Shown: piece by piece, positions 1-54,551 of the stretch
How positions within the stretch are numbered: the stretch's first letter is position 1
Layout: every line of letters begins with the position of its first letter
Assembly (NCBI GenBank): GCA_002269645.1
Contig: NIVC01004215.1
Span: forward strand, 1 to 54,551
Reading direction: 5' to 3'
Origin: Macrostomum lignano
Taxonomy: Eukaryota
DNA: 54,551 bases
Program-made: the position numbers and the translations under genes
Notes under the pieces: generated by a model
Database searches by the model: none
The model's input: the letters and a program-made list of their open reading frames with translations, nothing else
Told to the model about the DNA's origin: nothing

Positions 1-821
1 CAGTGTTCTGCACAGCAAAGTTGCCCACAGCAAAGAAACTCCAATTTTAGACTATACGAAGTTTCACTGCCACGAAGTCCCAGAACAAACTTATTTTGTT
101 ACCCTTTTGCTTTGCCCATCATAGTATAATATCAAACTTGTGGGTGTAATCCCGTGCATTGACAACTTTAGTGATTTTGCTTAAATCATTTTGAATCCGC
201 AGAAGATTAAAGGAATAAACAAAAACATTTTACAGCCTTAAAAGATTGCTTTTAAAACGTATCTTAATTCTAAACACAGATTCTACACAGTAGTCAACGT
301 AGACGTTCAATGCTAACACACGATCAGGGAATCAAACGAATCCTCTTGCTAACCCAATTCTCCATAGTAAGAGAGTTGTTACTTTTTAATTTTTTCTTCT
401 TAATTAAACTTCAGCTGCTAATTAAAAAATCATAACCATACATCAAAGCTTAAAACCACGTCAACTGTGTTATCGTAGTATAACAAAACGCAATGACGCG
501 AGGTATTAGTTGACAAAGAAGATTTTTGCCCTCAGCATATTTTGGCCCCGCTCGCAGCTGTAAGAATACCGGTGAATTTTTACTAACCAGCTTTACAGCA
601 AGTCAACAAGTCAACGTAGGAGTATTTCTCATGCATTGACTTTCTTTTTAGACATTCTTTAGAGACACTAAAAACTGTAAATAAGTACCACTGATATGTG
701 ACATTTAGTACCTACATCACTAACTTCATTCGATGTTTCTCCACCCAAAGTAGGTCTCTTGCTGCTAAACTTTATTAGTTAAAGCCAGCACACAAAACAA
801 CCAACTGAACTGAATCCACAG

Positions 822-1229
822 ACAAGCTGAGCTTCAACACGTGCTTCCAGACCTCGACGGGATGGAACGGAGTCTGCAAGCGAGCCATGGATGGAAACAA
901 AAACCAGGATTACGGCAAGCACTCCTGCACCCACACTAAAGCCCCTGGCGGATTCTGGCAAGGAAGCTTTACCAGACCCGCTCACATCAAGGAGGTCGTC
1001 ATCTACAACAGGCTCGACTGTTGCTCCAACCTACTCAACAACTTCGACATCATCGTGGACGGACAGGTGTGCGCCAGACACAGGTCCAGCACGTTCTTCT
1101 CAGTGAAGAGATTCAAGTGCGACAAGGTCGGTCAGAATGTCATCATCAGGACAAATCTGAAGAAGTACCTCACTCTGTGCGAGGTCGAAGTGTTCGGAGA
1201 GTACACCAAGCTGGCCGCTAAGAGATCTG
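822..1229 (+). CDS. F-type lectin domain exon A1 (intact, 408 nt)
   Basis: Acceptor CCACAG|AC; reads KLSFNTCFQTSTGWNGVCKRAMDGNKNQDYGKHSCTHT...NRLDCCSNLL...LTLCEVEVFG; donor G|GTGAGT at 1230. Confidence 0.88.
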
Positions 1230-4200
1230 GTGAGTGAGAAATAATTATTGCGTGATACATTTCAGTAGAGAGTATATGAGTGATTGCTGACTCAATTGCA
1301 GATATGCTGCCTCTGAGCCATTGCTCTCAGAGCTCTGTCGGCTGGAGCGGCGTCTGCAGCAGAGCCATCGATGGAAACACCAACCAGAACTACTGGGGAC
1401 ACTCGTGCACTCACACAAAGCTGGAGAGCGGCTGGTGGATGGCCAAGACTCAGAAGCTGGCTCACATCAAGGAGATCTCTTCAACAGACTCGACTGCTGC
1501 TTTGATAGACTCACAAACTTTGTGGTCACGGTGGACGGTCACGTGTGCGGCTCGTACCACTCTCACAGCGTCTTCAAGGTGACGACGTTCAGGTGCAACA
1601 GAGTAGGCAGGGTCGTGATGATCCGCAGTCGCAAGAGGACCTACCTGACTCTATGCGAAGTTCAGGTGTTCGGATCGTACACAAAGAGATCCACAGGCAG
1701 TAAGTTGATAAATTTTTTTTTCATTTTACTAAAATGGGCCAATCTAAATTTTCACGTATAGATTTCATGACAGCAACTGCAGCTGCAAAAATAATTCCCA
1801 ACTTTTTTCTCCATGCAATTACTGTAACCAAAGTCATATCAATCGGCACAAAGTGGAAAGCGGCAAGCGAATATAAGATGTAAAAAACGGTACTCGTACG
1901 CTCGCACCGCTCTAATGGACCTTTAGTGTTGTGCGCTCGGTCTTCGTGGAGGTACGTCCTGGCAGTTGTTAGCACCCGCTCTGCTTGACACTGGCGCCCA
2001 GGTTTCATTGGTTCTACCCAGGTTCTAGCCTTCATATACCGGTATTGAAGTGAGCCTGATGCGTTTTGGTAACTCTGACGTGAAACAGCATGGTTTGAAA
2101 GTGGTTTTCATTTTACTGGCTCTAAAGTTTAGCGGCGAAACCAATGTGAGAAAGTTGCTCAACACGTTTGTGGACTTGCCAATGACTGCGAATGGAATGA
2201 AAATATGAAGACCTAGAAGCTGAAGCTGCTTGGGACAGGCGAAGCACAAATCTGCTCGGCGTACCCGTTACCGCACCTGCAGCACACTATGGATGCTCTG
2301 GTCGGGTGCTCCTGGTTCTTACCACCAGGTGAAGTTGGCGGAGGAGGACCTATATAATACGGCCTTCTATTCGACCCTTGGCCTCATGCAGTTTCGCAAA
2401 ATGGGCTTTGGAATGTAAACCGCCCCAGCGACGTTTCTGCGGCTCATGAAGCTGGTGATGTCGGGCCTATTTCTGGAACTTGCAGTGCTGACTTGCATCG
2501 AAGATGTCGTTCTCGTCATCAGGACCTTCGCCGAGCATCTGGTGAGGCTGGAGCGCCTTTTTCAGTGGCTGCGTGATGTGGGTCTCAAAATACACAAGGC
2601 AAAGAGCGTGTTCGGCCATAGCCAGCTGCTGTACCTGGGACAACTGATCAACGAGCAGGGCATTGCACCGAACCCTAGCAAGGTGGAGGTCATTCGCCAC
2701 ATGCCTAGTTCAAATTCGGCCGAAGAGGTCAAGCGGTCTCTCGGCATGGATTCTACGGCCGTTTCATCGAAGAGTTCAGCCAGACGGCGAGAGTCCTGCG
2801 CGAGGTCGGCGTGAAATCAACAGACTTCACATGGACCAGCGACTGCGAGCGAGCTTTCAAGGAACTGGAGAACTAGCTGACGATGGCTCCGGTTGTGAAA
2901 GTGCCGGGATTTCACCAGGTAGTTTGTGCTCAGCTGGGACAGCAGCCAGTTCGCCGTCAGCGCGGTACTCAGCCAGCTGCATGGGGACGCTAAGCTGCCG
3001 GTGGCGTTCGCCTCTCCCACCCTCAACAAGGCCGAGCGAGACTACCCGGCTACAGACCTGGAGCTGCTGGCACGGTTTGGATTCTGAAGCACGTCAGAAC
3101 GGACTTGCTGAGTGTACCGTGCTCTACAGTCTATTCGGACCACCGACCGCTGCAAGGTCGGCTGGTGACCAAGGACACGTATAGGGTCGGCTGGCACGGG
3201 GACTGTCGACTCTGTAGCAGTTCTTTTTCGAGTTGCGGTACCGGCCGTGCAGAGACAACGTGGTGCCGGATGCGTCAAGCCGGGTGGCCTGTACTCGTCT
3301 GCAGACTCGGTGGGACGACGATGGTGACCTGCACGAGGAACCCGACGCGTAATCGCATGCGACGTGCAACTCATATATCCTGAGCATGTGCGACACGTTC
3401 TCTAAGCGGATGGAGACGCAGCTTTTGTGACGATCGATCCCATCTGGTGCAGCACAGCGAACAGGGTCAGCAATTCCAGAGCGAGATGTTCAGCCGTCAC
3501 TGCTAGCGACTGGGCGTCAAGAAGATTCTCACAGACCGGAAGCTGTCGTACTGTACATTACTTGGTTCTATAACACCTCGGTGCACAGTACCACCCACAT
3601 CAGTCGTACAAGGTCTTTCACGGCTGGCTCTTGACAGCTGACAAATGAACGACGACCTGCCGACAGCGGACGGCAGACATCACGGCTTTCTGCCGCGGAC
3701 TCAAGAAAAATCATCAGAGCGCCTGAACCATGATCCCACCATGACTGTCAGTTCGTGTCAATTGAGGAGGGCCTACTCGTGATGCTCCGCTCGCAACTTC
3801 GTCATAAAGCGCAGGCATACGCGGTGCCTGAGCGACAAGTGGAAAGGTCGTACCGAGTCTCGAGGCGCTTGGGCAAGGTCAACTACCACATCCAAGAAAA
3901 GGAGGCGCAGGCACAGGCTGGTGGTGCTAATATAGCTTGACGTAATCTACGATTCTCGAAAGGAAATCCCAAGCACTTTTTAAATATTGGACAAGACTTT
4001 TAGACAAGACTTTTAGACGAGACACTTTTAGACAAGGATAAACTGCGCGTCTGGTGTCACTAATATGTGAAATTTAGTACCCAAAAAGCAAACTTCATTT
4101 GATGTTTCACAACCCAAAGTAGGTCTTTCGCTACTAAACTTTATCAGTTAAAGCCAGCACAGAAAAACAATCAACTGAAGGAGATAATAAACATGTTTTA

Positions 4201-7200
4201 ATGCCGATGCATTTCGTCACCCAATGGACATCCTCAGGGCTTACTAAATTTATTAAACGAAATTAAATTTTGCTCTAATACATAGACTTGAACAATCAAC
4301 TATTTGACAGGAGTAAAAATTAAGTGCATAACAGGGTAACACTAGTTTGGGTGAAAGGCGTGGTACAAATCAAAATAGTCCAGTCTGGTTATTGAGCGAG
4401 CTAAAAAATGTTGAAGCTGACGGCTAGCACCGCCCCCATGGCAAGCTGATGGTTCAGAGTAGGTTGTTGGGCCTTGATGTGCATAGCCTCTAATAAGCTA
4501 AGTTTGTTATCGTTCTTACAAAATTCAATAGTCTCACGTCAATATATAAGAGAAGAGGGGGCCGTAGCCCTGCGGTCTAGCGCAGGCTCTCGTGTGCCAG
4601 CGACCCAGGCTCGATTCCAAGTGCAGTCAAATTAATTTGGGGCTGAATTGGAATCTCGGCTTGGCTCTGCTCGTGCAATTAACGGCCTTGAGGGCCAACC
4701 CCCCAATGCGCAGTGAAGTGTACATGCCTAACGATAAAATAAAGTTAGGGCCGCTGTACACTCCTGTGTGGGTGTGTGCCTGCGTAGGTATCCGCGCGCT
4801 TGTGTGCCTGCTCAGGGGAGTCGGCGGAATGGGTGGTAATGCCTCTCGCCGGTTGTGTGTCTGTGCCGCTTAAAGTGCGCCAGGGTGCACACAACCCCCT
4901 GCCTCTAATAAAAAAAACAATATATAAGAGCGAAATTTCATTTCCTTTAATACATTTGGTAAGCCCTGACGATATCCATTATGGCAGTATGCATCGGCAT
5001 TAAAACATGTTGATTATCTCCTCCATTTATTTACTGTTTATTAAGCGAGCTTCATTACCAACCAACTGAACTGAATCCACAGACAAGCTGAGCTTCAACA
5101 CGTGCTTCCAGACCTCGACGGGATGGAACGGAGTCTGCAAGCGAGCCATGGATGGAAACAAAAACCAGGATTACGGCAAGCACTCCTGCACCCACACTAA
5201 AGCCCCTGGCGGATTCTGGCAAGGAAGCTAAGCTTTACCAGACCCGCTCACATCAAGGAGGTCGTCATCTACAACAGACTCGACTGTTGCTCCAACCGAC
5301 TCAACAACTTCGACATCATCGTGGACGGACAGGTGTGCGCCAGACACAGGTCCAGCACGTTCTTCTCGGTGAAGAGATTCAAGTGCGACAAGGTCGGTCA
5401 GAATGTCATCATCAGGAACAATCTGAAGAAGTACCTCACTCTGTGCGAGGTCGAAGTGTTCGGAGAGTACACCAAGCTGGCGCTAAGAGATCTGGTGAGT
5501 GGGAAATAATTATTGCGTGATACATTTCAGTAGAGAGTATTATGAGTGGTTACTGACCCAACTGCAGATATGCTGCCTCTGAGCCATTGCTCTCAGAGCT
5601 CTGTCGGCTGGAACGGCGTCTGCAGCAGAGCCATCGATGGAAACACCAACCAGTACTACTGGGGACACTCGTGCACTCACACGAAGCTGGAGAGCGGCTG
5701 GTGGATGGCCAAGACTCAGAAGCTGGCTCACATCAAGGAGATCAAGATCTTCAACAGACTCGACTGCTGTTCTAATCGACTCACAAACTTTGTGGTCACG
5801 GTGGACGGTCACGTGTGCGGCTCGTACAACTCTCGCGGTGTCTTCAAGGTGAAAACGTTCAGGTGTAATAAAGTCGGCAAGGTCGTGATGATCAGAAGTC
5901 GCAAGAGGACTTACCTGACTCTATGCGAAGTTCAGGTTTTCGGATTGTACACAAAGAGATCCACAGGCAGTAAGTTGATAAGTCTTTCTTTTTCGTTTTA
6001 CTAAAATGGACCAATCTAAATTTTCAGGTATATAATCACGTTTAACCTGATAGTTTTAAAAGGATGTCCATAGTTATCTGATGCCACATGTTGAAGGTGC
6101 CGACGGTGTTGTGGTGATGATGGAATGCTCGAGAGACCAGCTGAGGGTGTCCAGAAGTTGAGGTTTGCTCACTGTCGAGGCATGATCGGCGAAACTCGTG
6201 AAATTTGTATCAGGGTGTTCATAGTCACCTGGTGCCACCTGTTAATGGTCTAGAAGCTCCGTCTCGGTGAAGGCCAGTGACTAACGAAGTCAGAGCTGAT
6301 GCAGACACATGTGATCAACGTACTGATGAAAGTTGGAGTCTTGGCAAGGCTGCGCTGAGGCACAGTGCTGATTGGCGTACAGGGGTATACTGAATAATAC
6401 ATTAGCGCTTATGGAAAAAATTAAATCTTCTGGCAGAATCGTCGAATATCTCGACGGTCCGGAGGGCTGGCGATTTGATTTTTGTTTCAAAAGGTGCGCA
6501 ACAAAAAGTTAGCCGGTGTTTTTGAATTTCGTGTGCCTGCGTTGCTTCGTTCCGGCGCAGCAAGAAATTGTCGGGGGGGGGGGGAAGCAGTCAAAGTGTA
6601 ACATTGCAAACAGGTAAAGATGACGCAGTTAGTGACCATCATTTGGAATGCATTCTTTCAACATTGGAAGGCACTTTCGTCAAATTTGCACGCCATACTT
6701 CACCAAGGCAACTTCTTCTTGCCAGCGCCCACAACGCTGCGGCTGCAGCTGGGGGTAGGCGCCTAGAGGCGCCCTAGGGCACGCAGAATTTTGATGACCG
6801 CCACCGGATGGGCAAGCAGGTCATCCCGAACATCCGGGTCCAGCTGGCCCCTGACGCGATCGGCGCGGGGGCACTCGTGCAGAAGATGATCCTCGTTGTC
6901 CACGGCCACGCAATCGCGGCAGGGAGGGTCGGTTTCAATGCCGATTCGGTGGCGAGTGGCTGCAGCCAGCATGGAAGCTCCGGCCCGCAGCTGGTTCACA
7001 GCGACCGCCTCGGTGCGAGTCAGGTTGGTCGGAAGGGGTGGCCAGGGATCGGTCGCAAAGAATTTCCGATCTTTGGTGCGGCGGTCCCGCTTGATCGCCG
7101 CTTTGGCCGCTTGGAAGGTAATGGGAGCCGCAGTAGCGCCGTTGAGGTTTACCGCTCTGTTGGCCGCCCTGTCGGGGACTTCATTGCCGGAGATACAGCA

Positions 7201-9828
7201 GTGGGCCGGCACCCAGATCAGTTCATAGGAGCGGTTGCTGGCAGCTAGCTCAAACCAGCAGTCCGCCGCCAGCTGGGTGGACTGGGTGAGGGCCCCAGTG
7301 TCCAGCTTTGAGAGCCGCCAGCGAGTCGGAGTGGACACGGACCGTCTGTCCAAAACCTGGGTGCAGCTCGGCCGTGATCTGGATGGCAGTGCGGATGGCA
7401 GTCAGTTCTGCTTGAGTGGAGCTGGTGAGAATGCCGGCTGGACTAGTGACGACCTGGTGCCACAGCTTGGTGATTATCACAGCCGCGCTCCTACTGTTAG
7501 TAGTGCCCTCCGATGCTGAGCCGTCCGTCCAGACTTCAATGTCCGGCGTCGCAAGGTCGGCGAGGTAGGCGACGGCACGATCCCGCTTCAGGTCATGCAG
7601 GGTGCTGTGTCCGCAGGAGGCGGTGAGGTCCAGCTGGATCGTCAGGTTCGTCGGGACGTTTGTCGGATCTAGCCGGCGCGGCGGATGCGTCTCCCGGTTG
7701 TGGGAGTCCAGCGTGGGGGTGGACGGTAGCCGAGGTTAGCCGCTCGTTCCGCAGCAATGTGGCCGATGGGCGGAAGGTTGGTGGTGGCCAGGTTAGTGGC
7801 ACGGGTCGGAGTGATGCAGCCCGAGATGATGCGGGCGCAGCAATTCTGTTGTTGTTGGACCAAGGCAACTGCTGCTGATGCTGATGCTGCTGCTGTGGGT
7901 GATATTTTATGGAGGCTACGGAAGCCTTAGAGCAGTCTAGTGAGAAATTCTAACAACTGTCCACAATACTAATGTTGGCCAACTCTGCAGTTTTACGAGC
8001 GTAACAGTGGATGAGGAAGATAGACTGGCAATGCAGAATGGTTTGTACAAGCAAAAAAACGATACAATACAATCATAACCTAATATATTAGTTACACCAT
8101 GTCAATTTAAACACTATGTTTTACTTAAACCCACCTTGACAGAGGCAGAGCCTAGGGTTTGCCAAAGCATGCTTTAGAGTTTAGGCAGACGCTGCCTTTC
8201 ATTCAATGATAGCCTCCAATCTTCATTGGCTAAATAACAAATTTATTACCATTTTCGTTTAAACCTACATGTGTGTCCCAACTATACTAAGTTATGACTT
8301 CAGATTTACGAATTTATTAACAAAATTCTCCTCTTTCCTACAAGCGTCTATTCAGATACAAAATTTATCATATAGCCCAGGTACCAGACCGACAAGCAAC
8401 CAGACCTACTGTTTTAGAAGTACATGTACCACTAATTTGTGAAATTGAGTACATACAAAGCAAACTTCATTTGATGTTTCACAACCAAAAGTAGGTCTCT
8501 TGTTGCTAAACTTTATTAGTTAAAGCCAGCACACAAAACAAACCAACTGAACTGAATCCACAGACAAGCTGAGCTTCAACACGTGCTTCCAGACATCGAC
8601 GGGATGGAACGGAGTCTGCAAGCGAGCCATGGATGGAAACAAAAACCAGGATTACGGCAAGCACTCCTGCACCCACACTAAAGCCCCTGGCGGATTCTGG
8701 CAAGGAAGCTTTACCAGACCCGCTCACATCAAGGAGGTCGTCATCTACAACAGGCTCGACTGTTGCTCCAACCTACTCAACAACTTCGACATCATCGTGG
8801 ACGGACAGGTGTGCGCCAGACACAGGTCCAGCACGTTCTTCTCGGTGAAGAGATTCAAGTGCAACAAGGTCGGTCAGAATGTCATCATCAGGAACAATCT
8901 GAAGAAGTGGTTCACTCTGTGCGAGGTCGAAGTGTTCGGAGAGTACACTAAGCTGGCAGCTAAGAGATCTGGTGAGTGGGAAATAATTATTGCGTGATGC
9001 ATTTCAGTAGAGAGTATTATGAGTGAATACTGACTCAATTGCAGATATTTTGCCTCTGAGCCGTTGCTCTCAGAGCTCTGTCGGCTGGAACGGCGTCTGC
9101 AGCAAAGCCATCGATGGAAACACCAACCAGAACTACTGGGGACACTCGTGCACTCACACGAAGCTGGAGAGCGGCTGGTGGATGGCCAAGACTCAGAAGC
9201 TGGCTCACATCAAGGAGATCAAGATCTTCAACAGACTCGACTGCTGCTTTGATAGACTCACAAACTTTGTGGTCACGGTGGACGGTCACGTGTGCGGCTC
9301 GTACCACTCTCACAGCGTCTTCAAGGTGACGACGTTCAGGTGCAACAGAGTAGGCAGGGTCGTGATGATCAGCAGTCGCAAGAAAACTTACCTGACTCTA
9401 TGCGAAGTTCAGGTGTTCGGTGATTATTTCAAGAAACGGCCCAAGTTTAGTGAGTCTTTTTCTCTTATTTCTATTTTCTCTTAGTGAGCTTTTGTGAGCT
9501 ATGATAGTAACTATGAAGTACTTTGCTTCTACTTTCAGAGTATCTTGGCTGCTTCTATGACAGCAAGGAGTACCCGCAATTTTCCATTAAAGCGGCTTCA
9601 AGCAGAAAAATGACGCAGCGCAAGTGCAACCGGTTCTGCAAGTCCCGCGGCACTACTTACTTTGCAGTGCAGTCCGGCAGTCGGTGCTTCTGCGGCGAAA
9701 ACTACATTTACGGCAATGGAGAAGCGGAGGACGGAGACTGCAACGTGCCGTGCTCTGGAGACTCAGGAATCAAGTGCGGCGGCAAAATGCGGAACGCCGT
9801 GTTCGAGGTGGATAAAAACGTGTCGTGA
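822..9828 (+). CDS. Multi-domain F-type lectin (fucolectin/FTP) + C-terminal WSC protein, 5'-partial; exons A1 822-1229, B1 1302-1699 (frameshifted), A2 5083-5494 (frameshifted), B2 5568-5969, A3 8564-8971, B3 9045-9449, WSC 9539-9828
   Basis: Six exons encode FTP-domain motifs (A-x-DG-N...SCTHT...W...I-x-NRLDCC...LTLCEV-x-VFG). All are flanked by AG/GT in phase 1-1. No start or signal-peptide exon is seen in the window. Confidence 0.85.
1302..1699 (+). pseudogene. F-type lectin domain exon B1 with 4-bp deletion frameshift
   Basis: GAGATC-TCTTCAAC at ~1472 versus GAGATC-AAGA-TCTTCAAC in B2/B3; length 398 vs 402 nt; splice sites intact. Confidence 0.85.
2050..3940 (+). mobile_element. Degenerate Ty3/Gypsy LTR-retrotransposon pol fragment (RT, RNase H, integrase)
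   Basis: YHQV...TAF..T.GL.QF..M.FG, APATF.RLM, CIEDVVL (YxDD-like), LYLGQ.I...GI.PNPSKV, DSSQFAVSAVLSQ, PVAFAS..LNKAERDY..TDLELLA, YSDHRPL, SEQGQQFQSEMF; many stops and frameshifts; LTRs not identified. Confidence 0.85.
4180..5021. mobile_element. Non-autonomous DNA transposon (MITE-like) with 33-bp TIRs
   Basis: 4180-4212 GGAGATAATAAACATGTTTTAATGCCGATGCAT is the reverse complement of 4989-5021 with 1 mismatch. It interrupts the intron segment that is contiguous upstream of A1 and A3. Confidence 0.8.
4553..4918 (+). mobile_element. tRNA-derived SINE with 12-bp TSD, nested in the MITE
   Basis: A-box-like TAGCCCTGCGG, B-box-like GGCTCGATTCC, A-rich tail AATAAAAAAAAAC; direct repeat AATATATAAGAG at 4541-4552 and 4919-4930. 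Confidence 0.75.
5083..5494 (+). pseudogene. F-type lectin domain exon A2 with 5-bp duplication and 1-bp deletion
   Basis: GGAAGCT-AAGCT-TTACC at ~5223 versus GGAAGCTTTACC in A1/A3; GGCGCT vs GGCCGCT near 5480; length 412 vs 408 nt. Confidence 0.85.
5568..5969 (+). CDS. F-type lectin domain exon B2 (intact, 402 nt)
   Basis: TGCAG|ATATG acceptor, A|GTAAGT donor; H-x25-RLD-x4-R fucose-binding-like motif (NRLDCCSNR). Confidence 0.88.
6080..6585 (-). mobile_element. Fragment of the repeat family also at 53823-54551 (inverted copy)
   Basis: Reverse complement aligns by eye with ~53895-54380 (e.g. CAGAATCGTCGAATATCTCGACGGTCCGGAGGGCTGGCGA). Confidence 0.75.
6714..7858 (-). mobile_element. 5'-truncated I-group non-LTR retrotransposon (RNase H + CCHC), with 12-bp TSD
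   Basis: Minus strand AELTAIRTAIQ, VHSDSLAAL, WVPAHCCISGNEVPDRAA (RNase H) and CRDC-x6-EDHLLHECP knuckle; (AAG)n tail at the 3' end; ACCAAGGCAACT at 6702-6713 and 7859-7870. Confidence 0.88.
8564..8971 (+). CDS. F-type lectin domain exon A3 (intact, 408 nt)
   Basis: Same acceptor/donor context as A1; open frame. Confidence 0.88.
9045..9449 (+). CDS. F-type lectin domain exon B3 (intact, 405 nt)
   Basis: TGCAG|ATAT acceptor, A|GTGAGT donor; NRLDCCFDR motif; distinct C-terminal linker DYFKKRPKF. Confidence 0.88.
9539..9828 (+). CDS. Terminal WSC (carbohydrate-binding) domain exon
   Basis: TTTCAG|AG; YLGCFYD...MT...C...C......YFAVQ.G..CFCG.........C...CSGD....CGG...NAVF, stop TGA; phase matches B3. 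Confidence 0.88.
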
Positions 9829-9876
9829 AGTTTTGTGAACGTGGCTACTCCTTGGAGTGGCTTGACAAGAAGCTAC

Positions 9877-9882
9877 AATAAA
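9877..9882 (+). terminator. Putative polyadenylation signal
   Basis: AATAAA ~50 nt after the WSC stop codon. Confidence 0.5.
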
Positions 9883-11034
9883 GTCTAAAATATAGTGTAA
9901 TGGTTTAGGTTAAACAACTAAATACTGGATTTTCGGTTTTATTCTCTACTTAATTAGAAACAGGTGAATTGTCAGTGGACTTGATTTAGTACCCGTGTTA
10001 TTTAATATACTACAACTGGTGATTAACATCTTGCATTGTCAATCAGACAGTCGTTTTTGTTTGTCTTTTCTCTTTACAATTTTTACTGCCGGATGTGTCT
10101 CTGTTGGTGCAAACAGAGCATCTTAATAACTAAACTGAACAGCTATGCATATGCTAAAACTTGACCACGAGCATTGGATGCACTTGATTACGAAAGAAAG
10201 CAAATGTAACGTCTCATATGGGAAATTTGACTTTCGCCTTTATGCAATCTACTGTGGGAGCCACCATGTGCCTGTCAGATATTGACTGGCATTGCATAAG
10301 ATGAAAACATTGTAAAAACTGTTTTTTTAATAATCAGCCAATGACCACTGTAGTATAACAGACCACAAGACTCAAGGATCGTGATTTTTTGGAAACCAAT
10401 ATCTTGGAAAAAGTACACTGCCAAGATAGTCAAAATCTGTTTTCTTCATTAAAAAAACACTAGCACAAAATCTTGATTTAATATTCAAGAAAGAACAAAT
10501 CAAAAGTTCAGCTACCAGTTATGATAAATTTAAGAATGGTAATTTACGAGCTATATTGTCTCAGTTCAATTGCCACCATTAACTACGCATTGAATCTTTG
10601 CAGTGTACTTTTTTTCAAAGAAACTGACTTCGGAAAAATACACGATCTTTTTTAGTTATAAGTCTTGTTATAATACAGCGGTCGTTGTTACGAGTATAAT
10701 GCGCTCCATTGCTTCTATAGATTTCAACTTTCTGGCGGTACAGACTATACTACAAGTCACGACACAAGCGGTACCATGCAGACTATACTTCTCTGCCGGC
10801 AGTCGAATAGTCCAAATTGAAAAGTTAAAAGTAAACAATTTCTTAGAATTTAAAGCTGAATGACTGCGAGTCGAGCATCTTGTCGAACTGTCCTGCGTTT
10901 TGCCATTTACTTATTTACATAAAAAATAGGTGAAGTATAAAATATCCACCATCCAATTTAACGATGAGTACCGTCGATAATAATATCGAGTCGCTGACTC
11001 TAATAGGCAGATGTGCAACTGACAGCTCAGTCGC

Positions 11035-11672
11035 AGCTATTGCGCGGCGCATCTGAAAGCTGCGTACGGCTGTTCAGTCCAAGGACTGGGAGGTCACCAC
11101 ACACAGCCTCAATTACCCCAGCTAATGCTGGTGCCTTGGTTTGCTCTGAGGCGTGCCTTTGAGCAGACCAGCTTTAGTACCCCCGGGGGTTGGTTTTGGG
11201 CCTTTGTGCGTGCGCAGGGTCGGCGTGGGGGGGGGGGTTGTGCGTTGTGTGTCTCTATACCCTCCTTTGTGCAGCGGCCCTCCCCCCTCCGCCTGCTGAG
11301 GGTTTTTTATGCCCGGTTTCGCAGGAGCTCCTGCGTTCTCGCTCTCGCTAACCTTAGTCGATTTTTTAATTTTTCTTCGGTTTTTATTCGGCTGTTAATG
11401 CCGTGTTCGTCACCAAATATACAAGCTTTCGAGCCGTGTTGGAGGCCGTTGCTTCGCCTCTGTGTTCTCGCCAACCTCGGTGTTACTCTGTTTCTCTGGT
11501 TTCCTTCCGGGCCGGGTACTAACACCCATTCTACAGCTGGGTGAACTGAAGCAATGCAGAGTTAGGACACCTAACTCTGCACGAAACATTGTTCCGAGTG
11601 GTGGATGATTAAAAAACGAACCCCCGACCTTCTTTTCGAGAGTTCGACGCTCTAACTATTAGGCCACAACCC
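11035..11672 (-). mobile_element. tRNA-head CORE-like SINE interrupted by a ~390-bp insert
   Basis: Reverse complement of the SINEs at 41915 and 53049; the native junction GCTGG|CACCCATT is split by 11130-11522. Confidence 0.75.
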
Positions 11673-11726
11673 CTGTCACAAATATTCATGAAAATCACTA
11701 CGTATATAATCCACAATTTATTTAGC

Positions 11727-11845
11727 ACCGAGCCCTGGATGGAAATTCACTAACTAGCACTACTGAGGACACTCGCGCACTCACACGAATCTGGAGAATG
11801 GCTGGTGAATGGACCAAGACTCAAAAGCTGGCTTACATGAAGGAT
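11727..11845 (+). pseudogene. Decayed fragment of an F-type lectin B exon
   Basis: GAGCCCTGGATGGAAA...GGACACTCGCGCACTCACACGAATCTGGAGAATGGCTGGTGAATGG..CAAGACTCAAAAGCTGGCTTACATGAAGGA matches the B exons with stops and indels. Confidence 0.75.
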
Positions 11846-11959
11846 TTATGCCATTAGTAAAGAATCATATGGAAGTTGTGATATCATCAATGTAACTAAG
11901 TTGTGCTTTCACAGTAGGAATACCGAGAATTCTTTTGCAAGAAAGTCAGAACTGATGCA

Positions 11960-12145
11960 GACAGGTGTGGTAGGAGGTGCTGATTAGCGCAAAGGAGTGT
12001 ATTAAATACACCTATAGAGCTTACGGGAAAAATCAGACCTTCTGGCAGAATTGTTGAACATCTCGACTTGATTTTTGGTTTAGAAGGTGCGCAAATAAAA
12101 ATACAGCCCCGTGTTTCTGAATTTCCTGTGCCAGCGTTGCTTTTG
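11960..12145 (-). mobile_element. Older diverged fragment of the 6080/53823 repeat family
   Basis: GTGCTGATTAGCGCA, CCTTCTGGCAGAATTGTTGAACATCTCGAC and AAGGTGCGCA motifs are shared with 6365-6540. Confidence 0.6.
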
Positions 12146-12729
12146 TAGTTCTACTATTAAAATACTATTAAATAAATACAATATAGCCAGTATGTTTATA
12201 GTGACACAAATAATATATTATATAATAAAGATTTTGTCCTGTCATGGATTAACTTTGTATTTATTTCGGAAGACCAAACAACAACCAGAGATAACACAAA
12301 GTACTTAAATACAATAGAAAAATAGCATTGAAGATTTATTATCAGTATTCATCATAAATCCTAGACCATTAAGTGCTGTGTCATTAAAATTTCAGCTGTG
12401 AATATTATGTCTAGATATATTAGGGTTCAACCCATAGAAATAAAGGAAGAAAATTCTAACAAACAATTATACCAGGCACAGGGCACAACAATAAAAACAT
12501 GGGAGATTCAAACCACCAAAAAAGTCGAAGCAATTTAAACTTTAAAGAAATAATAGATAATGAATTCAAAGCAAATTGCATACTGTAAATCTCGCTAGTT
12601 AAAAGTCACTCATTATCAAGCCAAAAAATCTGACAAAATTTGTTAGAAAAAAACTTCAATTGATATTTTCAAAGTTTATTCTTTCTATAATTACTTTGTT
12701 CACTGGGGTGACGTGTCATACTTGTCGAA

Positions 12730-13200
12730 TCCAAAATGTCATTTTGGCTCTAGGGAAGTTCAACTTCAGGACGCCATTTTGACTCTAGGGAAGTTCAAAT
12801 CCAAGATGCTATTTTGACTCTAGGGAAGTTTAAAACCAAAATGTCATTTTGACTCTAGGGAAGTTCAAATCCAAGATGCCATTTTGACTCTAGGGAAGTT
12901 TAAATCCAAGATGCCATTTTGACTCTAGGAAAGTTTAAATCCAAGATGCCATTTTGACTCTAGGGAAGTTTAAATCCAAGATGCCATTTTGACTCTAGGG
13001 AAGTTTAAATCCAAGATGCCATTTTGACTCTAGGGAAGTTTAAATCCAAGATGCCATTTTGACTCTAGGGAAGTTTAAATCCAAGATGCCATTTTGACTC
13101 TAGGGAAGTTTAAATCCAAGATGCTATTTTGACTCTAGGGAAGTTTAAAACCAAAATGCCATTTTGACTCTAGGGAAGTTCAAATCCAAGATGCCATTTT
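12730..13200. repeat. 35-bp minisatellite (CCATTTTGACTCTAGGGAAGTTTAAATCCAAGATG)n
   Basis: About 13 tandem units downstream of the GGT stop codon. Confidence 0.95.
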
Positions 13201-13371
13201 ACGCTAGTCAAACAGTTAGGTCAAATGTTGGAATTAAAGTTTATTATAACAGAAAAAAAACGCACAAAAACCTCGGGAAATTAAAAATAAATATTTGTGA
13301 TCAACACACACACGTTGATACGTAGAAGATAATTGATTAATTGATTAAATGGACACGCAACTCCCTTCAAT

Positions 13372-16300
13372 TTAGGAGCTGCCACTCTGCGGCAGGAGAG
13401 CAGCTACGGCACCAGATCGAGGGAGGTCGCTATCAGCAGCCAAGCTGTACATGTCCATGGCAACTAGCTGGGCTCGAGCCAGTCCGTTAGGCTGTACAAC
13501 TAATTTATGCCCCATAGCGGTGAGCATCTTGCCAATATCGGTTGGTAAGCGGCTTTCGGATTCCAGCACCGGATGGTCGGGCGGCAGCAGCGGATTCACT
13601 CTGGGCGCTTTGTCGGTCGATGCCAAAGGCAGGCAGGGCTGTCGTTTCGAGTCCTTTCGACGGCTGCTCACAACGTGCGGGCACACGCTGGTGTCGGCGG
13701 AGAGGTCCGACAGTCTGTGTGAAAAGGTGATTAGCACTTTTTTATAGACAAGGAAAAGGCTGCGCTACGTAAGGTTCAGAGAACTGTTGCGTTTTCAGAA
13801 GATAGAGAGCGATTGTCAAGGAGGCGAGTAGGATTATCCGGAATGGGATCTTTGAGTAGGATTACCAGGTAGGGGATATTTGAGTAGGATTATCAGGTAG
13901 GGAATCTTGAGTAGGATTATCAGGGAGGGGATCTTGAGTAGGATTATCAGGGAGGGGATATTTGAGTAGGATTATCAGGGAGGGGATCTTGAGTAGGATT
14001 CTCAGGGAGGGGATCTTTGAGTAGGATTATCAGGGAGGGGATCTTGAGTAGGATTATCAGGGAGGGGATATTTGAGTAGGATTATCAGGGAGGGGATCTT
14101 GAGTAGGATTCTCAGGGAGGGGATCTTTGAGTAGGATTATCAGGTAGGGAATCTTGAGTAGGATTATCAGGGAGGGGATATTTGAGTAGGATTATCAGGG
14201 AGGGGATCTTGAGTAGGATTCTCAGGGAGGGGATCTTTAAGTAGGATTATCAGGTAGGGAATCTTGAGTAGGATTATCAGAGAGGGGATATTTGAGTAGG
14301 ATTCTCAGGGAGGGGATCTTTTAGTATGATTATCAGGTAGGGAATCTTGAGTAGGATTATCAGGGAGGGGATCTTGAGGAGGACTATCAGGGAGGGGATC
14401 TTGAGTAGGATTATCATGTAGGGAATCTTGAGTAGGATTATCAGGGAGGGGATCTTGAGTAGGATTCTCAGGGAGGGGATCTTTGAGTAGGATTATCAGA
14501 GAGAGGATCTTGAGGAGGATTATCAGGGAGGGGATATTTGAGTAGGATTCTCAGGGAGGGGATATTTGAGTAGGATATCAGGTAGGGAATCTTGAGTAGG
14601 ATTATCAGGGAGGGGATCTTGAGTAGGATTATCAGGGAGGGGATCTTTGAGTAGGATTATCAGGTAGGGAATCTTGAGTAGGATTATCAGGGAGGGGATC
14701 TTGAGTAGGATTATCAGGTAGGGAATCTTGAGTAGGATTATTAGGGAGGGGATCTTGAGTAGGATTATCAGGGAGGGGATCTTGAGTAGGATTCTCAGGG
14801 AGGGGATCTTTGAGTAGGATTATCAGGTAGGGAATCTTGAGTAGGATTATCAGGGAGGGGATCTTGAGTAGGATTATCAGGTAGGGAATCTTGAGTAGGA
14901 TTCTCAGGGAGAGGATCTTAAGTAGGATTTTCAGGTAGGGGATCTTGAGTAGGATTCTCGGGAAGGAGAACTTTAAGTACGATGCTCATAAAGGGGTATA
15001 AAGAGGATTATTAAAGAATCTGAAGGCCCCTAACCTGGCAGCCAACCAAGCGGTAACGCTGGGCACAGCGGTGCTATTTGAGGCGCCAAAGGCGAATCTC
15101 AGGCCGCATCGTTGACGCGGATTGAAGGCGAACGATGGCGACATTAGCGTGGCCGGCCGTCTGCCACCGGCCGGTGCGTTGCTATGGTTACCAGCGGAGC
15201 CGCCGGACAGATCGAAATTAGCCAGCGCATTGTTAAGCAAGATGCCATTAGGCGAGGTGGTCAAACCGGCGGCGAACGGCGTGTTAATACTCGTCTCCAT
15301 GGATACGTATAGTTCGTCGTTGTCAACGGCAACCAGGCTAGAGCTGGCCTGCAGCGGGCGATTCGGCTGAGGCCACGGCTGCTCGGCGTAGGCAGTCGAA
15401 TTGTCGGCGTTGAATACGCGATTGTCGGCAATTCGACTTCGAAGTCGGTCGGCGTAAGCGGGCGTCGACAGGTCGGCGGCGAGGGCGGTAGAGGACTCGC
15501 CGATGGATTGTACAGCGCCGAGGGCGAATTTGGCAGCTTCGGCGAACCGATGGAGCAGAAGGCCGGTGGAATTGGACAAGTCGTTGCTGGATGCTGGAAG
15601 TAAGGGTGATGAGGGGGGGAGGTATTCGATAGCCCTCGGGTCCTTTGTAACTTTACAATAGCAATCTGGCCCTCTCAAGGTTTGTCTCTCCTCACGGGGG
15701 GGGGCGTCGCCATGGATTCTATGGTAGAGGGGGGGGGACAAAGCCAAGAGTTTTGCATGTACATGACTAAATTTCTACGTTTATTATTTTCAGAATCGGG
15801 GCACTCATTTTGGCGCCGCAGGCACTCATTTTAGCGCCGCAGGCACTCATTTTAGCGCCGCAGGCACTCATTTTAGCGCCACAGGCACTCATTTTAGCGC
15901 CGCAGGCACTCATTTTAGCGCCGCAGACACTCATTTTAGCGCCGCAGACACTCATTTTAGCGCCGCGGGCACTCATTTTAGCGCCGCAGGCACTCATTTT
16001 AGCGCCGCAGGCACTCATTTTAGCGCCGCAGGCACTCATTTTAGCGCCGCAGGCACTCATTTTAGCGCCACAGGCACTCATTTTAGCGCCGCAGGCACTC
16101 ATTTTAGCGCCGCAGACACTCATTTTAGCGCCGCAGACACTCATTTTAGCGCCGCGGGCACTCATTTTAGCGCCGCAGGCACTCATTTTAGCGCCGCAGG
16201 CACTCATTTTAGCGCCGCAGGCACTCATTTTAGCGCCGCAGGCACTCATTTTAGCGCCACAGGCACTCATTTTAGCGCCGCAGGCACTCATTTTAGTGCC

Positions 16301-18222
16301 GCAGGCACTCATTTTAGCGCCGCAGGCACTCATTTTAGTGCCGCAGGCACTCATTTTAGCGCCGCAGGCACTCATTTTAGCGCCGCAGGCACTCATTTTA
16401 GTGCCGCAGACACTCATTTTAGCGCCGCAGGCACTCATTTTAGCGCCGCAGGTACTCATTTTGGCGCCGCAGGCACTCATTTTAGCGCCGCAGACACTCA
16501 TTTTAGCGCCGCAGGCACTCATTTTAGCGCCGCAGCCACTCATTTTAGCGCCACAGGCACTCATTTTAGCGCCGCAGCCACTCATTTTAGCGCCACAGGC
16601 ACTCATTTTAGCGCCACAGGCACTCATTTTAGCGCCACAGGCACTCATTTGTTGTCGCCCTAAAGCAAAATATTGATTTCGCTAACAGGTCAACAAAGGT
16701 GGGGACTAACCCGGATATCCGGCCAACACTTGGGCCAGCAGCAGAGTGTAGGCGCCGCCAGAAGAAGGCGGAGGAAAAGTTCTAATGGTAAAATTGCGGT
16801 AGTGCCCAACCAGAGCGGTTCGCTCCTGCACTTTGTAGCCGGTCAGATCCGCCTGGGCCAGAAAGCCGCCATTGTCAGACGAAGTGGACAGCAGCTGGGC
16901 GGACAGACTGCCGCTGTACATTGCATTGGCGCCTTGGTCCCGTAGAAATTTCAAAGCGCCAGCAAGCTCAGGCATGGTGATCAGGGTGCCAGTTGGCTTG
17001 GGAGCTCCGCTAGGTGTCAGGTACACGCGCTTTAACAAAGGATTGCCGGCTAAACGGGCCGCATTGTTCGCCACTAATAGGTGAACATCGGCCGGCATGT
17101 GAAAGCCGCTTGTTGCCAGGCGAATCGCCGGAGCAAATAGGCTGGACCATTTCAGCCGGCCGAACCGCCTTGATGGGGGAAAGAAGAGGGCTAATAAATA
17201 CGGCGTTGACAGACGAGCGGCATAGCAACCAGACTAGAAACACCATAGCAACCAGACTAGAAACACCATAGCAACCAGACTAGAAACACTATAGCAACCA
17301 GACTAGAAACACAATAGCAACCAGACTAGAAACACCATAGCAACCAGACTAGAAACACCATAGCAACCAGACTAGAAACACCATAGCAACCAGACTAGAA
17401 ACACCATAGCAACCAGAATAGAAACACCATTGCAACCAGACTAGAAACACCATAGCAACCAGACTAGAAACACCATAGCAACCAGACTAGAAACACCATA
17501 GCAACCAGAATAGAAACACCATTGCAACCAGACTAGAAACACCATAGCAACGACATAGAAACAGCATAGCAAGTGGCGAAACACCATAAAACCCACATAG
17601 CAACGGCATAGTAACAACAAAAAACTCACTTATGCGCCACCTCTAAACCGCGCGCAAAGCCGGGCACGCCAGCACCAAGCGCAGATTTCAACGCTCTGGA
17701 CTCGCCGCCAGCCGCTGCAAACGATTTCGCGGTGACGGTGGCTGGCGCAGTTTCTAAGAAATCAAACAAAGTAGTCTTGTCCGCCCGATGACTGTGCACC
17801 AGCATGAGGCCTCCGCCGCCCAGACCAGTGATTGGATATTGTATAACGGCATTGCATAGAGCGGCGGCAACAGCTGCATCAACAGCGCTACCACCGTTGG
17901 TGAGCATCTCAAGGCCGCATTTTCCCGATTCGGTTGTGTCGGCGGCCACCGCGCCAAGTCGTTGAACTTGCGGCTCGCCGAATATTATGGTCAGAATGAG
18001 AGCCAAGGTCACTGCGGCGCTGAATATCACAGAGACTAATACGATTAGTGTCATGCCGCGCGGCGGGGGGCAGCGCAATTTTCGTTGCAATGGAGACGAG
18101 CTGGCCGGCTTGTCTGCTGACGACGGCTCATCAGCGCCGATAGCGGCAGCGCCTGCGGCGTTGTTCGGATCGGCGCCTTCGTCGGTCTGGTTCACCAGAT
18201 TTGTTTTGTCACCTTCGCTCAT
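13372..18222 (-). CDS. Gamma-glutamyltranspeptidase / glutathione hydrolase, GGT7-like (~650 aa); exons 18222-17630, 17168-16711, 15593-15035, 13714-13372
   Basis: N-terminal acidic tail + TM anchor; GAVAAD...GLEML..GGSAVDAAVAAALC, GLGGGG.MLV, DF.ETAP, GVPG..RGL..AHKRFGRL.W..LFAPAIRLA..GF, GILLNN, GRRP...MSP, RCG..FAFGA. Exon phases (2,1,2) join into one 1953-nt ORF. Confidence 0.9.
13810..14960. repeat. 27-bp G-rich minisatellite (GAGTAGGATTATCAGGGAGGGGATCTT)n in GGT intron 3
   Basis: About 40 tandem units with recurring variants. Confidence 0.95.
15795..16648. repeat. 21-bp minisatellite (GCGCCGCAGGCACTCATTTTA)n in GGT intron 2
   Basis: About 40 units; produces the artefactual MSACGAK/APQALIL ORFs. 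Confidence 0.95.
17221..17620. repeat. 23-bp minisatellite (CATAGCAACCAGACTAGAAACAC)n in GGT intron 1
   Basis: Tandem units decaying toward the exon-1 donor. Confidence 0.95.
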
Positions 18223-18284
18223 GCTTGCGGGCTGGCGATTGGCTGAAGTGCGCATGCATAAAAACGGTCAGATTCTTATTGAGG

Positions 18285-19015
18285 TTGCTGAGTCTGATTC
18301 TAAAGGTGCTGAGGCCGATTCTAAAGGTGCTGAGTCCGATTCTAAAGGTGCTGAGTCCGATTCTAAAGGTGCTGAGGCCGATTCTAAAGGTGCTGAGGCC
18401 GATTCTAAAGGTGCTGAGTCCGATTCTAAAGGTGCTGAGTCTGATTCTAAAGGTGCTGAGGCCGATTCTAAAGGTGCTGAGTCCGATTCTAAAGGTGCTG
18501 AGTCTGATTCTAAAGGTGCTGAGTCTGATTCTAAAGGTGCTGAGTCTGATTCTAAAGGTGCTGAGTCCGATTCTAAAGGTGCTGAGTCCGATTCTAAAGG
18601 TGCTGAGGCCGATTCTAAAGGTGCTGAGGCCGATTCTAAAGGTGCTGAGGCCGATTCTAAAGGTGCTGAGGCCGATTCTAAAGGTGCTGAGTCCGATTCT
18701 AAAGGTGCTGAGTCCGATTCTAAAGGTGCTGAGTCTGATTCTAAAGGTGCTGAGTCTGATTCTAAAGGTGCTGAGTCCGATTCTAAAGGTGCTGAGTCCG
18801 ATTCTAAAGGTGCTGAGGCCGATTCTAAAGGTGCTGAGGCCGATTCTAAAGGTGCTGAGGCCGATTCTAAAGGTGCTGAGGCCGATTCTAAAGGTGCTGA
18901 GTCCGATTCTAAAGGTGCTGAGTCTGATTCTAAAGGTGCTGAGGCCGATTCTAAAGGTGCTGAGTCCGATTCTAAAGGTGCTGAGTCTGATTCTAAAGGT
19001 GCTGAGTCTGATTCT
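18285..19015. repeat. 21-bp minisatellite (GCTGAGTCCGATTCTAAAGGT)n upstream of the GGT ATG (probable 5'UTR intron)
   Basis: 35 units by the ORF translation; minus-strand acceptor CACTTCAG at ~18243-18250 lies just before the ATG. Confidence 0.92.
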
Positions 19016-19019
19016 TAAA

Positions 19020-19135
19020 GAGATTTGAATCTGATTCTCAATGAGATTTGACTCTGATTCTCAATGAGATTTGACTATGATTTTAATTGAGATTTGAGCC
19101 AGATTCTCAATGAGATTTGACTCCAGATTCTCAAT
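19020..19135. repeat. 23-bp short array (GAGATTTGACTCTGATTCTCAAT)n
   Basis: About 5 units adjoining the 21-bp array and sharing the CTGATTCT core. Confidence 0.8.
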
Positions 19136-20149
19136 GGGGCTCATATTTACCAGCTATTATTTGTGTCTAAGACACTAGCGCCCTTAAGGTACTTAAAACT
19201 TAAACAATATACATTGAAAACAAACAGTTTAAAAAATAAAAGTCTGAGACAGAGGAAACAGTGATTTTGAAAATGATTGGCATATCAAGTTGATCAAATT
19301 GGTTTACTTCCGTTCAAAAAATACACACAGCGCTCACAGACTTTCAGTTATTAACGCTTGCTACTAGATTAACTAAAACGGACTCAAACGCAGTATTAAA
19401 AGAGAAAATTTTATTAACGTTTGATTTGACAGATTAACATGACAGATTGAAAACAGTTCGCAGGAATCAATGACATCATCAGGCATAATAAAGAATAAAG
19501 ATTGACTTTTAAATGATTCATTATCAGTATCATTACTATAGCAATATTAGATAGCAAAGTACGACTTCTCTTATTCAAGAATTAGGACAAATTTCGACAA
19601 TATTTATATAGGCAAAAATAAACTATAAAGATTAACTATATTATTAAATATAGAACATTGAAATCAGACTGACAGAATTCATGAGACGGGAAAATAAAGC
19701 AACAATATCGTATACTACTGATAGTAGCTTAAACAACTGGTCAAATAAGAAACGCATATTGGAATTGTTTTATTGTTTTTTTTATAAGCGCGCAGAAAAT
19801 CAAATTGCACGACAAAAGCGGTGATAGACAAATACAATTAGATTCAGTAGCATGGATTTTTATAGGAAAATATAGCTGGTATAAGAACCACTACCTGAAT
19901 TTTTTCTTTGTCAAAGGAATCTAAAAAGCTTTACCGTTTCTTTGAAAAATAAACATTCAGGCAATTTAAGTTAACTGACCTTAGTTTGAGATAAGTTTTT
20001 TTTCATTTGTATGGTTTTTATATGTAGTATTAGTAATACAAACAGTAGCTGCCTCAAAGATTAGTGAGGAAAAGCATTATTTAAAAAAACTATTATTCTT
20101 TTGCTACGCCAACCAAAAATTTTATTTACCCAAAAGCGAGTGCGGACAT

Positions 20150-20690
20150 TGCAGAATGGGTGGGTGGCTCACAATTTCTAGGGCCAAGTGCATGCATACA
20201 TTGCCGAGAGAATGGGGTGGGTGGCCCAGGCTCTCTACGGCCGAGTGCGTACACTGCCGAGAGAATAGGGTGGGTGGCTCAGCCTATCTACATTGCCGAG
20301 AGAATGGGGTGGGTGGCTCAGCCTATCTAGGGGCGAGTGCGTACACTGCCGAGAGAATGGGGTGGGTGGCTCAGCCTATCTACATTGCCGAGAGAATGGG
20401 GTGGGTGGCTCAGCCTATCTACATTGCCGAGAGAATGGGGTGGGTGGCTCAGCCTATCTACATTGCCGAGAGAATGGGGTGGGTGGCTCAGCCTATCTAG
20501 GGTCGAGTGCGTACACTGCCAAGAGAATGGGGTGGGTGGCTCAGCCTATCTACATTGCCGAGAGAATGGGGTGGGTGGCTCAGGCTTTCTACACTGCCGA
20601 GAATATGGGGTGGGTGGCTCAGCCTATCTAGGGTCGAGTGCGTACACTGCCGAGAGAATGGGGTGGGTGGCTCAGCCTATCTGGGGTGGG
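20150..20690. repeat. 39-bp G-rich minisatellite (CATTGCCGAGAGAATGGGGTGGGTGGCTCAGCCTATCTA)n with a longer variant
   Basis: About 11 tandem units. Confidence 0.92.
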
Positions 20691-21834
20691 TGTCTTGGGC
20701 TCATTTTAGGGAAAATGGGGTACGACGCACTATAATTTAGTCTGCTAGCATCAGTGACAGACGCCAAACCACTATTTGATATTTACTGTTTCCAAGCATT
20801 TCTCCAATTATTAAGAAGCAATAAAGAAAACTTTGGACTAAACTATTACTGTCAGCAAGAGATAGAACTACATTCCAACAGTATTAAAGTACTGTCTTCT
20901 AAAAATAAATAGTTAAATCCATTCTAGAACTGTCACAAACATTAGTCAATAAATCACTTGTCAACTAATAATGATGAAAATGAAAAGTTAGGAGATTAGA
21001 TCAAAGGTGAGACTGATTCCTAAAAACACTTCTAATTCAATATTCCAAACAAGAGAGAAAAGATATGACATTTTTTTTAGAAAAAAAACAAAAAATCTAG
21101 GATGTGACTAAGCAGCATTGCACTTGCGCAGCAAAGACAGAGGCGGCCCATTTTAGAAAAAAATATGAATAATAATAACTAGAGGGACATCTTTATATAG
21201 AAATACAGTTAAACGGATATATTAAGTTAACACGATTGCGTAAAATGTGCAATTTTTTTGGTTAAAAATGAGAAAACAACAAAAAGCAAGTATAATAAAT
21301 AAAAATTTCATGCAACCACATCACATGTCAGTTAATTTAAATTCTCTGACAAAGCAGTTGAGTAATAAACTTTAAAAAGTTATTTAAGTTAAAAATTTCA
21401 AAGAGAAACCAGCAACTTTAATTATCTAAGTACTCGAGAATACGTTTAAATTGCAATCGATATAACAAAAGAACAATTAACGAAACACTGATTTCAGCAG
21501 TAAAATGAATAAAGAAAAAGAAAATTGTTCCGCTTTGCTACTGTAAGTAGAAACTTAAGATTTTTTTTAGTTAGGACCGTTTTTAATAAATAGCTGCGGC
21601 TACTCGTAGAAGTTAAAGAAACGAATTTTTAGCAGGCTCTTATTATAATAGACTGAGCAGAATGGTGACATGAAGCACGAAAATTTATAAAAGATAGATT
21701 GACTACTAATTGTATTAAGCAGTAGCACACAGTACACACAAGATTCACAAATAAAAAACTGGAAAGTTACATTGAGGTGCTACTTTAGTTGCTCATTTAA
21801 AGGTAAACTTTAGATTCTGGATATGGCAATGGGA

Positions 21835-22350
21835 GGCTGGTGGCCCAGCAATTGAGGATCTGGCAGGCTGGAACAGCAATTGAGGATCTGAGAGGCTGGT
21901 CCAGCAACTGAGGATCTGAGAGGCTGGCCCAGCAACTGAGGATCTGAGAGGCTGGCCCAGCAACTGAGGATCTGAGAGGCTGGCCCAGCAACTGAGGATC
22001 TGAGAGGCTGGCCCAGAAACTGACGATCTGAGAGGCTGGCCCAGCAACTGAGGATCTGAGAGGCTGGCCCAGCAACTGAGGATCTGAGAGGCTGGCCCAG
22101 CAACTGAGGATCTGAGAGGCTGGCCCAGCAACTGAGGATCTGAGAGGCTGGCCCAGCAACTGAGGATCTGAGAGGCTGGCCCAGCAACTGAGGATCTGAG
22201 AGGCTGGCCCAGCAACTGAGGATCTGAGAGGCTGGCCCAGCAACTGAGGATCTGAGAGGCTGGCCCAGCAACTGAGGATCTGGGAGGCTGGCCCAGCAAC
22301 TGAGGATCTGGGAGGCTGGCCCAGCAACTGTCACTCTGGGAGGCTGGTGA
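21835..22350. repeat. 28-bp minisatellite (GAGGATCTGAGAGGCTGGCCCAGCAACT)n
   Basis: About 18 near-identical units. Confidence 0.95.
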
Positions 22351-22602
22351 TAATTATGATATAAAATTAATAGACAAATTCAAATTGAAATACGTGTAAA
22401 CAGAAAAACTATAAATATAGCATTAATCTAGCTATTACTAAATAAAATTCATATATATACGTGCATCTGTAAATAGAAACCAAGCTATAGGACACATTAT
22501 TATAAGAAAGAAAGAATTTTTTTATAAATAAAGTTAAGCTTTTAGACGGTTATCTGGCTTAGAAAAGAAATGGATAAATATATAAAAATCCTCAGATTTT
22601 AT

Positions 22603-25600
22603 CTAATCAATCTTGTGAGCGTCAATACTGCCTTCAGCTAGCAGTTTACTGTAGCCGGGCAGGGAGTCTGTAGACTCAGTCGGATGAAGCCCGTTTTGCA
22701 CCGGCTTAACAGACTCACCAGAGCCTCTCAGCTGCTTCTTAGTCGCCTTACTGTGATAATCTTTTCTTAGAAAGTCATTCTTTAACAAGATGATAAACAG
22801 GCCGGGGTTAATCATATTCATGATGAACATGGATCCGGTCAGCGTGTAAAAGTACACCGAGTCAACCCGGTGACCTTCAACAATCATGCCGTAGGTGATT
22901 CTACCCAGGCCGAAGCCGCGACAAAATAAGAATGTGACCAGATTAACTAGCGCGTTGGCCCGATAAATTGGACTGCTGAATTTGAACTGTTGCATTTGCA
23001 TGAGTTTGCGCGAGTGCAAGAAAAACGAATTAATCTCGGCCATGAGTGCTACGACATTGTAGGCGACGCATCTTCTTGTGGTCAGATTGTAGAAGAACAT
23101 TGACGTTACCTGCAAATTTGTAATATCAGTATGAGTAACAGATTAGCTAGAGAAAGTTGGGACTAATATGGATTAGCAGAAGGGTGGGCGAAAGGAGCAA
23201 GATTGGAATGAAAAACTGAGTGAGAAGTGAGAATAGAGCAGAGTTAGACCTAGAATAAAGAAGAGTTAGAGTTAGGGCGAGTAGAGTGAGAGTGGAGTGA
23301 GAGTAAACAGAGTGGGAGTAGAGCGAGAGTAGAGAGTAGAGTGAGAGTGGAGTGAGAGTAAACAGAGTGGGAGTAGAGCGAGAGTAGAGAGTAGAGTGAG
23401 AGTGGAGTGAGAGTAAACAGAGTAAGAGTAAATTGAGAAGAGAGCAGAGTTAGAGCAGACGGAGTGAGATTGAGAGGAGTGGAGTAAGAAGTAAACCGAG
23501 GTCTCTGTTGTCAGAGGGCACTGACAAAAGTACAAATCAATTAGTCTACATTGGAAACGCATCGTTTAAACCGAAACAAAAATAAAACAGGTAAATCATA
23601 ACGAACTGTTCAACTTTAAAATAAGTGTTGCAAGCATGTCATTTTCTGATACATGAATTACCAAAATACGTTACCTTAAGCAGTTAAATTTTAACTTTTA
23701 TTCTAAAAATTGCGAACAAATTTTTAGGAAAGAAATTTAACTAGGATCGATTATAAATTCTTCTATAATTTCGCCTATATTGGCCTTCAAATGTTCCCAT
23801 TCTCTTCTTAATGCTATGCCATGAATGCTTCTATTAATAGGAACGCATATGTGGGTTTGCTAAGTAGTGCTTGGCCCAGAGCATTTCATTCGCAAGCCAA
23901 CCCTACTAAGGCTCATAAATTGTCTGATACGGTCGGGTAGGAGAAGATAAGTGAAGGCAGAGTAAGGACGCTTGCCAGTGTATAAACCATTTCTAAGGTC
24001 CAGTTGTGCAAGACACGAGTTCTATAGCGTGTGCCAGCTTGGCAGAAAAAAAAGTCCACGTAGGAGAAAACGCATTACAGAAAGAAAAACACTGTTCATT
24101 ACTGCGTGGGTATAGTTGATTTCTCTTCTCGTTTACACTTCTCTTGAACTTTTTGGTGAGCACGTTCTTTCTCTCTCCCTCTCTCTCTCAAGCGAACTCA
24201 GTTTTATTATAGTAGCAGTGGGGTAGTCCAGTACTCTACCCATAAGCACTGCCCCTCTTACAGAAGCCAAGAGTGCACCATAAGAGTTGGGCGCGCGGTG
24301 GTGCGACTGCAGTTTGAACCGATATCTACGAGTAGTTCTACAGAGTTTTATACTTGTTGTCAATGGTTTTACTTAGTGTTGAACTTTGAACAAGCTTTAC
24401 AGATACAGACAAGCAGACACGCCATCGTGTGTTGTGTTTGATTTGTTAGAAAAATCTACCAATGAACACTATCAAATCGACGCCTCTCTATCCGGGCCCT
24501 CGGGACCTTTGAAAGTTCACAATAGCAATCCAGACCGCTCAGTATTTTAGTCTCTTCTCAGCTCTCTTCTCACGATCCCTTCTCATCTACTCACTCATTC
24601 TTCTTAGCTGTAGTGACGATTGATTTTACGACTATCAGATGAAGCAATTGAGGTAATTCAGCAAAATAATAATTGGTGCATAGCAGCTACCGCTGTGTGT
24701 ATGTGCCAATAAAGACAAAGGTTTAACTAATCCAGCTTGCAAGCTTATCTAAAATAGAGTAAAAATAGTAAATGCTAAAATTAATTGTAACTTTTAACAA
24801 CACTTACCGCAATATGGTGCAACGTTAATTGCCACATTTCCAATACTTTCTTTTGAACAATTAGGTCGCCAAAGTCGTACATGAAGTAGCCTTTAGTGGG
24901 TGGAGAGTAAAGTGCCAGGGATTAGTATGATTTTACACAGCAGCAACAAACTGTGGATATTCTGTGTTGATGAAGATCAGATCAGATTCTGGGAAGTTCT
25001 TAAATATTTTGAAATTAAATGAAGTTTTGGACCTAATGAAGTTTGGATAAAGTGAAAGATTCAAAATTGAGATAGAGCACACCCAGAAATAGAAACAAAA
25101 TGCAAAGATTATATCTTACCTGTGGACACAGCCACCATATAATAGGTGAATGGTGTGATGTGAGTGATGAGATCTTGCCAAATCTCGGGGTAGTAGTAAA
25201 AACTACAAATTGAATTTGAATTTGTATAGAATTAGGTTTTTTTAATAAAATAGTTTTAAAGGAATCAAATATTTTATTAATTGTTACAAAACTTGTAGAC
25301 ATGGGGTCTGTATGCAAGATGGTATACTAAAAACAAATTTGTTAAATAACTAGGGAGTGGCATTACTGACCATTCCATTAACTCCACTGAGCAGCAATAC
25401 CAAGTGCACATACATACACAGTTATATACATAGACACAGGAATGTTATTGGTCTAACTTTATTTATTGTTAGGCAATACATACTTCACCTTGCCTAGGAG
25501 GCTAGGCCCTGAAGGATCTTAATTTCACAATAGACCCAAGCAAAGATTTCAATTTAGTGGCAAATTAATGTGACTACATGTAGAATCAAGTCCATTTAGA

Positions 25601-28600
25601 AGATTTTGTATTTACAAGAACTTTTTTACAACAAAATTAACTAATGCTAATGCTATTTTTTTATTATCTTACTAGACTGTTTCATCTGTCAGATATTAGA
25701 TATAGATCAAGTTAGGAAAAATATAAATATAGACTAATTTTATTTAAAATAAATTTAAAATATTATATTCATTATATACATTTAAGAATTTAGAGGGGCA
25801 TGAGTCAAAGGGTTAGACAGTTATAGAAACTCCAACAGCTTAGAAATCATCTAAGCAGCTTAACAATCATCTATTGAGTTGAGTTATGAATACCTTGATA
25901 TTAAAATGGTAATTACCTAGGACTGACTAGTAATGGGTCCAAGAGAATTGCCCACTGAGGTTTGACTATAATTCCTTTTTCCTGTGGTGCATTTGGCATG
26001 ATAGAGCAAAGCCATTTTTCCCATTTGTTGGCCAATATTAGATTATAGATCTAGATAAAAAATGACTAAATTAATAAATTGGACCTTGGAAGCAGAAATT
26101 AGGACTACTTTAAGGTAGGACCAATTATAAGTTCACATTCATTAGACTTGTATTTTTAAGCTTTATAAGTAACAAGGTAGCTAAAATGCACTAGACTTAT
26201 ACAATACTTATATTTGTTAAAATGTACAAATAGTTAAAATGTATTGCCAGTTTTAGGATTGTGTACCAGTGTACACCAGAATGAAATTTGTTTATATAGT
26301 TCCTATATGCCAATGAATTTATATCACAGAAAAATACACTAAGGCAAAAAAGTACTAACTATATTTTAATCTTATTTTTTATCTCTGCAAAAAAACAAAA
26401 AAATTGGTCATCTTTTACTAAAATTATAAAGAACTAGTTAATTTTTTATCTTAGAAAAGTTATAAACACCATGAATTTTAATTTATTTTTTCATTATTTT
26501 TTAGAAAATATTCTTATTCAGTTTTTGATTAAAATTTTGCTTTTCCAACTATAAATATAAAAATTATGCTTAACTTAAACTTGGTCATTTTTTGTATATT
26601 AATTAAGTACATTGGTTGGGACTTGGAACTTTGTCCCACTTATTGTCTCAGCAATCTCTAAATGTCAAGCTATATGCCAAAAGGGCATGTTAGGCTCTTT
26701 TATATGCCAAGTTGAATATCAATGGTGTATTATAAGTCCTATATGCTAGACTTTTTTGGCATATATATACTACCCAAAGTCTAGATATAATGGACTAATA
26801 CAATAATATACATTGTTAAATTAACAACATATAGAATTATATTGCCATAGTTAGATCAGAACTTTTGGACCACTACTGAATGATAAGCTTAACTCTTACA
26901 AAACAATTAAGAAATTTTATTTTTTAAATTCAAATGTAGCAACCATTTAGTAGATCTAGTATATTGAAGGCAATAAGTGAAATAAATTTGAATATATTTA
27001 AAAAATTAACAAATAATAGTTTAAAATATTTGGACAATTATCCATTTGAGTATTATCTTTTTAGGTATTGTCTTCTTGACTATCATACTTTTAATGAATC
27101 AGCTACTTTTTTATCAGTTCCTTATGCTATGATCCTGACTAACCTAAGGCTAGGACTAATAAATAGTCTTAAAAATGTATCTTGGCATTATAGAATATAT
27201 TTACTTCAGTTAATAAATATATTATAAAAGCTGTTAAGCTATTAAAAAACATGAATAATACATGCTAAGATAAGTTGCAAAAATTCCTATTAGAAAAACA
27301 TAGACATAGTACTAATTGGATTATGAGGCATTTAGCTTTAATAATATTATATAGCTATACTTAGTCTTGCCATTTATAAAAAATACATTAATTTTTGCTT
27401 AGAATTCTTATATAAGTAAGTTCTATTTTTATTCTTAGTCAAAAAATTAAGTTCTATAGTCAATGTATATCAGAGGGGTTACACATAGTGATAATAGAAT
27501 TTTGCAAGTTTCTAAAACTGAATCCAAATGTACAAAAAATCCCAAATCTGAATATCTAGACTTATCACTAGTTGCACATATATTCTTTGCCTTTTTAACC
27601 TTAATTTTAGCATTAAATATTATAATAGAAAATAAAAAAACTCAATTAACAAATTGTTTGCAAATGTTGAAATACTAAATCAATAGTAGATCTAGAGTTT
27701 CATTTAGGAGGAAAGGGGGCAATCCAAGTTTAGGATGCCAACATGAGTATAAAAGGTGCCAATTTTTAAGCTATGGATGCAAAAGTCCATAAAAAGGACA
27801 AAAAATCAAGCTTAGGGATGCAAAAAAGCATTTAGAGGCAAAGAATCAAGCTTAGAGGCATAAAAATGTATTTAGAGGTAAAAAAATCAAGTTTAGGAGG
27901 CATAAACTTAGGTTTTTTGGAGCCATAAAGTTCTGTCAAGCTTTTTAGGAAGGATGGCCACTTCTTTTGCCATATTTTAGATCATATAATATATGCCTAA
28001 AAATTTGGGCATGCATTGCCTTATAAGCCAAAAGTAGGCATGGATATTTAGTGTGTATTACCAATATGTACGCATACTTAGTGTGTTTTTCATACATGCG
28101 CAACTTCTGAAATTACGCTGGCCGTGCGACTTAGTTTTCGATAAAAAATGCGACTTACCTATGAAAGAGCCAAGCAAAAACTTTAGGTAAACGGCAGGAG
28201 TAACTATGACCATAATTTAAAGCTAATTGCCTCGCCAGCTAATTAGTGCTGCGTGCAGATTTCGCGTTTTTATAACAGCTAATCAGTATGTCATCTAGTG
28301 GCGGCATGAAGCAATTAGTAAATTGTCAGTACAGTGTAGTGAGCATACTACAAAAGTCATGATTCATGAATGTCCAGAAGTAAGTGAAGAGAATACAGTG
28401 TGACCTATAGCTCAAGAACGATTTGCTAGACGATTTGGCATGGAAGATGAGAGCCCTGATTCAGATGGCTCATCAGATGCAGAATACGAATCCAGTAGAG
28501 ATACAAGCTGTGAAAACCCACAGATTTTTAAACCACTGAATTCTAATTCCCGGAACTATTTTTGCATAGATTCTAAATTTGAAGTCATGCTCAAACAAAA

Positions 28601-31600
28601 ACTTGTTAACAGTTAGGAAAAAGGCAAAGATGGGAGTAATGCATGTTAAACTAAGATTTGAGGCCTTTGCAAATTCTCTCCATTCCTCAATCTTCTCATC
28701 CTCTTTTTCTTTTCTCTCTCATCCCTTATCCCTTCTCTCTTTCCTCTCCTCTCCTATCTCTTCTGTCTCCTCTCTACATTCTTATCTCTCCTCTCGTCTC
28801 TCTCCATTCCACTCTACTCTCTCATCTTATCTTCCCTCTCGTCTCTCTCCACTCTACTCTCTCATCTTATCTCTCCTCTCTTTTCTACTCTCTCATCTCT
28901 CCTCTCTTCACTCTCCTCTCATCTCCTCTTTATCCTCTCTTCTCTCATCTACTCTCTCCTCTTTCCTCTTTCCTCTCTTCTGATCTCATCCATCATCTTT
29001 TCTTTCCTCTTTCCTCTCATCTCCTCTTCTCTCTCATCTCTTTTTCCTCCCTCAGCTTTTCTCTCCTCTTCTATCTTTTCTCCCATCGCATCGCTCGCCT
29101 CTCCTCTGTTTGCTTATCTCTAATCTTCTATTCCCTCTACTTTGAAGTAAGAAAATATGCACATATTTTTGCTGAAGATAAGAGGAGAGAAGAGGGCATT
29201 GAGGAGAAAGGGTAGAGAGAAAGGGGGAGAAGAGAGGAGAGTAAAAATGAGACGAGAGAGAAGAGGGAAAAGGGGGAGAGAGAGAAGAGGGGAGGCAAGG
29301 TAGAGAAGAAGAGAGAGATGAGAGTTGAAGATACACCAACCTTGCTGGTTAGGAAGTTTCAAAGAACCCGAGGGGCGAGGGCCAGATAGAGGGGCTTCGC
29401 GAGCCGGAGTTTGCCAACCCCTGCTCCAGAGTTTAAGAAATCAATGGGAAACTGTTGACGCGGGCTTCTGATTTCAAAGATCTTGTCTGTGGTTGAAGAC
29501 TTCTATTCTGTTTTTGCTCTCTTGCCACACTTGCACCTACTACCCCTGATTGCCTCTGATTGTGACTTACTTCCCTCTTATTGCGACTTAGTTGCTTCTT
29601 TTTGCGACTTACCTAATCCTTTTTGCGACTTACCTAACCCTTTTGCGACTTACCTAATCCTTTTGCGACTTACCTAATCCTTTTGCGACTTAGCTGATCC
29701 TTTTGCGACTTACCTGATTCTTTTTGCGACTTACCTAATCCTTTTTGCGACTTACCTAATCCTTTTGCGACTTACCTAACCCTTTTGCGACTTACCTAAT
29801 CCTTTTGCGACTTACCTAACCCTTTTGCGACTTACCTAATCCTTTTGCGACTTACCTAATCCTTTTGCGACTTACCTAACCCTTTTGCGACTTACCTAAT
29901 CCTTTTGCGACTTACCTAACCCTTTTGCGACTTACCTAATCCTTTTGCGACTTACCTGATTCTTTTTGCGACTTACCTAATCCTTTTTGCGACTTACCTA
30001 ACCCTTTTGCGACTTACCTAATCCTTTTTGCGACTTACCTAATCCTTTTTGCGACTTACCTAATCCTTTTGCGACTTAGCTGATCCTTTTGCGACTTAGT
30101 TTGCTTCTTTTGCGACTTACCTGATCCTTTTTGCGACTTACCTGATTATTTTTACAACTTACCTGATCCTTTTTGCGACTTACCTAACCCTTTTGCGACT
30201 TACCTAATCCTTTTTGCGACTTACCTAATCCTTTTGCGACTTAGCTGATCCTTTTGCGACTTAGTTTGCTTCTTTTGCGACTTACCTGATTCTTTTTGCG
30301 ACTTACCTGATCCTTTTTGCGACTTACCTGATCCTTTTTGCGACTTACCTAACCCTTTTGCGACTTACCTAATCCTTTTTGCGACTTACCTAACCCTTTT
30401 GCGACTTACCTAATCCTTTTGCGACTTACCTAACCCTTTTGCGACTTACCTGATCCTTTTGCAACTTACCTAACCCTTTTGCGACTTACCTGATCCTTTT
30501 TGCGACTTAGTTTGCTTCTTTTGCGACTTAGTTTGCTTCTTTTGCGACTTACCTGATTCCTGTTGCGACTTACCTGATCCTTTTTGCGACTTAGTTTGCT
30601 TCTTTTGCGACTTACCTGATCCTTTTTGCGACTTACCTGATTATTTTTACAACTTAGTTTGCTTCTTTTGCGAATTGTTTTTCTTTTGCTTCACCATTTT
30701 CCCTGAACTGCTCTTTCTTTCGCTTTCCTCTTGCCTTTCTTGGTTCTTGTGTTTTTCTGTTTTTGGTTGACTCAATTTTGCAACTTACCCCTGGTCAGCC
30801 ACGATTTACGGTGGCCGGATCGGCCAGGTCGGCCAGCAGTTGCGCATGTATGGTGTTTTTTATAGAATTATGTGGAAGAATTAATGTTAAGTGGAAAAAT
30901 ATAAAAAAAATTATAGCCTAAAAGGGTCTATTATGCAATTAAAAGAATGATCATTTATTTTTGCAATATAAAAACGTCTTTTGTTATTGCAACATTAGTA
31001 TATTGCATAGATTTGAGAGTGGACATGCACTCAATTTGTGTGGGCATTTGTAATTATTCAATTTGTGCTTAAGTATGCACCTAGTAGAGCTGTCACGAGA
31101 TCTCGACGAGACAAGATTCGAGACAAGATCTCGACATTTTTTCTCGTCTCGAGAAATCTCGAATTTTGTCAAGAAATTCGAGACGAGATTCAAGAATTTT
31201 TCTGATACCTTTTTTCAAAAGCTTTTAAGTGATAAGATATAAAAAGGGGAGCAAATTTTCATATAAATACAACTGTTTGTTGTAACACGCTTGATAGGGC
31301 AATTTTCAAATGGTAAAATCTAGCCAATGTCGAGCAGTTATTTAACGAACGTCGTTATATACGAGTTTGCATCGCATATGCGCTCTTTTAGTTATCATTT
31401 CAGTTCTGCAGCAAGGTGTATCATAGCAGACTTGAAGACAATCTACACAGGTCTTTTGACAAATTAGTAATAGACATAGTAGGGCCAAGGGCCTATATGC
31501 TACAAGCATAAATTCTTATGAATAAATAGCAAAGAATTTAAACTAGAATTAATAAAGTATTCTAGAAAATCTAAAAAATAAATTTTAGAATTGTATCTTA

Positions 31601-33020
31601 TCAAGAAATTTAAGACAAGATAAGGCAAGATAAGAGCAAGACAAGATGCAATTCTAAAATATATTTTTTAGATTTACTTTGACGTCTTTGTCGTCTCGTC
31701 TTGAAATTCTTGACTTATAAGCCTTTCTCGTCTCGAATCTCGTCTCGAATAAAATCTCTAATTTTGACAGCTCTAGCACCTAGCATGATTTGGACTATGG
31801 TACTCTCATTTTCCTCTATGCTTGGGTACAATCTTGGGATTCATTTGGCTGTTTCTATTGGCAAAACATACACATGAGTCACTATTGGATAGAATAGTAG
31901 TCACGTGATTGCTCTTAGCCAATAGCAACTTAATATATGCCATAAGGACCTAGTCAGGATCATGGCACATCTGTAATAGAATGAATCCTATCAAAAAAGT
32001 TTGATTGCACCATGCACTGGAACAAATCTTATCAAAAAAATTTACTTGCGCCATGTACTGCAAATTTTGAAAAAAAAACACAAAAATCAGTAATTTTCTG
32101 TTTGAAAATATTAGTAAAACTTATATTTGAATCTGTTTCATAGAAAATGCAATGTTAACATAAATGAATTAAAAGGCTATCAATATATCAACAAACAAAA
32201 AGTGCTAATAACAAAAAATTATACATGCTTTTTTTTAGAGAAAATATGGTCTTGTTGGAAGTTTTTTTCCTGTACCAAATTGTGCCAATTTTTTTTGTGC
32301 CGTACTGTGCTAGATTTTTCTCTTTTGCCTCCTTTTGCACTAGAATGTGCCAGCACAGTGCATGTCCAATCCTTTTGTGCCAGAATTTTCCGTGAAAAAG
32401 GCCATTCCTGACTGTGTTGTGTATGTGTTGCCAATAGAAATGGCTAGATGATTCCCAAAGTTGTGCATACATGCTTCCCTCCAAAATCTATCCTTATACT
32501 AAAACTAAATACTATCTAGGACTGAATGACGATTTAGTTTAAATAAAATTACAATTGTTTATCTAATTAAAAAAATATACAAATCAGTTTTTATTAATTA
32601 TTGCCAATAAAATAAGAATCATTTCAAAAAATGAAATTTACTAATTTAGGCAAAAAATATTTTTTAGTCTCATATTCACATAGAAAAAAGAACATATTAT
32701 TAGGTAATTTCTATTAAATCAAAAAGAAATGCCTACTACTTGTTCTAAACTATTGTTAGAATAGAAACTTACCATAATATATCCCAGAGACCAACAATAA
32801 ATGCATGAATCCAGGACAACAAAAGATTTTTCCATTTCCAGGCTTCCTCTTCCTTATTTACTGCATGTTTAACGACAGCTACAGGAACTCCAATGTAACT
32901 AACGATGCGGTTAAGAATGTTGAAGAAAATGATAGTGCCAATCATAACACCATATCCTCCTTGTACTGACACAACATCAGTATTGTTAGGAAATACTGAA
33001 GTGATAGCATCGGTGACCAT
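22603..33020 (-). CDS. TLC-domain membrane protein, TLCD1/TLCD2-like (~306 aa); exons 33020-32773, 25202-25120, 24890-24808, 23109-22603
   Basis: WKWKNLLLSWIHA, YPEIWQDLI, VAVSTGYFMYDF.DL, W.L.LHHI, VALMAEINSFFLH.RKL, TF.FCR and KNDF match the TRAM/LAG1/CLN8 pattern. Phases 2,1,0 give a 921-nt ORF. Confidence 0.9.
23215..23490. repeat. GA/GAGTA-rich low-complexity tract in TLCD intron 3
   Basis: Repeating GAGTAGAGAGTAGAGTGAGAGTG blocks. Confidence 0.85.
25330..28030 (+). mobile_element. Heavily mutated hAT-like transposon remnant (CpG-free)
   Basis: Weak residual transposase-like words: NSYKTIKKF (RWNS-like), YPFEY, YLDLSLVAHIFF...LALNIIIENKKTQL (dimerisation-domain-like); subterminal AATCAAGCTTAG(A/G)GGCA repeats at 27800-27900. 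TIRs not identified. Confidence 0.45.
28186..28258 (+). other. ~70-bp 28S rRNA-like fragment (helix 69-71 region); not a functional rRNA gene
   Basis: GGTAAACGGCAGGAGTAACTATGAC...TGCCTCGCCAGCTAATTAGTG versus the eukaryotic LSU consensus GGTAAACGGCGGGAGTAACTATGAC...TGCCTCGTCATCTAATTAGTG (recalled, not searched). Confidence 0.65.
28680..29423 (-). mobile_element. CT-tract/GA-tract-containing element with one hAT/Charlie-like end
   Basis: End reads CAGGGGTTGGCAAACTCCGGCTCGCGA on the minus strand; ACCTTGCT...GGAAGTTTCA segment and GA tract are shared with 49060-49398. Confidence 0.55.
29565..30680. repeat. 20-21-bp minisatellite (TTTTGCGACTTACCTAATCC)n
   Basis: About 50 units inside the P-like element; the GCGACTTA motif also occurs near the left TIR (28126, 28150). 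Confidence 0.95.
31085..31775. mobile_element. Non-autonomous hAT element (MITE), 691 bp
   Basis: Perfect 11-bp TIR TAGAGCTGTCA/TGACAGCTCTA; 8-bp TSD GCACCTAG (31077-31084, 31776-31783); CGAGA subterminal motifs. Confidence 0.92.
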
Positions 33021-33464
33021 AGCAAGGCACTTAAAATTACACGGCTATTTTTAGGGTATTTAACCTACTTAATTAACCACTGGAGTCTTTAGATAGGTAT
33101 TAAATAAGCGTAAAAATGTAAATATGAAATTGGACAAAACAAAACGCATATCTACGAAATTCGTTTTCCCAAGGAATTTATAATAATTGTTTACAGCTTT
33201 TTAGATTATTAAATCAAATTTATGTCGAAAACTTTGCAGGAAACTTAAAAATATTCTGTTAACTGTTATATACGTGGAAAAATAGTTTAATTCTGAAACA
33301 ATATGTTTAATTTTAGTGTTTTTAGCTCGCATTTTTGCTTCTTTAGACGCAAACAAAATTTGAATTACAAGTTAGGTATTTTTATAATTCCTAATGAAAT
33401 TTTTTGGCTCTTGAACAATCGCGTTGTGATTTTTTAATTTATCATCCCAATTTAGCTTCCCAAT
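33021..33464. promoter_or_regulatory. Probable bidirectional promoter region between divergent genes
   Basis: TLCD ATG (33020, minus) and the plus-strand gene ATG (33465) are 444 bp apart, head-to-head. Confidence 0.55.
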
Positions 33465-36400
33465 ATGTCTCACTTATTCGACGCCAAGGCACCATTGTGG
33501 TTAAATAAGTCTGTTGATGATGTTGCAACGACCAAGGTAATATTTTCATTGAATTTATTGACGTTTGTTCTGCCTCAAACAGGCAGAGATATTTAGTTTC
33601 AAAATCCGTCTGTCGTCAGAAAAACAGTTCTTGCCGATCTTTGATTGGTATTTTTATAATTTAATGTTTCTTTGCGTACTTAATCTTTGTCATTACTTTT
33701 TTAATAAGGATGTATATATTTTAACTGTGACTTAACGCTAATGCCAACCGATAAGAAGCACATATTATATATAGTCATTGCTAAAGCAAGCTTGCAATTT
33801 ATACTTCTTTCTATGCTATTTCTTTAGGAATGGAACGGTTTTCTCGGAGAACTGCAAGACGCTATTCAGCAGCAGCTGGTTGAAAGTCACGTTCAACAGT
33901 TCACCGATCTGTCCGAGGCGGAAAAAATTCTATTTGAGGAGAAAGGACTCAGAATGCTTTCTGGAGGTGAGTTCTTAGAGATAATGATACTATTGAGTAT
34001 TGGCACGGTTTTGAAGGTTCGATAAATAAATTTAATCATTTTTAGGCGAAACTCATCAACAGCTATTTCACGCGCTGTCCAGAGCTACAGAAACGAATCT
34101 GAATGATCAGGTTAGCAAAGAATTCGAACTAAACAGTCCCTATCAGACACGATCAGAGGCTATCCATGCCGGCGTTGTGGAAGGCATTGTGTCCCTGTTG
34201 TACAAGTGGCCGGATCTCAAAAGTCAGTTCGTTCGCTTTCTCAACCAGTCGCTACCGCTAGGCTTGAGGCTGCACGTGTGGAGAGTGTACTTCAACAACG
34301 AGTATGGTGAGTCAAATTTATATGATTATAGATTACTTTCGCTTTTTCCCGCTTCCAGAAGATTCAACTATCAATTCAATCAATTCAACCAACTTATAGA
34401 TTAGACTCCAGTAAAATGAATTTGGAAGAATTTGGGTTTTATACGCTCGTAAACAAACTTTCTTAGAACGCGAGTGTTATGTCCTGATGCAACGGTAAAT
34501 TCTAGTGGTCTTGTTGCAGTTAAGCTGACTGAATTTTGGTTAGTACGCAGTGGAATAGGGCTGCTTGCATCACCTCCACAGGAAGTCGCCGTGAGTGAAT
34601 AGGCTTGGCAGACAGTTAGCATCCCAATATTGTTTTCTTTCCTTCCACAGTTCTGCAGCAGTACCATCGGATACTGCACTCAAATCCTCAGCAAGCAATT
34701 TCCATCGACGACTACGGAATTAGCGAGCGGTGCAAGCAGATCCTATCCAAGGAGCCCAGCCTGAAGGATATGCACGGATCAACTGGTGCTTGGTACGCCA
34801 TGAAAGCTGTGTTATCCTACTATCATGCGATGAAAAGCTCGCAGCAGCGTCTCACTGACTCCGAGATCTTGTTGATTGCACCGTTTCTGCAGGTTATTCA
34901 GCACCGGATTGCCAGGTTAGCTTGGGTGTTTACAAGTACTTTATGAACGTTTCAGTTTTTATCCAAGCTGAGATTTCTGTACTTTAGTGTCTGGGCGTTT
35001 CGCTGTCAGTTACTCCCTGATTTCGATGCCATTTCTCGATGTCTTAACAGTCAGTCACTCCCTGATTTCGATGCCATTTCTCGATGTCTTTACAGTCAGT
35101 CACTCCCTGATTTCGATGCCATTTCTCGATGTCTTAACAGTCAGTCACTCCCTGATTTCGATGCCATTTCTCGATGTCTTAACAGTCAGTCACTCCCTGA
35201 TTTCGATGCCATTTCTCGATGTCTTTACAGTCAGTCACTCCCTGATTTCGATGCCATTTCTCGATGTCTTAACAGTCAGTCACTCCCTGATATCGATGCC
35301 ATTTCTCGATGTCTTAACAGTCAGTCACTCCCTGATTTCGATGCCATTTCTCGATGTCTTTACAGTCAGTCACTCCCTGATTTCGATGCCATTTCTCGAT
35401 GTCTTTACAGTCAGTCACTCCCTGATTTCGATGCCATTTCTCGATGTCTTAACAGTCAGTCACTCCCTGATATCGATGCCATTTCTCGATGTCTTAACAG
35501 TCAGTCACTCCCTAGTATCGATGCCATTTCTCGATGTCTTAACAGTCAGTCACTCCCTAGTATCGATGCCATTTCACGATGTCTTAACAGTCAGTCACTC
35601 CCTGATTTCGATGCCATTTCTCGATGTCTTTACAGTCAGTCACTCCCTGATTTCGATGCCATTTCTCGATGTCTTTACAGTCAGTCACTCCCTGATTTCG
35701 ATGCCATTTCTCGATGTCTTTACAGTCAGTCACTCCCTGATTTCGATGCTATTTCTCGATGTCTTTACAGTCAGTCACTCCCTGATTTCGATGCCATTTC
35801 TCGATGTCTTAACAGTCAGTCACTCCCTGATTTCGATGCTATTTCTCGATGTCTTTACAGTCAGTCACTCCCTGATTTCGATGCCATTTCTCGATGTCTT
35901 AACAGTCAGTCACTCCCTGATTTCGATGCTATTTCTCGATGTCTTTACAGTCAGTCACTCCCTGATTTCGATGCCATTTCTCGATGTCTTTACAGTCAGT
36001 CACTCCCTGATTTCGATGCCATTTCTCGATGTCTTTACAGTCAGTCACTCCCTGATATCGATGCCATTTCTCGATGTCTTTACAGTCAGTCACTCCCTGA
36101 TATCGATGCCATTTCTCGATGTCTTTACAGTCAGTCACTCCCTGATTTCGATGCCATTTCTCGATGTCTTTACAGTCAGTCACTCCCTGATTTCGATGCC
36201 ATTTCTCGATGTTTTTACAGTCAGTCACTCCCTGATATCGATGCCATTTCTCGATGTCTTTACAGTCAGTCACTCCCTGATTTCGATGCCATTTCTCGAT
36301 GTCTTTACAGTCAGTCACTCCCTGATTTCGATGCCATTTTGCGATGTCCTTATTGTCAGTCAGTCACTCCCTGATTATAATGCCATCAGCCGTGTGTTTG

Positions 36401-39400
36401 CATATTCTAACGTCGCATCTACTCCCGGTGCCTTATCATTTTCCAGACATGAACCGCCGCCAACAGCTGTAGTAGAAGTTCTGGTGCAAGAGTACTTCAC
36501 CTTCATGAGCGGCCGGCCCAAATTCATGGTGGACACCGGGCACGAGGAGAACGAATCCGCACTTAAGCACTTCACTGCTCGAGTGATTGCGTTGGCCCGT
36601 CAGGCTGATGCTGAAATTATCAACGTGTTTGCCGCTGCCCTGGCGCCGGGTCGGGAGCATGGAGCCGACTTCTCCGATCAAGACGACGACATGTACCTAG
36701 CCGGTGCGATGATGCCGCTGATGAAGACCCTGCTGAAGCCGTTCTTTGTTGGTGAGTTGGGCGTTTAGATCTTTAATGCTGGATTGTAGGATTTGAGATG
36801 CTGGATTGTAGGATTTGAGATGATGGATTGTAGGATTTGAGATGCTGTTTTGCAGGATTTGAGATGCTGGATTGTATGCTGGATTGTAGGATTTGAGATG
36901 CTGCTGGATTGCAGAGAATAAGTTGTTGCTTTGTTTGAGTAGATTCTGTTCAAGTAGTAAGCTTCAATCGAAAGTAATTCATCATTTCATATTTCGCAGG
37001 CATCCTGGGCATGGACGCCCTGCTGTTCATCTGGGATCAGTACGTTGTGTCCTTGGACATGCCAGGGCTGCAGGAGGAATTTGTGGCCATCGCTGTTGCT
37101 TGCTACTTCATCTTGATGAAGGCGCCGCTGAAGGCTGGAGCTAATGTGAGCAACTTTAATTGCAGGACTTTGAAACACCCCTCTGCAGAATCTACCTTAA
37201 CAATTGGAGCGTTGTGTGGAATACCTTCTCAAAGATGCTTCATTATGGGTTACAGCACCTTCTTACATCCTTGCAACAACACTCCCTACAAGACTCCCAA
37301 CAAAACTCCCTGCAACATTTCCTACAACACTCCCTACAACAATCCCTACAACACTGCCTACAACACTCCCTACAACTATCCCTACAAAACCCCATAAAAG
37401 GCTGCGACACTAATCTTGTTCACCCACACCACTTCCTACAATGTGATATTCCCATCGCTTGTTTAAAACAAAAGCTATAAAATTTTACAAATTTTTGACA
37501 GCTGGCAGCCTTTGAAAAGGCTTTGAAAACCGAGGGTCTGAAGCTACTAGCTCGCGACTTCCAATACCTCATCAATCGGTTCTACTTTTCCGATCTATAC
37601 CGGTTGATCAACTTTGACAAGACTGCTCCAATTTTGGACCCGACTCAAAGTAAGCAGAGCTCTTAATTCTTTGTTATCAGACTTCTTAAATATAATTTGA
37701 TCTGTTACGTGGTAGATTCAAAATGTCGACCACCAAATAAGCTTTACCCACCTCACTCCGCCTAGCTTTTACCCACTTCACTCCGCCTAGCTTTTACCCA
37801 CCTCACTCCGCCTAGCTTTTACCCACCTCACTCCGCCTAGCTTTTACCCACTTCACTCCGCCTAGCTTTTACCCACCTCACTCCGCCTAGCTTCACGCAC
37901 CTCACTCCGCCTAGCTTTTACCCACCTCACTCCGCCTAGCTTCACCCACCTCACTCCGCCTAGCTTCACCCACCTCACTTCACCTAGCTTCACCCACCTC
38001 ACTCCGCCTAGCTTCACCCACCTCACTTCGCCTAGCTTCACCCACCTCACTCCGCCTAGCTTCACCCACCTCACTTCGCCTAGCTTCACCCACCTCACTC
38101 CGCCTAGCTTCACCCACCTCACTCCGCCTAGCTTCACCCACCTCACTCCGCCTAGCTTCACCCACCTCACTCCACCTGGATTTTACTCACCTCACTCCAC
38201 CTGGATTTTACTCACCTCACTTCACCTGGATTTTACTCACCTCACTTCACTTCCTCTTTCTCTGCCTGACAGATCCCAACACCGGTCGCGTGGACGGCGG
38301 AATTCAGCCAAATTGGCGCCAGTGGCTTGTCGAGGAGGGCCGCACCGATCGAGTCCGGTCGGACGAACGCGAACACCGCCGAGTCCAGCGCGAGGCCGAC
38401 AAGCAGCGAATCTTCGGTTTAGAAGACGAACTGCATCGAAGCGAAGTGAAACGCGAAGCGGCCGAGGAGGCGCTCAGAATCGAACGGGAACGTCAGGCGA
38501 AGGAGGACGCCGAAGAGCTAATCCGACTGCGCCGCGATCGAGAATACCTCGACGAGCAGGTGCGAGCGGAGAAGCTTCGCCGATTAGAAGATCAACAGCG
38601 TCACGAGGAGGAGATGCGACGCCTGCGAATGGAGCTGCGTCAAGGACAGGAAGGCGTCGCGGGGGACGCGTCGCAGCGACTTGGCACAGCTGGCTGGAAG
38701 CGGCCAGCAACCGGGGAATCGGCAGCTGGCGAGCTGTTCCTGTTCCCGCCGCCGCCTAGCAGAGCAACGCACTATTCACCGCTGCCGTGGTACAAGAAGG
38801 CGCAGAATGCGGTGCACGATCTGGAACCGGAGGCTCAGGCGTTGGAAATGATTGTCGGCATGGTTGAAGCCACGGCGCACGCCGCGAGAAAGGGTAAGGG
38901 AACTGAGGATGTGAAAGCAACTCCATTCATTAGCAGGCCGTCACTCATTCATTCATTCATCAACTGCTTACACACATTAATAAACTTCCCTGCATCAAGC
39001 ATCGTTTATCGACCAATCCTCCATATCATCAGCCACCTCCTCAGACAAGCATCAGCATTTATCAACCGCTTCTCACCAAGCATTATCATTGATCAACCGC
39101 TCCTCATCAAGCATCATCATTGATCAACCGCTCCTCACCCAGCATCAACCGTTCGTCATCAAGCATCATCATTGAACAACCGCTCCTCATCCAGCATCAA
39201 CCGCTACTCATCAAGCATCAATCGCTACTCATCAAGCATCAACCGCTCCTCATCAAGCATCAACCGCTCCTCATCAAGCATCAACCGCTCCTCATCAAGC
39301 ATCAACCGCTCCTCATCAAGCATCAACCGCTCCTCATCAAGCATCAACCGCTCCTCATCAAGCATCAACCGCTCCTCATCAAGCATCAACCGCTCCTCAT

Positions 39401-40140
39401 CAAGCATCAACCGCTCCTCATCAAGCATCAACCGTTCGCCATCAAGCATCATCATTGATTAACCGCTCCTCATCAAGCATCAACCGCTTCTCATCAAGCA
39501 TCAACCGCTCCTCATCAAGCATCAACCGCTCCTCATCAAGCATCAACCGCTCCTCATCAAGCATCAACCGCTCCTCATCAAGCATCAACCGCTCCTCATC
39601 AAGCATCAACCGCTCCTCATCAAACATCAACCGCTCCTCATCAAGCATCAACCGCTCCTCATCAAGCATTATCATTGATCAACCGCTTCTCATCAAGCAT
39701 CATCATTCATCAACCAGTCCTCATACTCGTAGAGCATCCATTATCAGTCATCAAGCGCTCCTCAATAAAAATTATTCATCAAACCTTATTAATCCACCAG
39801 CATTGATCCATCACCATTCCTCAACAACGTCCTCGATTATCCATTTTATGTACCCATAGTCTAAAATGACAAAAATGTTCCGGCTTTTTTTTCAGCTTGC
39901 CACGGCTCCGGCGCGCACACCGACGTCTTGAACGACGTAACTCGACTTGGCATTGTGCAGCACACGGACGACATGCGCGACGCCGAACGGCAAGTATTCG
40001 GCAGGGTGCTACGCGAAGGAGAACTGGACGAGATGGAAGAATCCGACAAACGAGTGTTCACTGACAAGATGATGCAGATCATTATTCGCAAAGTGAACGC
40101 TAGGCGTCAGAGAGATTTGGACAATGAAAAGAAGTATTAG
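33465..40140 (+). CDS. Uncharacterised ~733-aa protein with TBC/RabGAP-like motifs and a C-terminal coiled coil; exons 33465-33536, 33828-33966, 34046-34306, 34651-34915, 36447-36751, 37000-37145, 37502-37649, 38273-38893, 39896-40140
   Basis: Nine GT-AG exons with consistent phases give a 2202-nt ORF. LP.GLR..VW, LL..PFL and LLFIWDQY resemble TBC-fold motifs; exon 8 is E/R-rich. The gene model is solid; the family call is tentative. Confidence 0.75.
35000..36375. repeat. 45-bp minisatellite (GTCAGTCACTCCCTGATTTCGATGCCATTTCTCGATGTCTTTACA)n in intron 4
   Basis: About 30 units; causes the 593-aa artefact ORF. Confidence 0.95.
36775..36905. repeat. 22-bp short array (GATGCTGGATTGTAGGATTTGA)n in intron 5
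   Basis: About 5 units right after the donor. Confidence 0.85.
37255..37385. repeat. 12-bp array (ACAACACTCCCT)n in intron 6
   Basis: About 9 degenerate units. Confidence 0.8.
37745..38255. repeat. 24-25-bp minisatellite (CACCTCACTCCGCCTAGCTT(T/C)ACC)n in intron 7
   Basis: About 20 units with a gradient from 25-bp to 24-bp to diverged units. Confidence 0.95.
38990..39710. repeat. 21-bp minisatellite (ATCAACCGCTCCTCATCAAGC)n in intron 8
   Basis: Two homogeneous blocks with degenerate flanks. Confidence 0.95.
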
Positions 40141-40777
40141 ATAAAGTGATTAATCAATATGAGTGGATGAATATTCATGCTTCCACGAAAGCTTGACAAT
40201 AAATTAGCAAACCCTGTTAATCTCTTCTGTGTGAACGCACGAGTAGACGTGTAGGATACAGCCACTATAGTATCTATTGCATCTTCCCTGTCTGTTTTGC
40301 ATGCAAACATCGGAAATTTCTATGTAATTAGATTTACGAATTTATTTGTTTAAGTATATCAAATCTATGTAATAAAACTGCAAACAATCTACAGTCTACT
40401 CAAGAGCGTCAATTTATCCTACCGTTACTTTACCAAATTTGGCGACAATCGCTGTCATATTAATACAGTTTCCTATCAATCACATCAATCAACTTAATTC
40501 ATTTGAACAATTCATATAGATTTTTACAAGTGCTGCCAAGTAATTATCATTATTGATCCTTGCAATTCAGCCCCGGCATGCAGTACCGGATGCGAAATAC
40601 GTTTTGTTTGAACATAATGCGAACACTGGCACCATTACTTTGATTGGTTTGAGTCAGTATTGAAACGTCACATCTAGATTTAGCGCAGAGTTTCGTGTAG
40701 GTATAAATGCATTTGGAGACGAACTACAAACCGCCAGAGTAAGTTAGAAATCTGGATAAAAATTACACCTTTTTAAT

Positions 40778-48768
<7,991 letters not shown>

Positions 48769-49059
48769 CAAACTGCAGTCTCCGGGAATGGAACGAAGCC
48801 GTTTATAGCGAACATGACTTGGGCACTACTTGTCACTTAATCTAAACTAAAATTTATTCATTATTTGTCTAAATAAACAAAATCTTACAATGTATCCCAT
48901 GGGTGCGCCGATGCAGTGCTAAACTGCTGTCTGCAAATCAGGGAAAAATTCGGGTCCAGAGGTAGATGCCCAGAGATGAGTAAGTATAATTTCACATAGG
49001 CCAGGATCGGCAAGATTTTCTACCTGAAAGATCAGGTAAAGAATTCAGCTCACGGCTGC

Positions 49060-49398
49060 GGTCCAGATGAGAAAGGAACGGCGAGCGAAAAGAATATGAC
49101 AGATAAGAGAAGAGAAGAGGTGAGAGAACAGAGGGAAAAGCAGGAGGAGAGGAATGAAGACAAGAGAGAGAAGAGAGGGAGAGGAGAGAGGGGAGAGAAG
49201 AGGAGAGATTGAAGAGAGGGAAGAGCGATGAGAATGATAAGGGGATAGAGTAGAGAGAAAGAGAGCTTAGAAGCGACACAGACCTTGCTATGATGAAGTT
49301 TCCGGTCTTACTATGGCCGGATTGCTTTGGTGGAAGTTTCACAGTACCCAAGTTCCGGATAGAGATAGGCTTTGCGGCCCGCAAATGGCCGACCCCTG
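49060..49398 (-). mobile_element. GA-tract element with hAT/Charlie-like end
   Basis: Minus-strand end CAGGGGTCGGCCATTTGCGGGCCGC; related to 29180-29423. Confidence 0.5.
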
Positions 49399-50942
49399 AC
49401 TTAAGCCGAAGCTCTTAATGCTGCCTACTTTGATCAAAGCGTTTACATTGACCAAGCCAATAGTTGCTGTTTAAAAAATAATAACTCACTGACAGATAAT
49501 GCGTATTAACAAGACAACGCTGTCGTATTATCGTGTCCTGTAGACTTTATAGACGTCATGTACATGTCACTGAATACTCAAGGAATTACATGTACTCTCT
49601 GCGTGTCAATGGACTAAGGGCTTTCAACTACATGTACGATTTGAAAGAACTACTTGCTTTGACTGAGCTCCGGTGGTGCCGCCGTAGAATAAGGAGGTGG
49701 ATTGTCGCTCGCCCGGTAGCCCTTAGGTAGCGGACGAGCTGGCAGAGATTCTCGAGCCTGAAAACGTCGGAGAGGTCCGGGTTTGGGCCGAGCTAGGTGA
49801 GCCTGTCCTGAGTAAAAGCGGGGCATTCACAGATGAAGTGCTCCGCGTTCTCGACACCGGAGAGGCAGAAGGGGCATTCCTCACTGCGGATTTTTCCCTG
49901 GAGGTGGCGATGCCTGGCAAAACAGCCATGACGCGAGAGTGCCATGTTCACCGCCCTGATGTCCCTGCGGTTGAGTCCAAGCAGGGCCCTTTGAAAGAAA
50001 TAAGTGATATGTAAAATTGTAACATGTGTCCAAAAGTTACGGTTAAGGTTTGATGCATGTACTTTTAGCCATAGAATTCTGTATTGATAAGAGCACCGAC
50101 ACAGTATTCCATTGACCTCGGGTTCATCGAATGCGTCGACACGTCGGTCACCTTCCCGGCTGAGTTGTATTTTAGAAAAAATAGGCTTTATACTCTCGAA
50201 AATCAGTAGCCTACTCTAAGTAGTCAAAGTCAGATTTCTAACTCAAGGCTTTCAGCTGCTGGTATTGAATAAGCGGGACCGGTACACTAGATCGATTCGA
50301 CATCGATGGAAACTGGGAGCCATGCAGGAGCACTATAATTAGATGAATGGGTTGCCTGTCATTCTGAGTGTTGTAACAATACATTAACGAGTAGCAAGTT
50401 ACTAATTAATAAAACCAAACCAGTTCTTCATGACAATTTTGGGTCTTTTGTTGTATTGTATTGAATGGAATTTTTCACCATTCAAACTGGTACTGCAACT
50501 AGAACGATAATTTAATTAGCAAGTCGTTTGTCCATAGCTACCATAACTATGAAATCTCGAGTGCATCTATAGAATCGTAACAAATGAGTAAATAGAGAAG
50601 CGCCCAGTCAGCTGGCTGGCGACCAAAACTAACTGATTCCTCACTTAATTAGAAGACAACTAATCTCTGGGTAGAGCTGAGGTCAAACTAGTATTATAGC
50701 TATGTAGAGTTTTAGCGACCATTCAATATTAGAGGATGCTGTTATATCTACTTCAGTAAATTTGCTGCTTAACTAAATTAACCCCAAATTTGGTGCTTAT
50801 AAGTCTAGTTGCTATGGTAACGTTGCATTTTGGCTAACACAACAATAGACAGTTTGATGAGGGTATTATAAACCGCCCCCCGATCCCGCTTACTCGGCTA
50901 CAGAACCGCTTTGACTATTGCTCGAATTTTCTCCCTAATACA

Positions 50943-53799
50943 ATGACAACTGAAAAGAAAACTCCAACGGATGAGGAGCACAAGGAACCCGATGCCAAGA
51001 CTGGCAACTCGTTCCTCGAATTGGCCTCTAGCTGGGGCTCCAACATCGGCATGCACGGCATACCGAATATCACTAGGAGCAGTAGTGTTGCAAAGAAGTT
51101 TCTATGGACGCTATTGCTTCTAGCTGGGTTGTGTAAGTATTTTTTGGATTATTACCTTGATCTCCGTCCGCTCTTTGATCTTCCGCTCTTTGGTCTCCTT
51201 CTGTTCTTTGGTCTCCTTTCGCTCTTTGGTCTCCTTCCGTTCTTTGACGGAGCGCACTACGGAGTTTGTGCTCCTTATGTGCTCCCTACACGCCGCTCCC
51301 AGCTGAAGAGGACTTCTGCACCAGCCCAGTCACCACGGAGGACTTTGTGCTGTTTGCTCGGAAAACATCAGGCGGCAAGGCGCTCGGCCCCGACGAAATT
51401 CCGGTCGAAGCGCTGCGGCTCGATCGCTGTGTGGCCTCCCAGGTCACAGGTCATGAACCGCGTGCTCACCGGCGCCCCTGCGCCCACCGACTGGACCGTA
51501 GCGCACATCGTGCCGATCCCGAAGAAAGCAGGGACAACGCCGAAAGAAGACCACCGCGGGATCTCACTGTGTCCTGCGTCGCGAAGCTCTTCAACCGGAT
51601 GCTGCTCGATCGTCTGCAGTAGGTGCTGGACCCGTACCTGTGGTACGAGCAGAACGGATTCCGGCCGCAACGCGGCCCAGATCCTCGCACTCCGCCGTTT
51701 CATCGAGCGCATCCGCCAGTCTACGCTGATCATTGTCTTCGTTGAATTTCTAAGGGGGTTTGACTCGGTGTTGAAAGCCGCGCTTCCCTTTGTCCTTCGA
51801 GCCTACCGGGTACCCAAGCAGCTAATCGACGCTGTCATGGCGCTGTATTGCGATACTCGAGCTGCTGTGGTGAGGGCGGACGGCCTGTCTGACCCGCTGG
51901 AGCCGCAGCTGGACTCAGCCCACCCAGGGCTGCTCAATGCAGCCTTTCGAGCTGACGAGAGCGTCGGGACCGAGGCCCTGTACGATCGGGCCAAGCTGCA
52001 GTACCCGTCCATCATCCTGCGCCGGCGGTGACTTCAACTGGCGGGCCACGTGATCCGGGCCGAGGGCTACTGCCCCAACCTGTTCAGGACGTTCTGCTGC
52101 TCAGCTTTCAGGGCCCGTTCAGGCGGGGTCAGGCCCAAACCCGTCGATACGTGGACTGCCTCCTAGGCGACGCCGGGGCGCCCGACACCGCCAACGGGGT
52201 GGACTTCGTCCGCTCTCAGGCTCTGCGGCGCGCCATCTGACGCACCCTGCTCTAACTGTGACCTTGCATGCGGGGCTGCGTACTTTGTTGTTGTTGTTGT
52301 TCGTCTTTGGTTTCCTTCCGTTCTGTTATCTTCTTCCGCTCTTTGATTTTCTTCCGCTATTTGATTTTCTTCCGCTCTTTGATCTTCTTCCGCTCTTTGA
52401 TCTTCTTCCGCTCTTTGATCTTCTTCCGCTCTTTGATCTTCTTCCGCTCTTTGATCTTCTTCCGCTCTTTGATCTTCTTCCGCTCTTTAATCTTCTTCAG
52501 CTTTTTTATCTTCTTCAGCGCTTTGATTTTCTTCCATTCGTTAATCTTCTGTTCTTTACTCTTCTTTCGTTGTCTTCCTCTCTGTTTATCTCCCCCCCTT
52601 TGACCTTATTCCACTGTCTTCCACGGTCGAAGAGCTGCGTTACTAGTACTCACAGATCTCTCGCCCAACATGCCGCACCATTACACAGGCCTGACAGTGG
52701 TGCAAATCAAGTCCATAGTGGACAAATACTACAGCTACCCCATCGCAGTGGCTCGGGGCGCGGAGATCAACTTGCCCAGAGAGTTCCCGGCCGTAACAGT
52801 CTGCAACCAGAGCCCGGCTAGAAAAAGCAAAGTGCAATCGGCTACTAGTGAGCTTTTTGTGTTTTTTTTTCAACTGAGCATCAAGGACTACTATAAGTTA
52901 CAGTTAAAACGATGGCTTAGGGCTTCCAGTATGAATCTGACATTTGTTCGACTGTTGGTCGTACCAACAAGTTTTTTTTAATTCATTCTTTTTACTTCAA
53001 CTTCAGGAAACGGAAAAAAAGTGACAGTGCTCTGTGTCTTACCAGAACGGGGTTGTAGCCTAGTGAACCCCCGACTGAAAGGTCGGGGGTTCGATTCCAG
53101 ATCCCACTGGAACAATTTGCGTCCTTGGGCAAGACACTTAACTCTGCATTGCTTCAGTTCACCCAGCTGTAAAATGGGTGCCAGCATTAGCTGGGGTAAT
53201 TGAGGGTGTGTGTGGCGACCCCCCCCCCTCAGTCCTTGGACTGAACAGCCGTACGCAGCCTTCAGGTGCGCCACGCAATAGCTGCAGCTGAGCTGTCGGT
53301 TTTAGAAAAAATCTGTCGTAGCTCGTACATTCAAGAGATAGAAAGTAATTAAGTGCTTGGAAATGCAGGTCTTCTATCGCGTCTAGTGCCATGATGCAAC
53401 GGTAACTCCCAGTAGTCCTTTGTGCGCATCATCCAGCATTACCAATCATATAAGCGAATTTGTCACCGCATACACCAACAACAGGCACGAGCACGAGTAC
53501 GACTGAAACTTCGAATGCTACGCGAATTCCACTTCGACTACAACGATGAGTCCGCGGGTTATAGCAATGTCACTTCAAGTACTCCCACATCGACAATGAA
53601 TTCCAGTACGATTATTGCTGCGAATTCGACACCTGCACGTGAGTCGCAGAAATGTTTTGTTTGAGTAATAAACTCAATCGTGAATAGCAGTTTTTATTCA
53701 CCTGAAGATGGCTATTTTTTATCAAAGAAAAACATTATTTTAGCTTCCAAGCGAAAAAAACGTAGCGCTGGTTCTGGTTACAAAGATGAGGAGGATTCT
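50943..53799 (+). CDS. DEG/ENaC subunit 2, 3'-partial; exons 50943-51132, 52689-52847, 53485-53638 (apparent two 1-nt deletions), 53744-53799
   Basis: GMHGIPNI, TM1, YYSYP, FPAVTVCNQSP; intron positions and phases match subunit 1. The third exon is Ser/Thr-rich and not in a single frame as written. Confidence 0.8.
51245..52245 (+). mobile_element. Internally deleted RTE-like non-LTR retrotransposon fragment in intron 1
   Basis: IVPIPKK, HRGISL, AKLFNRMLLDRLQ, EQNGFR, QILALRR, VFVEF..GFDSV, LRAYRVP, AGHVIR; frameshifted. Confidence 0.85.
52300..52545. repeat. 18-bp minisatellite (CTCTTTGATCTTCTTCCG)n, continued at 51165-51245 on the other side of the LINE
   Basis: The same unit occurs on both sides of the RTE fragment. 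Confidence 0.9.
53049..53290 (+). mobile_element. CORE-like SINE (same family as 41915)
   Basis: GGTTCGATTCC, GTCCTTGGGCAAGACACTTAACTCTGCATTGCTTCAGTTCACCCAGCTGTAAAATGGG. Confidence 0.8.
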
Positions 53800-53822
53800 G
53801 TGAGTTATTGCCTGCTGCTTAA

Positions 53823-54551
53823 CAGTAGGAATACCAAGCCATTTTTCCGCCCGTCGAACTACCAAGGGGGGGGGGGAAATTTACCCCCCCCCCTGACAAT
53901 TTTTTTTGCTGCGCCGGAACGGAGCAACGCAGACACACAAAATTCAAGAACACGGGCTAACTTTTTGTTGCGCACCTTCTCAAACAAGAATCAAGTCGCC
54001 AGCCCTCCGGACCGTCGAGATATTCGACGATTCTGCCAGAAGGTCGGATTTTTCCCATAAGCGCTAGTGTATTCAGTACACCCCTGTGCGCCAATCAGCA
54101 CTGCGCCTCAGCGCAGCCTTGCAATGCCTCCAAATTGCATCAGCACGTCGACCACATGTGTCTGCATCAGCTCTGACTTCGTTGGTCACTAGCCTTCACC
54201 CAGGCGGAGCTTCTAGACCTTCAACAGGTGGCACCAAGTGACTATGGACACTCTGATACGAATTTCTCGAGTTTCGCTGATCAAGCCTCGACAGTGGGCA
54301 TACCTCAACTGCTAGGTATCCTCAGCTAGTCTCTCGAGCCTTCCATCATCACCCCGACGCCGTCGGCACCTTCAACCGGACTTGCAGCCAGGTGACTATG
54401 ACACCTCGTGGCAAATTTTCTCTAGATGTTTTCGCTGATCAAGCCTTGCCAATGGGCAAGCCTCAACGCGGAACATCTTCAGCTAGTCTCTCAAGCATTC
54501 AGTCATCACCCCGACGCCGTCGGCACCTTCAACAGATGACACCAGGCGACT
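53823..54551. mobile_element. End of a DNA-transposon-like repeat (possibly piggyBac-like) with G/C hairpin and ~160-bp internal tandem units; runs off the window
   Basis: Starts after TTAA (53819-53822); G-run AAATTTA C-run hairpin at ~53866-53893; two copies of GTGACTATG...CGCTGATCAAGCCT...CATCACCCCGACGCCGTCGGCACCTTCAAC; inverted copy at 6080-6585. Confidence 0.55.

Follow-up and report, generated by a model that had tools for sequence, protein, structure and literature searches.

The Macrostomum lignano locus described here raises the question of what a run of tandem lectin exons sharing one reading phase represents when two adjacent exons of the run are frameshifted. The preliminary description had proposed either a Dscam-like cassette producing lectins of variable valency or the loss of one A-B unit by complementary pseudogenization. 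We analyzed the window (i.e., the whole stretch of contig NIVC01004215.1, positions 1 to 54,551), the forward strand of which carries F-type lectin exons of types A and B in the order A1-B1-A2-B2-A3-B3, followed by a last coding exon for a WSC domain. Four of the lectin exons are intact: A1 (822 to 1229; 408 nt), B2 (5568 to 5969; 402 nt), A3 (8564 to 8971; 408 nt), and B3 (9045 to 9449; 405 nt), the last of which has a 3' end specific to its WSC junction. B1 (1302 to 1699) measures 398 nt (402 minus 4), and A2 (5083 to 5494) measures 412 nt (408 plus 5 minus 1). The WSC exon (9539 to 9828) encodes a domain with 8 Cys residues and ends with a TGA stop codon at 9826 to 9828; an AATAAA polyadenylation signal (9877 to 9882) follows on the same strand, 49 nt past the stop codon. 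Splice borders of the form CAG/.../GTRAGT occur on every exon from A1 through WSC, and the first two bases of each exon complete a split codon, which places all of them in phase 1-1. The proposed exon order and common phase were thus borne out, as was the presence in the window of B1 and A2 as the only frameshifted exons; the B1 acceptor is corrected to 1301/1302.

The lectin exons match Pfam F5_F8_type_C_2, with hits to PF22633 (E=3.5e-16) and PF00754 (E=9e-8). Among PDB entries they match the tandem F-lectin FBP32 best (E=3e-24), with further matches to a Streptococcus pneumoniae fucolectin-related protein, the lectin domain of lectinolysin, and the eel agglutinin AAA. The WSC exon, with its eight Cys residues, covers profile positions 1 to 82 of 82 in PF01822 (E=7e-18) and matches the Kremen WSC domain in the PDB (about E=5e-11). 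On these matches, the six exons and the last exon are identified as six F-type lectin domains and a WSC domain, in agreement with the earlier domain calls. The calcium motif reads AMDGN in type A and AIDGN in type B, and the DCC Cys-Cys pair is present in all six domains. The fucose-binding motif of F-type lectins consists of a His residue followed by R-X-D-X4-(R/K) (PMC5712786). The corresponding triad, H-X25-R-L-D-C-C-x-x-R, was found in B2, in B3, and in B1 and A2 after repair of their frames, with a His-to-Arg spacing of 25 residues versus 24 in the published formula and 26 in AAA by residue numbers. In A1 and A3, Leu replaces the third basic residue of the triad (codon CTA in A1), and A2 keeps the ancestral Arg (CGA). 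The domains are putatively fucose-binding.

No signal-peptide exon was found within the window upstream of A1, A2, or A3, where the sole candidates lie inside transposon open reading frames (ORFs). As the preliminary description had anticipated, the gene continues upstream beyond the window, with a signal-peptide exon located 147 to 228 bp before the window start, on NIVC01000031.1 (positions 30579 to 30660 of region L002). This exon reads MTSRSNFQVAWHRWLLFLMLLQAVTAN, directly followed by GTAAGC, and ends in phase 1; the lectin product is predicted to be secreted. The same signal-peptide ORF is conserved ahead of a neighboring paralogue, BOX15_Mlig033443g2 (PAA93238.1), and the window gene lies 5 kb downstream of this gene. 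The neighbor belongs to the same family and likewise has a signal-peptide exon, phase 1-1 lectin exons of 402 to 411 nt, and a WSC end, but it differs in carrying 15 lectin-domain exons (402, 405, or 411 nt), which include B' and A' subtypes. Together, 21 of 21 lectin exons in the two genes are in phase 1-1. The locus is the body of one M. lignano gene for a predicted secreted, multivalent F-type lectin, the downstream member of a tandem paralogue pair, and it provides a case of a Macrostomum-specific expansion of F-type lectins that have several domains and a fused WSC domain. A decayed B-type lectin exon relic with stop codons (11730 to 11845, forward strand; about 58% amino acid identity over 26 residues) sits 1.9 kb downstream of the gene. 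The gamma-glutamyltranspeptidase gene next to the locus had no counterpart in the protein database. Pfam searches with the other long ORFs of the window gave marginal matches only, and the ORFs at 15.8 to 16.7 and 18.0 to 19.0 kb are tandem-repeat artifacts.

The A copies within the window gene are 97.5 to 98.8% identical to one another, compared with 92 to 94% to the neighbor's A exons, a level of similarity that reflects homology and not chance. Their derived states form a mosaic: B1 and B3 agree in their middle parts, YL is common to A1 and A2, NN to A2 and A3, and Leu to A1 and A3. This mosaic and the identity pattern clearly point to exon-level concerted evolution. Because each exon encodes a single domain in phase 1-1, the array could grow by exon duplication. 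We propose that it expanded recently via unequal crossing-over of a two-exon unit (an intron of about 140 nt, an A exon, a 72-nt intron, a B exon, and an intron of about 60 nt) and that gene conversion has held the copies 97 to 99% alike. Transposons accumulated in the long B-to-A introns.

The sequence between B1 and A2 had been described as carrying Gypsy, MITE, and SINE insertions. This intron contains a degraded LTR-retroelement pol fragment with RVT_1 and RT_RNaseH (1760 to 4060, forward strand), which is also present in L002 at 99.96% identity, and an 856-bp foldback or MITE-like element (4173 to 5028, unstranded) with 111-bp terminal inverted repeats and an inner 636 bp of no assigned type. 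The SINE was not confirmed: ARAGORN and Rfam gave no tRNA-like match. The foldback element stops 55 nt short of the A2 acceptor, on its upstream side. It separates A2 from the left portion (4062 to 4184, forward strand; homologous to 690 to 821 and 8426 to 8563) of a duplicated intron segment found ahead of each A exon. The B2-to-A3 intron holds one or more degraded repeats with an RNase H remnant (6030 to 8420, reverse strand), relatives of which occur at 53.9 to 54.4 kb of the window and in an intron of the neighboring gene.

The lesions in B1 and A2 are small. In B1, AAGA is lost between 1477 and 1478, with the first premature stop codon reached 36 codons downstream. In A2, duplication of AAGCT at 5225 to 5234 creates an in-frame TAA at 5229 to 5231; a further single nucleotide is missing between 5481 and 5482. 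The net changes in B1 (-4) and A2 (+4) cancel, and the frame is regained at the end of A2, yet six stops lie between. Each of the two exons has a single unique substitution and retains, unchanged, the splice sites of the intact copies, which argues that the lesions are either assembly artifacts or very young; judged from this near-identity, any loss of an A-B unit is likewise very recent or an artifact. The restriction of the three indels to two adjacent exons is the pattern that neutral skipped exons would show, although it has a probability of about 0.1 by chance alone.

Assemblies of the locus disagree about these lesions. Window positions 1 to 5116 correspond to NIVC01000031.1 (L002, 30807 to 35926) at 99.75% identity; over these 5.1 kb, a single substitution and 12 indel positions separate the window from this Mlig_3_7 copy. 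Since the subgenomes differ by about 2% SNPs, the two are the same copy. The L002 version has AAGA in B1, that is, no B1 deletion, and its A1 exon has lost 1 bp at each of two sites (window positions 1099 and 1215). Two models based on the ML2 assembly, P0001 and P0089, also lack the B1 deletion, and their A2 contains the -1 and not the +5. P0089, in which A1 and B1 are intact and 4 of the 6 lectin domains are used, has a tail 100% identical to 13.4 to 16.9 kb of the window and thus represents the same locus. In UniProt, A0A1I8HT41 is a model of the window locus and A0A1I8I0B7 is likewise listed for it; such public models derive from a short-read StringTie/TACO assembly plus TransDecoder, and these two begin at an internal Met without a signal peptide and have 4 or 7 domains. 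Searches for higher-identity proteins or transcripts of the gene turned up only three models, all in UniProt and derived from the ML2 assembly; NCBI and read-level assemblies contributed none. NCBI holds no transcript-based protein for the window locus, although it holds one for the neighboring gene.

If all three indels were assembly artifacts, the gene would be an intact six-domain lectin plus WSC. The 12 indel positions against 1 substitution between the window and Mlig_3_7 are consistent with such errors, as is the fact that the broken exon differs from assembly to assembly; wherever a coding site could be compared in all three assemblies (three sites), 2 of 3 back the intact state, and the broken exons are otherwise pristine. 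However, the -1 in A2 appears independently in P0001 and P0089, and the ML2 gene models bypass it via a cryptic acceptor (CTCTCAG/AG) 29 nt inside B2. Furthermore, the +5 is a clean tandem duplication that adjoins ancestral bases specific to A2, an arrangement that no error would produce, and the rest of the window coding sequence has no frameshifts. We therefore regard an entirely artifactual origin as unlikely. The ML2 version of A2 departs from the window only toward the A1/A3 state and looks like a paralogue over-correction. Given this appearance, and because ML2 and Mlig_3_7 were built on the same PacBio reads, their testimony on B1 is weakened. All remaining coding exons of the window are open (A1, B2, A3, B3, WSC, and three long gamma-glutamyltranspeptidase exons), so that the window assembly appears accurate, and the three indels in it could well be genuine. 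Taken singly, the B1 deletion stands at about even chances of being real, the A2 +5 is somewhat more probably real than not, and the A2 -1 is likely to be so. In repeat-rich neopolyploid genomes such as this one, frameshifts in tandem exons vary between assemblies of one locus and hence are not readable as biology without raw reads.

Loss of an A-B unit by complementary pseudogenization depends on both lesions being real: B1 and A2 would then always be spliced out, leaving a working lectin composed of signal peptide, A1, B2, A3, B3, and WSC. The A1-to-B2 junction is indeed in frame, as the preliminary description had noted; it recreates the same Asp codon and yields an open 636-codon frame up to the WSC stop. 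In addition, the lesions are confined to two adjacent exons while the others are intact, the foldback element lies near the A2 acceptor (55 nt), and the sole signal-peptide exon is upstream of A1 with none before A3, so that a secreted product must start there. Against this reading, the acceptors and donors of B1 and A2 are the same as those of intact copies, and the A1-to-B1 intron measures 72 nt, compared with the 4338-nt intron needed for the skip. Short introns are spliced by intron definition; with the B1 acceptor only 72 nt beyond the A1 donor and the splice sites intact, the transcript is expected by default to include B1 and A2. With one unique substitution in each supposedly dead exon, a skipping mechanism has had no time to evolve, and the B1 deletion, although present in the window, is missing in two other assemblies (Mlig_3_7 and the ML2 models). 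We consider it quite unlikely that the unit was lost in this way.

A further reading holds that the symmetric exons are alternatively included, which would vary the valency of the product and allow broken exons to be tolerated. Phase 1-1 throughout both genes fits such skipping, but this phase is the rule in all 15 lectin exons of the neighbor and accounts for the growth of the array, not for its splicing, and the splice sites of B1 and A2 are unchanged. In Dscam, the variants are mutually exclusive, one per cluster, and are guided by docking and selector RNA pairing. An inverted-repeat scan of positions 1 to 10000 (coarse, with a seed of 10) detected no docking- or selector-type complementarity linking introns; it returned just the foldback arms and three short matches of 16 to 27 nt. 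Moreover, the alternatives in a Dscam array all encode one and the same segment, only one of them being used, whereas the exons here are successive whole domains that intact paralogue models carry many in series. Annotated models do contain fewer domains than there are genomic exons, as regulated skipping would produce, but near-identical repeats collapse in short-read data, so that which exons the models skip cannot be distinguished. P0090 uses 7 of the 15 neighbor lectin exons and P0089 uses 4 of 6, reflecting either real skipping or short-read collapse; skipped and retained exons in the models are 97.5 to 100% identical. The P0003 paralogue was mapped on region L001; that locus is a complex segmental duplication and gave no information on whether models skip divergent exons. 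Databases and literature yielded no isoform data for the gene, and literature searches for Macrostomum F-type lectins or fucolectins, and for F-type lectin plus WSC, found nothing relevant. A precedent exists in oyster bindin, in which alternative splicing yields one to five F-lectin repeats per mRNA (PMC5712786). Overall, programmed skipping of either the Dscam or the bindin kind is unsupported at this locus, and we judge regulated cassette skipping to be very unlikely.

We instead favor, as fairly probable, an ordinary secreted F-lectin gene with a duplicated two-exon array homogenized by conversion, in which the indels are artifactual or very young. The structure of the gene, its domain identity, its paralogy, the conversion mosaics, and the disagreement between assemblies are established by the data above. 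Under this ordinary-gene reading, the three indels in B1 and A2 would be no designed feature: they would stem from consensus errors in a repeat that is hard to assemble, or else from inactivating mutations of very recent date. If they are mutations, the gene may be turning into a null allele or pseudogene, in an inbred line whose genome has three subgenome copies; the window thus possibly holds a nascent null allele.

Among known systems, striped bass FBP32 (PDB 3CQO) and eel AAA (1K12) belong by sequence to the same fold family and share the calcium motif, the Cys-Cys pair, and, with the domains other than A1 and A3, the His/Arg triad. The window gene differs from lectins of the FBP32/AAA type in having six domains instead of two and in adding a C-terminal WSC domain. 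Binary fish lectins alternate N-type and C-type domains with differing binding-site residues, and the window gene likewise alternates types A and B (PMC5712786). The combination of F-lectin with WSC is absent from the F-lectin review (PMC5712786) and from every searchable paper, and this architecture is therefore one that the searchable F-lectin literature does not discuss. The likeness to Dscam clusters is limited to tandemly duplicated similar exons: Dscam variants replace one another, whereas the window exons are additive whole domains, mutually in frame. The sperm bindin gene of the oyster Crassostrea gigas resembles the window gene in its tandem F-lectin repeat exons, adjoining retroelement sequence, a repeat number that varies between products (here, between gene models), and recombination among repeats; its alternative splicing is documented from cDNAs (PMC5712786). 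Bindin differs in lacking a WSC domain and in having a variable intron, a recombination site, within each lectin domain; in the window gene no bindin-type intron occurs inside a lectin domain, and each domain is one uninterrupted exon. It is improbable, though conceivable, that the Macrostomum genes for F-type lectin domains fused to WSC are the flatworm counterpart of oyster bindin, in which variable inclusion of phase-symmetric exons would give secreted lectins of differing valency, so that single exons could decay while the gene survives, with B1 and A2 as the first exons caught decaying. If long-read cDNA showed variable domain numbers, this would be the second, independent case of F-lectin valency tuned by exon skipping, after oyster bindin.

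The window carries, on the forward strand, the seven-exon layout of the preliminary description: six lectin-domain exons of two alternating types, i.e., A1 (822-1229; 408 nt), B1 (1302-1699; 398 nt), A2 (5083-5494; 412 nt), B2 (5568-5969; 402 nt), A3 (8564-8971; 408 nt), and B3 (9045-9449; 405 nt), and a last exon encoding a WSC domain (9539-9828), which ends in TGA and is followed by an AATAAA (9877-9882). All domain exons are bounded by CAG/.../GTRAGT; each opens on the final two bases of an interrupted codon and closes after the first base of another, which makes it phase 1-1. The product of A3, B3, and the last exon matched Pfam F5_F8_type_C_2 twice plus WSC. In the PDB it was closest to the tandem F-type lectin FBP32 (E=3e-24), ahead of other fucolectins, and its C-terminal part matched the Kremen WSC domain, which bears out the earlier domain calls. 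All of the closest protein matches come from the flatworm Macrostomum lignano. A calcium motif (AMDGN or AIDGN) and a CC pair are present in all six domains, and the His...R-x-D-x4-R triad, as defined in PMC5712786, is complete in four; A1 and A3 end in Leu. This third basic residue of the fucose-binding triad is Leu (CTA) at 1030-1035 (A1) and 8772-8777 (A3), and Arg (CGA) at the equivalent 5296-5301 in A2; Arg is also found in all A exons of the neighboring paralogous gene. This distribution suggests that gene conversion spread a derived Arg-to-Leu change (CGA to CTA) between A1 and A3, and that fucose binding by the type A domains may be altered or lost.

Upstream exons had been expected outside the window, and one was found in L002, the same locus on scaffold NIVC01000031.1 of assembly Mlig_3_7. 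This exon (ATG...MTSRSNFQVAWHRWLLFLMLLQAVTAN/GTAAGC; phase-1 donor) lies 147-228 bp upstream of the window start and is predicted to encode a signal peptide of typical form. The neighboring gene is preceded by the same conserved frame and 31-nt upstream block, and no comparable exon precedes A2 or A3; the gene thus has 5' and 3' ends of its own and the order signal peptide-A1-B1-A2-B2-A3-B3-WSC. The block (CCAACCGATCTCCAACGGTTGAGCTGAGCTG) is identical at L002 30452-30482 and 6962-6992, 5' of both signal-peptide exons and ~95-110 nt before each ATG, within flanks that are ~73% identical overall, and is a candidate promoter or transcription-start element. The neighboring paralogue (NCBI model PAA93238.1; L002 6962-25926, signal-peptide exon at 7072-7153), five kilobases upstream, comprises 15 lectin-domain exons plus WSC. 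Its lectin exons are 402, 405, or 411 nt long and phase 1-1, except for one 400-nt exon (n3; L002 8456-8855) with a -2 frameshift; PAA93238.1 begins at the first Met after n3 and takes in only 7 of the gene's exons. Because the neighbor's lectin exons share it, phase symmetry is a family-wide property and no mark of a splicing program. Tandem duplication of extracellular modules usually requires such symmetry.

The duplicated unit consists of ~140 nt of upstream intron, A, a 72- to 73-nt intron, B, and ~60 nt of downstream intron. The A copies are 97.5-98.8% identical within the gene and 92-94% identical to the neighbor's A exons, and the B exons show the same pattern. Derived states, polarized by parsimony against the neighbor, form a mosaic (the middle of B1 equals that of B3; YL in A1/A2; NN in A2/A3; Leu in A1/A3) that reads as a signature of gene conversion or unequal exchange. 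Exons have also been lost, since a decayed B-type exon (11730-11845; ~58% amino acid identity over 26 residues, with stops) lies 1.9 kb 3' of the stop codon, a remnant left by the turnover of exons or genes within this cluster. Degraded LTR-retroelement pol, an RNase H-bearing repeat, and a foldback element (856 bp; 111-bp terminal repeats) occupy the long B-to-A introns (3383 and 2594 nt); of the Gypsy, MITE, and SINE insertions proposed previously, the LTR retroelement and the foldback element were recovered and the SINE was not confirmed.

Downstream, a gamma-glutamyltranspeptidase gene (~14986-18255, reverse strand) has three long intact exons (Pfam PF01019 positions 2-95, 127-245, and 256-428) and public protein records yielded no counterpart. 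Model A0A1I8HT41 of ML2 instead runs through this stretch on the other strand, giving a 1282-aa chimera. Two 21-nt tandem-repeat arrays (15767-16676 and ~18200-19028) produce long spurious ORFs on both strands (MSACGAK.../APQALIL... and SDSKGAE.../ILKVLSP...), and the interval separating the lectin genes contains a match (L002 26752-27334) to related repeats at 17221-17571. On the reverse strand, an ORF at 22606-23115 matches the TLC (TRAM/LAG1/CLN8) domain (E=8e-6) and probably belongs to a ceramide-synthase-like gene as one of its exons.

Alignment of the three A-B units located the reported 4-bp deletion in B1 and +5/-1 changes in A2: B1 lacks AAGA between 1477 and 1478, AAGCT is duplicated in A2 (5225-5234), creating an in-frame TAA at 5229-5231, and one base is missing between 5481 and 5482. 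These changes sum to zero (1302-5494), and a full-length transcript is back in frame from B2 onward, after six stop codons that precede frame recovery at the end of A2. Window positions 1-5116, beyond which L002 does not extend, and L002 30807-35926 are 99.75% identical, with one substitution and 12 indel positions over 5.1 kb. The three M. lignano subgenomes differ by ~2% SNPs (PMC10733133); the two sequences thus represent a single genomic copy, and on this comparison a technical origin must account for most of their differences. The AAGA absent from the window's B1 is present in L002, which in turn carries 1-bp deletions at window positions 1099 and 1215 of A1, an exon that is intact in the window. 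Of the older ML2-based protein models P0001 and P0089 (UniProt A0A1I8HT41), the latter is a model of this locus, since its tail matches window 13.4-16.9 kb at 100% identity. In both, A1 and B1 are intact; the second A domain has the -1 and not the +5. The -1 is bypassed through a cryptic acceptor (CTCTCAG/AG) that lies 29 nt inside every B exon (5568-5597 in B2, with equivalents in B1 and B3), is used by both models (...KLALRDL/SSVGW...), and restores the frame after a -1 in the preceding A exon.

The intact state is thus backed by two of three assemblies at each of the three coding sites comparable in all three, as would be expected if the lesions were fully artefactual. However, ML2 and Mlig_3_7 share the same PacBio reads (PMC5730564), which weakens this case; every departure of the ML2 A2 from the window is towards the A1/A3 state, a pattern resembling paralogue over-correction; and no other coding exon of the window, including the three gamma-glutamyltranspeptidase exons, is frameshifted. 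Weighing these points, we consider complete artefact unlikely, put the B1 deletion at about even odds of being real, and think it probable that one or both A2 lesions are real. We favor as most likely an ordinary, recently expanded tandem-exon lectin gene, whose frameshifts would be partly errors of assembly and partly inactivating mutations of very recent origin, in a genome that is inbred and highly redundant.

The proposed splice from A1 to B2 does give a frame open through to the stop codon, as constitutive skipping of B1 and A2 would demand, but any exon subset can be dropped in frame, and this arithmetically valid solution is nothing special. The A1 donor would have to bypass the unchanged B1 acceptor at a distance of 72 nt in favor of another 4338 nt downstream. 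Since intron definition normally governs the splicing of short introns, the natural units are A-B rather than B-A pairs. Because B1 and A2, the least diverged copies, have one unique substitution each and splice sites identical to those of intact exons, they have no lengthy history as dead, skipped exons, whether or not the lesions are real. Constitutive skipping is accordingly quite improbable. Regulated variable valency would fit public models with fewer domains than genomic exons (7 of 15 for the neighbor and 4 of 6 here), but these come from short-read assembly and ORF calling, in which near-identical repeats collapse, and we judge it very unlikely. The transcript-based NCBI annotation has a protein for the neighbor and none for this locus, a weak hint of low or no expression.

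The product belongs to the F-type lectin family and in design is closest to binary and multidomain tandem lectins such as FBP32, from which the added WSC domain sets it apart; the combination of F-type lectin and WSC was not found in the searchable literature. The suggested Dscam-like cassette mechanism is unsupported, given the family-wide phase, the unchanged splice sites, and no intronic complementarity of the docking/selector type seen in a coarse inverted-repeat scan of 1-10000. Dscam exon variants are mutually exclusive and hence a poor precedent. The nearest mechanistic precedent for skipping is instead oyster sperm bindin, in which alternative splicing, documented by cDNA isoforms, yields one to five F-lectin repeats per mRNA (PMC5712786), although each bindin repeat has an internal intron, unlike the repeats of this gene.

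What the first reader, a model, noticed from the sequence alone, without database searches (positions are those of the whole stretch)
25188..28070. ~2.9-kb tract with zero CpG over a hAT remnant: targeted hypermutation of transposon DNA
Seen: a line-by-line scan found no CG between 25188 and 28070, while flanks and neighbouring TEs have many. My rough expectation at this base composition is several tens. The tract is rich in TA/TG/CA, and subterminal words (GGTGCCAA, GGATGCAAAA, GGCATAAA) look like eroded GGCGC motifs. Established: 5mC deamination turns CG into TG/CA; fungal RIP does similar repeat-targeted C>T. Inference: a sharply bounded, saturating, repeat-directed CpG mutation process in an animal intron, i.e. 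a RIP-like genome-defence footprint.
Basis: partly seen in the sequence, partly recalled or inferred. Interest (0 to 1): 0.78.

Follow-up and report, generated by a model that had tools for sequence, protein, structure and literature searches.

The report
CpG-free old intron DNA patch
A 2.9-kb stretch inside an intron of an intact invertebrate TLCD2-like gene has lost every CpG, most likely through long-term germline DNA methylation of old intron DNA that contains transposon relics, a known process, not through a new RIP-like defence.

Summary
There is no CG between 25188 and 28070, against 55 expected, or 43 at the window's overall CpG observed/expected ratio (o/e). GpC occurs 85 times. Outside tandem arrays, the next longest CpG-free run is 365 bp.

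The tract is not a recognisable hAT. It is the exon-proximal 2.9 kb of intron 1 of an intact four-exon TLCD2-like gene on the minus strand. Intron 2 is also CpG-free. All five CpGs between 24692 and 28070 lie in exons 2 and 3.

Two pieces of the tract have younger CpG-rich relatives in the window: a SINE-like retroposon and an inverted copy of the neighbouring element. Against these, the tract copies kept 0 of 26 CpGs and 12 of 45 GpCs. The changes comprise 81 transitions and 47 transversions and fall on both strands. Similarly diverged repeats elsewhere keep a third to most of their CpGs.

So the loss happened in place and is specific to CpG and to this patch. It sits on top of ordinary old-age, AT-biased decay. 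That fits 5mC deamination in methylated intronic DNA, as described for invertebrates. It does not fit RIP or APOBEC-type editing. Methylation itself could not be tested.

The parts
25188..28070 (.). CpG-free run as reported (2883 bp, GC 27.6%, 0 CpG against 55 expected, 85 GpC)
24692..28070 (.). Extended CpG-poor patch. Its 3213 bp of intronic DNA hold 0 CpG (62.7 expected). Its only 5 CpGs are in exons 2 and 3 (166 bp, 6.7 expected).
32773..33020 (-). TLCD2-like gene, exon 1 (starts at ATG; donor GTAAGT; 4 CpG)
25120..25202 (-). TLCD2-like gene, exon 2 (acceptor TTGTAG, donor GTAAGA). It holds the CpG at 25186 (CCC|GAG, Pro-Glu). The first 15 bp of the reported tract are this exon.
24808..24890 (-). 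TLCD2-like gene, exon 3 (4 CpG, each with a synonymous escape route)
22603..23109 (-). TLCD2-like gene, exon 4 with stop codon (TLC domain; 26 CpG, o/e about 0.95). The spliced CDS is 921 nt, 306 aa, intact, and 54% identical to the Lineus longissimus TLCD2-like protein.
25297..25592 (-). Old, decayed copy of a SINE-like retroposon inside the tract. It is 68-71% identical to the young copy. GC is 37% against 56%, and 0 of 17 CpGs are kept.
4553..4917 (+). Young copy of the same SINE-like retroposon. It has an A-rich tail, 22 CpG and a perfect 13-bp target-site duplication CAATATATAAGAG at 4540-4552 and 4918-4930. It serves as the ancestral proxy.
27304..27487 (+). Decayed inverted relative of the sequence just outside the tract (28095-28254). 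It has no CpG.
   Evidence: (score 99; 200 shuffles gave mean 34, sd 3.2, max 46)
28095..28254 (-). CpG-containing arm (9 CpG) homologous to 27304-27487. It carries GCGACTTAC words like the neighbouring minisatellite.
28071..31746 (.). CpG-normal middle block of intron 1 (GC 40%, o/e 0.81). It includes the minisatellite (TTTTGCGACTTACCTAACCC)n at 29577-30656. Presumed younger inserted DNA; no TSD or TIR was found.
31747..32772 (.). Exon-1-proximal end of intron 1, also CpG-poor (GC 30%, 5 CpG, o/e 0.21)
24891..25119 (.). Intron 2 (229 bp, 0 CpG)
26304..26765 (.). Cluster of four exact TATATGCCAA words, one of them inverted. Possibly relics of a repeat-bearing element; unclassified.
27768..27906 (.). 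It is unrelated to the neighbouring 20-mer array.
11920..12200 (+). Control: an old repeat copy outside the patch. It is 84% identical to the consensus of two younger copies and keeps 4 of 7 CpGs and 8 of 10 GpCs.

Best explanation
The tract is old, effectively neutral intronic DNA. It forms the exon-2-proximal 2.9 kb of intron 1 of an intact TLCD2-like gene and includes transposon relics.

Two processes acted on it where it lies. The first is ordinary long-term, AT-biased decay, which lowered GC to about 28% and produced many transversions and indels. The second is a CpG-specific hypermutability strong enough to keep the CpG count at zero. The most likely cause of the second is stable germline CpG methylation of this intronic patch, followed by 5-methylcytosine deamination (CpG to TpG/CpA, then often TpA).

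The embedded exons keep CpGs. Either selection holds their sequence, or methylation in such genomes favours intronic repeat-derived DNA over exons.

The sharp right edge is the junction with a CpG-normal, GC-richer block (28071-31746). That block is probably younger inserted DNA, or lies outside the methylated patch.

Shown here: the CpG loss, its direction, its restriction to this patch, the mutation spectrum and the gene context. Inferred: methylation as the cause, and the relative ages of the blocks.
For: 1. The deficit is specific to CpG: 0 CpG against 85 GpC, and only CG-containing words are missing.

2. The loss is directional and occurred in place. Against younger relatives in the same window, the tract copies kept 0 of 26 CpGs. 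Their fates were CA 9, TG 6, TA 4 and other 7. They kept 12 of 45 GpCs (Fisher p=0.003).

3. The tract is old rather than hit by a burst. There are 81 transitions to 47 transversions, plus indels. C>T (43) and G>A (32) are interspersed on the same strand.

4. The effect is specific to this patch.
- An old repeat copy outside the patch keeps 4 of 7 CpGs (Fisher p=0.0009 against 0 of 26).
- Four other repeat pairs at 71-77% identity keep 33-83% of their CpGs and show no comparable GC drop (8 points at most, against 17-19).
- Unique DNA elsewhere has o/e 0.92.
- AT-rich segments elsewhere keep o/e 0.8-1.1.

5. A rough steady-state estimate, using rates taken from those alignments, gives P(0 CpG) of 3-31%. 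This holds if CpG transitions run 10-30 times faster than other C>T changes, which I recall as roughly the range reported for methylated CpGs. With no such excess, the probability is about 1e-10.

6. The other AT-rich, exon-adjacent intron pieces of the same gene are also depleted. Intron 2 has 0 CpG in 229 bp, and the exon-1 end of intron 1 has o/e 0.21.

7. In cnidarians, intronic transposons are methylated above exons, and transposons appear to be targeted independently of gene-body methylation (PMC8857917, read).
Against: 1. Methylation was not and cannot be measured here. The species is unknown, so the presence of DNMT1/3 is unknown.

2. The gene's exons are not CpG-depleted: CDS o/e is 0.82 and exon 4 is 0.95. 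All five exonic CpGs in the patch have a synonymous escape route. This is not classical gene-body methylation, and these CpGs are not obviously hypermutable.

3. The 20-bp minisatellite 1.5 kb to the right of the tract shows no CpG hypermutability among its units: 2/102 at CpG sites against 0.14 at other C/G sites. If methylation is present, it does not extend there.

4. Other transposon copies in the window, both young and old, are not depleted. Why this particular patch would be methylated is unexplained.

5. Polarity rests on one young copy per family. No outside copies could be retrieved.

6. The controls are small (7 polarised CpGs).

7. In cnidarians, methylation is reported to fall as transposons age (PMC8857917).
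Confidence: 0.6

Rival explanations
1. Classical gene-body methylation of the 5' part of the TLCD2-like transcription unit. The whole region from exon 1 to exon 3 is methylated in the germline. Old native intron DNA has decayed to zero CpG, and the CpG-normal blocks are simply recent insertions.
For: Five of the six longest CpG-free runs in unique DNA of the window lie in or just downstream of this gene. Depleted pieces adjoin exons 1, 2 and 3, and exon 1 has o/e 0.46. The promoter side is normal at o/e 1.0.
Against: CDS o/e is 0.82. Exons 2+3 hold 5 CpG against 6.7 expected, and exon 4 is 0.95. The minisatellite within intron 1 shows no CpG hypermutability. No TSD or TIR was found to prove that 28071-31746 is an insertion.
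Confidence: 0.2
2. The tract arrived already CpG-depleted. It could be a segment moved from a heavily methylated compartment, or a transposon family whose active copies lack CpG, for example after horizontal transfer from a CpG-poor genome.
For: About 2 kb of the tract (25650-27300 and 27490-28070) has no relative in the window, so its ancestral CpG content is unknown. The right boundary is a step.
Against: Two embedded pieces demonstrably lost 26 CpGs relative to resident families. Intron 2, on the far side of exon 2, is also CpG-free. No TIR, TSD or protein domain defines an element.
Confidence: 0.08
3. A RIP-like or deaminase-based (APOBEC/AID-like) hypermutation aimed at repeated DNA.
For: CpG loss is saturating with a sharp right edge. 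GC-to-AT changes strongly outnumber AT-to-GC changes: 38% against 5% per site in the SINE-like copy. C>T at CpA runs at 0.38, above CpC and CpT at about 0.2. TpA/ApT is 1.06.
Against: Transitions to transversions are only 1.7, and there are many indels. The second copy of the SINE-like repeat is intact with 22 CpGs. (CpA+TpG)/(ApC+GpT) is 1.26, so it is not depleted. There is no 5' TpC or other preference: NpC rates are 0.25-0.37. C>T and G>A are mixed on one strand. The affected zone includes non-repeat intron DNA and surrounds intact exons. Other repeats are unaffected.
Confidence: 0.05
4. Chance or composition: an AT-rich stretch, or the decayed remains of a minisatellite whose unit never contained CG.
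For: Several arrays in the window have CG-free units and give CpG-free gaps of up to 1120 bp, for example 13839-14959.
Against: P(0) is 1e-19 or less. There is no hidden periodicity. Compressibility matches shuffled sequence. Explicit loss of 26 CpGs is seen. Other AT-rich segments keep normal CpG.
Confidence: 0.02

Closest known systems
CpG decay by 5-methylcytosine deamination in germline-methylated DNA of mosaically methylated invertebrate genomes, especially preferential methylation of intronic transposons (Ying et al. 2022, PMC8857917)
   Same: - A CpG-specific deficit with normal GpC.
- TG, CA and TA as the products.
- Location in the intron of an expressed-type gene.
- DNA containing transposon relics.
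- Exons less affected than intronic repeat DNA.
- A background genome that is mostly not depleted.
   Different: - Depletion is complete: 0 CpG in 3.2 kb of non-coding DNA.
- It is confined to one patch, while other transposon copies in the same 54 kb are not depleted.
- The paper reports the highest methylation on young transposons, whereas this DNA is old.
- Methylation was not measured here, and the species, which looks spiralian, is unidentified.
Gene-body methylation footprints (low CpG o/e genes) in invertebrates; from my own knowledge, e.g. the Ciona, honeybee and oyster literature
   Same: Depletion lies within a transcription unit. The promoter side is CpG-normal. Boundaries can be sharp.
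   Different: The coding sequence of this gene is not depleted (o/e 0.82), and intron 3 and exon 4 are normal. The gene would be classed as 'high CpG o/e'.
Fungal repeat-induced point mutation (RIP) and the CpG-biased 'RIP-like' hypermutation of basidiomycete transposons (e.g. Microbotryum, PMC5381629)
   Same: Heavy C:G to T:A change in transposon-derived DNA, an AT-rich outcome, and sharp edges.
   Different: There are many transversions and indels. The partner repeat is untouched. CpA is not depleted. Host intron DNA is included. The genome is animal, where no RID-type system is known.

Membership tests
Methylation-driven CpG decay (5mC deamination) domain | CpG deficit without a matching GpC deficit | tested here: met
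   0 CpG against 85 GpC in 2883 bp. Only CG-containing 3- and 4-mers are missing.
Methylation-driven CpG decay (5mC deamination) domain | Ancestral CpGs replaced mainly by TpG/CpA (later TpA) in polarised comparisons | tested here: met
   Of 26 ancestral CpGs, 9 became CA, 6 TG, 4 TA and 7 something else; none was kept.
Methylation-driven CpG decay (5mC deamination) domain | CpG loss exceeds loss at other G/C dinucleotides and exceeds CpG loss in unmethylated DNA of the same genome | tested here: met
   0/26 CpG against 12/45 GpC kept (p=0.003). 0/26 against 4/7 in the control copy (p=0.0009). Control pairs keep 33-83%.
Methylation-driven CpG decay (5mC deamination) domain | 5-methylcytosine present at the locus in the germline, and DNMT1/DNMT3 present in the genome | not testable with these tools
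   Only sequence is available, and the species was not identified.
Classical invertebrate gene-body methylation | Exons of the methylated gene are CpG-depleted (low CpG o/e class) | tested here: not met
   CDS o/e 0.82. Exons 2+3 hold 5 CpG against 6.7 expected. Exon 4 o/e is 0.95.
RIP / RIP-like repeat-induced hypermutation | All copies of a repeat are mutated, and mutation tracks repeat boundaries | tested here: not met
   The young SINE-like copy has 22 CpGs and a perfect TSD. The patch spans unrelated relics, unique intron DNA and two exons.
RIP / RIP-like repeat-induced hypermutation | Almost exclusively C:G>T:A transitions | tested here: not met
   81 transitions and 47 transversions, plus indels.
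RIP / RIP-like repeat-induced hypermutation | RIP indices: TpA/ApT above about 0.89 and (CpA+TpG)/(ApC+GpT) below about 1.03 | tested here: not met
   The indices are 1.06 and 1.26. The second fails, and many ordinary window segments give similar values.
RIP / RIP-like repeat-induced hypermutation | RID/Masc1-type cytosine methyltransferase homologue acting premeiotically | not testable with these tools
   The genome is not available.
hAT DNA transposon | hAT transposase remnants (BED finger, DDE/RNase-H-like core, hAT dimerisation domain) | tested here: not met
   Pfam scan of all six frames of 24500-28700 with stops masked. Nothing at E<=1 apart from one irrelevant 0.12 hit.
hAT DNA transposon | Short terminal inverted repeats flanked by an 8-bp target-site duplication | tested here: inconclusive
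   No bracketing TIR pair above chance. After about 30-40% decay, such signals could be erased.
APOBEC/AID-type DNA editing | Strand-coordinated C>T or G>A clusters with a 5' neighbour preference | tested here: not met
   C>T 43 and G>A 32 are intermixed on one strand. Rates by 5' neighbour are 0.25-0.37 with no TpC excess.
SINE (for the repeat used as a clock) | Short non-coding retroposon with an A-rich 3' tail and a target-site duplication | tested here: met
   365 bp, tail TAATAAAAAAAA, 13-bp perfect TSD.
SINE (for the repeat used as a clock) | Pol III (tRNA/5S/7SL-derived) head | tested here: inconclusive
   A box-B-like GGCTCGATTCC is visible by eye, but ARAGORN and Rfam found no tRNA.

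The most novel reading that the evidence does not exclude
In a spiralian-like genome that is otherwise barely CpG-depleted (o/e 0.92 in unique DNA), a mechanism singles out a few kilobases of old intronic DNA that contains transposon relics. It drives CpG there to extinction while sparing embedded exons and neighbouring repeats. That would mean either a sequence- or small-RNA-guided methylation island maintained for a very long time, or a CpG-directed mutator that does not depend on methylation.
Probability: 0.1. Interest if true: 0.65.

Novelty: new member of a known kind. Interest (0 to 1): 0.3.

Why it matters
As it stands, this is a clean, unusually complete example of a methylation-type mutational footprint, with sequences in the same window serving as clocks and controls.

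It shows how one short window can separate 'old and AT-biased' from 'CpG-hypermutable'. It also warns against reading CpG-free tracts as RIP.

If bisulfite or nanopore data confirmed a sharply bounded methylated island that covers intron relics but not the exons between them, the locus would add to the still unsettled question of whether invertebrate DNA methylation is aimed at gene bodies or at transposons.

Tried and rejected
1. Species identification failed.
- A GGT exon query at E<=1e-10 returned nothing (the threshold was too strict).
- Exact look-ups of two window ORFs found nothing.
- The fucolectin exon hit only Mnemiopsis (38%) and Branchiostoma (36%).
- The TLC exon points to spiralians: Lineus 60%, bivalves about 50%. 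The species itself is not in the database.

2. Outside copies of the SINE-like family. Two metagenome pattern scans gave 0 hits each, and the fetched Mnemiopsis and Branchiostoma loci contain no copy. Polarity therefore rests on copies within the window.

3. Orthologue test. The scallop TLCD2-like locus has its longest CpG-free gap (1093 bp) at the equivalent place: the end of intron 1, exon 2 and intron 2. That gap is a CG-free 59-bp minisatellite (GpC is also near 0), so I do not count it as support. The Lineus locus is depleted throughout (o/e 0.49) and tells us nothing.

4. I tested whether the decayed 20/40-bp repeat at 27768-27906 is an inverted relic of the neighbouring (TTTTGCGACTTACCTAACCC)n array. 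The score was no better than shuffles, so I rejected the idea.

5. Hidden periodicity, meaning the tract as an eroded CG-free satellite: rejected.

6. A transition-tolerant Smith-Waterman scan of the tract against the rest of the window found only two homologous blocks.

7. A search for a TSD or TIR around the CpG-normal block 28071-31746 found none.

8. tRNA origin of the SINE-like head was not confirmed.

9. I used CpG hypermutability within minisatellite arrays as a local proxy for methylation. It was negative for the array in intron 1 and positive for two arrays in the GGT gene. Array homogenisation makes this a weak clock.

Full report
**1. The observation**

CG occurs at 25186 and at 28071 and nowhere between them, a gap of 2885 bp.

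- The tract has 375 C and 421 G in 2883 bp. That gives 54.8 CpG expected under independence and about 43 at the window-wide o/e of 0.79.
- The Poisson probability of zero is 1e-19 to 1e-24. The lowest count in 5000 shuffles was 31.
- Only CG-containing words are missing. GpC occurs 85 times (o/e 1.55), and non-CG palindromes are at or above expectation.
- The tract is not low-complexity and has no hidden periodicity.

Tandem arrays cover 26.5% of the window. Several have CG-free units and produce CpG-free gaps of their own. With arrays and the patch masked, the remaining 36.9 kb has CpG o/e 0.92, and its longest CpG-free run is 365 bp.

The right edge is a step. There are 0 CpG of 5.0 expected in 27801-28000 and 8 of 7.5 expected in 28001-28200. 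The left edge is softer.

**2. What the tract is**

Six-frame translations of 24500-28700, with stops masked, match no Pfam family at E<=1. That includes hAT and every other transposase or reverse transcriptase. No terminal inverted repeats bracket the tract. The hAT label is therefore unsupported.

The tract is intronic. Homologues of an ORF with a TLC domain map colinearly to four minus-strand exons. The exons are 32773-33020, 25120-25202, 24808-24890 and 22603-23109. All three introns have canonical GT-AG borders.

The exons splice into an intact 306-aa protein that is 54% identical to the TLCD2-like protein of the nemertean Lineus longissimus. The best named hits are spiralians (nemertean, bivalves). 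The source species itself is not in the protein database.

So 25203-28070 is the exon-2-proximal 2.9 kb of the 7.6-kb intron 1.

Intron 2 (229 bp) is also CpG-free. Between 24692 and 28070 there are 3213 bp of non-coding DNA with 0 CpG (62.7 expected). The 166 bp of exons 2 and 3 hold 5 CpG (6.7 expected).

**3. Clocks within the window**

Two parts of the tract have relatives elsewhere in the window.

*(a) The SINE-like retroposon.* 25297-25592 is a minus-oriented copy of a 365-bp SINE-like retroposon. A young copy sits at 4553-4917 with an A-rich tail, a perfect 13-bp target-site duplication and 22 CpGs.

*(b) The inverted relative of the right flank.* 27304-27487 is an inverted, decayed relative of 28095-28254, which lies just outside the tract. 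The transition-tolerant alignment scored 99, against a mean of 34, sd 3.2 and maximum 46 in 200 shuffles.

I took the CpG-rich copies as ancestral proxies and used a symmetric scoring scheme. The results:

| Measure | Result in the tract copies |
|---|---|
| CpGs kept | 0 of 26 (fates: CA 9, TG 6, TA 4, other 7) |
| GpCs kept | 12 of 45 |
| Transitions : transversions | 81 : 47, plus several indels |
| C>T and G>A on the same strand | 43 and 32, intermixed |
| C>T rate by 3' neighbour | CpG 0.54, CpA 0.38, CpC 0.23, CpT 0.18 |
| C>T rate by 5' neighbour | 0.25-0.37, no preference |

GC fell from 56% to 37% in the first pair and from 38% to 21% in the second.

**4. Controls**

A different repeat family has two close copies (88% identical) and one older copy at 11920-12200. 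Against the agreement of the two younger copies, the older copy is 84% identical. It keeps 4 of 7 CpGs and 8 of 10 GpCs. Its GC>AT changes are 19% and its AT>GC changes 7%.

Four other repeat pairs at 71-77% identity keep 33-83% of each other's CpGs. Their GC contents differ by 8 points at most, against 17-19 points in the tract pairs.

The tract's 0 of 26 differs from the polarised control (p=0.0009) and from its own GpCs (p=0.003). AT-rich segments elsewhere in the window (10-11 kb, 19-20 kb, 33-34 kb) have o/e 0.8-1.1.

CpG hypermutability is therefore a property of this patch. It is not a general property of old or AT-rich DNA in this genome.

**5. Mechanism**

The transversion load (about 10%) and the indels show that the tract copies are old. 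The divergence is not a burst of transitions.

On top of that decay sits a CpG-specific excess. I made a rough steady-state estimate using the tract's own TpG/CpA counts and the per-site rates from the alignments.

- Mutation should create of the order of 10-20 new CpGs per elapsed period.
- To hold the count near zero, CpG transitions must run about 10-30 times faster than other C>T changes. That gives P(0) of 3-31%.
- With no excess, about 23 CpGs are expected.

From my own knowledge, a 10-30-fold excess is roughly the range reported for methylated CpGs. It therefore needs no exotic process.

The layout of the gene fits a mosaic:

| Segment | GC | CpG o/e |
|---|---|---|
| Intron 1, exon-2-proximal (the tract) | 28% | 0.00 |
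| Intron 2 | 34% | 0.00 |
| Intron 1, exon-1 end | 30% | 0.21 |
| Intron 1, middle block (28071-31746) | 40% | 0.81 |
| Intron 3 | 40% | 0.66 |
| Upstream of exon 1 | 38% | 1.00 |
| Spliced CDS | 43% | 0.82 |

The AT-rich intron DNA next to the exons is depleted. The GC-richer blocks are normal.

The coding sequence is not depleted, so this is not classical gene-body methylation. It resembles what has been reported for cnidarians. There, intronic transposons are methylated above exons and appear to be targeted independently (PMC8857917).

I could not show that the CpG-normal blocks are insertions. The minisatellite in intron 1 shows no CpG hypermutability among its units. So the extent of any methylated domain, and why it sits here, remain inferred.

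**6. Rivals**

- **RIP-like or deaminase editing** fails on several tested features. The ratio of transitions to transversions is only 1.7. The partner repeat is untouched. CpA/TpG is not depleted (index 1.26). There is no strand coordination and no 5' context preference. Unique host DNA and intact exons lie inside the zone.
- **Import of already depleted DNA** cannot be excluded for the roughly 2 kb with no relatives. It does not explain the 26 documented CpG losses or the CpG-free intron 2.
- **Chance, composition and an eroded CG-free satellite** are excluded.

A modest excess of C>T at CpA (25/65 against 23/113 at CpC plus CpT) is unexplained. It is based on small numbers.

**7. Verdict**

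Its reading as a new RIP-like defence in an animal is not supported.

The best-supported account is decay of old intronic DNA carrying transposon relics by germline methylation and deamination. That is a known kind of footprint, seen here in an unusually complete and sharply bounded form. Direct methylation data would settle it.

Noticed in passing
window 4540-4930: A young SINE-like retroposon (365 bp, GC 56%, 22 CpG) with an A-rich tail and a perfect 13-bp target-site duplication CAATATATAAGAG. It sits between duplicated fucolectin-type exons. A box-B-like GGCTCGATTCC is visible, but ARAGORN and Rfam call no tRNA.
   Followed up: partly
window 685-9828: Three tandem copies, about 95% identical (685-1760, 5057-6032, 8426-9420), of a unit encoding two F5/8-type-C (fucolectin-like) exons, followed by a WSC-like ORF at 9523-9828. 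The nearest database proteins are only 36-38% identical (Mnemiopsis, Branchiostoma).
   Followed up: partly
window-wide (29 merged arrays, 14.5 kb): Tandem arrays cover 26.5% of the window. Most are 18-45-bp minisatellites of 10-50 units, plus four 4-6-bp microsatellites; many sit inside introns. Several give long spurious ORFs, for example 17987-19018 and 34987-36768.
   Followed up: partly
window 15800-16650 and 18286-19020: Minisatellites in or beside the gamma-glutamyltranspeptidase gene (exon-bearing ORFs 14989-15747 and 17629-18255, minus strand) show more unit-to-unit transitions at CpG sites (6% and 14%) than at other C/G sites (2% and 0%). The GGT ORFs themselves have CpG o/e about 1.2. 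The array next to the tract shows no such excess.
   Followed up: no
window 26304-26765: Four exact copies of TATATGCCAA, one inverted, lie within 460 bp of the tract. Two one-mismatch copies lie at 27990-28031. About 0.01 exact copies would be expected by chance in the tract. This may be a relic of a repeat-bearing element or of binding sites.
   Followed up: partly
window 25297-25592 and 27304-27487 against their relatives: Outside CpG, C>T is about twice as frequent at CpA (25/65) as at CpC or CpT (23/113). This could reflect context-dependent mutation, non-CpG methylation or noise.
   Followed up: no
window 28694-29070 and 29175-29333; also 23279-23455: A TC-rich low-complexity tract is followed 100-250 bp later by its GA-rich inverted complement (about 70% complementary, 150 bp), which could form a hairpin. 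A GA-rich tract lies on the other side of the patch in intron 3, and a similar GA-rich tract lies at 49101-49234.
   Followed up: no
L004 8290-9030 (Argopecten irradians TLCD2-like locus): About twelve tandem 59-bp copies of the intron-1/exon-2 junction, each carrying the TTTCAG acceptor and the first exon-2 codons, lie immediately upstream of the real exon 2. This is a minisatellite of duplicated splice acceptors, and it produces a 1093-bp gap with almost no CpG or GpC.
   Followed up: partly
window 2446-3400 and 6763-7353: CpG-rich retroelement fragments lie between the fucolectin units. The ORF at 6766-7353 gives a sub-threshold RNase H match (E about 1e-3, 19.8 bits against a cut-off of 25.8). 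The ORF at 2446-2814 only looks like reverse transcriptase by eye and was not scanned. A repeat at 6090-6586 recurs at 53881-54376 (88%) and 11977-12142 (71%).
   Followed up: partly
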